Part shown: positions 1 to 64,000 of the stretch, in pieces | How positions within the stretch are numbered: the first letter of the stretch is position 1 | How the letters are laid out: each line of letters opens with the position of its first letter | NCBI GenBank assembly: GCA_009780065.1 | Contig: WRAS01000001.1 | Coordinates: 273,661 to 337,660, forward strand | Length of the DNA: 64,000 nucleotides | Source: Bacillota bacterium | GTDB lineage: Bacteria > Bacillota > Clostridia > Christensenellales > UBA1242 | Direction of reading: 5' to 3' | Program-made: the position numbers and the translations under genes | The notes under the pieces: generated by a model | Told to the model about the DNA's origin: nothing | Database searches by the model: none | Seen by the model: the letters and a program-made list of their open reading frames with translations, nothing else

Positions 1-125
1 TCTATAAATGTAACCGACTTGGTCGCGGTTATAGGGTTTGGGAGGTAGTATGGAAATAAACTTTGACAGAATTAAATTTGTAATGAATATACGAAAACGA
101 CTCTTAAATATAAGGAGACCTTGCC

Positions 126-998
126 ATGGAAAAATCACATGATGAACTAAAAAATAAATATGAAAAACACGCACGAATCTTGGCTGCGGGAATCTGTCCA
201 ATGTCTGGTATGGCAAATCGTTTTCTTTCACCGCAGGAACGAATTGACTTGGATATTCAATATGCAAGAATATTGCGTAAATTTACTGTGGGCGGTACCG
301 ATTTCATCGACGAAATAAACACACCAACGCCACTGACCCAAGACGAGGCACACATGATAGCAAAGCAGCAGTTGGAGGAATTGGTCAATACCAAAATAGC
401 CGAGATTAACGAAACCGCGGCAGAACGAACCAGACGTCTGAAAGAGCGTCTGGAGAATATTAACCAGCAATACTTTGATCGTGTTGAAAAAATTAACTCG
501 GACGCCCATCGCCGTGGATTGTCACAAAGTACTATTGTTTTGGTACAGCGCGAGAATGCATTGCAAGACAAAATACGAAAAGAGGAATCAATATACGCAC
601 AAATCGACCACACAGAGGAACGGAGATATTTGGTAACCGAGCGGCATAGAATTACTCTGTACACCCGTCTAGGCGCATTGGCAAAACGACTGCATGCGGA
701 ATCCGTTCGTTTGAACGTAATTGCAAGCCGGGAAAAATCGCACCAAAAATCTCGCTCTCTGCGCCATATGACACATTTACAACGTACACGTCTGGATATC
801 AGTTTAAATACCCAAGAAATCATTGACGAAGAACTGTATGCCGTGTACTTGCAATTTCTGTTTGCAAAAAATCCGCGGCATGCACGCGATCTTGTGGATA
901 ACGATCCGTTATTCTTTTTTAATTTGTCATCGACATACTTTATGCGTTTGTTAAACGCGGTCGAGGAACGTGCTGTAATGCATCGACCCGGCGAATAA
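126..998 (+). CDS. Hypothetical coiled-coil protein, possibly virion-associated
   Basis: 290-aa ORF with AAGGAG RBS; long charged helical stretch (…SDAHRRGLSQSTIV…); directly upstream of a holin-like gene. Confidence 0.6.
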   Translation: MEKSHDELKNKYEKHARILAAGICPMSGMANRFLSPQERIDLDIQYARILRKFTVGGTDFIDEINTPTPLTQDEAHMIAKQQLEELVNTKIAEINETAAERTRRLKERLENINQQYFDRVEKINSDAHRRGLSQSTIVLVQRENALQDKIRKEESIYAQIDHTEERRYLVTERHRITLYTRLGALAKRLHAESVRLNVIASREKSHQKSRSLRHMTHLQRTRLDISLNTQEIIDEELYAVYLQFLFAKNPRHARDLVDNDPLFFFNLSSTYFMRLLNAVEERAVMHRPGE

Positions 999-1020
999 TT
1001 AAAGGGAGGTAAAAAATATT

Positions 1021-1260
1021 ATGTGGGACAATATAATTTCACTTGCAATTAATAATGGTCTTTGGGCAACCCTGTTTGTGGGCCTTATGATTTATATTCT
1101 TCGCGATGGTGACAAGCGCGAAAAGAAATACCAAGAAACTATCGAAAAACTGGCAGACTCTTTACAAATTGTAAAGGACATCCAAGACACAACCAAAGGT
1201 CTCCAGGAAACCACAAAAGAACTGCAAAAAGATGTCAGTGAAATCAAGTTCAAGGTCTAA
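1021..1260 (+). CDS. BhlA/UviB-family holin-like peptide
   Basis: 79 aa with GGAGG RBS; single N-terminal TM 'NGLWATLFVGLMIYIL' then 'KREKKYQETIEKL', the BhlA/UviB pattern. Confidence 0.85.
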   Translation: MWDNIISLAINNGLWATLFVGLMIYILRDGDKREKKYQETIEKLADSLQIVKDIQDTTKGLQETTKELQKDVSEIKFKV

Positions 1261-1267
1261 GAAAAAG

Positions 1268-1300
1268 CGGAGTAGAGCGCTCCGATTCTCTTTTTTTTTT
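1268..1300 (+). terminator. Probable intrinsic terminator
   Basis: CGGAG-tagagcg-CTCCG hairpin followed by a T10 run, between convergent genes. Confidence 0.55.
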
Positions 1301-1305
1301 GCGTT

Positions 1306-2037
1306 TTATTGGCAGGCTTCTTGTGTATTGTTTTTCTTTATTACCTTCTTTGATTCTCTTCTCTCTCTTGTATTTATAACAGTAACTCGGTGTTGATCCA
1401 TTAATTCTTTCATGTTGTGTATTTTGTCTAAATCTGTACCAGCGTAAAATGCCTGATGCGCCCATACCGGGATTTCTTCTGGCGTGTATAGGCGACCTCT
1501 AAGGTCGGCACGCTGTGTATTGAATTTAAGAACCATCTGTTGCACTTCTGTCGGCAAGAATTTTTGTGGAAATGATATAAGTGTGCTAATAGGTTGTTTT
1601 ATTAAAAAGGAAATTTGTTCTAATCTCTCTTTGACTTCTTCGTGTTTTTCCACAAGTTCAGCCAAAGAAACTTTGAAGTCAGTAAATGTGGGAATTGTAA
1701 AATCGCGACCATCAAGTTGATAATCCTCGTCCCAAACGTCTGTAAGTTCATACCAATCATCTATCATATGCTGGAACCATTCTTCTTCAAAAAGTTTTCT
1801 GGTTTCTTCTGGGATCATGGATAAATTAAGACTCATAAGTTTTGTTCCAGCGGCATGCGCAGTCCGACCTATCTCGGCTTCTTTCTTTGCGTGTATAAAT
1901 GATCCAGTGTTGTGCATTTTTTCGTATTCTTGCATTGCGTTGACAAAACTTTTGATTTCCGGACACTTGTCAACCCGAGGTTTATTTGAAACCCCAGAAA
2001 CAAGGTATTTATAAGGGTCTTTTGGTAATCTTCCCAT
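1306..2037 (-). CDS. Hypothetical protein
   Basis: 243-aa ORF; TTGACA-17-TAAAAT promoter ends 6 nt before the ATG. Confidence 0.7.
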   Translation of the reverse strand: MGRLPKDPYKYLVSGVSNKPRVDKCPEIKSFVNAMQEYEKMHNTGSFIHAKKEAEIGRTAHAAGTKLMSLNLSMIPEETRKLFEEEWFQHMIDDWYELTDVWDEDYQLDGRDFTIPTFTDFKVSLAELVEKHEEVKERLEQISFLIKQPISTLISFPQKFLPTEVQQMVLKFNTQRADLRGRLYTPEEIPVWAHQAFYAGTDLDKIHNMKELMDQHRVTVINTRERRESKKVIKKNNTQEACQ

Positions 2038-2147
2038 GCTAATATTTTATAACACACTATTGTAAATGTCAATACTGGTTATAAAATTGGTAATTTACCC
2101 TTTCACTTGACCAATCATCATCTACATGTTATCTTGTGTGAATCTTT

Positions 2148-2192
2148 TCATGGTTTATGGCGGACTCTCCAAAGGATTGATGTACCATTTAC
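2148..2192 (+). promoter_or_regulatory. Possible S15 autoregulatory leader
   Basis: ATGGT…ACCAT stem enclosing GGCGGACTCTCCAA in the rpsO 5' region; position fits, structure only weakly supported. Confidence 0.3.
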
Positions 2193-2229
2193 TATGAATT
2201 GATAATAAAATTTAAGGAGAGAATAACAC

Positions 2230-2640
2230 ATGGAAGAAACCAACAAAGAAGCGTTTGAGGTGCCTCTAACAACAAAAGGGGCAGCAGCAAAGAAAGCAGC
2301 ACCTGCAAAGGAAGCAAAAAAGGCGCCAGTAAAAAAAGAGGCAACCAAAAAAGTTGCAAAGGTCGAGGCCAAAGACAACCTGTCACAAATGTCCACAGAG
2401 GACATCGTCCGTGAATTTGGGAAAAGTGAAAAAGACACAGGTTCGGCTTCTGTTCAAATTGCATTGCTTACCGCACGTATCAATCATCTTACCGAACATC
2501 TTCAGACACACAAGCAGGACAAGCACAGCCGTCGTGGTCTTATGAAATTGGTGGGGCAAAGAAAGGGTCTTTTGAATTATTTGGAAAAATCAAATTTGGA
2601 AGAATACCGTGAACTTAAAAATAAACTTGGAATCCGTTAA
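2230..2640 (+). CDS. rpsO: 30S ribosomal protein S15 with Ala/Lys-rich N-terminal extension
   Basis: [23 protein letters not shown]…[22 protein letters not shown]; upstream of pnp. Confidence 0.97.
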
Positions 2641-2652
2641 TCATTAAATGGT

Positions 2653-2680
2653 ATAAGTCCCACATTTTGGTGGGACTTAT
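2653..2680 (+). terminator. Stem-loop between rpsO and pnp (terminator or processing site)
   Basis: ATAAGTCCCAC-attttg-GTGGGACTTAT perfect 11-bp stem. Confidence 0.65.
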
Positions 2681-2714
2681 TCAGTATATTTAACAGAAAA
2701 ATGAAGGAGAAAAA

Positions 2715-4802
2715 ATGACAGATTCATACAAAAAATTCGAGGCAGTTATCGGCGGACAACCGGTGCTGGTGGAAACTGGTGCACTTTGTGGACTTGCAAA
2801 TGGAAGTTGTACCGTAACATGTGGCGAAACAGTGGTCATGGCAAACGTAACGATGGCGGATAAACCGCGTGCGGACCAAGACTGGTTCCCATTGGGGGTC
2901 GAGTTCGAGGAAAAACTATACTCGGTTGGGAAAATCCCAGGCGGATTTAAAAAACGTGAAGGCCGTCCAGGTGACAGCGCAATTCTTACCAGTCGTCTTA
3001 TCGACCGTCCGATTCGTCCGTTGTTCCCAGACGGTATGTACAACGATGTTGCGGTTGTGGTTACAACATTGTCCATCGACCCAGAGGTATCACCCGAGCC
3101 GCTTGCAATGCTTGCAACGTCTATTGCATTGACCATCAGTGACATCCCATGGAATGGCCCAACCGGTTCATGCGTGGTGGGTCGCGTTGATGGTAAATTT
3201 GTGCTAAACCCAAGAACTAGTCAACAGGAAAAATCCGATATGCACGTGGTCGTCAGTGGTACCGCCGACGCGGTATTAATGGTCGAGGCAGCAGCAGACG
3301 AGGTCACAGAACAAGATATGCTGGCGGCAATTATGTTTGCGCACGAAAATATCAAGTACCAGGTAGAATTCCAAAAAACAATCGCCAAACGTATCGGCAA
3401 AGAAAAGCGTGAAGTAAATATCTACAAGGTTGACGAAGACCTTGAAACCAAGATCAAAAGTTATGCTACCAGTTTTATTGAAAAAGCATTGGGTGAAACC
3501 GATTTGGAAAAACGTCGTGCGGCTGAAGCCCGTGTAGACGAAATGGTGGCAGACCAATTCGCAGAAATCTATGACGACAGCAAACGTGATATTGAAACAA
3601 TCCTAACCGATATTAAACAAGAAATCATCCGTAAGAAAATCATCGAAAAAGGTCTACGTCCAGATGGTCGTGGATTAAAAGACATTCGTCAAATTTGGTG
3701 TAAAACCGGAATGTTGCCACGTGTTCACGGCAGTTCAATCTTTACACGTGGAAATACCCAGGTTCTTAATATCTGTACACTTGGTATGATCTCAGACGCA
3801 CAGCGTTTAGAAGGCATCGACGACGAAGAACAAAAACGTTACATGCACCACTACAACATGCCGCCATATGCAACGGGCGAGGCCAAAAATATGCGTGCAA
3901 CAGGCAGACGCGAAATCGGTCATGGTGCACTTGCAGAACGCGCATTGGAACCTGTGTTGCCATCCGAGGAAGAATTCCCATACGCAATTCGTACTGTCAG
4001 TGAAGTGTTGTCAAGTAACGGTTCCAGTTCCATGGCAAGTGTGTGCGCAAGTTCTATGACACTGATGAACGCGGGCGTACCAATCAAGGCTGCGGTTGCA
4101 GGTATTGCAATGGGTCTTGTAAAAGAGGATAAAAAGGTAGCGGTTCTAAGCGATATCCAAGGGGTTGAAGATTTCCTTGGCGACATGGATTTCAAGGTCG
4201 CAGGTACCACAAAAGGTATCACCGCAATCCAAATGGATATGAAAATTGCAGGGATAGACGAGGCTACATTGAAAACCGCACTTAACCAAGCAAAAGAGGG
4301 GCGTGCACATATCCTTAAGGCAATGAACCAAGAAATCGAAAAACCAGAAAGTAAACTTTCAAAATACGCACCAAAAATCTTCAGCATGCAAATCAATCCG
4401 GATAAAATCCGCGAAGTCATAGGAAGTGGCGGGAAAGTGATAAACAAAATTATCGACGAAACTGGTGTCAAGATTGATATTGATGACGACGGAAAAGTTC
4501 TTATCGGCGGAATGGATCAATCAAAAATTGACCGTGCCAAAGAAATAATTCAAGGCATCGTATTTGAACCGGAAATTGGTAAACAATACTCTGGCAAGGT
4601 CGTACGCGCAATCGAAATTGGCGCATTCGTTTCGTTCATGGGTAAAGAAGGTATGATTCACATATCCAAACTTATCCCTGGTAAACGTGTGGAAAAAGTT
4701 GCGGACGTGGTAAAGGTCGGCGACAGTGTCGAGGTAAAGGTAATCAAAGTTGACGAGAAAGGAAGAATAGACCTTGCTCGCGTTGTCGAGAATCAAGCGT
4801 AA
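2715..4802 (+). CDS. pnp: Polyribonucleotide nucleotidyltransferase
   Basis: Two RNase PH domains (RLIDRPIRPLF, RREIGHG, GDMDFKVAGT) plus KH and S1 domains. Confidence 0.99.
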   Translation: MTDSYKKFEAVIGGQPVLVETGALCGLANGSCTVTCGETVVMANVTMADKPRADQDWFPLGVEFEEKLYSVGKIPGGFKKREGRPGDSAILTSRLIDRPIRPLFPDGMYNDVAVVVTTLSIDPEVSPEPLAMLATSIALTISDIPWNGPTGSCVVGRVDGKFVLNPRTSQQEKSDMHVVVSGTADAVLMVEAAADEVTEQDMLAAIMFAHENIKYQVEFQKTIAKRIGKEKREVNIYKVDEDLETKIKSYATSFIEKALGETDLEKRRAAEARVDEMVADQFAEIYDDSKRDIETILTDIKQEIIRKKIIEKGLRPDGRGLKDIRQIWCKTGMLPRVHGSSIFTRGNTQVLNICTLGMISDAQRLEGIDDEEQKRYMHHYNMPPYATGEAKNMRATGRREIGHGALAERALEPVLPSEEEFPYAIRTVSEVLSSNGSSSMASVCASSMTLMNAGVPIKAAVAGIAMGLVKEDKKVAVLSDIQGVEDFLGDMDFKVAGTTKGITAIQMDMKIAGIDEATLKTALNQAKEGRAHILKAMNQEIEKPESKLSKYAPKIFSMQINPDKIREVIGSGGKVINKIIDETGVKIDIDDDGKVLIGGMDQSKIDRAKEIIQGIVFEPEIGKQYSGKVVRAIEIGAFVSFMGKEGMIHISKLIPGKRVEKVADVVKVGDSVEVKVIKVDEKGRIDLARVVENQA

Positions 4803-4824
4803 ATATTAAAAATATTCAAAATGA

Positions 4825-4852
4825 AAAAACACCATCATGCAATGGTGTTTTT
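4825..4852 (+). terminator. Intrinsic terminator after pnp
   Basis: AAAAACACCAT-catgca-ATGGTGTTTTT. Confidence 0.8.
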
Positions 4853-4946
4853 CCAAGTCTGTCGAGAGAAAAATAATCCCGACATGATGGTTTTCTTAGC
4901 ACGAATCATGTGGCTGAGTTTTTAGAAAAGCAAGATAACAAAAAAA

Positions 4947-5081
4947 TTACTTGCTGCTTCTTGCACAACCACGTGCACCTTCGGTTCTGGCTTGCGTTTG
5001 TCTTGATGACGCACCAGTAGCCGACTTTGTCGATTCAACTTTTTGTGTTGCACGACCTCTTGCACTTTTTTTTCTTAGCAT
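4947..5081 (-). CDS. Small basic peptide (44 aa), not in the ORF track
   Basis: AAAGGAGGTGGACTT-ATG; MLRKKSARGRATQKVESTKSATGASSRQTQARTEGARGCARSSK*. Confidence 0.7.
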   Translation of the reverse strand: MLRKKSARGRATQKVESTKSATGASSRQTQARTEGARGCARSSK

Positions 5082-5212
5082 AAGTCCACCTCCTTTGCCC
5101 GACCAGAATTCCAAATTCTTGTGACCCAGACGGGCAAAAGAATATGGTGTATGATAAGCCGAACAGTACTATGTTGTGCGCATTTTGTCGAATTATGTAA
5201 TTTATAAAAAGT

Positions 5213-5542
5213 TTAATAATTTACAGCGGGGAGCCTTTCTTTTTCATTATTATATCGCTTGATGCAATCCCGGATTTTTTCGCTTAGATTAAAAATATAG
5301 CGCTCTTTATCCTTGTTGGATATTGTACTCAAATATTCTTTGTCAATCATATGTGACAATGGGTTAATAACCCCAACCACCAATAATGATTTTACACGCG
5401 CATAAAACTCCTCGTCCTCGCGACTAAGCCTATGTTTGATCGCCATAATTTCTTCGTTTGTACCTGTTTTCCAAAACCCGCTTGCCAGTCTTTGTTTTGC
5501 CAAATTGGCACTTGTTCTAAGAACCCCGCGTTCACGTTTCAT
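5213..5542 (-). CDS. Hypothetical protein
   Basis: 109 aa with GGAGGTG RBS. Confidence 0.75.
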   Translation of the reverse strand: MKRERGVLRTSANLAKQRLASGFWKTGTNEEIMAIKHRLSREDEEFYARVKSLLVVGVINPLSHMIDKEYLSTISNKDKERYIFNLSEKIRDCIKRYNNEKERLPAVNY

Positions 5543-5668
5543 ATAAAAAACACCTCCGTTTGGATTTATGCCATCGAAAGTGTTTCTGTAAATGTATTTC
5601 TTTGTAACTTGAATAAAGTAACATGAAAGGGAAGTTCAAGTCAACTTTTTTAGTCTATCATTTTCTAA

Positions 5669-6124
5669 TTAGTCCGGATTTCCTTCGGTCATTGTTTCAA
5701 AGACTTTTTGCAGAAATTTTGACATCTCGTTTTCGATATTCCATGTCAGGGCGGCTTGCATTGTTGAAAACCTGCGTCCTTGGGGATTTTTGTTTCGCAT
5801 GGATAAAAATTCACACATTTCGTCAAGTTCCATAAAAAAATCCTCGTTAGGGGTGATGCGCGATTCCTCGAACTCGCGCGCCCATTTTAAAATGGTGACA
5901 TGGCTGTAACCCAAAAGTTGTCCAATCTTGCGACTGGATAATCCAAAACAAGCAAGGGTCAGTGCAACCCTTTTTTCTCTTTTGAAAAAGTCTTGATCGG
6001 TTTGGTCAGAAGTAAATTGGCGTCCACACGATTTGCAAAGAAAACATTGCTTGCCGCGACGTTTTCCATGTTTGGTTATATATGAATTTCCGCAATTAAT
6101 ACAATTCACACACCAATATAACAT
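5669..6124 (-). mobile_element. IS1-family InsA-like protein (Zn ribbon + HTH), no intact DDE domain
   Basis: CxxC…KHGKRRGKQCFLCKSCGRQF, HTH 'LSSRKIGQLLGYSHVTILKW', then 'MELDEM'; alternative frames downstream are closed. Confidence 0.75.
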
Positions 6125-6197
6125 AAACCATTACAAAATAACCACTTACCATTACATTGTTACCATTAATTATTTTTTTGCCCAGTATAATTGGGGT

Positions 6198-7145
6198 ATG
6201 TCAACATGGTTTATAATTGCCCAGATATTTGGGATCATCACAATCGGCTTTGAATTTGCATCATATCAAATCAAAGACAAGCAAAAGTATTTATTGGTAA
6301 ACGGTATTGGAAGTGCGCTTTGGGCCGTTATGTTCGTGGCAATTGGAATGGCAACCAGTATGTCCACACAAGTTTCGCTGATCATAGTGGCAGTTTACAG
6401 TTCCACACGTGCACTTGTTTTCTTTTGGATTTTCAGAAAGGATTCAAAACGCCGACGAATGGCGGGGAAGATATTTCTTGGGTTTATGATTTTGGTCGCA
6501 CTAAGCGCGGGAATCTATGTGATAGTCGGATTACCAACGCGTGAGGTTCAAATTTTGCAATCCGTGGCATTAGTCTTTGCACTTGGATTCGTTATTGGTC
6601 AATATATGCCGGGTAAGCACCCAGTCCGAATAACCGTATTCTTTTATGCCATTTTGTTGTTATTGACCCAAACACCGTTAAATATCTTGTATGCCGAACC
6701 ACCACTTAATTTTAGATGGAATCCAATGGGAATGTTAATAGAACTTGCAAAGATGTCGTCTGTACTTGTGTTTTATTTCATGTTCTTTAATAAGAAATTG
6801 ATTGCAAAACGACTTGTAAAACTGAAGGCAATTATTAACTGCGAGATGAACAAAATCACATCGGATACGGAAATTTCCGTTCTTGCGGATGCTGGCGTTA
6901 TGAAGTTGGGTGACCTTGAAAAACTTGTCGCAAAGATGATTCGAATGGAAATCAAGGCAATAGACACCAGCGAAATTACAAATGTCACATCAACAGAATC
7001 AAATACACAGGCCGTTCTTGCCGACCTTAAAACCGTTCATGATTTGAAAATGATTTTGGAAAAGGTTATTCGCCTTAAAATGCAAAAGTTGGATAAACCA
7101 AAAATGGCAAGCCTTGCACAAGATGCAATTTTGGCGAAAAGTTAA
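6198..7145 (+). CDS. YgjV-like multi-pass membrane protein with soluble C-terminal domain
   Basis: 'IAQIFGII…ASYQIKDKQKYLLVNGIGSALW' opening and several TM segments; ATG 6198 follows TATAAT. Confidence 0.65.
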   Translation: MSTWFIIAQIFGIITIGFEFASYQIKDKQKYLLVNGIGSALWAVMFVAIGMATSMSTQVSLIIVAVYSSTRALVFFWIFRKDSKRRRMAGKIFLGFMILVALSAGIYVIVGLPTREVQILQSVALVFALGFVIGQYMPGKHPVRITVFFYAILLLLTQTPLNILYAEPPLNFRWNPMGMLIELAKMSSVLVFYFMFFNKKLIAKRLVKLKAIINCEMNKITSDTEISVLADAGVMKLGDLEKLVAKMIRMEIKAIDTSEITNVTSTESNTQAVLADLKTVHDLKMILEKVIRLKMQKLDKPKMASLAQDAILAKS

Positions 7146-7156
7146 AGGAGAATGAA

Positions 7157-8008
7157 ATGTCAAAGATTACTATTGGGGTCGACAATACTTGTGACCTAAG
7201 GGAAGAGGATTATAAAAAATACAACCTAGAGGTTATCTATTTCGGGGTTACTATCGGTGGCGAACTTTATCGCGATACCGAGGTCAAGTCAGAGGATATA
7301 TACAGGGCTGTTGAAAAGGACGGTTTGTTACCAAAAACAAATGCTGCACTTGAAAGTGATTACCGTGATTTGTTCGAGAGTGCAACAAAAGATGGCGGCA
7401 GCATCATTCATTTCAGCATGTCGGACAAATTGTCTGTGAGCCACCAAAATGCTTTGCGTGCAGCAAAAGGTCTTGACCGTGTTCATGTAATAGACACAAG
7501 AAGTATCTCGATTGGGACTGGGATTATTGCAATGCGTGCAAGTAATATGGTCAAAGAAGGCAAGACTGTGGATGAAATACTTTGTGCCGTCAAACAAATG
7601 ATGGAAGACACTGACATAAGTTTCATTATCAAAGATCTAAACTATTTATATCGAGGCGGTCGTGCAAGTGGATTGAAGTTGTTTGGAGCAAACCTTTTAA
7701 AAATTAGACCGTCTTTGTTAATTAATAAAGAGGGTAAGATAGTACCTGATAAGAAATTCAAAGGCGGATTCGAAAATTCTGTCAAAGAATGGTCGGATGC
7801 CAGAATGAAAAAGGCACAAACCGCGGATAAAGACGTTGCCGCAATCGTTCAAAGTGATATTGACGAGGCAATTGTACAAGATGTTATCAAATCATTAAAA
7901 GAGGCAGGTTTCAAAGAAATCCTGCGATACACCACGGGGCCAACACTTACAACGCATGTTGGACGTAATTTAATTGGTACATTTTTCTTTCGAGGGGGTG
8001 ATTTGTAA
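7157..8008 (+). CDS. degV: DegV family fatty-acid-binding protein
   Basis: DNTCDL, PKTNA, MSDKLSVS, VIDTRSISIG, YLYRGGR, TTHVG motifs. Confidence 0.9.
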   Translation: MSKITIGVDNTCDLREEDYKKYNLEVIYFGVTIGGELYRDTEVKSEDIYRAVEKDGLLPKTNAALESDYRDLFESATKDGGSIIHFSMSDKLSVSHQNALRAAKGLDRVHVIDTRSISIGTGIIAMRASNMVKEGKTVDEILCAVKQMMEDTDISFIIKDLNYLYRGGRASGLKLFGANLLKIRPSLLINKEGKIVPDKKFKGGFENSVKEWSDARMKKAQTADKDVAAIVQSDIDEAIVQDVIKSLKEAGFKEILRYTTGPTLTTHVGRNLIGTFFFRGGDL

Positions 8009-8069
8009 TTTTGTAAATTAATTATTGGTTGTGGCTTGAATTAAAAAAAATAAAGGAGAAAAACTATAA

Positions 8070-8876
8070 ATGGAATTTATTAAAAATAATTGGATGAAAA
8101 TTTTTATGGCGACAATGACGCTTGCGGGTGCGGTGCTTTTTGTTGTTTTGCTGACGATGTATGATGCGTCGTATCACAACGAATTGGCAAGTCCATTGTT
8201 GCCAGAGGCGATTGCAGATCCAAGCAACGCAACAAGTTTTCTGTTCGGACATATTGCTGGACTAACATTCTTTGCATTGATCACAATTGTTATTGTTGTT
8301 TCAATGTTCGAAAAGACAAAACTTTATAAAAAATTCGTGCTTTGTGCTGTAGGTATAATTTGCACAGCATTGATGACAGTTTCCATCATCAACGCAATTG
8401 GCAGCGAGCAGTCAAAATTCGCCCGCGAGGTCATGAACGGTGAACACGACGCAGCAATAACCACAGCCGTCGAAATCCAAGCCGCCCCTATGGTACGCGA
8501 AGGTGTACGCGCGGTTGTCCGTGCGAATTTCTTGGCCGAAAATGGTCCGATCTATAACATTAACCCAGCCCTGATAGACCTTCTGTCGGAAGAGGCAATT
8601 GGTGATTGGGTCGCGACACTAGTGGATCAAGGTATCCCAGAAGCACAGGCACAAGGATTAATGGTTGCCTTTAATGGTGCGGTTGATACCGCATTCCCAG
8701 ATGCCCTTGCAGATGCAGTTGCAGAGAACGCGCCCGCACAGATTAGCGAAGCACAAGACGCCGCACGTTACCAATTCTTTTCACGGGTTGTTACATTGGT
8801 GACCCAGTTAATGATCTTTGGACTTTTGCCACTTGCATGGGGCATAAGAAAAATCACCAACAGGAACGAGAATTAA
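8070..8876 (+). CDS. Hypothetical membrane protein with large Ala-rich loop
   Basis: AAGGAG RBS; about four hydrophobic segments. Confidence 0.75.
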   Translation: MEFIKNNWMKIFMATMTLAGAVLFVVLLTMYDASYHNELASPLLPEAIADPSNATSFLFGHIAGLTFFALITIVIVVSMFEKTKLYKKFVLCAVGIICTALMTVSIINAIGSEQSKFAREVMNGEHDAAITTAVEIQAAPMVREGVRAVVRANFLAENGPIYNINPALIDLLSEEAIGDWVATLVDQGIPEAQAQGLMVAFNGAVDTAFPDALADAVAENAPAQISEAQDAARYQFFSRVVTLVTQLMIFGLLPLAWGIRKITNRNEN

Positions 8877-8906
8877 ACTTCAAACATTAATCATCATAAA
8901 ATTAAC

Positions 8907-8934
8907 AAAACCCAGTTTAAATTAACTGGGTTTT
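8907..8934 (+). terminator. Intrinsic terminator
   Basis: AAAACCCAGTT-taaatt-AACTGGGTTTT. Confidence 0.75.
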
Positions 8935-8957
8935 GTATTTGAACAAGCATTTACATA

Positions 8958-8990
8958 ACAAAATTTTCATTCTTTACATATCATGAATTA
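8958..8990 (+). promoter_or_regulatory. SigmaK-like sporulation promoter
   Basis: AC-N17-CATATCAT; CATAnCATGAATTA recurs at 58615-58628. Confidence 0.55.
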
Positions 8991-9160
8991 TGTTTATCAC
9001 TTATGAAAAACTAATACCGATATTAAATCAATCGTGTTTAATCATAGATGCTTGTGGCGAAAGTGCTTGTATTCCAAGTAATACTGTTTGCGTTTGTTAC
9101 ATATCAAAGCGACGTGTAAGTTTTTGTGACCTACTCCGTTATTTGGTATGCAGAAATTAA
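8990..9160 (+). CDS. Small Cys-rich protein (56 aa), not in the ORF track
   Basis: MFITYEKLIPILNQSCLIIDACGESACIPSNTVCVCYISKRRVSFCDLLRYLVCRN*; shares NQS…SNxVxV with the 9179 and 59775 proteins. Confidence 0.65.
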   Translation: MFITYEKLIPILNQSCLIIDACGESACIPSNTVCVCYISKRRVSFCDLLRYLVCRN

Positions 9161-9178
9161 AAAAAGGAGAACAACATT

Positions 9179-9595
9179 ATGCCAAGAATAGAAAACCAGT
9201 CCGAGTACATCATACACGCGTGTAACGACTGGGAAGCGATAAAATCAAATGAAATCTATGTTGATGTTATTGACCTTGATTGCTACACGATCACAAAAAC
9301 GACCCCCTGCGGTATTGTGTTCAAAGGTAGAGAGATAACTTTTTGCACAACAATCAAATCAAATTGTCCCGACCACATTAACACAGGCGAAAGATTCCGT
9401 GACATTTTGTCCATGTATGTTGAATATGTGCCCGACTCATTCACAGTCAACGGACAACACAGGGTACCAACGATTATCGGTGGAACTTCACAAACTGTTG
9501 AATATACTTTGCAAGATAGTGACTGGACATCTGACAATGAAGTTATGATTTGTTTCAGAGTAAGAATCAAGCCAGAGTCAGCAAACGACGAATAG
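9179..9595 (+). CDS. Single DUF11-like (conserved-repeat Ig) domain protein, probable spore-surface protein
   Basis: TITKT…GREITFCTTI…FRDIL…VEYVPDSFTVNG…ICFRVRI; paralog of 58650..59084. Confidence 0.75.
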   Translation: MPRIENQSEYIIHACNDWEAIKSNEIYVDVIDLDCYTITKTTPCGIVFKGREITFCTTIKSNCPDHINTGERFRDILSMYVEYVPDSFTVNGQHRVPTIIGGTSQTVEYTLQDSDWTSDNEVMICFRVRIKPESANDE

Positions 9596-9614
9596 TATTA
9601 CGAACAAATCAAAA

Positions 9615-9645
9615 GCGAGCTGAACTCAAAAAGAGTTCAACTCGC
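9615..9645. terminator. Stem-loop between convergent DUF11 gene and tRNA-Gly
   Basis: GCGAGcTGAACTC-aaaaa-GAGTTCAaCTCGC. Confidence 0.6.
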
Positions 9646-9652
9646 AACATTT

Positions 9653-9727
9653 TGGAGCGGAAGATGGGGTTTGAACCCACGACCTTCTCCTTGGCAAGGA
9701 GACGCACTACCACTGTGCTACTTCCGC
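9653..9727 (-). tRNA. tRNA-Gly(GCC)
   Basis: GCGGAAGTAGCACAGTGGTAGTGCGTCTCCTTGCCAAGGAGAAGGTCGTGGGTTCAAACCCCATCTTCCGCTCCA. Confidence 0.97.
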
Positions 9728-9844
9728 GAATAAGCGAATGCCGCGACCGTGCTTGCACGGGCATGGCTGAGCGATGAGCGGAGCACGAAGTATTCCCGCA
9801 AATCACAATAAAATATTATATACAATTCTTACACGCTTTGCAAG

Positions 9845-10306
9845 TTATTTTTGAGATTTTTTCACACCCGTACTTCCAAATCCGCCATTGCCGCGCTCGG
9901 TCTCTGAAAAACCTTCTTTTGTTTCTATAATGTCTACGATGCATCTGTCTGCAATTACCATTTGGGCAATTCTGTCACCCGCCGTGATTTCAAAGTCCTT
10001 ATCCCCAAAATTTGCAAGAACAACACCAATCTCACCCCTATATCCCTCGTCAATAGTCCCGGTCAGAATAAACACACCATGCCTGACTGCTAAGCCGCTT
10101 CGGCTTCGAATTTGGGCTTCGGTGTTTTTTGGTAATTGCATTTGCAATCCCGTTCCAATTGCCAAAAACCCTTTGCTTGGGATGTTTGCATTTTTGATTG
10201 CACATAAATCCATACCAGCGTCGCCTGGTCTTGCGTATTTTGGAATAACAGCATTATCGTCCAATTTTTTAAATAATACAGTTTTCATTTGTTTTTTCAT
10301 AATCAC
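9845..10306 (-). CDS. dut: dUTP diphosphatase
   Basis: AGMDL, RSRSGLA, GTIDEGYRGEI, RIAQ, RGNGGFGSTG motifs. Confidence 0.97.
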   Translation of the reverse strand: MIMKKQMKTVLFKKLDDNAVIPKYARPGDAGMDLCAIKNANIPSKGFLAIGTGLQMQLPKNTEAQIRSRSGLAVRHGVFILTGTIDEGYRGEIGVVLANFGDKDFEITAGDRIAQMVIADRCIVDIIETKEGFSETERGNGGFGSTGVKKSQK

Positions 10307-10365
10307 AATTTAACAGTAAATCAAGAATCAAGCAACAGGTCTTTTATTGACAGTTTAATCTGTGT

Positions 10366-10392
10366 ACGTCATTGCTTCGCTCGCAATGACGT
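10366..10392. repeat. Palindromic REP-like hairpin
   Basis: ACGTCATTGC-ttcgctc-GCAATGACGT in the dut/pcrA divergent spacer. Confidence 0.55.
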
Positions 10393-10471
10393 GCCTTTTT
10401 TGTCTTGATTTAGATATTACAACGCATAAAAAACTTTGCAACTATTTTCTAATCAAGTTATAATGGTAACT

Positions 10472-12580
10472 ATGCTAACCGAAATACAAAAAGAAATCGC
10501 CGAAGCACCGCTGGGTGCGATGTTGGTAACCGCAGGCGCAGGCAGTGGTAAAACACGTGTATTAGTACAACGAATCATACACCTTTTGCAAACTGGCATC
10601 CGTGATTATGAAATTGCTGCATTGACGTTCACCAACAAAGCCGGTAAAGAAATGAAAGAACGAATCGAACAAACATGTGGTGGCCGTGTGGAATTGTTTC
10701 TTGGAACATTTCACAGTTTCTGCATGCGTACCCTCAGACGATACATAGATGTCCTTGGTTATACCCAGGACTTTTCAATATATGATGAAAAAGATAAAGA
10801 CAAGGTTATCAAGGAAATCCTTGCGTCCAACAATTTTTATGACCTTGCAAAAGACGGTAACAAAACCGTGGAATATCACTTGTCCCAAATGAAGAACGAG
10901 GGCACATCGTTAAAAGAATATGAAAAGAAAATTGCGCACTATACAAACTGCGACGACATCATAAAGGCAATTTCATTGTACGAACAAAAAATGAAAGCCA
11001 GTAACGCGTTGGATTTTGATGACTTGCTGATTAAAACCCTTGAATTGTTTACCAAGTCACCTGATGTCTTGGAGCAATTGCAAAATCGCTATAAATATAT
11101 TTTGGTGGACGAATTTCAGGACACCAACCACATCCAATACCAAATTGTGAAACATCTTGCGAATAAACACAAAAACATAATGGTGGTGGGGGACGAGGAC
11201 CAATGTATATACAGTTGGCGCGGTGCAAGTATCGATAACCTGAAACTATTTATTAACGATTTCTCGCCCAGGGTTTATAAATTGGAACAAAATTTTCGCA
11301 GTGGCAAAAACATTGTGGATTTTGCAAATAAACTTATCCAATGTAATTCCAACCGAATTGATAAAACATTGTTCAGTAAACTGGACGATGGTGTAATAAA
11401 GGTGGAAAAGTTTTATGACGACCGTGAAGAAGCCAAAACCATTGTCCTGAAAATATTGGAACAAATCAGATACAGTGGAAAGAAGCCAAGCCAATTTGCG
11501 ATACTGTTGCGTATAAACGCGCTATCCAGAATTTTCGAGGATCAGTTATTAAACTACAACCTGCCATATGCTATTTGGGGCGGGTTCAAGTTCTATGACC
11601 GTGCCGAGGTTAAACAGGCATTATCATATTTAAAACTGCTTGCAAACCCAAATGACGACGTTGCGTTTAAAACCGCGATATCTATGCCAAAGCGCGGAGT
11701 GGGCGAGGGGACGCTAGATAAAATCAAAGTCGAAGATAAAAACTTACTGGAAAGTTGTTCGGATGCAAATATAACTGGTAAAGCAAAAGACGGAATCATA
11801 TCATTCCGTGGGGTAATAGAAAGATTGGCACAAACGTATGAAAAAGATGGTCTTGAAACACTTGCAGAAAAGTTCTTGGACATTACACGTCTTCGTTCGG
11901 CATACGATACAGCCAAAGAGGATGACGGTAAAAAAGCCGATAACCTGGACGAACTTGTGAACGCTATCGTTCAATTTGCCCAAACCAACCCAGAAGCCAC
12001 ACTAAGTCAATATTTACAATCCGTGACATTGGATGTTGGCGAAGAAAACGATGCGGGCGCACGTGTTGTGGTCTCCACCATTCACAAAGCCAAAGGTCTG
12101 GAATTTGATTATGTATTTTTACCAACGATGGAGGATGGTATTTTGCCCCTGGAACGTGCCAAAGAAACAGAACGTGAAATGGAGGAGGAGCGCAGGTTAT
12201 TGTACGTCGCGATTACCCGTGCAAGGCGTGAACTATATGTTTCATATTGTTCCAGTCGCTTTTTACGTGGTGGGCGCAATTTCATGAACCCAAGCCGATT
12301 CCTTGCTGATTGCGGTCACATGGTTGCCGAAGAAAAACCATTTGTTTCATATACACCTCAGCAAACCTTTACCCCGACGTTCTCGTACAAAAATGTTATA
12401 TCTTCCGCGCCAAAACAAGCAACAACCCAATCATTCAGCGTCGGTGATATGGTAACACACGATAAATTTGGTTCGGGCGAGATACAAGAGGTCATCGATA
12501 AATCAATCGTAAAAGTAAAATTCCGCACAGTCGGTATTAAGATGTTATCTATCGCATTTGCGAATTTAAAGAAAATCTAA
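10472..12580 (+). CDS. pcrA: ATP-dependent DNA helicase PcrA/UvrD
   Basis: AGAGSGKT, TFTNKA, VDEFQDTN, VGDEDQCIYSWRGA, TIHKAKGLEF, EEERRLLYVAITRA and C-terminal Tudor-like domain. Confidence 0.96.
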   Translation: MLTEIQKEIAEAPLGAMLVTAGAGSGKTRVLVQRIIHLLQTGIRDYEIAALTFTNKAGKEMKERIEQTCGGRVELFLGTFHSFCMRTLRRYIDVLGYTQDFSIYDEKDKDKVIKEILASNNFYDLAKDGNKTVEYHLSQMKNEGTSLKEYEKKIAHYTNCDDIIKAISLYEQKMKASNALDFDDLLIKTLELFTKSPDVLEQLQNRYKYILVDEFQDTNHIQYQIVKHLANKHKNIMVVGDEDQCIYSWRGASIDNLKLFINDFSPRVYKLEQNFRSGKNIVDFANKLIQCNSNRIDKTLFSKLDDGVIKVEKFYDDREEAKTIVLKILEQIRYSGKKPSQFAILLRINALSRIFEDQLLNYNLPYAIWGGFKFYDRAEVKQALSYLKLLANPNDDVAFKTAISMPKRGVGEGTLDKIKVEDKNLLESCSDANITGKAKDGIISFRGVIERLAQTYEKDGLETLAEKFLDITRLRSAYDTAKEDDGKKADNLDELVNAIVQFAQTNPEATLSQYLQSVTLDVGEENDAGARVVVSTIHKAKGLEFDYVFLPTMEDGILPLERAKETEREMEEERRLLYVAITRARRELYVSYCSSRFLRGGRNFMNPSRFLADCGHMVAEEKPFVSYTPQQTFTPTFSYKNVISSAPKQATTQSFSVGDMVTHDKFGSGEIQEVIDKSIVKVKFRTVGIKMLSIAFANLKKI

Positions 12581-12936
12581 ATTATCTGTAACGCTAAACT
12601 AAGGAGCAACGCCCGATTAACCTTGTGCATGTCTTCGTCTGTCAGGGTCGCAATTTTGGTTTCTAATCGTTGTTTGTCCAGTGTTTTAATCTGTTCACAT
12701 AAAACAAGGCTGTTGTCACTCAATGCATAGGTGCCTTTGTCCAAAAATACATGAGTTGGTATTTTATTCTTGTAAAGGCGGCTGGTAATACATGCAACTA
12801 TGACAGTAGGCGCGAAGTAATTCCCCACATCATTTTGAATAACCAGGACAGGCCGTTTACCCGTCTGCTCGCTTCCCACGTTGCAATCACCAAGATTCGC
12901 AAAGTATATGTCTCCTCGTTTTATATCAATTGTCAT
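12577..12936 (-). CDS. mazF: PemK/MazF (NdoA-like) endoribonuclease toxin
   Basis: KRGDIYFANL…GSEQTGKRPVLVIQND.GN…TVIVA.ITS…EQIKTLDKQRL. Confidence 0.93.
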   Translation of the reverse strand: MTIDIKRGDIYFANLGDCNVGSEQTGKRPVLVIQNDVGNYFAPTVIVACITSRLYKNKIPTHVFLDKGTYALSDNSLVLCEQIKTLDKQRLETKIATLTDEDMHKVNRALLLSLALQII

Positions 12937-13010
12937 TTGTTTACCTAGTTCATCCTATGTCGATGAATCAATAGGTGACACAACAATATTTTTGGGGTAC
13001 AATCCTTTTA

Positions 13011-13793
13011 ATGGGATTTTATATCGGTAATTTGGAAATTCGATTCTACGGCATAATCATTGCCGCAGCAATTTTGGTTGCATTCTTTGTTTGCTTGAAC
13101 CTGTTTAAAAAGCGCGGATATAACGAGGACTTTGTATATATCTTGCTAATCATCTTGGTACCCCTTGGAATTTTTGGTGCGCGTGTTTTTTATGTTGTTT
13201 TCAGTCCAGATTCAATAAACCTGTTCGCCATCCGCGATGGGGGTCTCGCGATTTATGGTGCGGTTATTGTTGGGATGTTGGGTGTATTCATATTTACGAA
13301 ACTAAGGCGTGTCAGTTTCTTTGCATTAACTGATATTATTGCTATTGGTTTAATTCTGGCACAGGCAATCGGACGATGGGGTAATTTTACCAATCAAGAG
13401 GCATATGGGCTAGAGGTCAACTTCCACTTTTTCCCAATTACCGTGTTAATTGGGAATACGCCACATCTTGCAACTTTTTTCTACGAAAGTTTACTTAATT
13501 TCGTTGGTTTTGCTGTACTGCTTTATATTTACATGCAACGCAATCCGCGTGTTGGAACCATAACCGCGCTTTATTTTATTTACTATGGTATCGTGCGTGC
13601 GATAATAGAACCGCTACGTCTTGACAGTTTGCTTATCTTCGGAATCAGCGATTTCGTTCTTAATCGAATCTCATTTGTAATTAGCATATTGCTAATCATA
13701 GCGGGAGTTGTTATACTAATGCTTAATAGGAAAAATTTAATTAACCAAGATGAAACTGGTTTATTGAAAAAGGAGAAAGCAAATGACAAATGA
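13011..13793 (+). CDS. lgt: Prolipoprotein diacylglyceryl transferase
   Basis: IRFYG, GARVFYV, GGLAIYG, QAIGRWGNFTNQEAYG, FFYES. Confidence 0.95.
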   Translation: MGFYIGNLEIRFYGIIIAAAILVAFFVCLNLFKKRGYNEDFVYILLIILVPLGIFGARVFYVVFSPDSINLFAIRDGGLAIYGAVIVGMLGVFIFTKLRRVSFFALTDIIAIGLILAQAIGRWGNFTNQEAYGLEVNFHFFPITVLIGNTPHLATFFYESLLNFVGFAVLLYIYMQRNPRVGTITALYFIYYGIVRAIIEPLRLDSLLIFGISDFVLNRISFVISILLIIAGVVILMLNRKNLINQDETGLLKKEKANDK

Positions 13794-14355
13794 AACAAGA
13801 TTTGACTATTTCGTGGAAAAGTTCGACAGCGATTTTTTTGCAATCCGCAACGGTATTGTGAAAGGTAAATACGAATATCTTCACACAAGTGAAACATCTA
13901 ACATTGATCAAGAAATTCACGAAGAGGCCGAATATGAATACGAAGACGAATTCTCTGACTTTCAACCATATAAATCTAAACTAGAGGGCACATACGAAGA
14001 CCTTTTTGCTGACCCCGCTGAACGTGTGCAAAAGCCAACACAAACGCGAATCGCCACAGGTACCAGCGACGCAGAAAAACTGGAAAACATTCGTGATTAT
14101 ACGAACAACGCATCTCAGGCCAGATATCTTGCAACGCATCCCGCCGAAATTATTCTTGCAAATCTTATAATGCAAATCCTATCAGAAATTGAAGGCGAGC
14201 AAATGGATGACAATGTTATAAAGACCCTTTATCATGAAAAGTCTGTGGATTTGGAAGAGGCACTAGAAGCATTTGAATTCTATCACGATAATCCATACAA
14301 AGAAATGGCCCAGAGGCGTCTGGAAAAAATCGAGCGCAAACGTAAAAAAAGGTAA
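13783..14355 (+). CDS. Hypothetical acidic protein
   Basis: 190 aa, AGGAG RBS, overlaps the lgt stop. Confidence 0.75.
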   Translation: MTNETRFDYFVEKFDSDFFAIRNGIVKGKYEYLHTSETSNIDQEIHEEAEYEYEDEFSDFQPYKSKLEGTYEDLFADPAERVQKPTQTRIATGTSDAEKLENIRDYTNNASQARYLATHPAEIILANLIMQILSEIEGEQMDDNVIKTLYHEKSVDLEEALEAFEFYHDNPYKEMAQRRLEKIERKRKKR

Positions 14356-14361
14356 GATCCG

Positions 14362-15486
14362 ATGAAACAGATTATTTTGGCACGCTACGGCGAAATTCAC
14401 CTAAAGGGTGGAAATCGTGACCATTTTATTCGGGCACTTTTGAATAATCTGCGAAAGCGTCTAAAGGGCATTGCAACCGCTTCTGTTCAAGGTACGCGCA
14501 TTGAAATCAATAAATATACCGATGAACGCAGTGTTGTGGATATTGTGTCCGCGACTTTTGGTGTGGTGTCACTTAGTATTGTTGCAGTTGTTGAATTAAC
14601 ACCAGAGTCTATTTTTGATTATCTTAAAACACAAAAGATTAATGGTAGGTTCAAAGTTAATGTAAATCGTGCCAACAAAAATTTCCCAATTAAAACTATG
14701 GACTTTGCGCCGATTTGTGGCGGTATTATCTTGGATAATAACCCGAATGCAATCGTGGATGTTAATAATCCCGAAACCACAATTTCAATCGACATTCGCG
14801 AGCAAACATACATATACGACAATGTTATTTCGGGCGTGGGTGGTTTGCCGGTCGGGGTGTCAGGCAGGGCATTGGTTTTACTCAGCGGCGGTATAGACTC
14901 GCCCGTGGCGTCATATCTTGCAGCCAAACGCGGTTTGGGTGTAGACTTTATTCATTTCGCGACGCCACCATACACCAGCGACTTGTCGATAGAAAAGATT
15001 AAAACTCTTGCAACAAAACTGGAAACCTTTACAGATAAATCACGCCTTTTTGTCGTACCATTCACAGAGATTTCCAAGGCAATTAAAAAGAACTGTGATC
15101 CATCATATACCATAACAATCATGCGACGATTCATGATCCGAATTGCCGAACATGTTGGAAGAAAAACTGGAGCATCGTGCATAATAACCGGCGAGAATCT
15201 TGCTCAGGTCGCATCCCAGACGATAGAGGGCATTGCGTCTAATAATTTTTGTGTAACCTGTCTACCGATACTGAGACCATTGATAACATTCGATAAATCC
15301 GAGATTATAACCATGGCAAAGAAAATCGGAACCTACGAGACCAGCATCCAACCGCACGAAGATTGTTGCACCGTCTTTGTTCCCGAGCGACCAGTTATCA
15401 AGCCAAATATTAAAAAGGCAATAGACGAAGAAAGTAAATTGGATATTGAAAAACTAATTATCGCGGCGGTGGATGGTGTCATATAA
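14362..15486 (+). CDS. thiI: tRNA 4-thiouridine synthase ThiI
   Basis: RYGEIHLKGGNR, THUMP domain, LLSGGIDSPVA, TGENLAQVASQT, EDCC. Confidence 0.96.
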   Translation: MKQIILARYGEIHLKGGNRDHFIRALLNNLRKRLKGIATASVQGTRIEINKYTDERSVVDIVSATFGVVSLSIVAVVELTPESIFDYLKTQKINGRFKVNVNRANKNFPIKTMDFAPICGGIILDNNPNAIVDVNNPETTISIDIREQTYIYDNVISGVGGLPVGVSGRALVLLSGGIDSPVASYLAAKRGLGVDFIHFATPPYTSDLSIEKIKTLATKLETFTDKSRLFVVPFTEISKAIKKNCDPSYTITIMRRFMIRIAEHVGRKTGASCIITGENLAQVASQTIEGIASNNFCVTCLPILRPLITFDKSEIITMAKKIGTYETSIQPHEDCCTVFVPERPVIKPNIKKAIDEESKLDIEKLIIAAVDGVI

Positions 15487-15492
15487 ACAAAT

Positions 15493-16242
15493 ATGACAAC
15501 CGAAACAATTTTTCTTGTGGATGCCGTTTTTAATGCTGCGAAAATGATAAACGACGATTTCTGTGTCGCATCCAAAGATAATAAAGGTGATTTAGTTACC
15601 AGTTTAGATTTTGAAATAGAGCGCTTTATCATCGATAGAATTAACGATAAATACCCAACATTCGACATAATCAGCGAGGAGTTTAATCCTCAAAACAAAC
15701 TGACAGACAATTGCTTTATCATCGATCCACTGGATGGAACAATAAACTTTGCACATGGCGTCCCATTATGGGGGATTCAGGTTGCATGTGTGAAGCAGGG
15801 GTACACTATCGCATCTGTAATATATTTGCCGAAGTTGGGCGAACTTTATTTTGCTAATTCACACGGCGCATTTGTAATTGACAATCCAACAAATCCTGTA
15901 GAAGAAATAATGAATGCTAAACCCATCAGTGTGAACCAAACGCCGCATAACAAGGCAATTTATTTGGTAGAAGGCGGATATAAATTCGATGCCTTAGCGC
16001 GCCTTGACAAGTCCACCAGTCGCCACTTTAGATACATATGTTCAACAGCAGTCAACAGCGCTTGGACGGCGCGTGGTAGATTCGGTGGAACCATATTACG
16101 GAAAGACAGCCTCTGGGATTATATGCCTGGACAATATCTGGTGAAGCAGGCGGGTGGGATGATAATAAACAAAAAAGGCGCACACATCTGCGCCAATTCT
16201 CGTGAACTTGCAAGGGTATTACTAAGGGATGGAAAAGAGTAA
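15493..16242 (+). CDS. Inositol monophosphatase family protein
   Basis: DLVT..D, ISEE, IIDPLDGTINFAHG, WD motif. Confidence 0.9.
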   Translation: MTTETIFLVDAVFNAAKMINDDFCVASKDNKGDLVTSLDFEIERFIIDRINDKYPTFDIISEEFNPQNKLTDNCFIIDPLDGTINFAHGVPLWGIQVACVKQGYTIASVIYLPKLGELYFANSHGAFVIDNPTNPVEEIMNAKPISVNQTPHNKAIYLVEGGYKFDALARLDKSTSRHFRYICSTAVNSAWTARGRFGGTILRKDSLWDYMPGQYLVKQAGGMIINKKGAHICANSRELARVLLRDGKE

Positions 16243-16243
16243 A

Positions 16244-16540
16244 TTATCCCACAGGGATGATTTGCTCTAACCTTTTAATTAATTCATCTAAATCCATGAC
16301 GCGCTGTCTTGGGATAAATTTTTGGCTGTAAAACCGACGCAATTGTTTTAGGAAATCAAGAGTGATTGTAACATCGCTAACCTCTATCGTGGTTGTTACC
16401 CGTTGCGGTGTATTATGTGTATGGGCCTGTGCCATACCCTCTAGAACTTGGCCAATATACGCTCTGCTCATTACCTCTGCGACTGGTCCATCATAAAAAT
16501 TGTCCAGCTCGCGTTCGTTTATGTAATCTCTTAAACTCAT
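16244..16540 (-). CDS. Hypothetical protein (98 aa)
   Basis: Likely start MSLRDY at 16540, which avoids overlap with the divergent 16588 gene. Confidence 0.5.
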   Translation of the reverse strand: MSLRDYINERELDNFYDGPVAEVMSRAYIGQVLEGMAQAHTHNTPQRVTTTIEVSDVTITLDFLKQLRRFYSQKFIPRQRVMDLDELIKRLEQIIPVG

Positions 16541-16587
16541 ACGGGTATATATGAATAGAAATTTATATAAGTTCCAATAATATACGT

Positions 16588-17046
16588 ATGGCAACAAATA
16601 CAACAAAAAAGACCACAATGCAAAAAGCAGAAGATACAATTGAAAAAGGCGTAGAGGAAGCAAAAAAGGCAACCAAAAAAGCGGTCACAAAAACAAAAAG
16701 CGGTGTGAAAAAAGCAACCACCAAAACTAAGCAGGTCTGTAAAAAAGCGGGGAACAAAGTCGCCGAAACCACAAAAGAATTGGTGGATCGTGCGAAGGAG
16801 AATACAAAAAAAGACATCGCCGAAACAAAGCAAGCAATTAACAAAAGTACACAAGGTACAATAATTAAACCAGGCTTTGCCGAAGAAACCGGCGGTAAAA
16901 TATCAAAGGCATGCACAAATAAAAAAAATGTTCGCAGAGCGGAACAGGTAATTGCACGTTTGAACAACGTAAACTCTAGTTACGATGACATAATGGAAAC
17001 CACGTGCAATCACATACGCGATATGCGTGCCAAACGACAGGGGTAA
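16588..17046 (+). CDS. Lys/Thr/Ala-rich low-complexity protein
   Basis: KKATKKAVTKTK…KKATTKTK repeats; followed by a terminator. Confidence 0.7.
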   Translation: MATNTTKKTTMQKAEDTIEKGVEEAKKATKKAVTKTKSGVKKATTKTKQVCKKAGNKVAETTKELVDRAKENTKKDIAETKQAINKSTQGTIIKPGFAEETGGKISKACTNKKNVRRAEQVIARLNNVNSSYDDIMETTCNHIRDMRAKRQG

Positions 17047-17066
17047 ATAAAGGTTGAATTTAATTT

Positions 17067-17095
17067 AACAGAGAAAATATTTCTCTGTTTTTTTT
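17067..17095 (+). terminator. Intrinsic terminator
   Basis: AACAGAGAA-aatat-TTCTCTGTT plus T run. Confidence 0.75.
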
Positions 17096-17128
17096 GTGTA
17101 TGCTATATTTATTAAAATTGGAGGTTAA

Positions 17129-18247
17129 ATGCTCGCAAAACGAATAAAAGAAAGCAGCCCAAGCCTAACCCTTGTGATAACCCAGAAAGTCAACCAAATG
17201 AAAAAGCAAGGAATAGATGTCGTCAGTTTGACGGTAGGCGAATTGGATTTTGATACACCTGAATTTATAATTGATGCAGCCACCAAAGCGATGAAGTCGG
17301 GCGAGACGCGATATACCCCCGTGGCAGGTATCGTACAACTACGTGAAGCAATTTGTGCAAAGTTAAAGAATGATAACGATTTGATATATACACCAGAGCA
17401 AATCGTGGTATCCAACGGCGCAAAGCACAGTTTGCATAATGCGATAATGGCATTAATAAATCCAGGGGACGAAGTAATTATCATAAAGCCATATTGGCTG
17501 TCATATCCGGAACTTGTTAAATTGGCGGGCGGTATTCCCGTATACGTCAACAGCATATCCAAAATTAAAGGTGTGGTAACAAAGAAAACCAAAATGATAA
17601 TCGTTAACAGTCCGTCTAATCCATCTGGTATCGTATATACAAAAGCCGAATTTGTGCGCCTTGCGGAAGAGATCAAAGATACAAATATATGGGTTCTCAG
17701 TGATGAAATATATGAAAAACTAGTTTACGGTAAAGCCGAGCATTTTTCCATCGCAAGTATATATCCGCGCACCGTGGTTGTGAATGGTCTGTCAAAGTCC
17801 CATGCTATGACGGGATGGCGTATTGGATATACAGCGTGTTGTACAGAATTGGCACAAGCCATGGCGGCACTGCAAAGTCAAACCACCAGCAACATCAACA
17901 CACCAACCCAGTTCGCGGCGGTGGCGGCATTAACAGATAAACGTGGGGAAGAATTCATTAAACAAACGCGACAAGAATTGGGAACACGATTGAATTATGT
18001 AATCAAGCGACTGGGCGCAGTTCCGAATGCAAAATTTATAAAACCTGACGGTGCGTTCTATGTAATGTTGGATGTTTCCAGATGGGGGACTGCAGCCGAT
18101 TTCGCAACAAAATTACTGGAACAAGAAAAGGTCGCGGTAATTCCGTGCGAATCTTTTGGTGCACCCGCATATATTAGAATCAGCTATACCACATCAATGA
18201 GTGAATTGGAAAAAGGACTTAATAGACTTGAGAGGTTTATGAAATGA
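17129..18247 (+). CDS. aspC: Class I/II PLP aminotransferase (aspartate aminotransferase-like)
   Basis: NSPSNPSG, SDEIY, SKSHAMTGWRIGY, GAFY. Confidence 0.88.
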   Translation: MLAKRIKESSPSLTLVITQKVNQMKKQGIDVVSLTVGELDFDTPEFIIDAATKAMKSGETRYTPVAGIVQLREAICAKLKNDNDLIYTPEQIVVSNGAKHSLHNAIMALINPGDEVIIIKPYWLSYPELVKLAGGIPVYVNSISKIKGVVTKKTKMIIVNSPSNPSGIVYTKAEFVRLAEEIKDTNIWVLSDEIYEKLVYGKAEHFSIASIYPRTVVVNGLSKSHAMTGWRIGYTACCTELAQAMAALQSQTTSNINTPTQFAAVAALTDKRGEEFIKQTRQELGTRLNYVIKRLGAVPNAKFIKPDGAFYVMLDVSRWGTAADFATKLLEQEKVAVIPCESFGAPAYIRISYTTSMSELEKGLNRLERFMK

Positions 18248-19410
18248 AAAAGATTATCGAAGCCGCGGCAAAACAACTGGGTCTGGAACAAAATGACTAC
18301 ATTCAATTTTTATATCCAGAACGTGAAATATGCGTTAGCATTCCCGTAATGATGGACGATGGTCAAATCCAAGTTTTCCAAGGATATCGCGTCCAGCATT
18401 CCAGCAAACTTGGGCCGTACAAGGGCGGAATACGATTCCACCATGAGGTAGACATGGACGAGGTTCGAAGCCTTGCCGCTTGGATGACATTTAAATGTGC
18501 GGTGGTGGACATACCGTACGGCGGCGGAAAAGGTGGTGTGACGGTTAATCCAAGTAAACTTAGTATCAGTGAACTGGAAAATCTTACACGCGAATTTACA
18601 CGGAAACTTTCTCCAGTTTTGGGTGAAAGATTTGATATCCCAGCACCTGACGTAAACACAAATGCCCAGATAATGGGATGGCTGGTATGCGAATATAGTA
18701 AGTCTGTTGGGAAACCATGTCCAGCCGTAGTTACAGGTAAACCAGTCGAGCAAGGAGGGTCGCTTGGCAGGAAAGAAGCCACTGGACGTGGTTTGTATAA
18801 AATAATCAAAGAACTATATAATCGTCTTGGATTGGAATTAAAGAATGCAACCATAGTGATCCAAGGTTACGGCAATGTGGGGTACGAGGTCGCTAAATTA
18901 CTCCATGAATATGGTGCAAAGATAATCGCGGTCAGCGATGTCTGTGGTGGCTACTATAACAAAGATGGTTTGAATATTCCCACTTTCTACATGAAAAGCG
19001 AAAAGCCTAATATTTCAAATTCGGAACTCCTTGAAATGCCTTGTGATATTTTGATTCCAGCTGCGCTTGGAAACCAAATAACCGAAAAGAATGCAAAGAA
19101 TATCAAAGCAAAATATATCGTCGAGGGTGCAAATGGACCCGTAACAACTGATGCCGATGCAATTCTGCAATCAAAGAATATCATGGTGGTACCAGACATC
19201 TTGGCAAATGCGGGCGGGGTGGTTGTGTCATATTTTGAATGGCTCCAGAACTTGGAAAATCAAAAGTGGACAATTGACCAAGTAAATACAAATCTGGAAA
19301 AGATTATGTTTTCCGCATTCGAGCGTGTATATAAAATTCACAAAAATAAAAATATCTCTATGCGCCAAGCCGCATATATCGCCGCTTTGGAAAGATTGAC
19401 GCGCAAATAA
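18244..19410 (+). CDS. gdhA: Glu/Leu/Phe/Val dehydrogenase (glutamate dehydrogenase)
   Basis: GPYKGGIRFH, PYGGGKGG, PAPDVNT, QGYGNVG, EGANGP, NAGGVVVSYFEW. Confidence 0.93.
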   Translation: MKKIIEAAAKQLGLEQNDYIQFLYPEREICVSIPVMMDDGQIQVFQGYRVQHSSKLGPYKGGIRFHHEVDMDEVRSLAAWMTFKCAVVDIPYGGGKGGVTVNPSKLSISELENLTREFTRKLSPVLGERFDIPAPDVNTNAQIMGWLVCEYSKSVGKPCPAVVTGKPVEQGGSLGRKEATGRGLYKIIKELYNRLGLELKNATIVIQGYGNVGYEVAKLLHEYGAKIIAVSDVCGGYYNKDGLNIPTFYMKSEKPNISNSELLEMPCDILIPAALGNQITEKNAKNIKAKYIVEGANGPVTTDADAILQSKNIMVVPDILANAGGVVVSYFEWLQNLENQKWTIDQVNTNLEKIMFSAFERVYKIHKNKNISMRQAAYIAALERLTRK

Positions 19411-19471
19411 TAATGGATAAGGATATGGTCTTTTGCATAAATTACCCCTAATAATTAGGAGGAGTTTATTA

Positions 19472-20398
19472 ATGAAAATTTTAAATAAGTTGGTAACAAT
19501 GGCAATAGTTATTTCCGCCGTTTTTATGCTTGCGTCTTGTGAATTGGATACAGGCAGAGATATACCGAAAACCGAAACGCATATGGTTCAATGGAACCAA
19601 ATCAGCGGCACAACATTTATTGTACGCACAGGAAACAATCAAATCGACAGTGGTAGTTACGTGGAGGACGGAACAATCATAAATATATCATGTTCCTGTT
19701 ACGATCTGGATGTGGACGATTACTTGGTTGTTACTGCAAATGGAGCCCAAGTTTCTTTCGGTGAATTCATGGTAAACCAAGACACAAATTTTGTTGTCAG
19801 TACATCAACTAATCTCAAACCATTTGAAATTACAAACACAACTAATATGAGTAACGGCACAGTTAGGATCCAAGATGGCACAGCATGGTTTTCCACAGGA
19901 ATTCCAAATACAGAAATCGCCAATCCAAATTTCGGCAGACAAAGTGGCACCATCCAAATAAACCAAGTAGGTGCTTTGATATTACGTTTTGATGTGGTTG
20001 CAGATATGAATTATGGGGATTGGATTGTATTCACGGTGAATGTTGGGCATTCGGCTGCGACAGTGGACTCGTGCCATATTGGTATCAGACGTGACGAGCA
20101 AGGTAATTACTTCATCGGCGGAATTCCAAACTGGCCATCTGTGCACGCTGGCACGAATAACGGAATTCCAAATCTTGCAATGGTGAATCAACCAATCACA
20201 GATCTAAACGACATACGAATTGTTTTTGATGAAAGCTATCATTCAGCACAATTGGGTGACTTTAATTTTTACCAATCCGCTGCACCATATGGTCTATCTC
20301 GTCTATTGCATGACGGCTCGACAATGATTCGTAACATTTGGCTTATCAGAACAAGTATGGACAGCGAAATCGGTGTAAAAAATATACGGATGGCTTAA
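19472..20398 (+). CDS. Putative lipoprotein
   Basis: AGGAG RBS; signal peptide ending in lipobox 'LASC'; beta-rich mature part. Confidence 0.8.
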   Translation: MKILNKLVTMAIVISAVFMLASCELDTGRDIPKTETHMVQWNQISGTTFIVRTGNNQIDSGSYVEDGTIINISCSCYDLDVDDYLVVTANGAQVSFGEFMVNQDTNFVVSTSTNLKPFEITNTTNMSNGTVRIQDGTAWFSTGIPNTEIANPNFGRQSGTIQINQVGALILRFDVVADMNYGDWIVFTVNVGHSAATVDSCHIGIRRDEQGNYFIGGIPNWPSVHAGTNNGIPNLAMVNQPITDLNDIRIVFDESYHSAQLGDFNFYQSAAPYGLSRLLHDGSTMIRNIWLIRTSMDSEIGVKNIRMA

Positions 20399-20444
20399 AT
20401 AAAACTGTTTGCTTTAACATTGGATATACGTATACTAATTCATC

Positions 20445-21332
20445 ATGCACTATTTTCTTTTGATTCCCATGATAATTGCATTCGCCGCAGAAACCATTCT
20501 GTGGAAGCGAAACAAATTAAAGCCACTGGACGCCGTGCTGGCAAATGCTTTTTGGCGTTTTGTCGCAATTATAACGGTGTTTCTTGTTTTACTGATTTTC
20601 AGTGATGATCTATTCGTCGACCTAACATGGGAGGCGGTTGGCTGGGCATTTGCAATTCAATTGTTTGGTGCATCCGCAATCATGGCATGGTCAATCACAT
20701 TGAAAAATATGGCGGTATCTTTGGCCCAGCCATTGTCGTTATTTCGTATTATTCCAATGACACTGGTTTCGTTTTTAATCTTCGGGGGTGGTCTATCATT
20801 TTGGGAAATCGGTCTGGTTGCTGCGATTGCTGTGTTTTGTTTTTCACTTGGATATTTACAGGGCAGACATGAAACAAAATCCGTCAAAGACGGTAATTAC
20901 AAAAAGGGACTATTCTTTTTACTGGTGTGGATATTCTGTTTTACCAGCATAGATCTTATCGTCATGCAAGCGACACGTACAGGCGTCAATCCAATAACGT
21001 TTTCGGCAATACGTTCTGTTGCATTCCTGATGGCAAGTACAATAATCTTCTTTTCATTCAGAAAGCAAAGAGCCGAGGGTCTTCGCATATTATTCAAAGA
21101 CCGCAATATGATTTTCATAGGAATCGCATTCGCTGTCAGCAGTTTATTGTTCATAACAATCCTAACACAAATGGATAATGTGGGAATACTGTCGGCATTC
21201 GTGGTTGCAAGTGTCCCGCTGGTTGTTTTATACGGTGCAATATTCCTACGTGATAAAATCAAATGGTATAACTATGTTTTCATTACACTGATAATCGGCT
21301 GTGTGGTTGCGTTGACCATAATTACAACCTGA
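20445..21332 (+). CDS. EamA/DMT-family transporter
   Basis: About ten TM segments in two repeats; C-terminal 'GAIFLRDKI'. Confidence 0.8.
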   Translation: MHYFLLIPMIIAFAAETILWKRNKLKPLDAVLANAFWRFVAIITVFLVLLIFSDDLFVDLTWEAVGWAFAIQLFGASAIMAWSITLKNMAVSLAQPLSLFRIIPMTLVSFLIFGGGLSFWEIGLVAAIAVFCFSLGYLQGRHETKSVKDGNYKKGLFFLLVWIFCFTSIDLIVMQATRTGVNPITFSAIRSVAFLMASTIIFFSFRKQRAEGLRILFKDRNMIFIGIAFAVSSLLFITILTQMDNVGILSAFVVASVPLVVLYGAIFLRDKIKWYNYVFITLIIGCVVALTIITT

Positions 21333-21356
21333 GTCATAAAACATAGAACTTGTAAA

Positions 21357-21510
21357 ACATAACAAAAGCGTTGTTATGTATTTTTACATATATTTCCGCT
21401 TCTGCTTAATCAACTTTACCAACGAACAAATTGGTTTAGATTATTTTGGCGCAGCACTATTAAAAAATTCAGATGAATTCAAAATCAACGAAAATTTTCG
21501 AACAAGATAA
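21357..21510 (+). pseudogene. Internally deleted copy of the 22061-22778 unit
   Basis: Same upstream palindrome fused to a near-copy of the last ~40 codons (YFRFCLINFTNEQI…FKINENFRTR*). Confidence 0.75.
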
Positions 21511-21574
21511 AAAATGTTATTTGACATTTATGTAGTTGTTTGCATTTATGAATACATTGGTGTAACTTAAGATT

Positions 21575-22030
21575 ATGAGAAGGAAAATTTTCAAAATACT
21601 CGCCATAGTAGTTGCAGTTGCTGGAATTCCTGCAGGGCTATTGTTATCACGCGGTCTCAGAACCCCTTGGAACGGAAATAGTGTTGCTGTCACTTCACCA
21701 GATGCGATTCATTGGCATGTTGCGATTGGTATATGGATTGCATTTGCACTAACTGGTTTGTTTATATGGTGTTTTGACAAATCCTTCAAACAGGAAAACT
21801 TTCCATTTGCAACAACTGTCATATATATAGGAGGTTTAATATCTGGTTTCTTAATAGGTTTTCGACAAGGGGCGTCAAGTCCATGGGCACCATCTGGCTA
21901 TGGTGCACCTCAAGTGGTAATTCCATCAGCAATAGTGTGGACGCTTACGCTTGTTGTGTGCGGGGTGTTTTTTGCACTTGCTACAATGTTACTAGTGCTA
22001 AGAAAGTTTAGCAAAACACAACAAAATTAA
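21575..22030 (+). CDS. Hypothetical 4-TM membrane protein
   Basis: 151 aa, four hydrophobic segments. Confidence 0.75.
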   Translation: MRRKIFKILAIVVAVAGIPAGLLLSRGLRTPWNGNSVAVTSPDAIHWHVAIGIWIAFALTGLFIWCFDKSFKQENFPFATTVIYIGGLISGFLIGFRQGASSPWAPSGYGAPQVVIPSAIVWTLTLVVCGVFFALATMLLVLRKFSKTQQN

Positions 22031-22124
22031 GGAGAAAACTAATGAAAAAAGTTTGCATAATACATAACAAAAACGTTGTTATGTATTCTTGCATATGTTA
22101 TATTTTATATTAAAGTTAGGGGAC

Positions 22125-22778
22125 ATGGAACAAAACAAAGAGCAATTAAAAAAACAAAGAATAAGAAATATATTAATTGCAGTCGGATGTGTACTGTTGG
22201 CAACATATTTGTTGTTGTTTGTATTTACAACATGGGTGGTAATTGTACCACGTGGATATGCGGATTCACGTTATGGAAACATTCCAATCGTGCGTGTGGA
22301 TGGAACTGAATGGGTTTATGGATTTACCATAGCTAACCAATTTCCAGAATTAAATGATCCATCTATTTTTAGCCAGCGACGGTACTTTATGTTTAACGGT
22401 CAACTGCACCACATTCATCTTCCACAAGGAAGTTTCTTTGCGCTGCGATCAGATGAAGGACTTTCTGTAAGGAAAAATGATGAAATTCTGGGTAGTTTTA
22501 TTAATGAAATTGACAGACGGTCTGAGTCTAGCGTAATATCTATTTTCTTTTTGCACAATGATTCTATTTACTACAAGTTTACAGCACGGAGAACTGCAAT
22601 TTTTACAAGGGGTATTCTCCATGCAAGGACGACTATAAGTTTCGCTAAGTACAGATACTTCCGATTCTGTTTAATCAATTTTACTAATGAACAAATTGAT
22701 TTAGAGCGTTTTGGTGCGACACTAAACACAGCTTCGTCAGGAAGTTTTAAAATCAACGAAAATTTTCGAACAAGATAA
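22125..22778 (+). CDS. Membrane-anchored hypothetical protein
   Basis: Start MEQNK after AGGGGA; one N-terminal TM. Confidence 0.75.
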   Translation: MEQNKEQLKKQRIRNILIAVGCVLLATYLLLFVFTTWVVIVPRGYADSRYGNIPIVRVDGTEWVYGFTIANQFPELNDPSIFSQRRYFMFNGQLHHIHLPQGSFFALRSDEGLSVRKNDEILGSFINEIDRRSESSVISIFFLHNDSIYYKFTARRTAIFTRGILHARTTISFAKYRYFRFCLINFTNEQIDLERFGATLNTASSGSFKINENFRTR

Positions 22779-22799
22779 ATTTACAAAGGAGAAAAATTT

Positions 22800-23315
22800 A
22801 TGAAAAAGATATTTATAATTTCATCTATTGGTCTTTTGCTTTTGGGTGTAGTTGGTTACTTTATTTTCGCCCTTGTTGATTGGACAAATCGAGCGTCGCC
22901 AGATGATTTCGAATTAGTGATTTCGGTGCGAGAAATAACATTACCATACGGTGATAATTTTTATATCGATGTGCGGATAAAAAATAGAAGTGAGTGGGGA
23001 ATACGAATTGCACATTTTAGTTCACCCGTTCGCACTTACGATATTGGAGGATGGGGTAATTTTCCAACGGGATATATTTCAGAAAATCCTACTTTCACGG
23101 TTATTCAAGGGAACAGTTATTGGCATAAAGTGCGCACATTCAGGAACGATGATTTTAATTTCGAAGCCATGCAACCTGGGATTTATGAATTGAGATTTAA
23201 TACCAATTTCTATATTAATTGGAGACCACGTGGCGTACGCTATCTTTTTACTTGGTGGCGTAACGAGCAACGTATAAATATTCAATCAGATACAATACAG
23301 TTAACTGTTTTATAA
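22800..23315 (+). CDS. Membrane-anchored Ig-like protein
   Basis: N-terminal TM; DDFELVISV…YGDNFYIDVRIKN…PGIYEL…IQSDTIQLTV; paralog of 23340. Confidence 0.75.
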   Translation: MKKIFIISSIGLLLLGVVGYFIFALVDWTNRASPDDFELVISVREITLPYGDNFYIDVRIKNRSEWGIRIAHFSSPVRTYDIGGWGNFPTGYISENPTFTVIQGNSYWHKVRTFRNDDFNFEAMQPGIYELRFNTNFYINWRPRGVRYLFTWWRNEQRINIQSDTIQLTVL

Positions 23316-23339
23316 GGAAACAATAAAGGAGAACTATAA

Positions 23340-23813
23340 ATGAAAAAAAAATTAGTCATTATAATTCCAATAATCGTTGTTATCGTGGGTGTTGCGATAT
23401 TATCGTCCATCATGTTCTTGGGCTGGGGTCCCAGTCGCGCCACCGAGGATGATTTTTCCCTGACTATTTCGATAGACCAAACAACAGTCATGCATGGCGA
23501 AACCATTGATGTACAGGTAACGTTAAAAAATCATACTTGGCGGGCACAGAGGATTTCTACTTTTGGGTACTTTATTGGACACATACCTCCTGGTACCTTA
23601 TTTAATATGCCAGCACCTGGTGGACAAACCCCCCCCCCCACCGTGCGACTTGGCAGAGAAAAACAAAGAACTATACCCATAAGGATTCCTGACTCGCTTG
23701 CATTAGGTGAACATGAGTTATCCTTTAACTATCGCCTTAGTATAAATAGGGGTAGAAACAGTTACAGAGAGTTTGAAATTTGGTCAAATATTATTTTTTT
23801 GAATATAGTTTAA
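23340..23813 (+). CDS. Membrane-anchored Ig-like protein
   Basis: DDFSLTISI…HGETIDVQVTLKN…LGEHEL…IWSNIIFLNI; paralog of 22800. Confidence 0.75.
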   Translation: MKKKLVIIIPIIVVIVGVAILSSIMFLGWGPSRATEDDFSLTISIDQTTVMHGETIDVQVTLKNHTWRAQRISTFGYFIGHIPPGTLFNMPAPGGQTPPPTVRLGREKQRTIPIRIPDSLALGEHELSFNYRLSINRGRNSYREFEIWSNIIFLNIV

Positions 23814-23836
23814 AGTGATAAAAGGAGAAATTTATT

Positions 23837-26218
23837 ATGAAAAACCATTTAAGAAAAATATCAATACTTGCTCTGTTATTTATTTTTGCAATAACCCCTT
23901 TTGTAATATCACTTAATACATATGATAAGCGAAATGTTTTTGCAGGCACGAGATACATTAACGCAAAATGCAATTGCATAGATTGTGAATGTATTGAATG
24001 TTTCTGTAAGGATTGTTGTGGTGACAATATTGTCCGCGGTGGACATCATATCAACGATATCCGCAGAAAAGTAGGATATAGTTCGGGTGAATTAGTGCGT
24101 ACACACACTTTGTATGGTTATGTGACAACAAAACCAGTTTGCGATGACTCATATGAAAAGCGGGATATGCCGACTTTAAATCAATCAAATTTTAACTCAA
24201 GTAATTATGAGATAATAACAGTTCACCAAGGGACAAACACTAACCTCGGCAGAGGTGTTAATAACGGTATTGTTGTTGTTTTACTTGCAGACGGTTTTAT
24301 TGCTAACGAGATGGGTATTTTTATAAATCACGCCATATATGCATCAAATTTTCTAATAAGTATGTATCCGTTTAGTTTATTTTCGGACTTATTTACAATA
24401 CATGTAATTTTTTCTAGTTCAAATCAATCAGGTGTAAGTGTACGCCATGGATGGCCTTGGAATAGGCGTGAGGTGGACAATGTCTTCGGAAGTTATGAGC
24501 CAGAAAGTGGTCGTATTGGCATGCCTCGCTGGGGAAGAAACCGTGCCAGATTTAATGCCAATTATTTCTTTGGTAAAGTAGATATGATTCAGGTAATTGC
24601 AAATTCTAACAGATTCGGCGGGACCGCTTTTATTTGGGATAATGGTTATTATGGATACGAGATACCTTGTCTTATAGGTCCAGCAGTCTCCGTAGCACTA
24701 ACAACAGTACATAACCAGTTTGCTGGTGGCTGGGTAAGAACATTTATCCATGAATTCGGGCACTCATTTGGAAATTTGGCGGACGAGCATAGATATAATA
24801 GAGCAGTGTGGGAAACTGCTAATCTAACAACAGAAAGCAATAACACCAGCGTGCGTTGGAGTCATTGGGTTGGACATGGTGACACAGGTCATGGTGCAAT
24901 CGGTGTATACAGAAATGATCATGCTCCATCTGGGCATGCAATCCCAATGCGAATGGATAGATGTTTAATGTCACGGGCGACCAACACAGCTCGCCCATTC
25001 TGCGCAGTCTGTTCCTCTGAACTAGTCCGTCGTATGGCACAGCATCATTCTGGTGAAACTTTTGAACCGCGAATTACTGCTAACCAGACACATATAACAG
25101 TCCAACAAAACCCACGAAACAGAATTCTTCCATATGCATTCAGCGGAAATACAATGGTGCAACACGTAACAATCCCACAAGGAATAAATTCAATAGGAAG
25201 ATATGCCTTCTTGGGTGCAACTAATTTGCGAACAATACTAAGTATGTCATTTGTTGCACCGCCAATGATTGACAACACAACCTTCGCAGGCTTGGATAGA
25301 TCGCGTATTACAGTAATAGTTGTTCCAGGATTTATTGGTGCATTTCGCAACGCAGGATGGACAGGTTTCAATATTGTTGACCCTCATTTTTTCGCCGGCG
25401 GCTCTGGTACACCCTCTGACCCATTTTTAATAAGCAACGCAACACATTTAAATAATATCAGATACGCGGCATCAGCCTACTTCCACCTCACCAACAACAT
25501 CTATCTCACAGGCACTTGGACTCCGATCCAAACATTTGGTGGCACAATCAACGGGAACAACCATGTTATCAGCGGCATGAATTTCACAATGCCAGGGACA
25601 CAGTTGGACAGCGCATTACACATCGGAATGATACGAAACTTGACGGGCATGATACGTAACCTAAGGATTGCCAACAGTCACGTTGAGTTCGGTCCCAACC
25701 ACAATGGCAATGGCACACTACGTGCGGGTATCTTGGCGGGATCCATTTGGCGTACAGGTGTCGTGGATAATGTAAGAATAGAAAACAGTCATGTGATCAC
25801 ACATCGGCAGCAGTCTGAAATGGGTGGTCTGGCGGGCGAGGTCAATGGAACAGTACGAAATGTAAGGGTAATAAACACACAACTAGATGGTAACGGCGAC
25901 ATCGGCGGAGTCGCAGGTGTAGTGCAATCAAACGGCGAAATCAGGGCAAGTTTCGTGGTCAATATAAACGTCTGGTATTGGCGTGCTGGTGTTAACAGAA
26001 GTGTGGGTGGAATTACTGGCGCATTACGCGGTGGGTCTGTGCTAGTCAACCGTGTGGAAGGTTTTCATATAACACTTGCAAACAATACGTCAGGTTCTTT
26101 CTTTGGAAGACTTGTCGGCTGGTGCAATGGTGCGGGTACAATAACGCACTACCAAGAAAACAATGTAACATTCCAACCATCCAACACCCAAGTACCTAGA
26201 CGCATTGGCAATCGGTGA
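23837..26218 (+). CDS. Secreted M64-family metallopeptidase with BspA-LRR and GLUG-type repeats
   Basis: Signal peptide; VVLLADGF, YPFS, HEFGHSFGNLADE, CLM…FCAVC; SIGRYAF LRR; GSGT.SDPFLI and GGLAG repeats. Confidence 0.85.
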   Translation: MKNHLRKISILALLFIFAITPFVISLNTYDKRNVFAGTRYINAKCNCIDCECIECFCKDCCGDNIVRGGHHINDIRRKVGYSSGELVRTHTLYGYVTTKPVCDDSYEKRDMPTLNQSNFNSSNYEIITVHQGTNTNLGRGVNNGIVVVLLADGFIANEMGIFINHAIYASNFLISMYPFSLFSDLFTIHVIFSSSNQSGVSVRHGWPWNRREVDNVFGSYEPESGRIGMPRWGRNRARFNANYFFGKVDMIQVIANSNRFGGTAFIWDNGYYGYEIPCLIGPAVSVALTTVHNQFAGGWVRTFIHEFGHSFGNLADEHRYNRAVWETANLTTESNNTSVRWSHWVGHGDTGHGAIGVYRNDHAPSGHAIPMRMDRCLMSRATNTARPFCAVCSSELVRRMAQHHSGETFEPRITANQTHITVQQNPRNRILPYAFSGNTMVQHVTIPQGINSIGRYAFLGATNLRTILSMSFVAPPMIDNTTFAGLDRSRITVIVVPGFIGAFRNAGWTGFNIVDPHFFAGGSGTPSDPFLISNATHLNNIRYAASAYFHLTNNIYLTGTWTPIQTFGGTINGNNHVISGMNFTMPGTQLDSALHIGMIRNLTGMIRNLRIANSHVEFGPNHNGNGTLRAGILAGSIWRTGVVDNVRIENSHVITHRQQSEMGGLAGEVNGTVRNVRVINTQLDGNGDIGGVAGVVQSNGEIRASFVVNINVWYWRAGVNRSVGGITGALRGGSVLVNRVEGFHITLANNTSGSFFGRLVGWCNGAGTITHYQENNVTFQPSNTQVPRRIGNR

Positions 26219-26289
26219 AATAAATTAAAAGTTGCAAAGTTTGTCCAAAAAACGTATAATGCCATATTACACGATGGGAGGATTTTATA

Positions 26290-29067
26290 ATGCTGTACCT
26301 GCTGGATAACCTTAAAAACAAAAAGAATACCCAGGCTGAATTGAATGCCGCGACCCAGGCACTGAACAAAGATATTAATTTACTTGGACGTATGTTGGGT
26401 GACACAATTCTTGGCGTGGATGGAAAAGAGACCCTTGAATTAATTGAAAAACTCCGCGGGCTTTCTATGGGGGGGGACAGGGACTATACCATGTGGAAAA
26501 AATTATTACAGAAACTGTCGGACGAAGAAATGAACAAAGTTGTGCGTGCCGCGGTCTGTTTCTCGATTTTATCTAACATAGCCGAGGATCATCACCATAA
26601 CCTTCGTTGGCGCAAACAAAGAATTGAATTTCCAACACCCGGAGAAGACAGTCTAGAGGCCAGTATTGAATTTGCAAAAAAGAACGGATACACAAAAAAA
26701 GACCTTAAAGACTTTTTTCAAAATGCATATATTGCGCCTGTACTAACCGCCCATCCAACCGAGGTCCAGCGTCGCACAATACGCGATATCATAAAGGCAA
26801 TTACCAAATTACTGGATAACCGTGATTCTGGTGCAAGAACAAAAGAAGAACATGATGAAATTGAAACTGGGTTGCGTGCAGAGATATTAAAACTGTGGCA
26901 AACACGTGTGCTTCGCAGTATCAAGCCATCCGTACTGGACGAGGTCGAGAATGTGCTTTCATTTTTTACTTCCACCTTCTTGACTGCGGTACCGCAACTA
27001 TATACCAATGTGGAACGTGCAATTGGGGAAGATAACCTTCCAAACTTTTTACAGGTTGCCAGTTGGATTGGTGGAGACCGTGATGGACATCCATTTGTAG
27101 ATGCAAATGTGTTAACCGAAACACTTTCGCGACATGCGGAGAGGGCATTATCATTTTACATTGCCGAAGTGGGACGATTATTCAGTGAATTGCCCATTTC
27201 TACGTTAAAGAACAAAATGCCTACAGGACTGCAAGAGTTAATTTCGACCTCGCCAGATTGCTGCCCGCATCATGCAGACGAACCATATCGCTTGGCACTT
27301 TCTGCAATCCAAGCCAGACTGGTTGCAACATACGAACAAATTATCGGAAGAATGCCTCCGGTAATAATTGATTCTTTTGTGCGTAACTCAACGGCCACTC
27401 CATATGACCAACCACAAGATCTGGTTGCCGATTTAATGATTATCGAAGAATCTCTTGAACACCAAGGTCTGAAGCTACTGGCACAGGAAAAAGTCAAAAA
27501 ACTAACATACGCTGTACGTGTGTTCGGATGGACATTGGCACCGCTGGACATTCGACAAAATTCGGCAATCCACGGGCGTACAGTGGCCGAGTTAATCCAG
27601 GTTGCAAACCCAGGTACGGATTACCTTAAACTAGACGAAGCGGGTCGGGTTAAAATACTTTTGGAAACTCTGTCTTCTCCACGTCCATTGGTTTCTCGCC
27701 ATGTTGACTATAATGCGGAAACCAAGAAAGAACTGGCAATCTTTGATGCGGCGCGGAATTCTCAATTACGTTATGGAATCGGTTGTATTCGCCAGGCAAT
27801 TATATCCATGACAAATGATTTATCTGATTTGTTGGAACTGGCTGTTTTATTAAAAGAATCTGGAATTTTGCGCGACAAGGTCGTGGATGTGAATCTTGTA
27901 CCACTGTTTGAAACCATCGAAGACCTTCACAATGCACCGCGCATTATGGAGGAACTGCTTTCATTACCATTTTACAAAGAATTACTTGCCAGTCGCGGCA
28001 ACGTGCAAGAGGTTATGATAGGTTATTCCGATAGTAACAAAGACGGGGGTTTCCTGACATCAAGATGGGAACTGTACCGCGCTGAGGCTCGACTAGTAAA
28101 ATTATTTGAAAAGTACGGCGTAAAAATCAGAATATTTCATGGAAGCGGGGGCTCGGTCAGTCGTGGCGGAGGCAAGAGTTACGACGCAATAATGGCACAA
28201 CCAAAAGGTGCGGTGCAAGGACACATACGCCTAACCGAACAGGGCGAGGTCATCAACGCCAAATACAGCAACGCAAAGGTGGGTAAGAGGAATCTAGAGG
28301 TCATCGTAGCCGCCACACTCGCAGCCACCGCAAAACCCGCCAGCACAGAACCGTCTGAACAATTTATGAACGCGCTGGGCGAATTGTCTGATGCTGCATT
28401 TGATGCATATCAATCCTTGGTCTATCAAACAAAAGGGTTCGAGGATTATTTCTGGCAATCCACCGTGATATCCGAAATTGCTTCGTTAAATATTGGTTCA
28501 CGTCCGGCTAGTCGTAATGCCAGTCGCAGTGTTCGTGACCTGCGCGCCATCCCTTGGGTGTTTTCGTGGGCGCAATGCCGTGTAATATTGCCAAGTTGGT
28601 TTGGATTTGGTACCGCAGTGGAGACTTTTCTGAAAAAACATGGAAAAGAAAAAGGCATAAAATTGTTGCAAGACATGAAAGGAAATTGGCCTATCTTTTC
28701 AACATTATTGTCTAATATGGAAATGGCACTTGCAAAAGCCGATATGACAATTGCCGCGCAATATGCCGAATTGGTTTCGGATAAACAATTACGTGAATCT
28801 GTTTTTGGTCGAATTAAATCGGAATATGAACGTACGTGTACATACCTATTGGCTATTACTGGGCAAAAAACATTATTGGAAAATAACCCGGTATTAGGTA
28901 TGGTTATTGCAAACCGTCTGCCACATCTGGATCCATTAAACTATGCCCAGGTTGAACTGTTGCGCCGTTACCGAAAAGGCGGGGCAGACGAAACCTGCGA
29001 CCAAATTCGCAAAGGAATCCATACATCAATTAACGCGATTGCATCTGTCATGCGTAACAGCGGGTGA
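26290..29067 (+). CDS. ppc: Phosphoenolpyruvate carboxylase, bacterial type
   Basis: VLTAHPTE, SWIGGDRDG, VMIGYSDSNKDGG, TEQGE, LRAIPWVFSW, C-terminal RNSG. Confidence 0.96.
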   Translation: MLYLLDNLKNKKNTQAELNAATQALNKDINLLGRMLGDTILGVDGKETLELIEKLRGLSMGGDRDYTMWKKLLQKLSDEEMNKVVRAAVCFSILSNIAEDHHHNLRWRKQRIEFPTPGEDSLEASIEFAKKNGYTKKDLKDFFQNAYIAPVLTAHPTEVQRRTIRDIIKAITKLLDNRDSGARTKEEHDEIETGLRAEILKLWQTRVLRSIKPSVLDEVENVLSFFTSTFLTAVPQLYTNVERAIGEDNLPNFLQVASWIGGDRDGHPFVDANVLTETLSRHAERALSFYIAEVGRLFSELPISTLKNKMPTGLQELISTSPDCCPHHADEPYRLALSAIQARLVATYEQIIGRMPPVIIDSFVRNSTATPYDQPQDLVADLMIIEESLEHQGLKLLAQEKVKKLTYAVRVFGWTLAPLDIRQNSAIHGRTVAELIQVANPGTDYLKLDEAGRVKILLETLSSPRPLVSRHVDYNAETKKELAIFDAARNSQLRYGIGCIRQAIISMTNDLSDLLELAVLLKESGILRDKVVDVNLVPLFETIEDLHNAPRIMEELLSLPFYKELLASRGNVQEVMIGYSDSNKDGGFLTSRWELYRAEARLVKLFEKYGVKIRIFHGSGGSVSRGGGKSYDAIMAQPKGAVQGHIRLTEQGEVINAKYSNAKVGKRNLEVIVAATLAATAKPASTEPSEQFMNALGELSDAAFDAYQSLVYQTKGFEDYFWQSTVISEIASLNIGSRPASRNASRSVRDLRAIPWVFSWAQCRVILPSWFGFGTAVETFLKKHGKEKGIKLLQDMKGNWPIFSTLLSNMEMALAKADMTIAAQYAELVSDKQLRESVFGRIKSEYERTCTYLLAITGQKTLLENNPVLGMVIANRLPHLDPLNYAQVELLRRYRKGGADETCDQIRKGIHTSINAIASVMRNSG

Positions 29068-29120
29068 GGTATAAACAAAAATATTTGTCATTTTTGCAAA
29101 AACTGCTTATACTTTTAAAT

Positions 29121-31556
29121 ATGAAGAAAATTTTATCCTTTTTTTTGATAGGGTGCTTTTTGATTGTCTCCCTTGTAATGGCAGGTTTTGACAGGGTCGG
29201 TATACAATCGGTAAATGCGACAATTGGTATATCACCGCATTACACTATTCACAGAGTCGGCTACGTTTATGACGATGGCGTTGGTGCGAATGTTCAACAA
29301 TCTTTGTTTGAAACGACCGGCATCAATCGTGATGTTGCAGACGAATTATTGAAAATATTGCGTGCAGTTTCTGGAAATAACTTGAATGCAACGCGCGATG
29401 CATCGCATTTTTCTGAATGGGCGCGCGGCGAGCCAGACGAACTGGTGCCAACAGCAGAAACTGTTAACATAACAATAATGGTAGAGGGGGTTCCAACGCC
29501 CACACCATTTCCACTTTATCAATTTTTATCGGGCTCGGTATATTTGCAACTTTTTGAACAAATTGGCACGGCACCGGGTAATCTGAACCCATTCCCAGCC
29601 AGCGAAGCCGATATTATTTCACAATTCACTTCACGAATGTGGCAAGTTGTTTACATGCGTGACGGGGTGGTCACGTTATGGATGACAGAACCATACAGAG
29701 CAAGTCAATTCGGTGGAACCCAAGGAACAATTGTTCAATACGCGGATTCATTACTGCGACCAAATTTGCTTAATGATTTTACTGGGAACACAGATGGTGA
29801 TTTATCGGGCGTTGTGGGTGGTGTGCTGGGATATTTTCCTGCTGCGGTTTCGACAATCGTGCCTATGGACGAAATAGAATGGCAGGACCAAGATAACCAA
29901 CCAATAGTATTTGGGGGGAGTCTGGCAGAGGCAAGACCCTTTAATAATCCTCAAACACAAGATATGATTTGGATACCATCGCATTACGAAGTTGCACGCC
30001 AAACTGGCTGTACAGCGAGATGGGGACAACGAAGCGGTGGTCTTTTAATAAATTGTAACAGACATGGTCTTTGGCAGATGAGTGGTTTTGACAGAAGTTT
30101 TATGAACCACGTTGGCTGGACAGTCGCTGGAGTAACAGATGCATGGTTGCGCTCGGGATCTACAAGCGGTGCGAATGTTGCATCTTCCATATGGCATGGT
30201 ACTGGGAACGCGTCTGGTAATGGCAGCGGGTGGCCGCAAAGTTTCGGAATCCGTCCAGCAATTCATATAGACATCGCATCTTTACTTGAAACACCGCTAG
30301 AGGCACCAGTTGTTACTGTAACTCGTCCGGCGGCAAATCAATTGATTGCTTCGTGGAATGGAATACAGGATGCAGTTTCTTATCGTATTCGTGTAAATAA
30401 CAGTGGCGCATGGCAGACGCAGACAGCCACAACATTTGTACACACAATAACGACTACAGGTACAACGACTTTTGAGGTTCAAGCCATAAGTGCAGGTCAC
30501 AACCAAATATATTCTACAATTACAAGTGAGAGTTTCACGGTCAACCAGGAACAACTAGTGGCACCTTCCAACCTGGAAATTAGTTCAGCAGGTGTTCTCA
30601 CTTGGGATTCAACCAATTCGCTGGGAACATACATTGTCTATCGAAATAACACAGCATACAGCACAGAATTAAATGCGACATCATGGACAATTCCAACCAC
30701 TTGGCCATCTGGTACATGGAATTTGCAGGTCCGTGCGACCGCACCATCATCGCATACATGGTTCACAAATAGTAATCTCAGTACGGGGACAACCCATCAA
30801 ACATGGACTGTGACAAGAGTGATTCAAGGTGTTCAAACACCTAACACAGTTGTAGATGGTAAACAATTTACACAACCAAATAATCCAACCCCACCTGCGG
30901 GACATCATTTTGTTCATTGGGCATTGGGCTCGCTTACTGGTGCGGAATTTGACTTCACAACACCAATTACGAATGACATTTATCTTTACGCTGTATTTGC
31001 AAAAAATACACACATTGTAACCTTGGTTATTAATGGGGTGGACTTTCCGCAGGCACCGATTGATTGGGGTACAAACTTTGCGCGACCACCTGACCCAACG
31101 CCGCCTAGCGGTTATCAATTTCAATGGTGGGCACTTGGTTCTTCGGATGGTAGTTTTCATTTCTTTGATAACACAATTACCTCGGACATACGCTTGTACG
31201 CTGTTTTTTCACTCCTTACTAATCATGTTCTTACATTAATGGTAAATGGTGTTCCACAAAATCTTCCGCCAACCAATATCGTAAATCTTTCTGTATTCGC
31301 ACCAACACCACCTGTTGGCTATATATTTTCTGGTTGGGCAAAAACCGAGGGTGGGGAAGTCGTACATACACCATATCAGGGTTCAATAACGTTGACGGGA
31401 GATTTAACACTTTTTGCTGTATTCACACCACACGTTGATTACGGTAGCGCCGATGGTCCGTCGTTGATATTGATTGTTGGGGCAGTATTGCTGGGTTTCC
31501 TTGTCATAGGCGGCATTACAATTTTCTTTGTGTTACGCAGAAGAAAGAGTGTTTAG
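29121..31556 (+). CDS. Surface protein: DUF6273-like domain, FN3-like and InlB-B repeats, C-terminal TM anchor
   Basis: Signal peptide; IWIPS..EV…WLRSG…GIRPAIH; GHHFVHW…LYAVF repeats; TM plus RRRK. Confidence 0.8.
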   Translation: MKKILSFFLIGCFLIVSLVMAGFDRVGIQSVNATIGISPHYTIHRVGYVYDDGVGANVQQSLFETTGINRDVADELLKILRAVSGNNLNATRDASHFSEWARGEPDELVPTAETVNITIMVEGVPTPTPFPLYQFLSGSVYLQLFEQIGTAPGNLNPFPASEADIISQFTSRMWQVVYMRDGVVTLWMTEPYRASQFGGTQGTIVQYADSLLRPNLLNDFTGNTDGDLSGVVGGVLGYFPAAVSTIVPMDEIEWQDQDNQPIVFGGSLAEARPFNNPQTQDMIWIPSHYEVARQTGCTARWGQRSGGLLINCNRHGLWQMSGFDRSFMNHVGWTVAGVTDAWLRSGSTSGANVASSIWHGTGNASGNGSGWPQSFGIRPAIHIDIASLLETPLEAPVVTVTRPAANQLIASWNGIQDAVSYRIRVNNSGAWQTQTATTFVHTITTTGTTTFEVQAISAGHNQIYSTITSESFTVNQEQLVAPSNLEISSAGVLTWDSTNSLGTYIVYRNNTAYSTELNATSWTIPTTWPSGTWNLQVRATAPSSHTWFTNSNLSTGTTHQTWTVTRVIQGVQTPNTVVDGKQFTQPNNPTPPAGHHFVHWALGSLTGAEFDFTTPITNDIYLYAVFAKNTHIVTLVINGVDFPQAPIDWGTNFARPPDPTPPSGYQFQWWALGSSDGSFHFFDNTITSDIRLYAVFSLLTNHVLTLMVNGVPQNLPPTNIVNLSVFAPTPPVGYIFSGWAKTEGGEVVHTPYQGSITLTGDLTLFAVFTPHVDYGSADGPSLILIVGAVLLGFLVIGGITIFFVLRRRKSV

Positions 31557-31561
31557 TGTGT

Positions 31562-32067
31562 ATGGGAAAGGCAATTGTTATATCTTGTTTTGCAGGACTG
31601 GGAAAAACCACAGTTGCGAAAAAGTATCAGAATGTTTATGATTTACAGACTTCGGCTTTTAGGCGTGATCCAAGCATAAAGGTTAAAAATTACGAAAAAC
31701 AAAAAGGGTTTGATTCAAATATAACAAATCCAGATTTCCCGCAGAACTATCTTGATGCGTTAAAAGATGCTAGGACAAAATATAATATCGTACTTGTCAC
31801 GATGGCGCACGACATACGAGAACTTTTAGAACAAAACGATATACCATTTTTTTTTTCGTGATACCAGAAAAGACGGAATCTTTCAAAAAAGGACTTGTTG
31901 TGCGATGTCAAGAACGTGGTAACAATGACGCATTTGTAAATTACATTGCTGAAAACTTCGATAAACTAAGTCGCGACCAAAAAGACTACAAAAATAAAAT
32001 CCTAGTTTGTAAGGAACACAAGTTCTTAGAGGATTTATTGTTGCAAGAAAATTTACTCGCGGAATAA
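31562..32067 (+). pseudogene. P-loop NTPase/kinase-like gene split by a frameshift in a T10 tract
   Basis: CFAGLGKTT; ORFs 31556-31861 and 31858-32067 join if T10 (31847-31856) is T8 or T11. Confidence 0.7.
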
Positions 32068-32297
32068 GCGAAAAAATATTCGGTCTTTTGCATTAATGTT
32101 AAAACCGAAGGCAGGGGGCATTTATGATAGAGTGTGTTATCCTGTGAGTAAACTTTTTGAAAAGCGTTTTGCAAGGATTTACGAAGGGAAAATAGTTATT
32201 GCCCCGCAACCCAAAAATGAGCCTGAGGGCTGCCAAAAAGTCATTTGGCGATACTTGGTAGTCCGTGGAAGTTGCTGCCGCAAAAGGTCGAAATTGT

Positions 32298-32705
32298 TTA
32301 TCTCTTAAAAATCTCTTTTCCAGAAAATATACTTTTGACATTCCACTTTTTCATCAGTTTTGATTTTTCGATTTCAAATTTTTCATTTGATATTTGACGC
32401 AGACGCAAACCAACCAAAAAGCAGTTAAAAGCCATCCTAAAACCTCCGCGATAGAGTACAAATAACTTTTTTCCGTTTGCCAATTCGTTTAACAGTTCAT
32501 ATGTTTCGTCTGGGCTGGGATGCCAATGGTGGTCGAACTCACCGCTTCTGAATGATAAATAGTCATCATCCACCACTATTTCCAATAACTCATGGAAGTT
32601 CACAGTTATTACTTGCATATCTTCTGATAAAGAAATCTTATCTGCAATAGTAGAATTGTCCTTTAGACTATCAAAAACTTCTCGCATTGTTTCAAATTTG
32701 CCCAT
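32298..32705 (-). CDS. Hypothetical protein
   Basis: 135 aa; TATAAT 6 nt before the ATG. Confidence 0.7.
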   Translation of the reverse strand: MGKFETMREVFDSLKDNSTIADKISLSEDMQVITVNFHELLEIVVDDDYLSFRSGEFDHHWHPSPDETYELLNELANGKKLFVLYRGGFRMAFNCFLVGLRLRQISNEKFEIEKSKLMKKWNVKSIFSGKEIFKR

Positions 32706-32780
32706 GACAAAATTATAACAAAAAAAGAGTCATTGCGTGAACTCTTTTCAGTTGCCCAAAAGTTTACTTAATAGGCTAAT

Positions 32781-32857
<77 letters not shown>

Positions 32858-33004
32858 ATGGGATATCGTTAAGCACGATAAGGACTATTATATACCAATA
32901 ATATGCCAAAGTCAACATTTAAATACACGGAAAACCTCGGGGGTCTAAATTGATTGCTTAATATCGCTTTTTTGTGCATACTAAATACCAAGGAGGGAAA
33001 AAGT

Positions 33005-33235
33005 ATGATAAGAATCATTTCGTTTATTGTGCTGGGTGCTGCTGTAATTTCTTTGGTAACTTTCTTTATGTCATTCGGTACAACCGTAATTGATCCATTC
33101 AGAGAAGCATTCAACCCATTCAGCTTCAGAGCATTGGGAGATGCATTATGGATTTTTATGTACTCGATAAGCACACCACTTATCCTTGGTATGCTTGGTC
33201 TGATTGGTCTTACAATGCAAACCAGAAGAGACTAG
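33005..33235 (+). CDS. Small 2-TM membrane protein
   Basis: AGGAGG RBS; start MIRIIS. Confidence 0.7.
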   Translation: MIRIISFIVLGAAVISLVTFFMSFGTTVIDPFREAFNPFSFRALGDALWIFMYSISTPLILGMLGLIGLTMQTRRD

Positions 33236-33255
33236 TTATCTTACGCATCCAAAAG

Positions 33256-33283
33256 AAAATGACCCAATCACGGGTCATTTTTT
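33256..33283. terminator. Bidirectional terminator
   Basis: AAAATGACCC-aatcac-GGGTCATTTT between convergent genes. Confidence 0.8.
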
Positions 33284-33289
33284 AATAAT

Positions 33290-35242
33290 TTAATTTTTTT
33301 GCTGTTTGCTTCTTCTGGAAAGAAATAATATAAGCAAAGCAAGAATCAATAAACCAACCAAGGATCCCGCACCTACAATCCAAGGGACAAGGTTGCAATT
33401 GTTGCCATTGACGAGTGCCTCACTAAAACGTGCGTAGAGGGTAATGTTTTCCGTCATTTCAAGAAATTCATTTAGCGGAATTCCATATGCATCAAATACT
33501 AAATTTCCACCAGACGGTGCATCCCAAAAGCCCAGAAATTGACGCCCTGTGATAGAAGGTAACTGGGTCAAAGTATTTACGGTTGTTCCATTTACATGTG
33601 AAATGTTCAAAGGTAATCCCACTCCATATGGTGTATCTGCAAGAATAAAATGAAATGCAATTGTGAAAGTCAAACCATTCCAAACGGCGTATAGTGTTTG
33701 ACTGCCATCAATTGTCCAGGTGTCACCTGCAAGATATTCTACTGTGGTGGAGGTACTGCTGGTTGTCCAACCAAGAAAAGTGAAACCTGGCCTGGTTGTT
33801 GATGGTAGGGTAAAGGTTGTACCTGGTGCGTCTATTACAGGCGGTAACTGTTTACCTTGTTGTGTATCAAATATTATGGTGGAATCAAGGATACTGTGTC
33901 CCCAAACAACTGCAAATATAATTCCATTAATCACGCATAAGTTCCAGTCCTCGTGCCATCCGTTAGGACCAGGAGAGAGGTGTGCTGTATATATTGTCAG
34001 GCTAGCAGGATTGGCAAGAAACACACCTTCCCCAATTTCAATAACATTGTTTGGAATTACTACACTGGTTAATTGATTATCTGTAAAAGAATATTCTGCG
34101 ATTTTTGTTACGTGGTTTGGGATTGTTATATTAGTTAATTGACTAGAAATAAATGCCGCATTACCTATGCTGGTAAATTGGTTTGGTAGTTGCGTGACAA
34201 AATTGTTTGTGATGAAAGGGTTATTGTTGAAACCTTGAAAAACAGTAATTTGTGCAGGTAATTCAGGCATTTGGGTAAATTGATTGAATGCAAATGCTGA
34301 TTCCGCAATGTACGTTACGCTGGCTGGGATAGTTATTGTTGTTAACTGGTTGTATTGAAATGCCCACTTTTCAATATCTGTTACACCATTTGGAATATGC
34401 ACACTGGTTAATTCGTTGTCTTCAAATGTATATGCTGCAATATGTGTTATTTTGTCTGGGATGACTATGTTGGTTAATTGATTATGTCGGAAGGACAAAC
34501 GTCCAATATGAGTTAAGTTATCTGGGAGATTAACATTGGCTAATTGGTTGGAAATGAATGCCCCTTCTCCAATATATGTCACAGTTTCTGGAATCACTAT
34601 ACTTGTCAACTGATTATCGTGGAATGCATAATTTCCAATGTGGGTTAGACTGTCAGGGAGTTGGACACTGGCAAGTTGATTGTGGCCGAATGCAAAATCT
34701 TCGACAATTGTAACTCCGTCTGGAATTATTATATTGGTTAAATTGTTAACACCGAAAGCAGAATTCCCAATACTAGTCAGGTTGTCAGAAATTTGTACAC
34801 TGGTTAAGTGATTGTATGCGAATGATGCAAAGCCTATATACGTCACACTATTTGGAATTACTAAGGTTGTTATTTGGTTATGCCCAAAGGCTAAATCTCC
34901 AATACTTATTACGGTATCTGGGATTGTTACCTCAATTACTCTGCTCAATAAAAATGCATTATTGCTGATGGTTGTAACTGGGAAACCATTAATTGTGGCA
35001 GGGATATTTACAATAAGGTCAGTTTGAAAAGGAACTTGACCAGGGCCAATAATCGTCACTTGGCCATTTGCGGTTGTAAAGTTGAAATCTGCTACAACAT
35101 GTGCGGCTTGAGTTGGTCGTGATGATGTTACAATAATCACAACGCTTGTAATTGCGATAAAAAGAACTAATAACCCGACCCCTAATAAAATGATTATCCT
35201 TTTCGGGGATTGCACCGCGGAGAATTGTGTTTTATTTTCCAT
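33290..35242 (-). CDS. BspA-type LRR surface protein with InlB-B repeats and C-terminal TM
   Basis: More than ten tandem 'NQLTSIVIPxxVTxIGxxAF' 22-aa repeats; RPGFTFLGW…LYAVW. Confidence 0.88.
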   Translation of the reverse strand: MENKTQFSAVQSPKRIIILLGVGLLVLFIAITSVVIIVTSSRPTQAAHVVADFNFTTANGQVTIIGPGQVPFQTDLIVNIPATINGFPVTTISNNAFLLSRVIEVTIPDTVISIGDLAFGHNQITTLVIPNSVTYIGFASFAYNHLTSVQISDNLTSIGNSAFGVNNLTNIIIPDGVTIVEDFAFGHNQLASVQLPDSLTHIGNYAFHDNQLTSIVIPETVTYIGEGAFISNQLANVNLPDNLTHIGRLSFRHNQLTNIVIPDKITHIAAYTFEDNELTSVHIPNGVTDIEKWAFQYNQLTTITIPASVTYIAESAFAFNQFTQMPELPAQITVFQGFNNNPFITNNFVTQLPNQFTSIGNAAFISSQLTNITIPNHVTKIAEYSFTDNQLTSVVIPNNVIEIGEGVFLANPASLTIYTAHLSPGPNGWHEDWNLCVINGIIFAVVWGHSILDSTIIFDTQQGKQLPPVIDAPGTTFTLPSTTRPGFTFLGWTTSSTSTTVEYLAGDTWTIDGSQTLYAVWNGLTFTIAFHFILADTPYGVGLPLNISHVNGTTVNTLTQLPSITGRQFLGFWDAPSGGNLVFDAYGIPLNEFLEMTENITLYARFSEALVNGNNCNLVPWIVGAGSLVGLLILALLILFLSRRSKQQKN

Positions 35243-35427
35243 TTCCTTTGTATTCCTTTTCACAAGAATTATATATAACATATGCAAATTAATCAAATAA
35301 AAAAGCAATATTTATTCTATGTGTCCATAGTTCGCAGAGTAACATTATGCCATTTTAAACAATAAGTATTGACATTTTGAATATACTATGGTAAAGTTAT
35401 GGAAACTAATTTTACAAAGGGGGCGTC

Positions 35428-38064
35428 ATGAAAAAGGCATTGCTCTTTACGGGAATTTGTATACTTGTTACATTTGGTGTTCTTGCACTGGTTTTATCCA
35501 GTATTAACCTTGGTTTCCTTGCAGGAAATCGTGTAGGCAGCATCAACATAACATTTGCAAGTAACCCGCCTGCAGGTGTCATCGCGGCCAACGAAGAAGT
35601 CATCGTAGAAGCACCACTTTATTTGAACAACAGAACGGACGAAGGTGAAACCAGAAATCGCAGAACACGTGTTCCTGCATCTGATACTTTCAGTTTCCCT
35701 GGGCACAGATTCGTGCACTGGTTTGACGTCGAAGCGGACGAGCCACTTAGAAACCACGTTCCACGCGGTCTAACCGAAATGGACGAGGGTCGTACATTTA
35801 TCGCAATATGGGAGGCTATTACCTACCGTATTAACTTCAACACCACAGTTGCAAGCCCAACCAACCCAAGCCCAATCAACATCACATATGGCGAGGTTAT
35901 CCCAACACTTCCAAGCCCAACCCGTCACGGTTTCTTGGCACCAACATGGTGGACCGAGCGTAATGGTAACGGAACCGAAATTACCGCAGGTAACGTATTT
36001 AATCAAACAAGCAACCTTAACGTATTTGCACACTGGATCCAGGATCCAACCGTTCCCCAAAACCTTTTCCAAATTCGCTTTAATCTAAGATACGCAAATG
36101 CATCTATGCCAAGTGGACATGGTCTTACAAGACAAGTAACCACACACAACCTTTTCGAGGCACTTCCAATGCCTGCAACCAGACCAGGTTCAGGTTCCAC
36201 ACACATTGGATGGGAAATGCGTGACCCAAATGCTAATAACGCACTTGTAGCCGTAGGTAATAACCAGGCCGTTGCAAACATCCGTCTTGCAAACCAGGCG
36301 CAGGTAACCGTATACGCACTATGGCACCATGCACCAGTACAACAAACTTACACAGTTTCATTTAACCCTGCAGGTGGTTTGGTAAATGGTTCAACCGCAA
36401 TCCACACAATTACACCAATTGGGGTCGCACACAGTAATATGGGTAACCCAGTTCCAGTCCCAACACGTACATCACACACATTCCTTGGCTGGCAATCTCC
36501 GGCTGGAATCCTATTCGGGGTGGGTACAACACTTAACACAGTGGTTAACACAATTACATCTGGTAATGCAATAACACTGACTGCACAATGGCAGCAAGAT
36601 GCAATTCCTGTACCAACATTTACACTTACATTTGATGGGAACAACGGAACAGTTGTTGGTCCATCAGTAATAACCGCAAGTACAGCAATTGGAAACCTTG
36701 GGCAACAGGTTCCACACGCAACACGTGGCGGACACACACTAACAGGTTGGCATTTCCCGGCGGCTGGCATAACATTTGGAACAAACGCAACTCTTAACGC
36801 AATTACTAACACAATACCATCTGGCAATGCGGCAACTCTTGTTGCACAATGGCAACAAGATGCGGTTGTTCAACCACAATGGAATCTTAACTTTAACCCA
36901 AATAGTGGAACAATCAACGGTTCAACCGCAATCCACAGCGTACCGAACGTAGGTGCACAATTCAGTAACCTTGGGCATGTTGCACCGGCTGCGCAAAGAA
37001 CTGCTCACACTTTGACAGGATGGACATGTGGTGTAACCGGATTCCTTCGTGCACCAAACGCAACATTCGCAACTATTACTGGCGGTATCGCGTCTGGTAC
37101 AACAATTACACTTACCGCACAATGGGATGAATTGCCAATTACAATTAATTTCATTCTTAACGGTGGTACAACTTCTAACACAACAACATTTACAAACATT
37201 CGTCAAAGCAACATCAACACCGTAACATTCCCAACTGTTACACGTGCAAGACACAATCTCACTGCGTGGAATCTTGGTCACCTTGGCGGAACTGCGATTG
37301 CAACAAACAATCAACAAGCAATTCTTAACCACGCAAGAACAACTGGCTCTAACAACGTTTCCGTACATGCAAACTGGACCGCACAAACCTTTACAATCAC
37401 ATACCGCGCAACAAACGCAACGATATTTGATGGTAACACAAACCGAGGATCACAGTGGGTGGTAGGAGTTCAAGGTAACAACCACCACACAATTCCGCAC
37501 AGAGTAGAAAGACCAAACGCAGGCGGATTCACGTACTCGTTCGAAGGTTGGTTCTACAGATGGGGTGATGCCGCTAACCAAAGACGTCATATCCAAAATT
37601 ACGAAGACCTTAGAGCATTTATCTTAACGCGTTATGGTGCGAACGTACTTGCAATCACTATTGATGCAGGTTGGACACGTACAGCAATCGGCGGTGGCGG
37701 AACACCAGCACCAACACAATTCCAATTCTTTATGCACTTTATGGATGGAACAAACCGTTTCGTAAGAAGCAGATTGATGAGCGCACAAGAAACACCATTA
37801 CTTTCCGATATCTTCGCGGTTCAAATATCTCCAGGTGTTTACAGAAACGACGGAAGACTAACGCTAGAAGGTTATTCCCGTGTTGCATGGATTTACCAAC
37901 GTCTTGGTACTACACACAGATGGCCGGCTGGTTCCCACATTCCTGGTTATGTCAACCCACACCACAGAACAATGCATCAACACGACTTACTCAGCGGTAA
38001 CTCGCAAACCATTGACGGTGTACGGGTAATCCACCTTCACGCAGTTTGGATAAGAAACAGATAA
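35428..38064 (+). CDS. Secreted/surface protein with multiple InlB-B (Listeria-Bacteroides) repeats
   Basis: N-terminal hydrophobic segment; repeats 'F…GG…P.R..HT..GW…TLTAQW'. Confidence 0.85.
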   Translation: MKKALLFTGICILVTFGVLALVLSSINLGFLAGNRVGSINITFASNPPAGVIAANEEVIVEAPLYLNNRTDEGETRNRRTRVPASDTFSFPGHRFVHWFDVEADEPLRNHVPRGLTEMDEGRTFIAIWEAITYRINFNTTVASPTNPSPINITYGEVIPTLPSPTRHGFLAPTWWTERNGNGTEITAGNVFNQTSNLNVFAHWIQDPTVPQNLFQIRFNLRYANASMPSGHGLTRQVTTHNLFEALPMPATRPGSGSTHIGWEMRDPNANNALVAVGNNQAVANIRLANQAQVTVYALWHHAPVQQTYTVSFNPAGGLVNGSTAIHTITPIGVAHSNMGNPVPVPTRTSHTFLGWQSPAGILFGVGTTLNTVVNTITSGNAITLTAQWQQDAIPVPTFTLTFDGNNGTVVGPSVITASTAIGNLGQQVPHATRGGHTLTGWHFPAAGITFGTNATLNAITNTIPSGNAATLVAQWQQDAVVQPQWNLNFNPNSGTINGSTAIHSVPNVGAQFSNLGHVAPAAQRTAHTLTGWTCGVTGFLRAPNATFATITGGIASGTTITLTAQWDELPITINFILNGGTTSNTTTFTNIRQSNINTVTFPTVTRARHNLTAWNLGHLGGTAIATNNQQAILNHARTTGSNNVSVHANWTAQTFTITYRATNATIFDGNTNRGSQWVVGVQGNNHHTIPHRVERPNAGGFTYSFEGWFYRWGDAANQRRHIQNYEDLRAFILTRYGANVLAITIDAGWTRTAIGGGGTPAPTQFQFFMHFMDGTNRFVRSRLMSAQETPLLSDIFAVQISPGVYRNDGRLTLEGYSRVAWIYQRLGTTHRWPAGSHIPGYVNPHHRTMHQHDLLSGNSQTIDGVRVIHLHAVWIRNR

Positions 38065-38071
38065 CAGATTC

Positions 38072-38095
38072 AAAAAGCACCTTCGGGTGCTTTTT
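38072..38095 (+). terminator. Intrinsic terminator
   Basis: AAAAAGCACC-ttcg-GGTGCTTTTT. Confidence 0.9.
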
Positions 38096-38140
38096 ATGTC
38101 GAATTTGCATGATATAACTTTTGTTTCGCATGTAATTAAT

Positions 38141-39055
38141 ATGCTGTACGAAATTTTACCCACAGAAATTTGTCATGCACTCGCACGACTGGATATCAAT
38201 CACGTTTATGAATTGCGGCTGCGTTCCAATGCACCCGCGGTGGTTTGTCTTGGTGGTAAAAATTTTTATCTTACAAAGGATGGACCATCGCGCGACACAA
38301 AAAGCGCAATCTTTGTTTCGCGTAATGACTTGGACGCAATTTTGCATCGTGCGTCGAATTATTCTATTTATGCGGTTAACGAACAAATTAAGCAAGGGTT
38401 CCTCACCGTCAAAGGCGGTATCCGAATAGGTATTGCGGGCGAGGTTGTGGTGGAAAATAACCAAATCAAAACAATAAAAAATATCCAAGCCCTGAACATT
38501 CGTGTTCCGCACGAGGTTCGCAATTGTTCATATCCGGTGCTGGGCTATATCTTTGAAAGTCCGCGACCATTGAAGACCCTGATAATTTCTCCGCCTGGGG
38601 CGGGAAAGACCACATTTCTTCGCGACCTCGCATTGCAAATATCTTATCGATATCAATTATTGAATACACTTATATTAGACGAACGCGGCGAAATCTGTGC
38701 CACACACCTTGGCGAAAACCAATTGGATGTTGGTCATCTTACGGATGTGATTTCAGGGTCATCAAAGATATATGGCTTTGAAAATGGAATCCGTAGTATG
38801 CGCCCAGATATAATAATAACGGACGAGGTTGCAACCGCATCCGACATAGAAATGTTGCGTCTGGCCGCGCGTAGCGGTGTTTCGGTGATTGCTTCGGTTC
38901 ATGCATCCGGTATCGAAGAAATTCGTAACAAGCCATATTTCAAAGACATCATCGCGGAACAAATTTTTGACCGTTACATTGTTTTAGGTGTGCGCGACAG
39001 TGCGGGTCATGTAATGGGTGTTTTTGACAGAAATCTGAAATTGCTCGCCATGTGA
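38141..39055 (+). CDS. spoIIIAA: Stage III sporulation ATPase AA
   Basis: ELRLR, GFLTVKGGIRIGIAG, SPPGAGKTTFLRD, DERGEI, IRSMRPDIIITDE. Confidence 0.95.
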   Translation: MLYEILPTEICHALARLDINHVYELRLRSNAPAVVCLGGKNFYLTKDGPSRDTKSAIFVSRNDLDAILHRASNYSIYAVNEQIKQGFLTVKGGIRIGIAGEVVVENNQIKTIKNIQALNIRVPHEVRNCSYPVLGYIFESPRPLKTLIISPPGAGKTTFLRDLALQISYRYQLLNTLILDERGEICATHLGENQLDVGHLTDVISGSSKIYGFENGIRSMRPDIIITDEVATASDIEMLRLAARSGVSVIASVHASGIEEIRNKPYFKDIIAEQIFDRYIVLGVRDSAGHVMGVFDRNLKLLAM

Positions 39056-39087
39056 AAATTCGAATTAACCTTGCATACACATATAAA

Positions 39088-39585
39088 ATGTATATCATTA
39101 TGTTATTAGTGGCACTGGTTGTGCCTATAGTATTCGGCTATTATATATATAGAAATTATAAATGCAGAAAGATCTTTTTTCAAGACACAATTGCATTCTG
39201 CGATCATTTGTCAGTCGAAATTGGATTTTCAAAAAATAACCTTGGTTATATTATTGATACGTATAAAGATTCTTACGCGCAACATTTTTATAATACGCTT
39301 GTGGGATACAAGACCTTGCTAGATAATCGTATTGAAATCACTCATGGTGCTGTGAATTCGGTTGTGTGGCGCGGCCTTAAACCCGCCGAAATTACAACAA
39401 TCACAGATTTTTTATATGAACTGGGACGCCATGGCAGTCACGAAGAACAATCCAAAATCGCATCAAAGCGCGTAACATTTGACCATTTCTTTGACCAATC
39501 TAAAACAGCGCTGCGACGTGAAGCGTCTATTTATTTCAAACTTTGCATAATTTTAGGTATAGCATTAGTAATTTTACTTGTATAA
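39088..39585 (+). CDS. spoIIIAB: Stage III sporulation protein AB
   Basis: Operon position; LGR…EEQ…YFKLCIILGIALVILLV tail. Confidence 0.8.
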   Translation: MYIIMLLVALVVPIVFGYYIYRNYKCRKIFFQDTIAFCDHLSVEIGFSKNNLGYIIDTYKDSYAQHFYNTLVGYKTLLDNRIEITHGAVNSVVWRGLKPAEITTITDFLYELGRHGSHEEQSKIASKRVTFDHFFDQSKTALRREASIYFKLCIILGIALVILLV

Positions 39586-39602
39586 GCGAAAAGGAAGGGA
39601 AG

Positions 39603-39800
39603 ATGGGAATAGAAATTATATTCAGAATCGCGGCAATAGGAATTTTGGCAAGTGTAGTTTCCAGTGTTCTTAAACAATCCGGCAAAGACGAACTTGCAAC
39701 CTTTGTTTCTTTGTCTGCGGTTATAATTTCACTTTTACTGGTTTTGGATATGGTGGCAGATTTATTCAGTACAGTGCGAAATCTTTTTTCGTTGTACTAG
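39603..39800 (+). CDS. spoIIIAC: Stage III sporulation protein AC
   Basis: IIFRIAAIGIL…VLKQSGKDELA. Confidence 0.93.
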   Translation: MGIEIIFRIAAIGILASVVSSVLKQSGKDELATFVSLSAVIISLLLVLDMVADLFSTVRNLFSLY

Positions 39801-39806
39801 GTTGCA

Positions 39807-39834
39807 ATATTCGACAATAGCGCACACATAGTCT
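39807..39834 (+). promoter_or_regulatory. Internal sigmaE-like promoter with Spo0A box
   Basis: ATA-N17-CATAGTCT; TTCGACA (reverse complement of TGTCGAA) at 39810-39816. Confidence 0.5.
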
Positions 39835-39840
39835 AAAGAC

Positions 39841-40227
39841 ATGGAAGTCTTTCAACTCATTGGCATCGCGCTGCTTACTGCGGTGGCGGTGATTATTCTT
39901 CGTCCGCATAAACCAGAAATAGCAATGATTGTCAGTTTGGCGGGCGGGCTAATGGTTCTGTTTTTGTTTGTGGAGACCCTCAGTGGGGTTATTGGTGGAT
40001 TTTCGCAAATCGCAACTCAAACGGGTGTTCCAATTACATTATTCAGTGCATTACTTAGAATAATTGGAATTGGCTATTTAACAGAATTTGCAGCCAATAT
40101 ATGCGAAGACAGCGGTAACCAAAGTCTGGCACACAAAGTAGTTATAGGGGGAAAGATTCTTATCCTTGTCATGGCGATTCCAATAGTTACTAGTTTAATT
40201 GACATAATCGTGGGGGTGCTGCCATGA
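39841..40227 (+). CDS. spoIIIAD: Stage III sporulation protein AD
   Basis: LRIIGIGYLTEFAANICEDSG…GGKILIL..AIP. Confidence 0.93.
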   Translation: MEVFQLIGIALLTAVAVIILRPHKPEIAMIVSLAGGLMVLFLFVETLSGVIGGFSQIATQTGVPITLFSALLRIIGIGYLTEFAANICEDSGNQSLAHKVVIGGKILILVMAIPIVTSLIDIIVGVLP

Positions 40228-41495
40228 ATTATGAATTTGAATTAAAAGAATACAAACGCAGAATTTCTCCGCAAAAAATAAAACAAAAATCAACCCCGAA
40301 AAAGATTCTTCGGCGTGTTATCGTTTCACTTACCATTCTTGCTGTTGTTTTTTCATTAATGTTGATGCAGGACGTTGCGATTGCAATCGCAAGCACAAAC
40401 CAAAACATTATCGAAGAACTGGAACGTAATGTAAACGATAGCCTAAACAACATCGACTTTGGTGAATTGGATGATATCTTGGCAGGTATTGGTTCGGGGT
40501 TTAATTTGTTTGGCGAGGACTCGTTCATGCAAAGAGTCAGCCGAATCATCAGTGGCGAATTTCAAACCGAACACAACAATATGTTTTCTGCATTGTTTGC
40601 ATTGTTCGGTTCCGCAATCTTTGGATTCTTGCCAATCATTATGTTGATTGTGGGCGTTGCGATATTTTCCGGTCTTATGCAGGCGCTTCGTCATCATAAC
40701 TCGGGTGAAGGGGTTCGAAACATCATCCACTTTGTTACGTACTCTGCAATTGTTGTAATTGTGATGTATGGGGTTGCATCTATGATAGCCACGGTAACCG
40801 GAACACTTAACAGCATCCGTACACAAATGGATATAATATTCCCCATTTTGCTGACATTGATGGTTGCATCCGGAGGGCAAGCCAGTAGCAGTGTTTATCA
40901 ACCTGCAGTGGTTATTTTGTCCAATGGTGTGATGCAAATTTTCACACTAATTGTTATGCCATTATTTATAATTACTTTGATATTTTCAATTGTTGGCAAC
41001 TTGTCCAACACAAACCGCTTTGACAAATTCGTCTCGTTTTTTACCAGTGCCTATAAATGGATACTAGGTCTAACATTCACAATCTTTCTTTCGTTCTTGG
41101 CTATCCAAGGAATCACTGCCAGCGCTCATGACGGTATATCAATCCGAGCCGCAAGATTCACAATCAGCAGTTACGTCCCATTCCTTGGCGGTTATTTGTC
41201 CCAGGGTTTTGACTTGGTGCTTGCGTCTTCCATTCTTATTAAAAACGCGGTGGGTTTGGCGGGCTTATATTTACTGCTCGGGGTGGTTCTTGCACCAATA
41301 ATTCAAATAGCGGTTTTCAGTCTTGGTCTAAAACTGGCCGCTGCCATAACACAACCAATCGCGGATGAACGCATTTCAAATTTTCTGTCGACGGTCAACA
41401 AGGCATTTTCAATGCTGGCTGCAATATTAATCGGTGTTGCCTTTATGTATTTTTTAACCATTGGTCTAATCATTATGACGGGAAATGTTCTCTAA
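40224..41495 (+). CDS. spoIIIAE: Stage III sporulation protein AE
   Basis: PILLTLMVASGG…SSVYQP, RAARF…VPFLGG, IKNAVG. Confidence 0.93.
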   Translation: MNYEFELKEYKRRISPQKIKQKSTPKKILRRVIVSLTILAVVFSLMLMQDVAIAIASTNQNIIEELERNVNDSLNNIDFGELDDILAGIGSGFNLFGEDSFMQRVSRIISGEFQTEHNNMFSALFALFGSAIFGFLPIIMLIVGVAIFSGLMQALRHHNSGEGVRNIIHFVTYSAIVVIVMYGVASMIATVTGTLNSIRTQMDIIFPILLTLMVASGGQASSSVYQPAVVILSNGVMQIFTLIVMPLFIITLIFSIVGNLSNTNRFDKFVSFFTSAYKWILGLTFTIFLSFLAIQGITASAHDGISIRAARFTISSYVPFLGGYLSQGFDLVLASSILIKNAVGLAGLYLLLGVVLAPIIQIAVFSLGLKLAAAITQPIADERISNFLSTVNKAFSMLAAILIGVAFMYFLTIGLIIMTGNVL

Positions 41496-41507
41496 AAAGG
41501 AGTTTGC

Positions 41508-41972
41508 ATGAGTCCATGGCTTCTATCCATTGTCGGAGTAACCATCATCGGCGTGTTGGCGGAATTGCTGTTGACGGATTCTCCAATGTCAAAATTCGTG
41601 CGTGGAATTTACGGGTTTTTTATATTACTGGTCATCATACAACCGTTGCCAGGTTTTTTTCGCGGAGACATTGAAATAGGCGGTGGCGTGGATTATAACT
41701 GGGAACTGATTGGCACGATTAATACCCAGAATGCTGCTGCCACACAAACACGGATGGAAAATACTCTTAGATTGGCTGGCTTTGACAATGTTCTGGTTAC
41801 CGTGGTACATGACCGCAATGCCAGTTCGTTTCAAATTGAAAATCTTTTTATCAATGCAACAGGGGTAATCATACGGGAAGATCGTGAACACATAAACACC
41901 AAAGAAGAAATCATACGTATAGTTACAACAACATTAAGAGTCGATGAATCAATTATTTTCTATATCGGATAA
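41508..41972 (+). CDS. spoIIIAF: Stage III sporulation protein AF
   Basis: WLLSIVG…ELLL…KFVR…LVIIQP; operon position. Confidence 0.85.
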   Translation: MSPWLLSIVGVTIIGVLAELLLTDSPMSKFVRGIYGFFILLVIIQPLPGFFRGDIEIGGGVDYNWELIGTINTQNAAATQTRMENTLRLAGFDNVLVTVVHDRNASSFQIENLFINATGVIIREDREHINTKEEIIRIVTTTLRVDESIIFYIG

Positions 41973-41984
41973 GGAGGGGGAACA

Positions 41985-42698
41985 ATGTTAAAAGTAGAGC
42001 GCGAGGACAATGACAATGTAATGTCCAGAACCACACTAGGCGGTGAACCAAGACAAACAAACAGGGAAGAGGTCTCACTACCACTATCAAGCGAAGCCCC
42101 AAAAATGGTGCAACCACCAAAACCGCAACCCAAGACTGAACCCGTAAAATCAACAGGCAAGGGCTCGTTTCTTGCGCGACTTCGCAAAGTCAAGAACATA
42201 GAATTCTATGTTGCAGGCGGAGTGATTTTATTGATGATCGCAATCTTTGCAACTAATTTCTTGGGTGGGGTATCCAATGACCAACCTAACCATGCAAACT
42301 GGAACCAGATGCAAACAAACTTTGCCCGTGACATGGAAGCACGTTTGGTACAAACTCTGTCCCAGGTTCGTGGTGCAGGCCGTGTAGAAGCCATGGTAAC
42401 CGTGGCGGGTTCCGCAACATTGGAAATTGCATATAACATTGACGAGCGCACCGTAACCCAAACCGGCGCCAATGGTGTATCCACAACTACAATTACTGTG
42501 GTGCGTACACCGGTAATTATAAATGACCGCGGCGGTCCGCGCCCATTGATTCTGATGGAAATTAAACCTCAAATCCGTGGGGTGGTAATCGTGGCACAGG
42601 GTGCGCACGACATTGGGGTACGACTTGCAATACTTCGCGCGGCTCAGGCTCTTATCGCGGACAATACAGTCAATATCGAGGTTTTATCCGGAAGATAA
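41985..42698 (+). CDS. spoIIIAG: Stage III sporulation protein AG
   Basis: EARLVQTLSQVRGAGRVEAMVT…PQIRGVVIVAQGA. Confidence 0.92.
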   Translation: MLKVEREDNDNVMSRTTLGGEPRQTNREEVSLPLSSEAPKMVQPPKPQPKTEPVKSTGKGSFLARLRKVKNIEFYVAGGVILLMIAIFATNFLGGVSNDQPNHANWNQMQTNFARDMEARLVQTLSQVRGAGRVEAMVTVAGSATLEIAYNIDERTVTQTGANGVSTTTITVVRTPVIINDRGGPRPLILMEIKPQIRGVVIVAQGAHDIGVRLAILRAAQALIADNTVNIEVLSGR

Positions 42699-42715
42699 AT
42701 AATAAAAAAATACTT

Positions 42716-42745
42716 GTCATACCAAACAAATGAAACACATATTAA
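42716..42745 (+). promoter_or_regulatory. SigmaE-like promoter upstream of spoIIIAH
   Basis: TCATA-N16-CATATTAAT. Confidence 0.45.
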
Positions 42746-42779
42746 TGGCTACAGTTTAAAAAATTAAAAGGAGCGTCAC

Positions 42780-43325
42780 ATGGAAATCGTCGAACAACAA
42801 CCAGAAGTAAAGACCAAAAGACGTATTAACTTCCGAGGAGCCTTCACAAAAAGAAGAAAGATGATGATATTGGCAGGTATGTTTGTATTGCTGATTGTTA
42901 CTGGTTATCTTAATTTCACCCTTAATAACAGAGCGCCAGAGGTGGGCGGGGACTACAGGCAGCAACAACACGTATTCCAAATATTCCGTCAAACAAGAAC
43001 AGCCGAACGTACAAGCCAACTTGCAATACTAGAGAACATAGCCCTATCAACATCTGGTTACAGCGAACAAGCCCGTCTTAATGCAGAAACACAAAAACTA
43101 GAACTTCTTCAAGCCATCGCCTTCGAAACAGCCGCAGAAAACCTTATCCTTGCACTTGGATTCCAGGATGCCATTGTATCAAAAAACGGCGGAAACATTA
43201 ACGTACTGGTACGTACACCCGAAAATTTAACCCCGGTCCAGGTCACACAAATCCGTCTTGCACTAAACTCTGTTGCCAACCGCACAATCGATATTGACAA
43301 CATCTTTGTATCACCAATCGAATAA
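42780..43325 (+). CDS. spoIIIAH: Stage III sporulation protein AH
   Basis: LIVTGYLNF…F…R..R..R…E.LI.A.GFQDAIV. Confidence 0.9.
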   Translation: MEIVEQQPEVKTKRRINFRGAFTKRRKMMILAGMFVLLIVTGYLNFTLNNRAPEVGGDYRQQQHVFQIFRQTRTAERTSQLAILENIALSTSGYSEQARLNAETQKLELLQAIAFETAAENLILALGFQDAIVSKNGGNINVLVRTPENLTPVQVTQIRLALNSVANRTIDIDNIFVSPIE

Positions 43326-43346
43326 AAAAACACATCAAAAAATATA

Positions 43347-43368
43347 AAAGCCCATCACGGGCTTTTTT
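43347..43368 (+). terminator. Intrinsic terminator after spoIIIA
   Basis: AAAGCCC-atcac-GGGCTTTTTT. Confidence 0.8.
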
Positions 43369-43442
43369 AATTGCTCAAATTTTATTTGCCAATTCCACAC
43401 AATATATGTATATTTATTATAAAACAATCGGAGGGAATGTAA

Positions 43443-45851
43443 ATGACTCCACTAAAGAAGAAACTGGGATGGATTGGATTATGTGTCGGCATATTTTGCG
43501 TTAACGTAATTGCGGTAACATCCGTATTCATATTGGCAAACCGCGGTCCCGTTGCGGGCGATCCTACGCCGCCTACCCCGCCGCCAAGTTTTCCATACCC
43601 AAATTATATGCAACATACTTTGCTAAATCTTGATGGAACAATTAACGGCCAGGTTGCGGCAAACATTTTGCGTGATTTGAATTCAACAAATACGGCGGTT
43701 AATTACCGCGGTACAATTTTTAGATTAATGTCAACTTACGGAGTTCAATTTCCGGGACCAAATGCTGTTAGGCCTTTTGCATTATCAACTAGTTTATGGC
43801 GTATCGTTGCTGTAGAAGGTAACAATCTGGTAATATATTCTACACATGGTTATAATGTATCATTTTTAAATGATATTCGTACTACGTTGAATAACGATTT
43901 CAATAGTTTACCTAATGAAATCAGAACCAATCCGCTGATAATCCCAACAGGGAATAGACCAGATGGTGGTGCAGGTATTGTGGGTGATAGACTTTGGCTA
44001 CCATCGTTGACAGAACTAAATCAATGGTCGGTGGTAAACCAACGTCATGGGCGTTTTAGGCAGGGTGGTTGGAGTAGTCCTCCTATTTTTAATTTTTATT
44101 TTGCTGCTTGGTTACGTTCAGGAAACAGACATGTTATACACACAGGATCTAGCGTTACTACCCTTAACCCACACCAAATGACCCAAAGGCAAGCATTGCG
44201 GCCGGCAATGTTATTAAGTATTCCATTATTGCAACAGGCAGCACAAGGATATACAGAAAGAAACAGGTATCTCTTTGATGTTTCGATTGATGGAAGTGTT
44301 TCTGTAAATGAAGATGTTAGATTGTTCATCAAGGAAAATATACTAGAGAGTCAAGTTGCTAGTTCTGGTCATGTACATTTGGATTGGATACCTTTCAGAT
44401 TTTTTCCTAACTTGGGTGATAACACTACATCACAAGCACTTAGTCAAACTTATTTTTCAATAGGTTTAAACTTAAACAATGCAACTTTACATACGGTTGC
44501 AGTAGATCAATATGTGCATTTTACTGGCATTCCAGATAATGCTCGTGTTTTTGATAACGTTACTTTGCTTGATGATTGGGAAAGAATAAATACAAGCGGA
44601 AGATTTAATCAATTTTTAATACCAGCTACTGAGACGGTAAACGGAATATTTTTAGTTTCTAATTCCGGACCATTATTCGGGGGACAAAGCACTATTCACT
44701 CCGGGACACGAGTTGCTCTAGTGCACATATATCTCGACATGATTGAACTATTCCCTGAACTCTTTGCCTCTATTGAATTGCCGGCTAATGATACAGGTTT
44801 TGCGATGGGTAATTTTACTGGAATCACGCGTGGCACAAACTTCTTCTCACCCATAGCACCAATAAACGGCACATTCACTTTTCAAATGACCCTTGCACCA
44901 AGTCACAATCAATCCAACCCAACCATAACCCTTGCCCAAAACGGAACACTGGGCACACCAACCCGTGTTGGCGATGTGTTGACATTCACGGTAACAAATG
45001 TGACCGGGCCAATAACAGAGGCAGACTGGACGGTCAGCGGTGTTAATCTGAACACATACAACGTTGCATCCCCAACAACAGATGCAATAGGTATCACATT
45101 CAGCGGTTCAAGTGTAGCAACAGTCCAACACGGAGGAAGTTTCACATTCACAATGACATTGACACCTGCCAACGCCGAATTGGTATTCAGTTTATCTCTT
45201 CTACGTCATGGTTCACTTAGTCAATCAAGAATAGGTAACGTAATTACATTTACCGTAAGCAACGTTTCTGGTCATATAACTCCGTCAGATTACAACTTTG
45301 TACATGGAGGAACGGTTGTTACTGTCTCCACAGGTGGGTCTGGCGATGGCTGGACAATTCCAACAACGTCGACAAACATACCCGCACTTGGCGGTTTCAC
45401 CTTCACACTAACCCTCGCTGCCAGCCACAGCCAATCCAATCCAATTGTATACCTCGCCCATGGTGCAGGTAATCACAATGTTATTCAAACCAACCGTGCT
45501 GGGAATGTTATTACATTCACCGTCACAAATGTGACTATGAACATAAACCCATCCCACTTCAACGTTGCTAACGTTGTACAAAACACATACAACGTCACTT
45601 CCGCCAACTCTGGCCTTGGGTTTACAATAACCCAATTATCTGCAACAACCGTGGAACACGGCGGACACTTCTCATTTGTATTAATCCTTGATGAAAACTT
45701 CTCTAACTCTAACCCAACCCTAACATTTACTGGCCCAGGTACCGCTGTAATACATGGATCTGGGTTGTCTCGTGCGATTACAGTAACTGGTGTTACTGGC
45801 GACATAATTGCATCCATGTTTGCAATCGGTGGGGTTGTGCAGAATCCTTGA
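43443..45851 (+). CDS. Membrane-anchored surface protein: DUF6273-like domain plus four beta-sandwich repeats
   Basis: LWLPSLTEL…WLRSG…ALRPAM; repeats 'HGGxFTFxxTL…SNP…R.GNVITFTVTNVTG.I'. Confidence 0.75.
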   Translation: MTPLKKKLGWIGLCVGIFCVNVIAVTSVFILANRGPVAGDPTPPTPPPSFPYPNYMQHTLLNLDGTINGQVAANILRDLNSTNTAVNYRGTIFRLMSTYGVQFPGPNAVRPFALSTSLWRIVAVEGNNLVIYSTHGYNVSFLNDIRTTLNNDFNSLPNEIRTNPLIIPTGNRPDGGAGIVGDRLWLPSLTELNQWSVVNQRHGRFRQGGWSSPPIFNFYFAAWLRSGNRHVIHTGSSVTTLNPHQMTQRQALRPAMLLSIPLLQQAAQGYTERNRYLFDVSIDGSVSVNEDVRLFIKENILESQVASSGHVHLDWIPFRFFPNLGDNTTSQALSQTYFSIGLNLNNATLHTVAVDQYVHFTGIPDNARVFDNVTLLDDWERINTSGRFNQFLIPATETVNGIFLVSNSGPLFGGQSTIHSGTRVALVHIYLDMIELFPELFASIELPANDTGFAMGNFTGITRGTNFFSPIAPINGTFTFQMTLAPSHNQSNPTITLAQNGTLGTPTRVGDVLTFTVTNVTGPITEADWTVSGVNLNTYNVASPTTDAIGITFSGSSVATVQHGGSFTFTMTLTPANAELVFSLSLLRHGSLSQSRIGNVITFTVSNVSGHITPSDYNFVHGGTVVTVSTGGSGDGWTIPTTSTNIPALGGFTFTLTLAASHSQSNPIVYLAHGAGNHNVIQTNRAGNVITFTVTNVTMNINPSHFNVANVVQNTYNVTSANSGLGFTITQLSATTVEHGGHFSFVLILDENFSNSNPTLTFTGPGTAVIHGSGLSRAITVTGVTGDIIASMFAIGGVVQNP

Positions 45852-45881
45852 AAAACTTTGCGGATTGTGATATAATTAAAT

Positions 45882-46202
45882 GTTGGTTAGGCGATTGCAC
45901 ACGAAAGTGTGAGGAAAGTCCGAGCACCATATGGCAGAGTGCAAGTTAACGGCTTGTTATGGCAACATAAAGGAAAGTGGAACAGAAAATTACCGCCCCC
46001 AAGGGCAAGGTTGAAAAGGCGAGGTAAGAGCTCACCGCGTCACAGGTGACTGTGGCGGCAATCCAAACCCCACTCGGTGCAAGGTTAGAGACCTGGGCTT
46101 AAACGTAGCCAGCGTGCCAGGTCCATACACCGCGCGAGTCTATTGGCGACAATAGACCAAGATAGATAATCGCCCTCGACAGAACTCGGCTTAACGACCA
46201 AC
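45882..46202 (+). ncRNA. rnpB: RNase P RNA (type A-like)
   Basis: GAGGAAAGTCCGAGC … ACAGAACTCGGCTTA; GGTAAGAGC and AAACCCC motifs; P1 GTTGGTT/GACCAAC; TATAAT upstream. Confidence 0.96.
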
Positions 46203-46208
46203 CGTATC

Positions 46209-46230
46209 AAAATCCCGTAAGGGATTTTTT
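46209..46230 (+). terminator. rnpB terminator
   Basis: AAAATCCC-gtaa-GGGATTTTTT. Confidence 0.85.
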
Positions 46231-46420
46231 ATGGTTAAGTATATTTTTCCTTAATTCGCACGAATAAAGTGAGTATCGACCAATACGTAGCACGCCCCGC
46301 AAGGGGCGTGTCGCGTATAATTATATATTCCATATGTCGACACGAGTTTGCCGAGTATCGGCCAACCGTAATAAAAAGCCACAAGGGTTTTTTTTGTGTC
46401 ATTAGGTCTATAATTCATGA

Positions 46421-48310
46421 ATGCAACTTGCAATTCTTTTTGGCGTATTTCTCGTGGTTGTCGCGCTATTTATGCATCACACACGGCGTGGGCGGTTTTC
46501 ACGCACGATCCCCTCAACGTGTCAACTTCGCACACATGATGCTATTGCACGTATCAAAATTCCAATTGAATTCCGTAATCAATCGCATTACGTCTTTAAA
46601 AAACTGATTCACGAAATAAAGATTTTCAATGCCATGCGCGTGGTTATGCCGCACACAGGGCGCAGTATCACAGAAAACCTAAAAATCCTAGGCAGGTTAC
46701 ATATAGACCCAAAGTGCAACATTCCCCTTGAGGATCCATACACACGCTTGTTTTATGCCTATTCGTCATTGACATTGCATCTGCGCGAAAAGGATTTTAT
46801 AAGGCGGAGGCAATTGCTTAAAAACTCGCTTCCAATATTTGTTAATCAGTTATTTATAAAACAAATAATTAAAATAAATAAAATAATTACCAAGCGATAT
46901 TATCCATGTCCGCAACCGCTTTACAAACTGTTGGGTGGTGAATTTTTGTCACGCCAGTCAGAGTCGAATTATGAAATCAAGGTTGGCGGTGCAAAGGAGA
47001 TTTTGAATACACAATTTTCTGATTCTTATATTTTGCAATATTATAAAGACATTCTTGTTAAAAGTTATGTTGACAAACATTTTCCTGTTAAATGTTTTGA
47101 ATTGAAAACAAATAAAAAAACAAAGTTTATTTGGAAAACCAATATGGATAAATTGGAACTTAACATGTCTCAAACCGCGGACATTTTTTATTATATATGT
47201 CACACATCCAAAAGAACGTTTGCGATTTATGTGCCGGATGTTAAAAAAATGTTCGGTACAAACATGACTTCGCGCAATCCGGATTTGGAAATTCACATAA
47301 CAATCGGAACCGATGCAAAGATATATGTTGTCAATGGTACGTCCAAAGCCGAAGTACAATCCATAATTCAAAAACTCACGCTGGCTGACTCACGTCTGGA
47401 TTATCTTTTAAACGATACCGAAATCAATGCAAACAAAAGAATTCAAAATATTATCACCAAAATGCATAACGCAAAGTCAATAACAGGTGAGGGGTTGAGG
47501 AAAAAATATTTGGCCACTACAAAAATTATTCCGACGCTTTATCTACCGACTTTGACATATGTCGTAGAGAGTCAAGAGGACTTTTTCGCTATTATAGATA
47601 ACTTCGATAATTATGAAAGATTAGCATCATTAAAGATTCAATTCAACATTATAATACTGTTCTCGTCTCAAAATCATGTCGTGCGCGAGATTATTGCTGC
47701 GTTCACAAATACGCGCGAGGTCTATGACCTTATTAATCTGGGAATCTTTATGTTCTTTGTGGACAAGATGACAACGCATACACATGTCGTTAACTTTTTA
47801 TCACATATGAATGCTGCACAAGAGGAATCAAAACGTTTCATAGGTTTGACCGCGCCAACCTCAAATCATAAAAAGATTATAGTGGCAACGGATGAAAAAA
47901 ATGGATCGCAAAATATTTTCGTTACCAGTTCGCTTAATAAATCCATGCCAACTAGTATCTTTATACCCATGGACATATCCAAATCGCACGAAAAATCATT
48001 TTTCGCACTTCCGTCTGTTATAAAAAAACAATCTGGCGGGATAAAAATTACTTCGCAGAAAACTGGACATTCTTATATTCTCCAATTACAAAAGGGTGTC
48101 AAAGTTTACACATCTTGCGGTCTGCCAATTGATACGCAAGAGTATCAGACGGATAAACTTATTTTTGTTATGGAAACGGTTCTGAAACCGTACGAGGAAA
48201 AAATCTTTGAAATTAAAAAATCAAAAGAAGACAGCAAAGAGGAAATTTCATGCAACAAGCACAAAATTTGCAAATCAGAAAAAAATAAATTGCAACACAA
48301 AGGTGCCTAG
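46421..48310 (+). CDS. Hypothetical protein with N-terminal TM
   Basis: 629-aa ORF; no motif recognised. Confidence 0.7.
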   Translation: MQLAILFGVFLVVVALFMHHTRRGRFSRTIPSTCQLRTHDAIARIKIPIEFRNQSHYVFKKLIHEIKIFNAMRVVMPHTGRSITENLKILGRLHIDPKCNIPLEDPYTRLFYAYSSLTLHLREKDFIRRRQLLKNSLPIFVNQLFIKQIIKINKIITKRYYPCPQPLYKLLGGEFLSRQSESNYEIKVGGAKEILNTQFSDSYILQYYKDILVKSYVDKHFPVKCFELKTNKKTKFIWKTNMDKLELNMSQTADIFYYICHTSKRTFAIYVPDVKKMFGTNMTSRNPDLEIHITIGTDAKIYVVNGTSKAEVQSIIQKLTLADSRLDYLLNDTEINANKRIQNIITKMHNAKSITGEGLRKKYLATTKIIPTLYLPTLTYVVESQEDFFAIIDNFDNYERLASLKIQFNIIILFSSQNHVVREIIAAFTNTREVYDLINLGIFMFFVDKMTTHTHVVNFLSHMNAAQEESKRFIGLTAPTSNHKKIIVATDEKNGSQNIFVTSSLNKSMPTSIFIPMDISKSHEKSFFALPSVIKKQSGGIKITSQKTGHSYILQLQKGVKVYTSCGLPIDTQEYQTDKLIFVMETVLKPYEEKIFEIKKSKEDSKEEISCNKHKICKSEKNKLQHKGA

Positions 48311-48350
48311 TGCTAAAGTATGTAAAGACTTATAAGGAGGATTTCAAAAA

Positions 48351-48899
48351 ATGAAAACAGAAAGCAGCAAAGGGGTTAAATTCGACCAATCACAGACAAA
48401 GAAAAATCTGGAAACTGGTTTCAGTGGCGAGAGCCAAGCCCGTAATAAATATACATACTTTGCAAAGGTTGCCCAAAAAGAAGGTTATCCAGCAATCGCA
48501 CGTGTGTTCGAGGAAACTGCAAACAACGAAAAAGAGCACGCAAAACTATGGTTCAAAACCTTAGGCGGTATTGGTGGTACATTGGAAAATCTGTTGGCTG
48601 CGGCGGCAGGTGAAAACTATGAATGGACGGATATGTACGCGGAATTTGCAAAAACCGCAAGGGAAGAGGGATTTGATGACCTTGCAAAGCAATTTGACTT
48701 GGTTGGCGGGGTGGAAAAAGAACACGAGGCACGTTATCTAAATCTTGCAAAAATGTTAAAGGACGGTACATTGTTCAGGCGTAACGTTATTACCCAGTGG
48801 GAATGCCTTAACTGTGGTCACCATGCAAAAGAAAAGGAAGCACCTCAATTGTGCCCAACATGCTTTCACCCACAAGGTTTTTTCACAGAAATTAAATAA
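48351..48899 (+). CDS. rbr: Rubrerythrin
   Basis: GESQARNKY…EKEHA…[10 protein letters not shown]…EKEHEARY plus C-terminal CLNCG…CPTC.HP. Confidence 0.96.
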
Positions 48900-49012
48900 C
48901 CAAAGTTTGTTATAAAACTTATTACAATGTGTTTTTTAGGGTTCAGGTCAAACTAAAATTAAATATTTTGGCTTGACTTGACTTGTTGTATGTGTTATTA
49001 TACATGTGCTAC

Positions 49013-49089
49013 AGGGCTGTAGCTCAGTTGGTTAGAGCACCGCTCTGATAAGGCGGTGGTCGGTGGTTCAAGTCCACTCAGCCCTACCA
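49013..49089 (+). tRNA. tRNA-Ile(GAT)
   Basis: AGGGCTGTAGCTCAGTTGGTTAGAGCACCGCTCTGATAAGGCGG…CAGCCCTACCA. Confidence 0.96.
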
Positions 49090-49124
49090 CCTTTACCAAA
49101 AATGGTAAAGTACACAATTCGCCT

Positions 49125-49200
49125 GGGGTCTTAGCTCATCTGGTAGAGCGACTGCCTTGCACGCAGTAGGCGAGCGGTTCAAGTCCGCTAGACTCCACCA
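49125..49200 (+). tRNA. tRNA-Ala(TGC)
   Basis: GGGGTCTTAGCTCA…CTGCCTTGCACGCAG…AGACTCCACCA. Confidence 0.96.
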
Positions 49201-49273
49201 TCGTCGTCAAAGTTCGAACCATGTTATCATCTTTGTTAATGGCATGGTCGGCTTTAGACGAATTAGAAAACAG

Positions 49274-49301
49274 AAAGCCGTGTCATTGTGATACGGCTTT
49301 T
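49274..49301. terminator. Bidirectional terminator
   Basis: AAAGCCGTGTCA-ttg-TGATACGGCTTTT. Confidence 0.75.
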
Positions 49302-49321
49302 GGTTGTCCTATATATTTTTA

Positions 49322-50152
49322 TCAGTTTGTTATAGGCTTGTATTTTTCTATTAACTTGTGGAACTTTTCTGTATATCTTTTTATCTTCTCGGCATCTTTT
49401 TGGGGGTCTAACATATTGGGTGTTCCTTTGCCACTAATCATAATATACTTTTTGCCATCACCAGTCCATTCATGATATGTCACAAGTGACCCACCGGAGA
49501 CTTGTGGGTTCTGTGCAATAATTTGAGCATGCTCGTCCATAGTATGGAATTTAAAGCCAAAGTCAAGATGTTTTAAATTTGGCATAGTACGATATATTGA
49601 AATATCATAATTTTCTATTTTTTTACCGCTGAACTCAAAACTCTCAATACCTAAATTACGAATTGGCTCAATATCAACAAGACTACTTGACGACCAAACC
49701 ATATCACCAAAAGCAAGATGTTTTAAGTTCGGTGCAGTTTGAACACCATTAAGTGAATTTAGTCGTGTGAAGTCGTAAAGTGCCATCCCCATAAGATTTT
49801 TGTTCTTTGACATATCCCAAAGTTTTGTAATGTGTTGATTATGATAAAAGTTTACAAACTCAATGTTGGGCAAAGTTCCCAGAAGTGATAAATCTTGAAC
49901 AGACTTATTTTTGAAAAACTCAACATTTTTTAACTTATGTCCATAGGTTTTAATAAAGTATTCAAACGTATTTTGATTAAGTCCCATTATTTGAACGAAA
50001 TCGGTGTTTTGGTATTCTGTTATTTTGTCGATATCTTGTGTTGTAATTTTACCACCACCAATATCGGCGCTTTCATTATACAAACGAACAACTTTATTTT
50101 CTGTGTCTTCGGAAACAAATTTCATTAAGTTAGAAAACTCTTGATAGGTCAT
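49322..50152 (-). CDS. Cytoplasmic LRR-like hypothetical protein
   Basis: LxxLPNxExV / LxxAPNLKHL / MPNLKHL repeats; no signal peptide. Confidence 0.65.
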   Translation of the reverse strand: MTYQEFSNLMKFVSEDTENKVVRLYNESADIGGGKITTQDIDKITEYQNTDFVQIMGLNQNTFEYFIKTYGHKLKNVEFFKNKSVQDLSLLGTLPNIEFVNFYHNQHITKLWDMSKNKNLMGMALYDFTRLNSLNGVQTAPNLKHLAFGDMVWSSSSLVDIEPIRNLGIESFEFSGKKIENYDISIYRTMPNLKHLDFGFKFHTMDEHAQIIAQNPQVSGGSLVTYHEWTGDGKKYIMISGKGTPNMLDPQKDAEKIKRYTEKFHKLIEKYKPITN

Positions 50153-50333
50153 ACTACATTATATCGATTTTTGTAACATCTAGCAATTCCATTTTAGTTT
50201 TAGATATATCTTAAGTCAATGCGAATCATGTGCAAATGGCGGTTCGATTCTTGTCCCCAATAGTCCACCACTATAGACTAAGTCGAACTCGATAAGTTCG
50301 ACTTTTTTCGTTTTACACAGATGGTGAATGAAT

Positions 50334-50840
50334 TCACTTCTTCTTGCTAACATATTCAACAGATTTTTTCAATAATTCCATCACCATTTCTTTATTCGTC
50401 CAACTTTGGCCGATGAGAATTGCCCACCAGTATGGACCCTTTGGAAACTTGGCGCGGTCAATCCTGTGAGATTTTGAGATGGTGGCGGCATACTCATCAG
50501 TAATCCACACGATGAGCAGAACCCCAGCGTCCGTTCCGTATGCGAGCGCAAAGGTCTTATTCTTCCAGCGCAGCGAGTGCGGCATTTGTGGATCATCAGT
50601 TCTTTCTTTGATCGTGATGTCAATATCGCCCATGGTACGGGCCCAGTCCACTATATTTTGGCGTGTGATGGTAGACAGCGCCATGCCATTTAAGGAGAGA
50701 TCCGTTATGTACTCGCGAACATATTCACGGCTTTGGCGATTTTCGCCAGCTTTGATAAACACACCAAAGACGAGCCATGTCAGCACGAACGCGCCTGCAA
50801 ATGCACCGATTGCGATTAGAATATAGACAAATATCTCCAC
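50334..50840 (-). CDS. Membrane-anchored protein with MmcQ/YjbR-like domain
   Basis: N-terminal TM; 'KNKTFAL…A.FPKGPYWW…ELLKKSVEYV'; GTG start with GGAGGGG RBS. Confidence 0.55.
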   Translation of the reverse strand: MEIFVYILIAIGAFAGAFVLTWLVFGVFIKAGENRQSREYVREYITDLSLNGMALSTITRQNIVDWARTMGDIDITIKERTDDPQMPHSLRWKNKTFALAYGTDAGVLLIVWITDEYAATISKSHRIDRAKFPKGPYWWAILIGQSWTNKEMVMELLKKSVEYVSKKK

Positions 50841-53800
50841 TAACCCCTCCTTCTATTCCGTTCAATCAACACAAACAACAATCCCGCAAGCAGCCCGATT
50901 GCCCCGCCCGCCACTGCAGCAATATGCCAAAAACTTAAATCCATGCCGTTGTCATCCGGGATGAACGGTGCAGGGCGGGTTAAGTGAAATACGTCGCCAA
51001 GAGAGAGGTATGATTCATTGTTTGTTGGCGGGTTGCCTAATGCACGAACTGAAAATATGTGGGTGCCGATTGCGAGACGTTCATCGTTTGGCGTGAATAT
51101 AGTGATGCTCTGTCCGACAGTAGCGATGCGAACCCCGTTGAGATAAATTGCATAGCCTGATGACCCTGTGACACCTATCCACGTTAACTCATTCGCATTA
51201 GTGTCATAACTAACATTGATTGGTGCAGTAAGACGGTTAGGCAAGGTTGGCTCCGGTTCAGGCTCGTTCGGTAATTGTCCAGGCGGGTTGGTGTTGTTAC
51301 CGATTTGGTGGACTAGGATATTGGAAACTGCAAGCATATTTTCGTTTGTGCCTAGAGCCTGGATTTGTATAGTGTAGTTCGCACTCATGAAATGTGCGAT
51401 TGACAGACCGTTAATTCGTGCTGGAACAATTAACCACTCGACAAGTACTTCATCAATTTTGATAAGTATTTTATACTCATATGCGCCTGGGTAAGTGTCC
51501 CAGTTTAGAAAATGTGTTCCCGATACGCGAACAACAAATTCATTATTAATTGGCAACTCTATCTCAACGTAATGCGAAACCTCGCCGGGATTGGAGTCAT
51601 TCCACCATTGGCTCGTGCTTGTCGCAATAATTTCAATATCGTTGTTACCTACACCCAGCCAAGTTGCAAGAGCAGTCAAATTCACCGCAGTTATCGTGGT
51701 CGTCATGCGATATGTTCCGTTGACATAAATTCGATACCCTGTTGCGTTTGAAACGGTGTTCCACAAAATTGTGTCTGCTGCGATGATTGCGTTTGGCGTG
51801 CCAAGTTGCTGTGGGTTGATAATTTCAACGTCATCATCTGGCGGCTCGGTTGGCAGGTCTGGTAGCGGAGTTGAACCTGTCGTATTCTCGTTTTCATCAT
51901 CAACAATAAACATTGCCCCATAACTTTGGTAACTGTGCCGCGCAGTCACATTGTCACCAACGGCACGAACTTGGACAATGAAACAGCCTTGTGGGATTTG
52001 ATAGTTGGCAAGGTTGACAAAGTTGTAGCCTGGATGTACCAAGAGTACCGCCATGCCGTTGATATAAATTCTGTATCCGACCGAGTTAGAGACATGTGAC
52101 CACCCAAACACAAGGTCGGTTAAAGTAACTGGGTTAGGTGTTGCCAGTTGCGGCAAGTTCATGTTCGGTGGCTCTAGAGGCGGCAAACCGGTTGGCGGCG
52201 GGTCTTGTGCTCCTTGCCCGTGAGATTGCCATACGGCAAATAACTCTAAATCATCACCAACCATAAATGCCGTTGGATTGGAGATAAGCGTTCCCCCAAC
52301 AGTGGTCGAGAAACCCATCAACTGAAACCAAAAACCATTAGACTGTATCGGAATCAATGGATCCAGACCCGAAAGAGTGAACAAGTTTTGCACTCCGGCA
52401 CTTGCGAACCCTTGTGTAAGTGCTGTGGACATCCCCACATTAAAATTCGTGTTAAAGTGAATTGTCAAATGAATCGGCCGCCATACGGCAAACAAAGTTA
52501 CTGGCACAGTATTTCCGGTTGCAAGTGAAGGCACGCGAAGCGTTGCCGTAGGTGCATATTCTACGATACCAGCTTGCGCCTGTGCAAAGTTTGTGTTCCA
52601 TCCCACAAAAGTGTTGTATTCATAATTCTGAGGCAGGAAGTCGCCAAGATTAATCTCCATTTGTGCATAACTAAACTGCATTTGCGGCGACGGGGACTTA
52701 TCAAGAGTTGACAATGAAAAGTCTAGTTGCAACCATGTGTCCGTCAATCTGCGCCACACCGCCCAAATTTCCGTGCTAGCATGCAACAGCGGCTGGTCAA
52801 ATGTCGCACTTAACGGCCAAATAGGATTGTCTGATGCATCTGTGTGAATCAAACCGATTCGTGCGTTGTATTCACTGATAGCCCAGCCGACATGCACAGC
52901 ATCCGCTGTTGCGGGTAATTGTGCGAAGGCGAATGGCAGTTGGTTTCCCGTTCCGTTCGAATTTGTAACATACACACCGGGTCGCTTAAAATACCGAGTC
53001 ACGGTTGGCCGTGTTACCAACATTCCATCACCACCGTGTATCGTCAAGGTCTGGGTAGGGTTGAATTGGTAAACGGCGAAAAGTGATAATGGGACATTTG
53101 TATAAGTATTTGTAATTGCAATGCTTCCGCTGACATGAAAATCAACCACACCTTGGCTGGCATTTGCGCTTGATGATGTGAAACCTATAAATTCGATTCC
53201 ACGGGTTGCCATCTCGGCAATCATTTCCTGTGTAAATATTTCATTAAACAAATCATTCACCATAATGTTGCCAACCTCGCGGAATTCGCGGATGGTGTCG
53301 ACACCTGTGTGCAGGTTAAACAAAACACTCGCGGGCCTTATTGTGAGATTGTATTGTGCGAAGTCGAATGTCGGACGCAATGGATTATCCAGCGCAGGAA
53401 CCCAATGTGCCCAATCGTCGCGGTTTGTTCCTGCAAGATTAATAGACTCATTGCGTACTTGATTCATTCGGTGTAATATTGTCACACCTTCATAATTTCC
53501 ATTTGTAATAGTATAATTATTGTCAAAAAATAGGTTGTCGGAAGCAACACTTACGTGCGTCTCCGGATTACCTACCGACAATGTTGTTTGGGAACTTTGC
53601 AAAGAAAGAGTGTTCATAGTTCTCCCTGATGTTGCGCCGTTTCCGATAATCTGACCAAGTTGTGCATGTGTCAATGAACCACCAAGGCGTATTTCACCCA
53701 TGTTGTAAAGGTTGCTATACAGTGTATTGCTGTTGATGTTATTCATCGAGGAGCCAAGTATTCCTCCAACACCCCTTGCTATGGCAATTTGACCTGTGTT

Positions 53801-54907
53801 AAGGTCCGCCACTGTGACATCACCTATATTATAACTGTTGACAATGACAATCGACCGACCAGCCACCGCACCAGAACCTTGACCGATAAGACCGCCCGCA
53901 GTTGTTACAGAACCAACGTTAATATTTCCATAGTTTGCAAGATTAATGAATGTTGGATTATTAATGCCATCTGCTAATCCTATTACGCCACCAAGATGAG
54001 CTTGAAGTTCTCCCGGTATGTTAACTCCGTAGATGTTCGCCCTGTTTACAAGGTTTATACCATTTGCACCGGTTGAAGCACCCATGACAGCACCAAAACT
54101 ATTATGGTCTTCTCCGAATATATGTGTTGATAGATTTACGCTACCTGATATTGTGATGTTTTTGAAAAGAGCACCTATGCCATAGCCCGCCAGCATGCCA
54201 ATATAATGAGTAGATTGAGAAGCAGAAGTTCTTAATGCATTAATATTGCCATGCACGTTTAAATTGTTAATAACTCCCGTAACTGTACCGAATAGACCAA
54301 AAGAATGGCTTTGGTTCGGCATACTTTCTGAACGCAAAGTGCTTGGCAGTGACACTGTAAAAAAACTTCCATCGAAAATCCCATCAAATGCATGAGCCAG
54401 TCCTGACCATCCACCACCAATTGCCACCCACTCTCGCGCCGTCAAATCAATATTATTTGTCAACTTAAAGTGCGTGTTTGTAAAAGCGTGTCCATCTATT
54501 GCAGTCGTAACATTCAACCGCCCGCCATTCACAAGGAATGCAAGCCGAGCCATCTCACCCGCATTTCCAATCGCAATAGGGTTTGCTTCCGTTCCAACGG
54601 TTGGGTTTCGTTCATCACCACCATTAATACCGTGCCAACCGCCAACAGTCATTACAACCGGTCCTGGCCATTCCGTGTCTGTCCAATCGGGTGCAGAACC
54701 CCACGGCGCAAAACGAATGTCGTTTGAAACCCAAATACCTGTGTCAATGTTGCCAGGCAACAATGGCCCGGATGCTTCATTTGTCAATGGTTGCCAACTT
54801 GTAAACCCAATACCCGCTATCAACATCAAGCACAAACACCCAGCCATCATCAAAGAGAGCGCCCTACCAGGACGCCACCAGTTTATAACTCGGTTAACGT
54901 TTTTCAC
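50840..54907 (-). CDS. Large surface protein: GLUG-type repeats, InlB-B repeats, FN3-like repeats, C-terminal TM
   Basis: GT..NPI.I…FKLTNNIDL…FDG.FDG; F.GW…LFAVW repeats; L.TP…W..V.NA.GY.IY.NG repeats; TM plus RRR. Confidence 0.85.
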   Translation of the reverse strand: MKNVNRVINWWRPGRALSLMMAGCLCLMLIAGIGFTSWQPLTNEASGPLLPGNIDTGIWVSNDIRFAPWGSAPDWTDTEWPGPVVMTVGGWHGINGGDERNPTVGTEANPIAIGNAGEMARLAFLVNGGRLNVTTAIDGHAFTNTHFKLTNNIDLTAREWVAIGGGWSGLAHAFDGIFDGSFFTVSLPSTLRSESMPNQSHSFGLFGTVTGVINNLNVHGNINALRTSASQSTHYIGMLAGYGIGALFKNITISGSVNLSTHIFGEDHNSFGAVMGASTGANGINLVNRANIYGVNIPGELQAHLGGVIGLADGINNPTFINLANYGNINVGSVTTAGGLIGQGSGAVAGRSIVIVNSYNIGDVTVADLNTGQIAIARGVGGILGSSMNNINSNTLYSNLYNMGEIRLGGSLTHAQLGQIIGNGATSGRTMNTLSLQSSQTTLSVGNPETHVSVASDNLFFDNNYTITNGNYEGVTILHRMNQVRNESINLAGTNRDDWAHWVPALDNPLRPTFDFAQYNLTIRPASVLFNLHTGVDTIREFREVGNIMVNDLFNEIFTQEMIAEMATRGIEFIGFTSSSANASQGVVDFHVSGSIAITNTYTNVPLSLFAVYQFNPTQTLTIHGGDGMLVTRPTVTRYFKRPGVYVTNSNGTGNQLPFAFAQLPATADAVHVGWAISEYNARIGLIHTDASDNPIWPLSATFDQPLLHASTEIWAVWRRLTDTWLQLDFSLSTLDKSPSPQMQFSYAQMEINLGDFLPQNYEYNTFVGWNTNFAQAQAGIVEYAPTATLRVPSLATGNTVPVTLFAVWRPIHLTIHFNTNFNVGMSTALTQGFASAGVQNLFTLSGLDPLIPIQSNGFWFQLMGFSTTVGGTLISNPTAFMVGDDLELFAVWQSHGQGAQDPPPTGLPPLEPPNMNLPQLATPNPVTLTDLVFGWSHVSNSVGYRIYINGMAVLLVHPGYNFVNLANYQIPQGCFIVQVRAVGDNVTARHSYQSYGAMFIVDDENENTTGSTPLPDLPTEPPDDDVEIINPQQLGTPNAIIAADTILWNTVSNATGYRIYVNGTYRMTTTITAVNLTALATWLGVGNNDIEIIATSTSQWWNDSNPGEVSHYVEIELPINNEFVVRVSGTHFLNWDTYPGAYEYKILIKIDEVLVEWLIVPARINGLSIAHFMSANYTIQIQALGTNENMLAVSNILVHQIGNNTNPPGQLPNEPEPEPTLPNRLTAPINVSYDTNANELTWIGVTGSSGYAIYLNGVRIATVGQSITIFTPNDERLAIGTHIFSVRALGNPPTNNESYLSLGDVFHLTRPAPFIPDDNGMDLSFWHIAAVAGGAIGLLAGLLFVLIERNRRRG

Positions 54908-55094
54908 GCTGTTATTATATGGTTTCGGGATGGAATTATTCAGGTGGCTGTGAACAGAGTTAAGACCGCTACATTATGTTCGAACCAATATTTCTAGTAA
55001 TGTGGTCGGCGTTGTATAAAAGAGAAAAATAGTGTCATGCTGGCACTATTTTAAAAAGCCTGTATTTTGATTCATGTTGCTGCTATAATTAAGA

Positions 55095-55361
55095 ATGCTG
55101 CTAGTGATACAATACATAGGTTTATTTTTACTCATATTAACCATTTTTCCAATAGTTCTTTTGGTGCAACTTATTTGGTTCCCAGGCGTAATAATTCTCA
55201 GGATTTGCAGAGCAAAAATTAAAATTTTCAATGTAAAATTTAATTCCTCACCAAAGATTTTTGACCCTCTGTGGGGATTATGGGCATTCGCAATTATGGG
55301 CATATACTTTATACAATGCCAGAGATATAAGAAGACCATCGACAAAAGTGAGGTAATTTAA
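55095..55361 (+). CDS. Small membrane protein
   Basis: Two hydrophobic segments; TATAAT 5 nt before the ATG. Confidence 0.5.
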   Translation: MLLVIQYIGLFLLILTIFPIVLLVQLIWFPGVIILRICRAKIKIFNVKFNSSPKIFDPLWGLWAFAIMGIYFIQCQRYKKTIDKSEVI

Positions 55362-55904
55362 ATGGAACAACAATTTCGCGAAAGATTTAGCAGTAAGATG
55401 ATTTCTTATCATTTTTCATGTGTAGACAGCAGGATAGAAGCACGTATGAGATTAAAGTTAGTTTTATCCGTAGTTTTGGGTTTCTCGGTTGCGCCAATTG
55501 TCATAATTACCTTTTTATCTTTTCGCATTCAACCGACTGGATGGTTTCTTGCAATTCCTATTGGATTGGGTTCTTTATTTTTAATAATTGGATTATTGGT
55601 GATAAAAGAATCTCGAGCACGCTTGGTAATTGATTATTATGGTTTAACTACAACTGGTGTTATTTACCCAAAACCAACCCAAATATCGTGGCACGAGATA
55701 ACCAAATTCCAATCATCAATTCTGTCCGAATCAGAGCAGCAAAGAATGTTTATTTACACTACTGGTGCAAACGGGGAAAACAAGAGACGTATCTTTTTTG
55801 AAATTCATCCCGAGATCATTGAAATAATCCGTCGTCACATAGCAAACAGGTCTGATTTGATGGAACAACTTGATAAAGAATTATATAAAACCATCTCTGT
55901 CTAA
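55362..55904 (+). CDS. 2-TM membrane protein with bacterial PH-like C-terminus
   Basis: GAGG RBS; 'LVIDYYGL…ISWHEI' after two TMs. Confidence 0.65.
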   Translation: MEQQFRERFSSKMISYHFSCVDSRIEARMRLKLVLSVVLGFSVAPIVIITFLSFRIQPTGWFLAIPIGLGSLFLIIGLLVIKESRARLVIDYYGLTTTGVIYPKPTQISWHEITKFQSSILSESEQQRMFIYTTGANGENKRRIFFEIHPEIIEIIRRHIANRSDLMEQLDKELYKTISV

Positions 55905-56807
55905 ATCTGTGTATTCTGTGATTGTGGATCTTGTGTTTTTTTGTGGGGAATAAAAATATACCTGTCTGACTCTGCTAAACATCAATTGATGCAATTTGTC
56001 TTCGGCTAATAAATTACTTTTGCCTTGCTGGTGAAATTGTGCTTCGCGATTAATTATTCCCGCCATGACAGCTTTTTTTGCCGAAGTAACCAAAGGTAAA
56101 TTTTTCTGGGCTTTTTTAACTGCATCAACATAAAGAGTGTTAAATAGTTCATCTTTCTCAGTTATCTCAGTTTCCGAATAATCCATAACTCTTAATGAAT
56201 CAGACGATTCGATGCCCAAAAACCCTAATTTTTTCGTGTCGACCCCACCTTGCAAAAAATCTCTGAAATCAACCCACCAATCTGACATCCAGATCTCGGC
56301 ACTTGCCCTGAATAAATTTGCATCCGCCTTTTCCAAGGTATGATAATTTTCCAGCAATGCCATATATCGTCCGTCTAGGATGTTTCTGCCTGGAAAAGTT
56401 TTGTCCCTTTGTGAAAGTGCAAATGCTTCTCTTTTAACATTGTTTGCGTTCATCATTGATGCAAGAGCATCCATCTCTTGCGCAACAAGATCGGCATATA
56501 CAGTAACAGAGAAGTCAAGTTCGAATGCACTTGCAGGTAATCTGATATCAAAACGCTGTATAATTTCTTTTTGCTTGTTTGGTATTTGGGCAATATCACT
56601 GATAATTGTATCTACAGGTAACTTTTTTGCCCAAGATTCGAACAATCCAAGTTGTGCAAGAAGGTTCCCTAATGCGACAGATTTTTTATCAATATCATCA
56701 ATCTCGTCCACCAATTTAAATGTTAATCCGGTGTGCCATTCATCTTTTTTGACAGCATCATAAATATGTTTTGGCGAGGATATTTTTTTCTCATCAGAAA
56801 GTTCCAT
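55881..56807 (-). CDS. Hypothetical protein
   Basis: 308-aa ORF with TATAAT upstream. Confidence 0.7.
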   Translation of the reverse strand: MELSDEKKISSPKHIYDAVKKDEWHTGLTFKLVDEIDDIDKKSVALGNLLAQLGLFESWAKKLPVDTIISDIAQIPNKQKEIIQRFDIRLPASAFELDFSVTVYADLVAQEMDALASMMNANNVKREAFALSQRDKTFPGRNILDGRYMALLENYHTLEKADANLFRASAEIWMSDWWVDFRDFLQGGVDTKKLGFLGIESSDSLRVMDYSETEITEKDELFNTLYVDAVKKAQKNLPLVTSAKKAVMAGIINREAQFHQQGKSNLLAEDKLHQLMFSRVRQVYFYSPQKNTRSTITEYTDLDRDGFI

Positions 56808-56840
56808 AAGGATATATTATACAATAAAACTAACCCATTT

Positions 56841-57434
56841 TCAATACCACGTTGTCAATTCATCATGCAGATAGGCAAGTGAAGAAGTATTATTCTTTCG
56901 CCAACCTTTTTGTACGCGCTGTTCAATTTTTCCTGCACTGTTAACCGCACGTGTTATATCTACATCATTCTTAATGACCGAGTTCTTTATATCAATAATT
57001 TGTGGAATATTTTGTCTGAAATCCACAATGTAAAAGGGAACCTGATTCAATTTAACGTCTTTGCCATAACGCAATACATATGCCAATGCCCAATGTGTGT
57101 TATCAATGAAAATTTTGCCGCTGGATCCTATGACAACCTTTATTGGTCTGGACTCTGTTGAATACGTCATGCTTTTGATTCGTTCGACTTCGAACGACAA
57201 TCTTTCATTATCATCTTTCCACTTGCCACGATGCGTACCGAACAGAACATAATCATACCCGACATCTTTACCTTGTTTAATTATATCTTTGTTTTTTTGT
57301 GTGCTGTCATATGCAACGTGTTTAGTTTCCAGATCCAGCAATTTCATCCTCGCTACTGCAAAGATACCCCCTGGAAAAAGATTTGAGTTCGTGTCTATCA
57401 TACAGATTTGGACACTGCTCATAGTTATTGTCAT
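56841..57434 (-). CDS. Hypothetical protein, ParB/Srx-like motif
   Basis: RPIKVVIG…IFIDNTHWALA…VPFYIVD resembles PIxV…iiDGhHR..A…vp; start codon uncertain. Confidence 0.5.
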   Translation of the reverse strand: MTITMSSVQICMIDTNSNLFPGGIFAVARMKLLDLETKHVAYDSTQKNKDIIKQGKDVGYDYVLFGTHRGKWKDDNERLSFEVERIKSMTYSTESRPIKVVIGSSGKIFIDNTHWALAYVLRYGKDVKLNQVPFYIVDFRQNIPQIIDIKNSVIKNDVDITRAVNSAGKIEQRVQKGWRKNNTSSLAYLHDELTTWY

Positions 57435-58356
57435 ATGTTGTTGCTTTATCTTGTTCGTACAGCGTGGTGGATAAATACTTCATTCCACCATCCGGTAAAA
57501 TAGTTACGATAACGGACTCAGTTTTCGGGTCAACTATGCTTTTATTTTTAATAGCCTCCAATGCTACATGCATCGCGGCCCCACTGGACATACCCACCAG
57601 CAACCCTATATTTGCCAATTTACGTGACATGGCAAAGGCATCCTCGTCTTTTATATAAATTCTTTCATCCGCACCTGTTGCACTGTAAATTTGTGGCACG
57701 ATTGCTTCGGTCATATTTTTAAGTCCTTGAATTTTGTGCTTTGGAAACGGTTGGGCTTCGATAATTTTGATATTCGGATTTAATTGTTTTAATCGCTTTC
57801 CGACCCCCATAATTGTTCCGCCTGTACCCACCGCGCAGACAAAGTGTGTAATCTTACCCTTTGTTTGTTTCCAAATTTCGTTCGCAGTTGCACGATGTGA
57901 CAATGGATTATTTGGATTAGAGAATTGGTCGGGGTAGTAATACATATCTGGATTTTGGGAAACCATTTCGCGTGCCTTGCGTATTGCACCGTCTGTTCCG
58001 AATTCACCTGGTGTGAAAACAATTTTCGCACCATAAGCTTGTATTAATTTCTGTCTTTCGACTGAAACCGCGTCACTCATCACCAGAACAACTTTGTAAC
58101 CCAACGCTGCCCCAATCAGGGCAACCGCAATCCCTGTATTGCCACTGGTGGCTTCGATAATCGTTTTGTCCTTTGTTAAGTTGCCGCTCTTAATCGCGTC
58201 CAGAATCATGGCTTTAACGGGGCGGTCTTTTATGCTGCCGCCTGGATTATCACCCTCTGTCTTTGCATAAATCTTTACATTTGGATTGTTTCCAAGTTGG
58301 CTTAAATCCAACATCCGTGTATTACCCACCATGTCCAGTATATTCTTGTAAATCAT
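57322..58356 (-). CDS. cysM: Cysteine synthase (CysM/CysK family)
   Basis: NPGGSIKDR, EATSGNTG, DQFSNPNN, VGTGGT, HKIQG, GMSSGAA, PDGGMKYLST. Confidence 0.92.
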   Translation of the reverse strand: MIYKNILDMVGNTRMLDLSQLGNNPNVKIYAKTEGDNPGGSIKDRPVKAMILDAIKSGNLTKDKTIIEATSGNTGIAVALIGAALGYKVVLVMSDAVSVERQKLIQAYGAKIVFTPGEFGTDGAIRKAREMVSQNPDMYYYPDQFSNPNNPLSHRATANEIWKQTKGKITHFVCAVGTGGTIMGVGKRLKQLNPNIKIIEAQPFPKHKIQGLKNMTEAIVPQIYSATGADERIYIKDEDAFAMSRKLANIGLLVGMSSGAAMHVALEAIKNKSIVDPKTESVIVTILPDGGMKYLSTTLYEQDKATTYDNNYEQCPNLYDRHELKSFSRGYLCSSEDEIAGSGN

Positions 58357-58384
58357 TTTAATTTCTCCTCATATAATTCCTAAC

Positions 58385-58428
58385 AAAAAACTGCCCACCC
58401 TTTATGTACGCATTTGGGTTTGGCAGTT
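58385..58428 (-). terminator. Attenuator terminator upstream of cysM
   Basis: Minus strand AACTGCCAAACCC…GGGTGGGCAG-TTTTTT. Confidence 0.8.
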
Positions 58429-58453
58429 CAATAATCAATTGCAATAAATTTGA

Positions 58454-58534
58454 CTAGGCGGACATGCAACACAAGAACGCATCTTTCCCAAATGCACCTT
58501 GGCAGCAACAACATACAAAACTTGTGATGTCCAT
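58454..58534 (-). CDS. Poly-Cys leader peptide (26 aa)
   Basis: MDITSFVCCCCQGAFGKDAFLCCMSA*; starts 6 nt after TTGACA-18-TATAAT. Confidence 0.85.
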   Translation of the reverse strand: MDITSFVCCCCQGAFGKDAFLCCMSA

Positions 58535-58595
58535 AAATATATTATATTAAACCAGCAGTAACTTTGTCAAGTCTTTAATTTAAACAACTATTTGC

Positions 58596-58628
58596 ACACC
58601 TGAAAAGGGTCAAACATACCATGAATTA
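58596..58628 (+). promoter_or_regulatory. SigmaK-like sporulation promoter
   Basis: AC-N17-CATACCAT; CATAnCATGAATTA shared with 8977-8990. Confidence 0.55.
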
Positions 58629-58649
58629 GACCACAAAGGAGGTATAAAA

Positions 58650-59084
58650 ATGAGTGAAAAAATTAAAAACACATCTTTCGTTGACATTGAATTATGCGAG
58701 GATACAGTAACGGTAACCAGTCAAGAAGTCGAGGTAAGCGAACTTCAACTCTCCGTTGTTAAAACTGCAATGTGTCCGTTCGCAGTTGTTGGCGGTACAA
58801 TTAAATTTTGTACAACGATAAAAAATACGACGGGATTTACAATACATGAACTTGTCTTCCGTGATGAATTAGACGAGAATCTTTCATATGTAGAAGGATC
58901 TTTCACAGTTAATGGTGGCCAAGAAGATGATCCAACTATAATTGGTCGTGTAATAACTTTTCCAATGGAAAAAATCGAAGATGACGAAGAAATCGTAATA
59001 TGTTTCAAAGTTCGCGTGAATTCATGGCCGACAGGGGATGACGACAATGGCGACGAGAATGGAGATGATAACGGAGACGAATAA
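58650..59084 (+). CDS. Single DUF11-like domain protein with acidic tail
   Basis: LSVVKTA…VVGGTIKFCTTIKN…FRDEL…LSYVEGSFTVNG…ICFKVRV; AAGGAGGT RBS. Confidence 0.8.
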   Translation: MSEKIKNTSFVDIELCEDTVTVTSQEVEVSELQLSVVKTAMCPFAVVGGTIKFCTTIKNTTGFTIHELVFRDELDENLSYVEGSFTVNGGQEDDPTIIGRVITFPMEKIEDDEEIVICFKVRVNSWPTGDDDNGDENGDDNGDE

Positions 59085-59085
59085 A

Positions 59086-59754
59086 ATGGCAAAAATTACC
59101 AATGTGTCAAGTGTCAGTTTTTCCAGAATGCAATGTGATTGTGACGAGATAAACGCACGTCTAGATGAACTAGAAGCGAGTCAATGCGATTGCAAGGCCA
59201 TTGACGAGCGTCTTACAACAATAGAAAATGACATAACAGAAATTCGTACAGAGATTACTAATGCAACAAACGAAATATGGAATACAATCAACAGGATAGA
59301 GCAGTTTGTATTCCTTTCCGATGTTACCATATATTCGGCCGCTAATCCTTTTTATGGTGCAACGATTTCTACGATAAATGCGGGACACACATATAACTTT
59401 TGGGGTTCTGGTGCGTTAACATCCAGCGTAACACTTACAAATAACACAATATATTATTTAGCGCGCTCCGGGCAGCCTACAACAACTCCACCTGCTTTGC
59501 CGAACAGAATACCCGTCCTGGAATGGTATCAGGGTTCCTCTACAATTGGAACAATGTTTATCGAAGGCCCGCCAACAATTATTTCTCCCGGACCACCACC
59601 TGTAACAACACCTGGTCCAGTAATTGCAACTGTGCCTTTGCGTTTTGATGAAACTGGGATATGGTTTCGTACTGATTATAATATTGGCACAATAGCCGTC
59701 GGCTCGGTTTTCAAATTTACCCAGGCGCTGATTTTGGTGGACACAACAAGTTAA
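59086..59754 (+). CDS. Probable spore-surface protein: Cys-containing coiled coil plus beta head with Pro/Thr loops
   Basis: MAKITNVSS…QCDC..I..RL twice, heptad region, then beta-rich domain. Confidence 0.65.
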   Translation: MAKITNVSSVSFSRMQCDCDEINARLDELEASQCDCKAIDERLTTIENDITEIRTEITNATNEIWNTINRIEQFVFLSDVTIYSAANPFYGATISTINAGHTYNFWGSGALTSSVTLTNNTIYYLARSGQPTTTPPALPNRIPVLEWYQGSSTIGTMFIEGPPTIISPGPPPVTTPGPVIATVPLRFDETGIWFRTDYNIGTIAVGSVFKFTQALILVDTTS

Positions 59755-59774
59755 TATCTACTAGAGAGGATAGG

Positions 59775-60044
59775 ATGAAAAATAATAATTGCAATACTTT
59801 AATGCAAACAAATGCAATTTGTTATGTCACCAATCAATCGTCCATCGAAATTAACAATTGCTGGGAAAGTTATATAATTAAAAGCAACAAAGTAAAAGTA
59901 AAAATAACACACCCACAGCCAGAATGTTGCATTTGTATGTGTTGTTGTGTTTGCTGTTGTTTGTGGTGCACACTTGGGCGTATTATAAATCTTATTTGTC
60001 ATGATCACATTTGCACGGATTCACATGCACATTGCAATGTTTGA
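59775..60044 (+). CDS. Small Cys-rich protein
   Basis: VTNQSSI…IKSNKVKV then CCICMCCCVCCC; GAGG RBS. Confidence 0.7.
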   Translation: MKNNNCNTLMQTNAICYVTNQSSIEINNCWESYIIKSNKVKVKITHPQPECCICMCCCVCCCLWCTLGRIINLICHDHICTDSHAHCNV

Positions 60045-60906
60045 TTCGCAAATCTGAATCAGACTCCAACTTATTTTGAACCGCTTGGGCTATGTCATGA
60101 CCCTGTTCCACCGAAAGTTTTCCGTCCACATGTATATCCAAATCAACCAAGATTGCACTACCGAATAAACGCGTTCTGATCTCATCTACTTTGATGACCC
60201 CATTAACGCTGGATGCTGTTTCAACAATTTTGTCTTCGTCGTTTTTGTCGGCTGCGCGGTCAATCAGTTGATTGATCGCGGGTTTAAGAATATTAAAAGC
60301 AACCCTTAGTATAAATACAGCAACGACCAGAACCGCAATACTTTCTACGATATTGGTTCCTATAAAGGCGCTGCACACCAAACCAATTAAAACAGCAATC
60401 GAGGTCAAACTGTCCGCACGGCTGTGCCAGGCGTCGGCCTTTAACATCTGGGATCGCGTTCTTTTTGCATGGTGCATTCCATACCAAAACAAAGCCTCCT
60501 TGACCACAATCGTAAGAATCACCACACCAATCAAATACCAATTCAATTCTGAATAATCTGGTGATATTATCCCTTGAATCCCTTGCCAAATAAATAATCC
60601 CGCAACACCTGAAAGAAACAGGGCAAAGAACATAACCATCAACGATTCAATTTTTTCGTGACCATAGTTATGTTTCTTGTCACGTTTTGGGCTGGAAATA
60701 AATACTGCAATAATAACAAACAACTGTGTGATTAAATCCGCCGCCGAATGCACCCCATCGGAAATTACCGCCAGATTTCCAAAAATCGAACCTACAATTA
60801 CTTTTGATGAAACCAATATAATGTTTGCAAATATTCCGATAATCGCAACCTTTAGCACTATTTTCGCGACGCCAGATTGTTGAGACATGTAATCTTGTTT
60901 ATCCAT
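59992..60906 (-). CDS. Cation diffusion facilitator (CDF) transporter
   Basis: SDGVHSAAD, HNYGHEKIE, ADAWHSRAD, HVNP; GGAGG RBS before MDKQD. Confidence 0.95.
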   Translation of the reverse strand: MDKQDYMSQQSGVAKIVLKVAIIGIFANIILVSSKVIVGSIFGNLAVISDGVHSAADLITQLFVIIAVFISSPKRDKKHNYGHEKIESLMVMFFALFLSGVAGLFIWQGIQGIISPDYSELNWYLIGVVILTIVVKEALFWYGMHHAKRTRSQMLKADAWHSRADSLTSIAVLIGLVCSAFIGTNIVESIAVLVVAVFILRVAFNILKPAINQLIDRAADKNDEDKIVETASSVNGVIKVDEIRTRLFGSAILVDLDIHVDGKLSVEQGHDIAQAVQNKLESDSDLRIKHCNVHVNPCKCDHDK

Positions 60907-60930
60907 AAAAAGACCTCCTTGTATGTATAC

Positions 60931-61055
60931 AAAAACACCTGCGGAACTCTGAAAGACGTGTCTTCGTCTATCTGTCCCACAGGTGTTCAAAATTTCACCC
61001 GCTGTCGCTTTTGCAACCCGACTGCGATGCCAAGCATCCGCCTGTTCAGTTTTGT
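60931..61055 (-). ncRNA. NiCo (czcD) riboswitch with terminator
   Basis: AAACTGAACAGGC…GTCGGG…CAGCGG…CTGTGGGACAG four-way-junction pattern; ACACCTGTGGGAC/GTTCCGCAGGTGT-TTTT terminator overlaps the aptamer 3' end; upstream of a CDF gene. Confidence 0.85.
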
Positions 61056-61160
61056 AAAGTATAACATAGTATATTCAATCAAGTAAACTATTGTTTGGTT
61101 TTATGTTTGTACCATTAAGAATTTTTATGCAAAATAAAAAACTCCATTGGAGTTTTTTGC

Positions 61161-61234
61161 TGGCAGGGGGACAGAGAATCGAACTCTGACCAACGGTTTT
61201 GGAGACCGCTGTTCTACCACTAAACTATCCCCCT
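61161..61234 (-). tRNA. tRNA-Trp(CCA)
   Basis: AGGGGATAGTTTAGTGGTAGAACAGCGGTCTCCAAAACCG…CCCCTGCCA. Confidence 0.96.
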
Positions 61235-61319
61235 ATGAGCCATATTATAAAGTATTTAATTTACGATTGTCAACCTATAATCCTTGACATGTTTGGGAAT
61301 ATGTTGTTAGATAGAATTT

Positions 61320-62144
61320 ATGACAAACGAGAAAGTAATTTTTGTGGACTTTGACGGAACCCTTGCAAAAAAAGATAAGAGTGTATCCCAACGCAACATT
61401 GATGCAATAAACTTGGCAAAACAAAATGGGTGGGAGGTCGTGCTTTGTACTGGGCGCGGTGTGGACAACGTAATGCATATAACGAAATTAACAGACATCC
61501 GTTACGTGATTGGGTGCACAGGTTCGGTCATATATGATATTGTGGAAGAAAAAATTGTATACCAACAAATCATGGATAAAGCCATTGTAACGCGACTGTA
61601 TGACATTCTTAAAGACACTGATGGATTCATTGACTTTGCCACACCAAAACAAAAATTTGCAACGAATGACAGAATAAGACAGGTAGATTCGTTGACGAGA
61701 AATATCAAAACAATTCAAAAAGATATATACGAATTTATAAACGAAAATGATATTATTCAAACAACATATTTTTCACGTGACTTGGAGATTGCTAGACAAT
61801 CATATGACATGGTAAAAGATGTTAGGGAAATGGACATAGTTGGTTATGCCAAAGAACTTTTTGAAAGCAACCCAAAGCCAAGGGGACATTATGCAATTGA
61901 TATGACCGCACCTGGTGTTTCAAAAGGTAATGGCGTTCGCGAATTTTGTAAATTGTTTAATATTAATCTTAGAGATACAATATGCTTTGGTGACGAGTTC
62001 AACGATGTTTCCATGTTTAAAACGGTTGGGATTCCGGTTGCGATGGGTAACGCAACCAATGAACTAAAAGCAATTGCAAAACACGTAACCGACACACACG
62101 AAAACGATGGCGTGGCGGTTTTTATTGAAAAATTCTTTAACTAG
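61320..62144 (+). CDS. Cof-type HAD hydrolase
   Basis: DFDGTL, CTGR, SKGNG, FGDEFNDVSM, AMGNA, DGVA. Confidence 0.93.
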   Translation: MTNEKVIFVDFDGTLAKKDKSVSQRNIDAINLAKQNGWEVVLCTGRGVDNVMHITKLTDIRYVIGCTGSVIYDIVEEKIVYQQIMDKAIVTRLYDILKDTDGFIDFATPKQKFATNDRIRQVDSLTRNIKTIQKDIYEFINENDIIQTTYFSRDLEIARQSYDMVKDVREMDIVGYAKELFESNPKPRGHYAIDMTAPGVSKGNGVREFCKLFNINLRDTICFGDEFNDVSMFKTVGIPVAMGNATNELKAIAKHVTDTHENDGVAVFIEKFFN

Positions 62145-62194
62145 GTCGCAAGATGTATTTGTACTCCTGTAACGCTTTGTGTTAGACTGGATAC

Positions 62195-64000
62195 ATGATT
62201 GAAATTAAAAAAGTCACAAAGGTTCACCATAACCTGAACGGCAGTAATGTCGTCGCACTTCGCGGTATTGATTTAAAATTGGACAAAACTGGTCTTGTAT
62301 TTGTTACGGGTAAATCTGGCTCGGGAAAGACCACGCTGCTGAACATACTTTCGGCGCATGATACAATGTCAATCGGCGAGATGAGTGTCAACGGCGTGGA
62401 TATCAAGAACTTTGGTGATCGCGGAATAGACGGATACAGAACATCTTTTGTGGGTAAAGTTCCGCAAGAGTTGGACTTGATTCCAAACATAACACTGGCA
62501 GAGAACGTCGCACTGGCGGCCGAGATTCAGGGCAAACTACCCGACAAAGCAGAAATCAGTTCTTTATTTAAAAAATTGGGAATCGAAAAATTGGAAACAC
62601 GATACTCAAAGGATATCAGTGGCGGGGAAGCCCAACGCGTGGGTATTGCACGTGTTCTTATCAAAAAGCCCAAAGTACTGATTGCAGACGAATTTACATC
62701 TGGTCTGGATGTAGAGAATCAAAACATCGTTTATGAGATTTTAAAAAGTCTAAGCAAAGATATATTAATAATTACAACAACTCATAATAACGACATGGCA
62801 AAGAAATATGGGGACAGGGTTATCACCTTGGATAACGGAAAAATTATATCTGATGCTGTTGCAGAATTGCCTAAAGAGCCAAAGCCAAAAGGAAAGAAAC
62901 CCACCAAGAAAGAACTCCAGGCACAGGCACAAGCAGAAGTGATTGAGGCACCTCCAGTTGAACAAAAAGCCGAATTGACATTTGAACAAACAAGATTGCC
63001 GTTCAAACGTGCACTTAATATCGCCTGGGCAAACTTTAATGCGAACAAGTTAAAAACCATACTTGCAATTGTTATCTGTATTTTGACAATCAGTTTCTTT
63101 GCGGTTGCAACAAATTTATCCAACCTAAATCATGCGCGTTTAACGTTTCAAAGTTTCTCACGCAGCAATGCCCCATATATAGGTTTTGTAGACAACACAC
63201 GGCTGTTAACAGGTGCGGATCGCGAGAATTCAATATCTGGGTTTTATAACACAACCGCACTTGCGCACCAATTCGGCCCAGACGTATTTTCGCCGCTGGA
63301 TGTTGGTATTGTCACACACACGATTCATGCACCGACACGCTTGGTTGCGTTGGATGGCGGAACTGGTGGTAACAACATATTTGGTCAATCACTGTTGCAT
63401 GGGAACTGGCCAAATAATACGGCAACCGGGAACGAGATTACAATATCCGATTTCATCGCAACACAAATTGCGACAGCACGTGATGTCAGTCTTGCGGCTG
63501 TTGTGAATACATCATTGGAACTTTGGGATGGCATGATAACATTCCAAATTGTCGGAATATATCGCACAAACTTTACAGACTTTTTCGCAACCGAGAACGG
63601 TCGTTTCCCGTCACCTGCTTTGTTTAATGCAGCCAACTTGTTGCCTCGGCCTGGTTTGAATGATGCACGTATTAATCAATTGAATCACCTTTTGCAAAAC
63701 AATTTTGTCACTGCATACGTACCTGCAAGTTTTGTCAATATACTAAGAAACCCGCCCAGTGGAATAGTGTGGTCTGGTATTGACGAAATTCGTTTGGGAG
63801 TAGCAGGCAATATGTCCGCATCCAACTTTTTCATCACCGACCATATTACTGGGGGGCGTCCAACATCTGCACAAATCGCGGGTGGGCAAGCACCACTGTA
63901 CCAGGCAATTTATCTCAATGATGGTCTTATAATCCAACCTATACCTGGGCTTACTGCATACGTTTCATCTGACTTGCAAACTGCGGCATCAATAATAGGT
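62195..64000 (+). CDS. Fused ABC ATPase/permease (MacB-like), runs off the window; not in the ORF track
   Basis: MIEIKKV…GKSGSGKTT…ISGGEAQRVGIAR…IADE; then a TM and a long extracellular domain, no stop seen. Confidence 0.9.
   Translation, partial: MIEIKKVTKVHHNLNGSNVVALRGIDLKLDKTGLVFVTGKSGSGKTTLLNILSAHDTMSIGEMSVNGVDIKNFGDRGIDGYRTSFVGKVPQELDLIPNITLAENVALAAEIQGKLPDKAEISSLFKKLGIEKLETRYSKDISGGEAQRVGIARVLIKKPKVLIADEFTSGLDVENQNIVYEILKSLSKDILIITTTHNNDMAKKYGDRVITLDNGKIISDAVAELPKEPKPKGKKPTKKELQAQAQAEVIEAPPVEQKAELTFEQTRLPFKRALNIAWANFNANKLKTILAIVICILTISFFAVATNLSNLNHARLTFQSFSRSNAPYIGFVDNTRLLTGADRENSISGFYNTTALAHQFGPDVFSPLDVGIVTHTIHAPTRLVALDGGTGGNNIFGQSLLHGNWPNNTATGNEITISDFIATQIATARDVSLAAVVNTSLELWDGMITFQIVGIYRTNFTDFFATENGRFPSPALFNAANLLPRPGLNDARINQLNHLLQNNFVTAYVPASFVNILRNPPSGIVWSGIDEIRLGVAGNMSASNFFITDHITGGRPTSAQIAGGQAPLYQAIYLNDGLIIQPIPGLTAYVSSDLQTAASIIG

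Follow-up and report, generated by a model that had tools for sequence, protein, structure and literature searches.

The window, by which we mean the whole stretch of 64,000 nucleotides analysed, carries a focal gene for a predicted surface protein, together with genes for other predicted exported proteins, a sporulation operon and Lys-rich neighbors:

23837..26218, forward strand: predicted exported M64-like metallopeptidase with BspA-type LRR
26290..29067, forward strand: PEP carboxylase, the cytoplasmic contrast within the same gene cluster (6.2% Lys)
29064..31556, forward strand: predicted exported Flg_new protein, 1.2% Lys (composition, Pfam)
33290..35308, reverse strand: predicted exported BspA-LRR and Flg_new protein, 1.5% Lys (composition, Pfam)
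35428..38064, forward strand: focal gene, 878-aa predicted surface protein with repeats of the Listeria-Bacteroides (Flg_new) type and an N-terminal anchor (open reading frame and composition)
35428..35520, forward strand: N-terminal MKK of the focal protein and the hydrophobic stretch after it, a signal peptide or membrane anchor (sequence, hydrophobicity class)
35824..36033, forward strand: best-scoring Flg_new repeat of the focal protein, residues 133-202 (Pfam PF09479)
36463..36492, forward strand: repeat motif TRTSHTFLGW, residue 346, His for the Tyr of the family (motif pattern)
36721..36750, forward strand: repeat motif TRGGHTLTGW, residue 432, His for Tyr (motif pattern)
36997..37023, forward strand: repeat motif RTAHTLTGW, residue 524, His for Tyr (motif pattern)
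38087..43325, forward strand: spoIIIA-type sporulation operon directly 3' of the focal gene (Spore_III_AA Pfam match)
43443..45851, forward strand: predicted exported 802-aa protein, no Pfam family
46421..48310, forward strand: Lys-rich neighbor, 10.3% Lys, no Pfam family
50840..54907, reverse strand: predicted exported 1355-aa protein with seven Lys (composition, Pfam scan)

The focal protein contains 49 Arg, 36 His and 15 Tyr. Its sole Lys residues are numbers 2 and 3, in agreement with a sequence-only reading of this DNA. Export is predicted from the MKK and the following hydrophobic stretch by an in-house hydrophobicity rule, and both Lys residues are accordingly predicted to lie on the cytoplasmic side of the membrane. 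At the 6.0% Lys of the exported proteins of kin, the probability that 875 residues would all be other than Lys is 3e-24, which rules out chance. Homologues of the focal protein within the genus contain 0.4–1.0% Lys, whereas a 34%-identical one from a sister genus contains 5.2%.

The Flg_new match of the focal protein is well above threshold (E-value 4.7e-16; 59.1 bits against a curated cut-off of 27), and further motifs of this repeat type were found by pattern search. The three motifs quoted in the sequence-only reading are present as given. The residue preceding T[FL]xGW is Tyr in 25 of 30 matches among database homologues and in 18 of 25 in kin, and His in three of three in the focal protein; across all proteins of the window's own genome (29 matches) it is His 10 times, Tyr 6 times, Phe 5 times and another residue 8 times. 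The change from Tyr to His in the focal repeats is a substitution inside the Flg_new family and gives no ground for exclusion from it. The same replacement had been pointed out in the M64-like protein, and it is borne out there: the motif HEFGHSFGNLADEH (nt 24776–24790, residue 314) has His where solved M64 enzymes have Tyr, the aligned site reading LADEY in 3p1v and 4df9 and LADEH in the window.

Scarcity of Lys had also been claimed for further exported proteins of the window. The M64-like protein has no Lys beyond residue 247, leaving its last 546 amino acids (about 540 by the earlier count) Lys-free; the protein at 43443 has Lys at positions 5, 6, 7 and 297, hence a single one beyond the N-terminus; and the protein at 50840 has six beyond residue 2. 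For the reading frame at 29121 the low count was right and the number was not, as five Lys rather than about four lie beyond the N-terminus. Membrane and exported members of the spoIIIA-type operon, whose names AE to AH were read from gene order and not from profile matches, are likewise Lys-poor (0.9–3.6%). Cytoplasmic proteins are Lys-rich, as described, in the PEP carboxylase, in the reading frame at 46421 and in that at 2715 (8.5%).

Composition and topology across the genome

The window's own genome (G000; a 1.2-Mb draft in 18 contigs, 91.5% complete) belongs to an organism described as a small-genome, spore-forming, Clostridia-like, termite-gut bacterium. Divided by a crude in-house script that also called the genes, and whose topology classes are contaminated both ways, its cytoplasmic class (n = 725) contains 8.47% Lys and its signal/anchor class (n = 90) 2.79% Lys, 5.86% Arg and 2.89% His; the bias seen in the window thus persists genome-wide. 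Among proteins of at least 150 aa, fewer than 2% of residues are Lys in 38 of 70 signal/anchor proteins versus 14 of 513 in the cytoplasmic class. Altogether 112 proteins fall below 2% Lys, spread over contigs C1–C11 among Lys-rich genes, and about 100, including giants of 3,771 and 3,777 aa, have 0–1% Lys, compared with about 6% in close relatives.

The depletion follows the membrane within single proteins. The n-regions of the low-Lys exported set contain 77 Lys and 38 Arg, and the mature parts 108 Lys and 1131 Arg, which is a K/(K+R) of about 0.09 in a set picked for low Lys. Polytopic proteins show the same polarity, with K/(K+R) of 0.59 inside versus 0.34 outside in G000 and 0.68 versus 0.28 in G002 of the same genus, against 0.77 and 0.76 in four other genera pooled, and even the short outside loops of membrane proteins and transporters are depleted. 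Housekeeping exported proteins are hit too: MetQ is free of Lys, and depletion is also seen in signal peptidase, SpoIIR, an amidase and a solute-binding protein. The Lys that remains in signal peptidase is presumably that of the KR box, and in the class B PBP that of the STFK and KTG motifs; we read the residual Lys of exported proteins as probably catalytic. Some exported proteins remain Lys-rich, among them a PdaA-like protein, an S11 carboxypeptidase and a class A PBP that is possibly vegetative. A profile search for SpoIIP found no match, and SpoIID gave a sub-threshold match only.

Other residues were examined with the same classes. The claim that Tyr is replaced holds against homologues and kin but not within the genome, where exported (3.19%) and cytoplasmic (3.16%) proteins do not differ. 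Asn is not reduced in the exported proteins (7.3%; 6.1–9.3% in family samples), and Gln stands at 4.1% versus 1.8–3.3% in these samples. The share of AGR among Arg codons is 0.37 in exported and 0.30 in cytoplasmic genes, consistent with a one-step change from AAA to AGA and too weak to weigh.

Kin, orthologues and recurrence

To set the low-Lys exported set beside kin is to compare by a selection on Lys, so that the fall of Lys from 6.0% to 0.74% is circular, while the values for Tyr (6.0% to 2.94%), Cys (0.92% to 0.26%), Arg (2.2% to 5.3%, about 2.4- to 3-fold) and His (0.9% to 2.55%, about threefold) are not. Trp reaches about twice the kin level, and Asp and Glu together make up 8.63% here versus 12.44% in kin. 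The titratable residues Lys, Tyr and Cys sum to 3.95% versus 12.92% in the exported proteins of kin, and the modeled net charge per 100 aa would move from −2.4 to −6.2 between pH 7 and 11 here, the kin value going from −4.2 to −15.1. The kin themselves favor Lys in exported proteins, with a median K/(K+R) of 0.76 versus 0.72 in cytoplasmic ones.

Homologues outside the lineage lack the depletion. Neither of the two refuting outcomes named in the sequence-only reading, the same depletion in orthologues or a bias that vanishes genome-wide, was thus obtained. In MetQ, nine clade members have 0–3 Lys, 11–17 Arg and 3–10 Tyr, whereas the next homologues (about 41% identity; 21 sampled of 111) have 13–15, 1–3 and 12–14, respectively. 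Across the aligned columns, consensus Lys becomes Arg in 39% of cells, and consensus Tyr becomes Phe in 45% and Trp in 19%. We relied on these columns and set aside a tally of substitutions between G000 and kin, which comprised 10 protein pairs of 22–43% identity and was noisy. MetQ was dropped as a family-wide marker, being present in just 2 of 121 family genomes. Two other Lys-poor MetQ clusters are named by one source as Defluviitaleaceae MAGs.

Within the family, the Lys-poor trait is confined to the window's genus. Signal/anchor proteins below 2% Lys number 2 of 5 in the same-genus G002 and 3 of 4 in G003, but 1 of 75 in 12 other genera of the family, all normal, and 2 of 33 in six other families of the order; in the samples from G008 and G021 exported proteins were too scarce for a verdict, and G013 yielded one 2.9-kb contig. 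A further genome, G138, has 6 of 12. Its PNPase is 59% identical to that of G000, and that of the Lys-normal G019 is 71% identical; a Lys-normal genome is thus nearer to G000 than a Lys-poor one, so that the trait recurs in a more distant lineage and the Lys-poor exoproteome appears to have arisen at least twice. It should be noted that the FastTree tree is poorly resolved, with 53 of 129 inner branches being open forks.

Habitat and competing explanations

Two sequencing runs that contain DNA of the window, one of them possibly the source, are labelled termite gut metagenome. The one named genome with the same Lys-poor signature, L087, has a title that decodes to hindgut compartment P3 of Cornitermes sp., a litter feeder; the title of the more distant genome in which the trait recurs names a higher-termite gut. 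In termites that feed on humus or soil, compartments P3 and P4 are moderately alkaline or circumneutral (PMC7024585). The origin of L087 in P3, and not in the highly alkaline P1, counts against an alkaline reading. Classical alkaliphile machinery for pH homeostasis is not evident among the families searched: NhaC (PF03553), CPA (PF00999) and Mrp (PF03334) gave no match in any of the five genus genomes (65–92% complete; 65–88% for the four besides G000), and across 24 genomes of the family the tally was 0, 1 and 0. The V-type ATPase was discarded as a marker, with two loci in G000 and presence in 7 of 24 family genomes that did not split Lys-poor from Lys-normal ones.

What calls for explanation is a composition that depends on topology, is restricted to one lineage within its family, recurs outside it and comes with a gut label. 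We consider it probable, though well short of certain, that the extracytoplasmic proteome as a whole, and not one gene, has adapted its composition to alkaline gut fluid; pH as the selective agent is what we infer. Selection would strip from all parts outside the membrane those side chains whose ionisation shifts within about pH 8 to 12, namely the amine of Lys, the phenol of Tyr and the thiol of Cys. Lys would be swapped mainly for Arg, which keeps its charge, and Tyr for one of Phe, Trp and His, none of which titrates in that range, with Asp and Glu lowered as well, such that the charge and salt bridges of the exoproteome would hardly change from neutral to strongly alkaline pH. The setting would be the alkaline hindgut of higher termites, as a place of residence or of transit. 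Lys would be kept where it is catalytic and on the cytoplasmic side of membranes, and also in a few exported wall enzymes that perhaps work in a sealed compartment; the exported proteins that remain Lys-rich do count against this explanation. So does Asn, which is prone to deamidation at high pH and is nevertheless not reduced. The rise of Arg and His and the fall of Asp and Glu, which depart from the classical alkaliphile surface, weigh on the same side, as does the lack of matches to the three antiporter families. Of the alkaline or polyphenol-rich insect gut proposed from the sequence, the type of gut fits the termite labels, and the high pH rests on inference.

The joint fall of Lys, Tyr and Cys would also suit a chemical armor, in which these nucleophiles are removed to escape tanning by quinones or by oxidised humic or polyphenolic matter. 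We regard this as rather unlikely, as His and Trp, which both react with quinones or oxidants, rise about threefold and twofold, and the quinone variant of the earlier proposal is weakened to that extent. The termite gut label speaks for it, the hosts in PMC7024585 including litter, humus and soil feeders, whereas Arg, a dicarbonyl target according to an excerpt of PMC8998448, also rises. High pH would aggravate covalent capture, so that the armor overlaps with alkaline adaptation. That an armor against oxidised humic or polyphenolic capture arose separately in two gut lineages or more, perhaps in three, is a tentative suggestion to which we give a minor but real chance; if true, one could gauge the niche chemistry and pH of an uncultured microbe from sequence alone, by the fraction that Lys makes up of the basic residues of its exported proteins, and the exported proteins that keep Lys would mark sealed compartments, the engulfed forespore being one example.

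Export kinetics by themselves, with an alkaline exterior removing the advantage of Lys over Arg at SecY (deprotonation, proton ratchet), could draw on the preference of neutrophile Sec substrates for Lys and its reversal in Bacillus halodurans, as given in an excerpt of PMC9110029, and on the favoring of Lys in the exported proteins of kin. It seems improbable to us: a lost advantage predicts drift to the cytoplasmic ratio of 0.64 and not to the 0.09 of our set (picked for low Lys), the shifts in Tyr, Cys and Asp/Glu are left unexplained, and an alkaline exterior is itself required. Evasion of a Lys-specific protease, or of another Lys-directed attack by the host or neighbors, fits with Lys being the most completely removed residue, but Arg, the other trypsin-type site, rises, Tyr gives way to Phe and Trp, which are still chymotrypsin-type sites, and membrane proteins share the depletion in their short outside loops; this part of the sequence-only reading is weakened, and we hold it to be very improbable. 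Hardly more can be said for lysine economy, a Lys auxotroph sparing Lys on shed proteins, to which we assign a very slight chance. Neither diaminopimelate decarboxylase domain (PF00278, PF02784) was found in G000 (91.5% complete); however, 20 of 24 family genomes, the Lys-normal G014 and G016 among them, likewise gave no match to PF02784, cytoplasmic proteins still have 8.5% Lys, the change from Lys to Arg raises nitrogen cost, and the loss of Tyr is not accounted for. An artefact of mis-binned contigs, mutational bias or gene-calling error might be suspected in an 18-contig draft with in-house gene calls, yet it is barely credible given the interspersion of low-Lys with Lys-rich genes on C1–C11, the even G+C of the window (0.37–0.43), the Lys retained in the cytoplasmic n-region within single proteins, and the repetition of the pattern in three further genomes of the genus as well as among public database proteins, independent assemblies having reproduced it. 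Avoidance of ubiquitin, for which lysine deserts are described (PMC10169902, in excerpt), is given little weight: the depletion reaches exported housekeeping proteins and the outer loops of transporters, not a set of injected effectors, and there is no sign of delivery into a eukaryotic cytosol.

Adaptation to alkaline gut fluid would mean that the chemistry of a habitat can go as far as remaking one half of a proteome, as defined by topology, with the other left untouched. Its signature, read from sequence, could single out, among uncultured genomes, those of inhabitants of alkaline gut compartments, point to binding proteins and enzymes naturally hardened against alkali, and reveal the exported proteins that the environment does not reach.

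Comparison with known systems

The principle of alkaline adaptation is already known for single enzymes and for the secretome of Bacillus halodurans; here it is near-total and includes Tyr. In the alkaline midguts of Lepidoptera (pH 10–12), digestive enzymes and the cores of Cry toxins are Arg-rich and Lys-poor. These are individual host or toxin proteins, whereas here the whole exoproteome of a symbiont is concerned. In the literature searched we found no description of such a purge of Lys in termite-gut bacteria.

Alkaliphilic Bacillus enzymes (M-protease and alkaline cellulase K; Shirai et al.) are, according to excerpts of PMC8153356 and PMC4704807, lowered in Lys, Asp and Glu and enriched in Arg, His and Gln, with Arg-Asp ion pairs proposed as stabilising. 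These shifts are shared here, and the rise of Asn that also belongs to the pattern is not (7.3% against the 6.1–9.3% of family samples). Those cases are single enzymes followed along a phylogeny in which Lys is merely reduced, whereas here no class of exported or outward-facing protein escapes, Lys is at about 0.7%, and Tyr and Cys are down too. For the Sec secretome as a whole, the excerpt of PMC9110029 describes a preference between Lys and Arg that is reversed in B. halodurans relative to Lys-preferring neutrophiles. The likeness lies in a secretome-wide shift from Lys to Arg, with an alkaline exterior in B. halodurans and kin of G000 that are neutrophile-like. The reported effect is a shift of distributions, compared with a K/(K+R) of about 0.09 in the mature low-Lys proteins here, and the present case differs further in that Tyr is included, the organism is an uncultured gut anaerobe, and NhaC, CPA and Mrp were not found. 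The neutrophile kin prefer Lys for export, in line with what published work on Sec transport predicts; the swap to Arg here therefore goes against an established cost of export, and strong selection is implied.

Lys depletion is described as typical of alkaline-adapted secreted enzymes in an excerpt of PMC13591233, which deals with glycoside hydrolases from Alkalitalea saponilacus, an anaerobe of soda lakes. Three of its enzymes have 1.7–4.7% Lys and, as far as that excerpt reports, no compensating rise of Arg, whereas the focal protein has 0% Lys past the N-terminus, and Arg here is about 2.4-fold that of kin. Classical alkaliphiles, as outlined in part of PMC7143216, likewise have exposed portions that differ from cytoplasmic ones and a reduced Lys content. 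Their surfaces are more acidic and have fewer basic residues, Arg and His included, whereas here Arg and His rise and Asp and Glu fall (8.6% vs. 12.4% in kin), which points to a different solution.

Lysine content of exported and cytoplasmic proteins

In the genome that carries the window (G000, a 1.2-Mb draft in 18 contigs with 40% G+C, estimated to be 91.5% complete), 1123 genes were called with our own script and sorted into classes by hydrophobicity. The near absence of lysine from extracellular proteins, as proposed in the sequence-only reading, persists when the whole genome is split by predicted topology.

Residue composition by class (percent)
Cytoplasmic class, G000 (n = 725): K 8.47, R 4.90, H 2.06, Y 3.16
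N-terminal signal/anchor class, G000, minus the first 45 residues (n = 90): K 2.79, R 5.86, H 2.89, Y 3.19
Low-lysine exported set, G000, pooled: K 0.74, Y 2.94, C 0.26, R 5.30, H 2.55, D+E 8.63
Exported proteins of related genera, pooled: K 6.0, Y 6.0, C 0.92, R 2.19, H 0.90, D+E 12.4

Among proteins of at least 150 residues, the signal/anchor class is bimodal, with less than 2% lysine in 38 of 70 members against 14 of 513 cytoplasmic proteins; many of its lysine-rich members are plainly cytoplasmic proteins misfiled by the hydrophobicity rule. Altogether 112 proteins of this length fall below 2%, scattered over contigs C1–C11, and they include housekeeping exported proteins such as signal peptidase I, SpoIIR, a solute-binding protein and a cell-wall amidase. 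The MetQ/NlpA lipoprotein has no lysine; signal peptidase I has two in all, one of them in its KR box, and the class B penicillin-binding protein (PBP) retains STFK and KTG, all of which we take to be catalytic motifs. Four very large predicted surface proteins carry 6–15 lysines each, and open frames in relatives, of the same repeat type, reach 8,896 aa:

C1:109781-121114, 3,777 aa, 15 lysines
C1:201830-213145, 3,771 aa, 6 lysines
C1:95914-103605, 2,563 aa
C7:3572-8743, 1,723 aa

The following features lie in the window:

35428-38064, forward strand, focal ORF, 878 aa
35428-39055, focal ORF and downstream ORF with a SpoIIIAA-like start
2715-4802, conserved cytoplasmic protein, 695 aa
5669-6124, reverse strand, ORF of 151 aa

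The focal protein begins with MKK and a hydrophobic stretch, and residues 2 and 3 are its only lysines, beside 49 Arg, 36 His and 15 Tyr; at the lysine content of exported proteins in related genera, the probability of none in 875 residues is 3e-24. Residues 133-202 match PF09479 (the Listeria-Bacteroides repeat family) with 59 bits, and by eye about seven more such repeats follow. On recounting, the lysine numbers previously given by eye for other proteins were right or nearly right; the three His-bearing repeat motifs are present, as is LADEH in the M64-like protein, where solved M64 peptidases have LADEY at the aligned position. The proposed replacement of Tyr by His or Phe holds against relatives but not against the cytoplasmic proteins of G000 itself, Tyr being no lower in the exported ones. 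In two same-genus genomes (L004 and L005) the focal homologue is again followed, by eye, by an ORF with a SpoIIIAA-like start, and this gene order seems conserved. In the 151-aa ORF there are eight Cys, and CxxC pairs stand at the N-terminus; by eye it resembles the zinc-ribbon proteins of insertion sequences.

Seven exported proteins of G000, all encoded outside the window, keep their lysine:

Exported proteins of G000 that keep lysine
PdaA-like deacetylase (best family hit below the curated cut-off), C2:210250-210993, K 8.9%
Second deacetylase, C2:146865-147713, K 8.9%
S11 DD-carboxypeptidase, C1:164225-165328, K 8.7%
CwlD-like amidase (best family hit below the curated cut-off), C3:70373-71086, K 6.8%
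Class A PBP, C9:29266-31662, K 7.3%
VanW-domain protein, C1:23886-25154, K 9.5%
Lipoprotein without a family, C7:12763-14337, K 10.9%

The PdaA-like protein has 7.2–11.3% lysine in the same-genus genomes G001–G003 and 10.6% in the more distant lysine-poor genome G138, and the class A PBP 5.8–8.7% and 7.9%, respectively; the exemption therefore recurs in a second lineage. The CwlD-like protein breaks this pattern, with 1.8% in G138, and a search with the G000 query found no S11 protein there. Several of these families act on the spore cortex in Bacillus, and we infer that the lysine-keeping proteins would work in a compartment sealed from the gut fluid.

Distribution among relatives and number of origins

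Homologues outside the lineage do not share the depletion, as seen for the focal protein, for MetQ and in genome samples.

Composition of focal homologues
Three same-genus genomes: K 0.4–1.0%, R 5.2–8.2%, Y 1.3–2.2%
Sister genus G019 (34% identical): K 5.2%, R 2.0%, Y 7.0%
Eight from the database: K 3.0–9.1%, Y 4.3–8.8%

The nine nearest database MetQs (45–100% identity) contain 0–3 Lys, 11–17 Arg and 3–10 Tyr, and more distant ones (about 41% identity, 21 sampled of the next 111 hits) 13–15 Lys, 1–3 Arg and 12–14 Tyr. Alignment columns with Lys in the lysine-rich group hold Arg in 39% of the cells of the lysine-poor clade, and Tyr columns hold Phe in 45% and Trp in 19%. Samples of 50–195 kb were taken from 23 other genomes, two of which had too few exported proteins; another, with only a 2.9-kb contig, was left out. 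Two genomes of the genus, G002 and G003, show the shift, as does G138 (below 2% lysine in 6 of 12 signal/anchor proteins, 195 kb sampled); it was not seen in 12 further genera of the family (1 of 75 such proteins) or in six further families of the order (2 of 33).

In the low-lysine set, the short n-regions on the cytoplasmic side contain 77 Lys against 38 Arg, and the mature parts 108 Lys against 1131 Arg, the set having been picked for low lysine. To orient polytopic membrane proteins, their total positive charge was used and not the ratio of Lys to Arg; K/(K+R) was then compared between the two sides.

K/(K+R) of polytopic membrane proteins
G000: inside 0.59, outside 0.34
G002 (same genus): inside 0.68, outside 0.28
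Pool of four other genera in the family: inside 0.77, outside 0.76
Pool of six other families in the order: inside 0.55, outside 0.61

As an identity yardstick between genomes we used the 695-aa protein, taken from its N-terminus for a putative polynucleotide phosphorylase.

Identity of the 695-aa protein to G000, and lysine in exported proteins
G002: 78%, poor
G003: 76%, poor
G019: 71%, normal
G014 (another genus): 61%, normal
G138: 59%, poor

Because a lysine-normal genus is nearer to G000 than lysine-poor G138 is, these identities point to two gains of the lysine-poor exoproteome, or to a loss in between. MetQs from the genus and from G138 (L022, G000 C8:46971-47774; L168; L087) group in a single clade with 99% local support. 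Since MetQ was found in just 2 of 121 family genomes, the gene may have moved between lineages, and the clade may be a product either of transfer among termite-gut lineages or of compositional attraction during tree building. Other lysine-poor, arginine-rich MetQs are dispersed among lysine-normal ones; the starred branches force at least two changes, and many forks are open. MetQ clusters outside the window's clade with 0–1.2% Lys and 4–6.5% Arg are P0136, P0387, P0389, P0298, P0300, P0302, P0311, P0319, P0327 and P0341. A source names P0136 and P0387 as Defluviitaleaceae MAGs, a family listed among dominant termite-gut taxa in PMC7024585.

Habitat and candidate causes

Two runs, each from a different study and each with the label termite gut metagenome, contain the window sequence almost entirely; either may be its source. 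When one genome per species was scanned, the same MetQ signature was found only in L087 of G138 (K 0, R 16, Y 4), on a contig whose exported ORFs have 0.7–0.8% lysine and whose cytoplasmic ORFs have 8.6–12.5%. A Streptomyces MetQ (L135) also lacks lysine but is strongly acidic (D 24, E 27). The MetQ of Oscillospiraceae bacterium isolate Nm470_bin132 (L147) is intermediate (K 4, R 9), most other hits having at least 5 Lys and at most 8 Arg.

A strongly alkaline habitat, as the sequence-only reading suggested, agrees with part of this evidence. Alkaline adaptation of secreted enzymes lowers Lys, Asp and Glu and raises Arg, His and Gln (PMC8153356), and the exported proteins of G000 shift likewise; calculated from textbook pKa values, the exoproteome changes its net charge by 3.8 units for every 100 residues from pH 7 to 11, against 10.9 in related genera. 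Several observations count against it. The isolate code of L087 denotes Cornitermes sp., hindgut compartment P3 (a table note of PMC7886697), not P1; PMC7024585 describes P1 as highly alkaline, and P3/P4 of humus and soil feeders as moderately alkaline or circumneutral. None of the five genomes of the genus gave a match to the NhaC, CPA or Mrp antiporter families, Asn is not reduced in the exported proteins, and the exoproteome is the opposite of the textbook alkaliphile surface, an acidic one that has fewer Arg and His (PMC7143216). In the 24 other genomes of this small-genome family, matches to NhaC, CPA and Mrp were found in 0, 1 and 0; CPA was found in 15 of 16 other families of the order (whole genomes). 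G000 has two separate V-type ATPase loci (C1:64623-66273 and C7:43193-44999) with subunit I and double-hairpin c subunits; a single match was found in each of three other genomes of the genus, and at E<=1e-10 most members of the family gave none.

A purely chemical cause, with residues lost for their reactivity, is argued against by the rise of His and Trp, and evasion of proteases by the rise of Arg and the exchange of Tyr for Phe or Trp. Lysine auxotrophy fails as a cause because searches for diaminopimelate decarboxylase domains, without a match in G000, likewise gave none in 20 of 24 family genomes, lysine-normal ones included. A DapA-type match lies at C1:351448-352275, with one TAG within the matched span. 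Export itself bears on the exchange: Sec substrates of neutrophiles favour Lys, Arg being slow across SecY, and Bacillus halodurans has the reverse preference (as reported in PMC9110029). By that comparison the related genera are neutrophile-like, with a median K/(K+R) of 0.76 in exported and 0.72 in cytoplasmic proteins, against 0.18 and 0.64 in G000. As Lys is favoured in neutrophiles and related genera alike, the exchange in G000 runs against a known export cost. We read it as selection that would act on mature proteins exposed outside the cell and drive the Lys-to-Arg swap, with a lapsed export advantage of Lys as a contributing factor.

Comparison with known systems

Searches of the openly available literature turned up no description of such a purge. 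The principle is already known from single enzymes and the secretome of one alkaliphile, and three glycoside hydrolases of a soda-lake anaerobe contain 1.7–4.7% lysine (PMC13591233). What appears to be new is that the purge of lysine is near-total and extends over about 100 proteins, that Tyr and Cys are lost in parallel, and that this occurs in uncultured termite-gut anaerobes and recurs in a second lineage.

Follow-up and report, generated by a model that had tools for sequence, protein, structure and literature searches.

The gene for a cysteine synthase-family enzyme in the window (the whole stretch of DNA analysed, 64,000 nt long) is preceded by a leader that we judge, at a probability of about three in four, to be a real, rare, and Cys-specific ribosome-mediated transcription attenuator, as suggested by its sequence and by modelled folds. 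Such an attenuator would most likely turn the cysteine-synthesis gene on when cysteine is short. Leader-peptide attenuation is a textbook mechanism, and the kind of mechanism proposed here is known; it is the cysteine specificity, the leaderless form, and the host that are unusual. The weight of the case derives from the conjunction of features in the leader and from their conservation in a second species.

The leader ORF and its promoter

All elements of the leader lie on the minus strand, where the promoter, ATG, ORF, terminator, and cysM ribosome-binding site had been placed correctly to the base by an earlier, sequence-only reading of this DNA. The promoter comprises the −35 hexamer TTGACA (58565..58570) and the −10 hexamer TATAAT (58541..58546), a 12/12 match with an 18-nt spacer, and is the sole perfect site among the 12 promoter-like sites that a promoter scan found in 57000-59200 (shuffles of the same region gave 6.6 ± 2.6). 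The six bases ATATTT separate the −10 box from an ATG at 58534, which opens an ORF of 26 codons followed by TAG (58454..58534; MDITSFVCCCCQGAFGKDAFLCCMSA*). Cys accounts for six of the 26 codons, or 23%, versus 0.99% of the proteome, and these codons fall into two clusters: codons 8-11 (TGT TGT TGC TGC, 58502..58513) and codons 22-23 (TGT TGC, 58466..58471).

Cys-richness of this degree is not rare by itself, as 29 of the 8124 ATG ORFs of 15-40 codons in the genome carry at least six Cys, and 63 of its 30,869 small ORFs contain CCC. Among the 11 candidates checked, only the leader and a locus on another contig (C6:44971) lie outside ORFs of at least 90 aa. The latter was rejected as a second leader copy, as it belongs to an intergenic repeat that comes without a cys gene, and two look-alikes (C7:44831 and C4:84077) were discarded since both are inside coding sequence. 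Other real-looking Cys-rich small ORFs occur in the genome, namely an 89-aa ORF at 59775-60044 preceded by a Shine-Dalgarno (SD) sequence and a 40-aa metallothionein-like ORF.

No SD was found upstream of the leader ORF. Good promoters ending 5-8 nt upstream are present at 111 of 1084 gene starts in this genome (first ATGs of long ORFs) and at 18 of 7010 internal ATGs, and the modal spacing between the −10 box and the ATG at gene starts is 5-6 nt. A leaderless start is credible because promoters at this distance before a start ATG are common in the genome, and the earlier claim of a leaderless ORF is borne out to the extent that the 6-nt gap of the leader coincides with the modal spacing of this strong genome-wide signal. 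Transcription is thus predicted to start at, or adjoining, the A of the leader ATG. More generally, leaderless gene starts are very frequent in this uncultured small-genome lineage.

The regulated gene and its genome context

The regulated gene (57322..58356, minus strand) encodes a 344-aa pyridoxal phosphate (PLP) enzyme of the CysK/CysM family (PALP domain, 227 bits), whose sequence continues for about 40 aa past the domain. Its ATG, at 58356, lies 28 nt after the T-run of the terminator and is preceded by the SD sequence GAGGAG (58365..58370, minus strand); a gap of 28 nt leaves no room for a separate cysM promoter. The terminator serves no other gene, the upstream flanking genes being on the plus strand. 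The name cysM, given to the gene in the sequence-only reading, holds at the level of the cysteine synthase family only: the enzyme scores below the NCBIfam cut-offs for cysM (TIGR01138, 313.2 versus 394.2) and cysKM (TIGR01136, 329 versus 344.15), and also below that for cysK (TIGR01139, 291.8 versus 350.95). Close homologues of the enzyme are named cysteine synthase B by JGI, and proteins P0002-P0005 are 63-71% identical to it. A search for cysE in the genome, which is 91.5% complete, found none (best score 23.6 bits against a cut-off of 210.65).

The assignment of the host to the Firmicutes agrees with the presence, in seven of the order's eight other families, of a bona fide PolC. In the host's own family, 13 genomes were examined and none yielded a full-length PolC; this result and the frequent leaderless starts are two wider features of the lineage that deserve their own study. 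The stretch is contained in two DNA sequencing runs labelled termite gut metagenome (X1 and X2), from which it may derive; no RNA run is listed.

Terminator, antiterminator, and hairpin P1

Downstream of the ORF lies an intrinsic terminator (58385..58426, minus strand), with its stem at 58426-58391 and a T6 run at 58390-58385. The hairpin consists of CTGCC-AA-ACCC, a 15-nt loop, and GGGT-G-GGCAG, and has an RNAfold energy of −13.7 kcal/mol alone and −17.2 kcal/mol with its flanks. It was missed by a simple terminator scan, which listed no terminator at the leader because it allows loops of 3-8 nt only.

The competing helix is predicted to form between strand A within the ORF (GTGCATTTGGG, 58487..58497, minus strand, codons 13-16), as the 5′ strand of the antiterminator, and strand C (CCCAAATGCGT, 58408..58418, minus strand), as its 3′ strand, which overlaps the inner stem and loop of the terminator. 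The complement reported earlier between GCATTTGGG (58495-58487) and CCCAAATGC (58418-58410) is indeed perfect, and it extends to an 11-bp helix with two G.U pairs. Only 3 nt of the A:C helix overlap the terminator stem proper (2 nt in the related genome G004, discussed below), the remainder of strand C residing in the loop. When the ORF was dinucleotide-shuffled 5000 times, 87 of the shuffles contained a perfect complement of at least 9 nt to the 5′ half of the terminator, and the 10-nt complement of G004 was matched in 44 of 5000; by itself, the A:C complement is therefore only moderately unlikely.

A third structure, hairpin P1 (58465..58507, minus strand; transcript nt 28-70; −14.6 kcal/mol), is predicted to act as an anti-antiterminator lock. 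Within P1, GCAUUU pairs with AGAUGC around a GGGAA loop, and both Cys clusters are located in the basal stem, where the last two codons of the first cluster form the 5′ strand and the second cluster forms the 3′ strand. P1 also contains strand A, which it would sequester. The terminator and antiterminator of the sequence-only reading are retained in this set of structures; the hairpin inside the ORF had been overlooked. The leader as a whole folds no better than shuffled sequence (z = −0.46), with 62 of 200 shuffles folding equally well or better.

A homologous leader in a second species

A homologous leader (peptide MDNFTRKTVCCCTTIAFGKGAICCIVCK) is found in another genome of the same genus, G004, upstream of a different cysteine synthase, a fused CysK-CysE protein (PALP plus hexapeptide). 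This enzyme shares 45% identity with that of the window genome (G000), is not orthologous to it, and lies in a different neighbourhood. The two leaders differ by indels of 6 nt and 3 nt, as a result of which the reading frame is kept. Thirteen residues are identical between the two peptides, and six of these (D, C, C, G, A, and C) differ at the third codon position; all five aligned Cys are kept, with three wobble changes among their codons. The start and stop codons are at matching positions, and the distance from stop codon to terminator is 27-28 nt. The poly-Cys ORF claimed for the window is thus kept in frame in a second species. The in-frame indels and the wobble changes at Cys codons, along with the genome-wide leaderless signal, lend indirect support to translation of the ORF.

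The RNA elements are retained likewise. The antiterminator strands GCATTTGG and CCAAATGC are invariant between the two genomes, and RNAalifold, given both leaders, selects A:C as their consensus helix, with 10 pairs, of which eight are invariant, one has a one-sided change, and one a two-sided change; the helix measures 9-11 bp in G000 and 10 bp in G004. The G004 terminator has the stem CTGTAACC/GGTTACAG followed by T7, and two of its stem pairs are changed on both sides relative to G000 (C-G to U-A and C-G to A-U). The earlier proposal of an antiterminator opposing this terminator is supported, in that both the helix and the terminator are conserved. Counts of covariation are small, since this leader type is represented by no more than two distinct sequences. 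An equivalent of P1 occurs in G004 at nt 24-82 (−19.5 kcal/mol) with a different stem sequence, and the SD block AGGAGAAATTA is identical. The motif CTTGACA is shared by the G004 leader and by three leaders from another family (f42, below), and in G004, 10 nt separate the −10 box from the ATG. As coding DNA of the two genomes is only 64%-76% identical, and as blastn between them did not detect any similarity at the leader, the conserved blocks are judged not to be neutral.

Ribosome position and the proposed switch

The effect of a ribosome on these structures was modelled by folding the full-length leader with a masked footprint, which extended 15 nt upstream and 12 nt downstream of the first base of the codon in the A site. 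With codon 22 of the G000 leader in the A site, the probability of the antiterminator was 0.90 and that of the terminator 0.10; the corresponding values were 0.82 and 0.17 at codon 23, and 0.86 and 0.12 at codon 24 of the G004 leader. With the A site at codons 11-21 in G000 or codons 12-23 in G004, the antiterminator probability was about 0, and that of the terminator was 0.90-0.98 and 0.99, respectively. The ribosome extends as far as the first base of GCATTTGGG when codon 10 occupies the A site, and over four of the nine bases when codon 11 does. For a stall on the four-Cys run, the terminator probability at equilibrium is 0.97-0.98 in both species; before the 3′ arm of the terminator is synthesised, however, the A:C probability with such a stall is about 1. 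In this model, the four-Cys cluster can act only kinetically, and the second cluster is the predicted decisive stall site; the second would be essential, and the first would have a modulating role. The sequence-only reading had proposed that stalling on Cys codons frees the antiterminator, and the modelling agrees for the second pair of Cys (codons 22-23) but, at equilibrium, not for the run of four.

In the proposed mechanism, a 70S ribosome would translate the 26-codon leader while RNA polymerase heads towards the terminator 28 nt before the synthase start. When Cys-tRNA is plentiful, the ribosome would clear the ORF and P1 would form behind it, holding antiterminator strand A (GUGCAUUUGGG), and the terminator would fold and end transcription. 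Under a shortage of Cys-tRNA, the ribosome would stall on a Cys cluster and melt P1 at its base; if it stalled on codons 22-23, it would also mask a decoy strand, B. Strand A, freed just outside the ribosome, could then pair with strand C (CCCAAAUGCGU) in the inner stem and loop of the terminator, with GCGUUC additionally able to pair with GAAC-U-GC at the terminator foot. The terminator would thus be unable to nucleate, and polymerase would read into the cysteine synthase gene. The G004 leader is predicted to prefer the antiterminator when naked (0.82) or with a ribosome on the stop codon (0.79), and the default 'off' state would therefore rest on the kinetics of P1 formation.

Distribution of the leader and parallel leaders in family f42

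A covariance model of the leader (R1) returned five matches at E up to 1 in 151 genomes of the family, and the real ones are those of G000 and G004; the three others were rejected, as they have no Cys ORF. With the same model, the leader was absent from the three other genomes of the genus, and in the two of these whose loci were read (G001 and G003), no Cys ORF lies upstream of the cys genes. Among 30 Cys-gene loci of relatives, a Cys leader was seen only in the G004 locus and the window itself; in 20 of these loci, a search for T-boxes and other Rfam families at the gathering threshold found two tRNAs only. The pattern GCATTTGGNAAAGN{50,80}CCAAATGC occurred in 57 stretches of genome contigs and 106 of metagenome contigs. 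A screen of all the loci retrieved by both scans flagged two, and the rest were chance matches. One of the two is identical to the G004 leader; the other (…MLFCCWAFGK…) was rejected, as no T-run follows it, a judgement made on the visible tail only. A survey of 401 genomes across the order yielded one new leader, in genome G353, among the best 28 new loci (there were some 230 further matches).

The sequence-only reading had suggested looking for poly-Cys upstream ORFs (uORFs) before the cys genes of relatives, and besides the G004 leader, such ORFs came to light in three genomes of f42, another family of the same order. These short Cys leaders (…NCCCK) are present in three of the six genomes of one f42 genus, g144. 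Each (MKNSTFAIVNCCCNI, MDKITSIINCCCK, and MGKTISIFNCCRK) comprises a short Cys ORF of 13-15 codons and then a hairpin and T8-9 terminator before a CysM orthologue, and in two of the three, an SD precedes the ORF at the right distance. A second model (R2) searched against 82 genomes of f42 gave six matches at E up to 0.1, of which three are real. Judged from their sequences, the f42 leaders are an independent parallel to the leader of G000 and G004. Mask folding predicted no antiterminator in any of the three at any ribosome position, and thus some other factor may act there.

A more far-reaching interpretation, which we regard as tentative and on present evidence doubtful, is that the G000/G004 leader is a two-checkpoint attenuator of reverse topology which, with the …NCCCK leaders, makes up an unrecognised family of Cys attenuators. 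Here, base-pairing between the two Cys clusters would lock a hairpin; the stall that decides would fall on the second cluster, downstream of strand A, and therefore the strand it frees would be behind the ribosome. That strand would have to span the ribosome to reach the terminator some 70 nt away, the opposite of the trp-type arrangement. The family would travel with a cysM gene of patchy distribution, and its hosts would belong to a lineage of Firmicutes in which leaderless mRNAs would be the rule and not the exception.

Alternative explanations

The best-surviving alternative to ribosome-mediated attenuation, though an improbable one, is that the terminator and antiterminator form a switch set by a protein, a small ligand, or uncharged tRNA, the ORF being incidental. 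The alternative structures do exist without invoking translation, the f42 leaders are without a predicted antiterminator at any ribosome position, and a conserved box, TAGGAATTATA (58372..58382, minus strand), follows directly after the T-run and is identical in G004. A genome search for this box at up to one mismatch gave 34 matches from which no regulon emerged, two of them being hairpin-like palindromes without a long ORF downstream. An incidental ORF would not, however, be expected to change only by indels in multiples of three, to keep its Cys codons through wobble changes, and to keep start and stop codons at matching positions 27-28 nt from stop to terminator, nor does it account for the SD at the right distance before two of the f42 Cys ORFs. 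The leader is also short and mostly coding, and it matches no Rfam family: a search of 57800-59200 at E up to 10 gave only two chance snoRNA matches on the other strand and no T-box (RF00230). Genome-wide, none of 49 first-look T-box candidates passed scoring (the genome being 91.5% complete).

Less probable again is that the ORF constitutes an independent small gene, encoding a Cys-rich peptide (metal- or redox-binding, or secreted) and ending in its own terminator, with the synthase expressed by leaky, cysteine-independent read-through. Conservation of the peptide motif AFGK and of the Cys positions between two species would fit such a gene, as would the genome's other real-looking small Cys-rich ORFs, the 89-aa ORF with its SD and the 40-aa metallothionein-like one. 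Yet GCATTTGG, the stretch encoding A-F-G, coincides exactly with the strand that pairs with the terminator, and the partner strand is just as invariant. Against an independent gene, too, are the presence of the element before two different kinds of cysteine synthase in two different neighbourhoods, the Cys ORFs of 13-15 codons at the same position before CysM orthologues elsewhere, and the 28 nt before cysM, too short for a separate promoter. A functionless, chance conjunction of a strong promoter, a spurious Cys-rich ORF, and a hairpin with a T-run is very hard to credit, for while the genome holds 27 perfect promoters and 29 comparably Cys-rich ORFs among its 8124 short ATG ORFs, and the z-score of the fold falls short of significance, every component is conserved in G004, where blastn sees no leader similarity, and the arrangement has its parallel in f42.

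Relation to known systems

In Firmicutes, cys genes are usually controlled by the Cys T-box, the S-box, or CymR. The attenuator proposed here would share the regulated function with all of these and, with the T-box, the sensed quantity, namely the charging of tRNA-Cys, but its sensing device would be a translated ORF. The hosts are bacteria that would be expected to use T-boxes, S-boxes, or CymR.

The classical leader-peptide attenuators are those of the enterobacterial trp, his, leu, thr, and pheA operons. The present leader resembles them in having a short ORF enriched in codons for the end product, an intrinsic terminator before the first structural gene, and (as predicted here) anti-antiterminator, antiterminator, and terminator hairpins that exclude one another, the position of the ribosome deciding between them. 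It departs from them in its amino acid, cysteine; in an ORF that lacks an SD and lies at the predicted 5′ end of the transcript; in two separate clusters of regulatory codons that are predicted to pair together at the foot of the first hairpin; and in its host, a small-genome Firmicute; with the best-supported stall (cluster 2), moreover, the freed antiterminator strand would be behind the ribosome and not ahead of it. The enterobacterial systems are summarised in the available part of a mycobacterial preprint of 2020 (10.1101/834739), which states that uORF-mediated attenuation for cysteine was previously undescribed. Among amino acids, cysteine has thus stood apart from this textbook mechanism.

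That preprint, as far as its available text goes, describes Ms5788A, a short leaderless ORF that lies upstream of genes for cysteine biosynthesis and has Cys codons in direct succession (10.1101/834739). Sensing of charged tRNA-Cys by ribosome transit, as proposed here, would be common to both. Control of the mycobacterial genes is described there as translational, with the poly-Cys tract pairing with the downstream SD region and no intrinsic terminator. The present leader, in contrast, has a terminator with a T-run and an antiterminator and belongs to a different phylum, and pairing of the mycobacterial type was not seen in the minimum free energy (MFE) fold of the 184-nt leader, where GAGGAG and its flanks are unpaired. 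Closer in architecture is uORFC-8-2 of the Rhodobacterales, described in the portion of PMC8632094 available as a tandem-Cys uORF followed by a terminator stem with a U-run, for which ribosome-mediated attenuation is proposed. That element, which has two Cys codons in its first stem, regulates cysteinyl-tRNA synthetase (cysS) in Alphaproteobacteria, whereas the present leader would control a cysteine synthase; the comparison is one of descriptions, and uORFC-8-2 is not described as leaderless in that portion. The short f42 leaders resemble, in their runs of Cys codons near the stop codon, the Actinobacteria cys/cbs candidates in the available part of PMC1262725, but these are reported there to have no conserved terminator hairpins, with Rho suggested instead, unlike the clear intrinsic terminators that follow the ORFs here. 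That 'regular' leader peptides can take the place of T-boxes in Firmicutes has a precedent in the His leader before hisS paralogues in bacilli, according to the available text of PMC2965389.

The literature, as judged on titles and the openings of abstracts, yielded no account of a Firmicute Cys leader peptide accompanied by a terminator, and the only terminator-type Cys uORF found in print was that of cysS in Alphaproteobacteria (PMC8632094, from its available portion). If true, a terminator-type, leaderless Cys attenuator before Firmicute cysteine synthase genes would fill the cysteine gap and would be a further instance of a 70S-loaded leaderless ORF that drives a switch in transcription. 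At about 150 nt, it could also serve as a compact part for making gene expression responsive to cysteine.

Architecture of the cysteine leader

The leader lies on the minus strand, upstream of a CysK/CysM-family gene (cysM). Read from the sequence, it begins with a −35 box, TTGACA (58570-58565), separated by 18 nt from a −10 box, TATAAT (58546-58541), which the six nucleotides ATATTT divide from an ATG at 58534. The promoter scores 12/12 in a promoter scan and is the sole perfect one among 12 promoter-like sites between 57000 and 59200. The ATG opens a 26-codon ORF, MDITSFVCCCCQGAFGKDAFLCCMSA (stop 58456-58454), with Cys codons clustered at codons 8-11 and 22-23. After a 27-nt spacer, a terminator hairpin, CTGCC-AA-ACCC (15-nt loop) GGGT-G-GGCAG (58426-58391), runs into TTTTTT (58390-58385), followed by GT, TAGGAATTATA, T, GAGGAG, AAATTAAA, and the ATG (58356) of a 344-aa ORF. 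The folding energy of the hairpin by RNAfold is −13.7 kcal/mol in isolation and −17.2 kcal/mol with its flanks; a terminator scan reported none at the leader because it accepts only loops of 3-8 nt.

This order of promoter, ATG, ORF, terminator, and ribosome-binding site had been proposed in the sequence-only reading and is correct to the base. The nine-nucleotide match it described between the stretch just after the four Cys codons and the terminator 5′ arm/loop is likewise exact: GCATTTGGG (58495-58487) is the perfect complement of CCCAAATGC (58418-58410), within a helix of 11 bp that includes two G.U pairs.

The TAGGAATTATA box (58372-58382, minus strand), directly 3′ of the T-run, is the same in the homologous leader described below (locus L015, approximately 1447-1457) despite differing flanks; with one mismatch allowed, it has 34 matches in the genome, with no clear regulon.

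A homologous leader in the same genus

The CysM protein was searched against 41 relatives, and scanning the 30 returned loci for Cys-run ORFs yielded one further case, in G004, a genome of the same genus (L015). Its promoter, TTGACA-17-TATACT, stands 10 nt from the ATG of the ORF MDNFTRKTVCCCTTIAFGKGAICCIVCK; the stop and a 28-nt spacer precede the terminator, CTGTAACC (16-nt loop) GGTTACAG with T7, and then come TAGGAATTATA, 31 additional nucleotides, AGGAGAAATTA, and ATG. The gene that follows (L015 1495-2910) encodes a 471-aa protein in which a PALP domain is joined to a hexapeptide acetyltransferase, that is, CysK-CysE. Its PALP part is 45% identical to the window enzyme and is not its orthologue, and the gene neighbourhoods of the two leaders differ.

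Orthologous coding DNA of G004 and the window's genome (G000) is 64%-76% identical, and blastn between the two did not report the leader at all. The leaders nonetheless have in common the blocks CTTGACAAA, ATGGA, GTATGTTGYTG, TGCATTTGGRAAAGRTGC, GAACTG, CCAAATGC, AGGGT, the T-run, TAGGAATTATA, and AGGAGAAATTA, and two pairs of the terminator stem differ in both partners, one C-G pair being replaced by U-A and another by A-U. Indels of 6 nt and 3 nt separate the ORFs and keep the frame; six of the 13 identical residues (M, D, V, C, C, C, A, F, G, K, A, C, C) have codons that differ in their third base only (GAC/GAT, TGT/TGC, TGC/TGT, GGG/GGA, GCG/GCA, TGC/TGT). Such a pattern is characteristic of translation, and suggests that Cys codons, not particular nucleotides, have been kept. 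The Cys run, whose lack of conservation was to have refuted the original proposal, is thus retained through wobble changes, and poly-Cys upstream ORFs before cys genes of relatives, for which a search had been suggested, occur in G004 and in three leaders from another family (below).

When 151 genomes of the family were searched with a covariance model built from both leaders, no additional copy emerged, and the genus's other three genomes gave no match. Among the 57 stretches of genome_contigs and 106 of metagenome_contigs that matched a pattern of the two invariant strands, the one further leader was on a metagenome contig with the G004 sequence; the leader type is therefore rare. Judged by its sequence, the leader is genuine, a regulatory element that is conserved but seldom found.

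Predicted leaderless initiation

No Shine-Dalgarno (SD) motif precedes the leader ATG in the sequence, and its translation is therefore predicted to be leaderless. First ATGs of ORFs of at least 150 aa were examined in G000 for a good sigma-70-type promoter, the criteria being at least 5/6 matches in the −10 box, at least 4/6 in the −35 box, and a spacer of 16-18 nt. Such promoters end 5, 6, 7, and 8 nt before the first ATG in 39, 44, 17, and 11 cases, a total of 111 of 1084 as against 18 of 7010 internal ATGs, and an SD-like motif accompanies only 265 of these 1084. The mode is sharp, at a gap of 5-6 nt, and that of the window leader is 6 nt; the 10-nt gap in G004 gives a predicted 5′ UTR of 3-4 nt. 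Leaderless gene starts thus appear to be very common in this genome, which is unusual for a Firmicute.

Predicted RNA structures and the position of the stalled ribosome

Numbered from the A of the leader ATG, three structures are predicted in both leaders. Hairpin P1, inside the ORF, occupies nt 28-70 in the window (−14.6 kcal/mol) and nt 24-82 in G004 (−19.5 kcal/mol), and holds strand A, the 5′ strand of the antiterminator A:C. The latter pairs nt 38/40-48 with 117-125/127 in the window and nt 44-53 with 122-131 in G004, and the terminator spans nt 109-144 and 116-147, respectively. At the top of the window's P1, GCAUUU of strand A pairs with AGAUGC and the loop GGGAA exposes the strand-A GGG; at its base, UGCUGCCAAGG (the end of the first Cys cluster) pairs with GUUCUUGUGUUGCA, which contains the second. 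An equivalent P1 in G004 is built from other stem sequences, GUACAAC/GUUGUAU and AUUGCAUUU/AGGUGCAAU. The P1 decoy strand and strand C, the 3′ antiterminator strand, pair with strand A through a sequence common to both, ATGCGT in the window and TGCAA in G004.

The antiterminator is predicted to have three components: A:C itself; in the window, a foot pairing of GCGUUC (55-60) with GAAC-U-GC (106-112) at the terminator foot; and an apical helix joining the second Cys cluster to the spacer (65-70/92-97 in the window, 64-73/99-108 in G004). RNAalifold recovers A:C as the consensus helix of the two leaders, with 10 pairs, of which eight are invariant, one has a one-sided change, and one has a two-sided change.

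Both leaders were folded with 28 nt masked around each possible A-site codon. At full length, a ribosome on the second Cys pair favours A:C, with probabilities of 0.90 and 0.82 at window codons 22 and 23 (terminator, 0.10 and 0.17) and 0.86 at G004 codon 24 (terminator, 0.12). With strand A covered in mid-ORF, the terminator prevails (0.90-0.98 at window codons 11-21; 0.99 at G004 codons 12-23), as it does for the first Cys cluster (0.97-0.98 at window codons 8-11; 0.98-0.99 at G004 codons 10-12). Before the terminator 3′ arm is made, A:C has probabilities of 1.00, 1.00, 0.88, and 0.02 at window codons 8, 9, 10, and 11, and 0.97 at G004 codons 10-11; any effect of a first-cluster stall would therefore have to be kinetic. 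The earlier claim that a stalled ribosome frees the antiterminator thus holds in equilibrium folding at the second Cys pair but not at the run of four, where the terminator wins.

In the proposed mechanism, the P1 base would serve as a lock built from both Cys clusters, which a ribosome stalled on either would open. The second-cluster stall would be the thermodynamically decisive one, because there the ribosome covers the decoy strand too and leaves strand A free just behind it. Naming the second Cys pair as the decisive site is a tentative assignment that may well prove wrong. Against a clean switch, the G004 leader is predicted to prefer the antiterminator both when naked (0.82) and when a ribosome occupies the stop codon (0.79); the 'off' state would therefore need P1 to form first and persist.

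Short cysteine leaders in another family

In a CysM search of 401 genomes of the order, scanning the best 28 new loci revealed a leader in G353, from genus g144 of f42, another family of the order. There, TTGACA-17-TAGTAT, 7 nt, and ATG lead into the apparently leaderless ORF MKNSTFAIVNCCCNI; after it come a strong hairpin and then a terminator, AU-rich and with T8, approximately 60 nt upstream of a CysM orthologue 53% identical to the window's. Two other g144 species carry MDKITSIINCCCK and MGKTISIFNCCRK with hairpin and terminator as in G353; these ORFs are not leaderless, having a 5′ UTR with an SD (AAGGA/AAAGGA). The three leaders (L244 2429-2554, minus; L245 1223-1335, minus; L246 1372-1483, plus) have 13-15 codons ending in …NCC(C/R)K or …NCCCNI. 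Orthologue and leader coincide in g144, in the same three of six genomes, and an orthologue 71% identical, from another genus, is without a leader. Ribosome-mask folding predicted no antiterminator in any of the three.

The N-terminal halves of these peptides resemble the window's (MD.ITS…CCC); since the DNA aligns poorly, common descent is at most possible. By its layout, the order shows a recurring arrangement of short Cys-run ORF, intrinsic terminator, and cysM-type gene.

Alternative explanations and known systems

We put at roughly three in four the probability that the leader is a cysteine-sensing, leaderless, terminator-type leader-peptide attenuator in its general mechanism, a prediction from two sequences of its own type. 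The strongest rival, in which a protein or ligand sets the switch, is a possible reading for the f42 leaders, but leaves unexplained the frame-preserving indels, the wobble changes in Cys codons, and the SDs before f42 ORFs. An independent gene for a Cys-rich peptide would account neither for the conserved A-F-G codons, which are the exact complement of an equally conserved terminator stretch, nor for the element's position upstream of two different cysteine synthase genes.

Taken singly, the parts are only moderately unusual. Genome-wide, 29 of 8124 ATG ORFs of 15-40 codons have at least six Cys, and perfect TTGACA-16..18-TATAAT promoters number 27. Of 5000 dinucleotide shuffles, 87 give a perfect complement of at least 9 nt between ORF and terminator 5′ half, and the fold of the entire leader is no more stable than those of shuffled sequences (z = −0.46). 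Cys content is 23% in the leader ORF versus 0.99% in the genome's long ORFs. The weight lies in the conjunction of these parts and its conservation, which rules out chance.

The attenuator reading invokes the same mechanism as classical leader-peptide attenuation. Mycobacterial polycysteine leaderless sORFs resemble the window leader in Cys run, pathway, and its predicted leaderless start, but are reported to act on translation through SD-region pairing without a terminator (10.1101/834739), a defining feature that the window leader does not share; Rhodobacterales uORFC-8-2 likewise combines Cys codons with a terminator, but controls cysS (PMC8632094); actinobacterial Cys leader candidates, unlike the window leader, are described without terminators (PMC1262725); and a Firmicute precedent for a leader peptide is a His leader in bacilli (PMC2965389). 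Judged by titles and abstract openings, the literature searched yielded no Firmicute case of a Cys leader peptide coupled to a terminator. As a predicted attenuator of an uncultured organism, the leader would fill this gap for cysteine, with an unusual geometry.

Regulated gene and host genome

The 344-aa product is a cysteine-synthase-family PLP enzyme (PALP, 227 bits; TIGR01136 cysKM, 329; TIGR01138 cysM, 313, the latter two slightly below curated cut-offs). Its closest database relatives are metagenome proteins at 63%-71% identity, and a broad set at approximately 57%-60% bears the annotation 'cysteine synthase family protein' or 'cysteine synthase B'. A tail of approximately 40 aa past the PALP domain (57322-57434, minus strand) overlaps by 113 nt, in another frame, the next ORF (56841-57434, 197 aa, without family match); the former may in truth end, or the latter start, elsewhere.

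The 18 contigs of G000 total 1.2 Mb, with a completeness of 91.5% and 40% G+C. Neither a T-box nor lpxC was found in this incomplete assembly; cysS is present. Since it has no cysE above cut-off at that completeness (best 23.6 bits versus 210.65), and G004 has a fused CysK-CysE, the window enzyme may use either O-acetylserine or O-phosphoserine as substrate. Full-length PolC (TIGR01405) is found in none of 13 genomes of the small-genome family f1, G000 included, and exceeds 1400 bits in seven of eight other families of the order, which is therefore a Firmicute one; G000 has a DnaE-like ORF of 1218 aa, and PolC appears to have been lost in f1.

Other cysteine-rich ORFs and elements

An 89-aa ORF with 19 Cys (…ECCICMCCCVCCCLWC…HDHICTDSHAHC) lies on the plus strand of the window (59775-60044) with SD GAGAGGA, directly after the preceding gene's stop, and runs at its end into the 3′ end of a convergent CDF cation-efflux gene (59992-60990, minus strand); the ORF has no Pfam match and may be a metal-binding small protein. 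An intergenic element of approximately 130 nt occurs in two near-identical copies in G000 (C3:20790-20900 and C6:44930-45060), with a GC-rich hairpin and TATAAT at its start, …TTTGTTTGTTGCTGTC… within, and an A-run at its end; it may represent a small repeat or encode a small RNA. Outside the window, the minus strand of contig C1 carries a metallothionein-like ORF of 40 aa, MEKERICQCPECKCDKCPCTPQECKCTPECKCGCDCKKQG, with 12 Cys.
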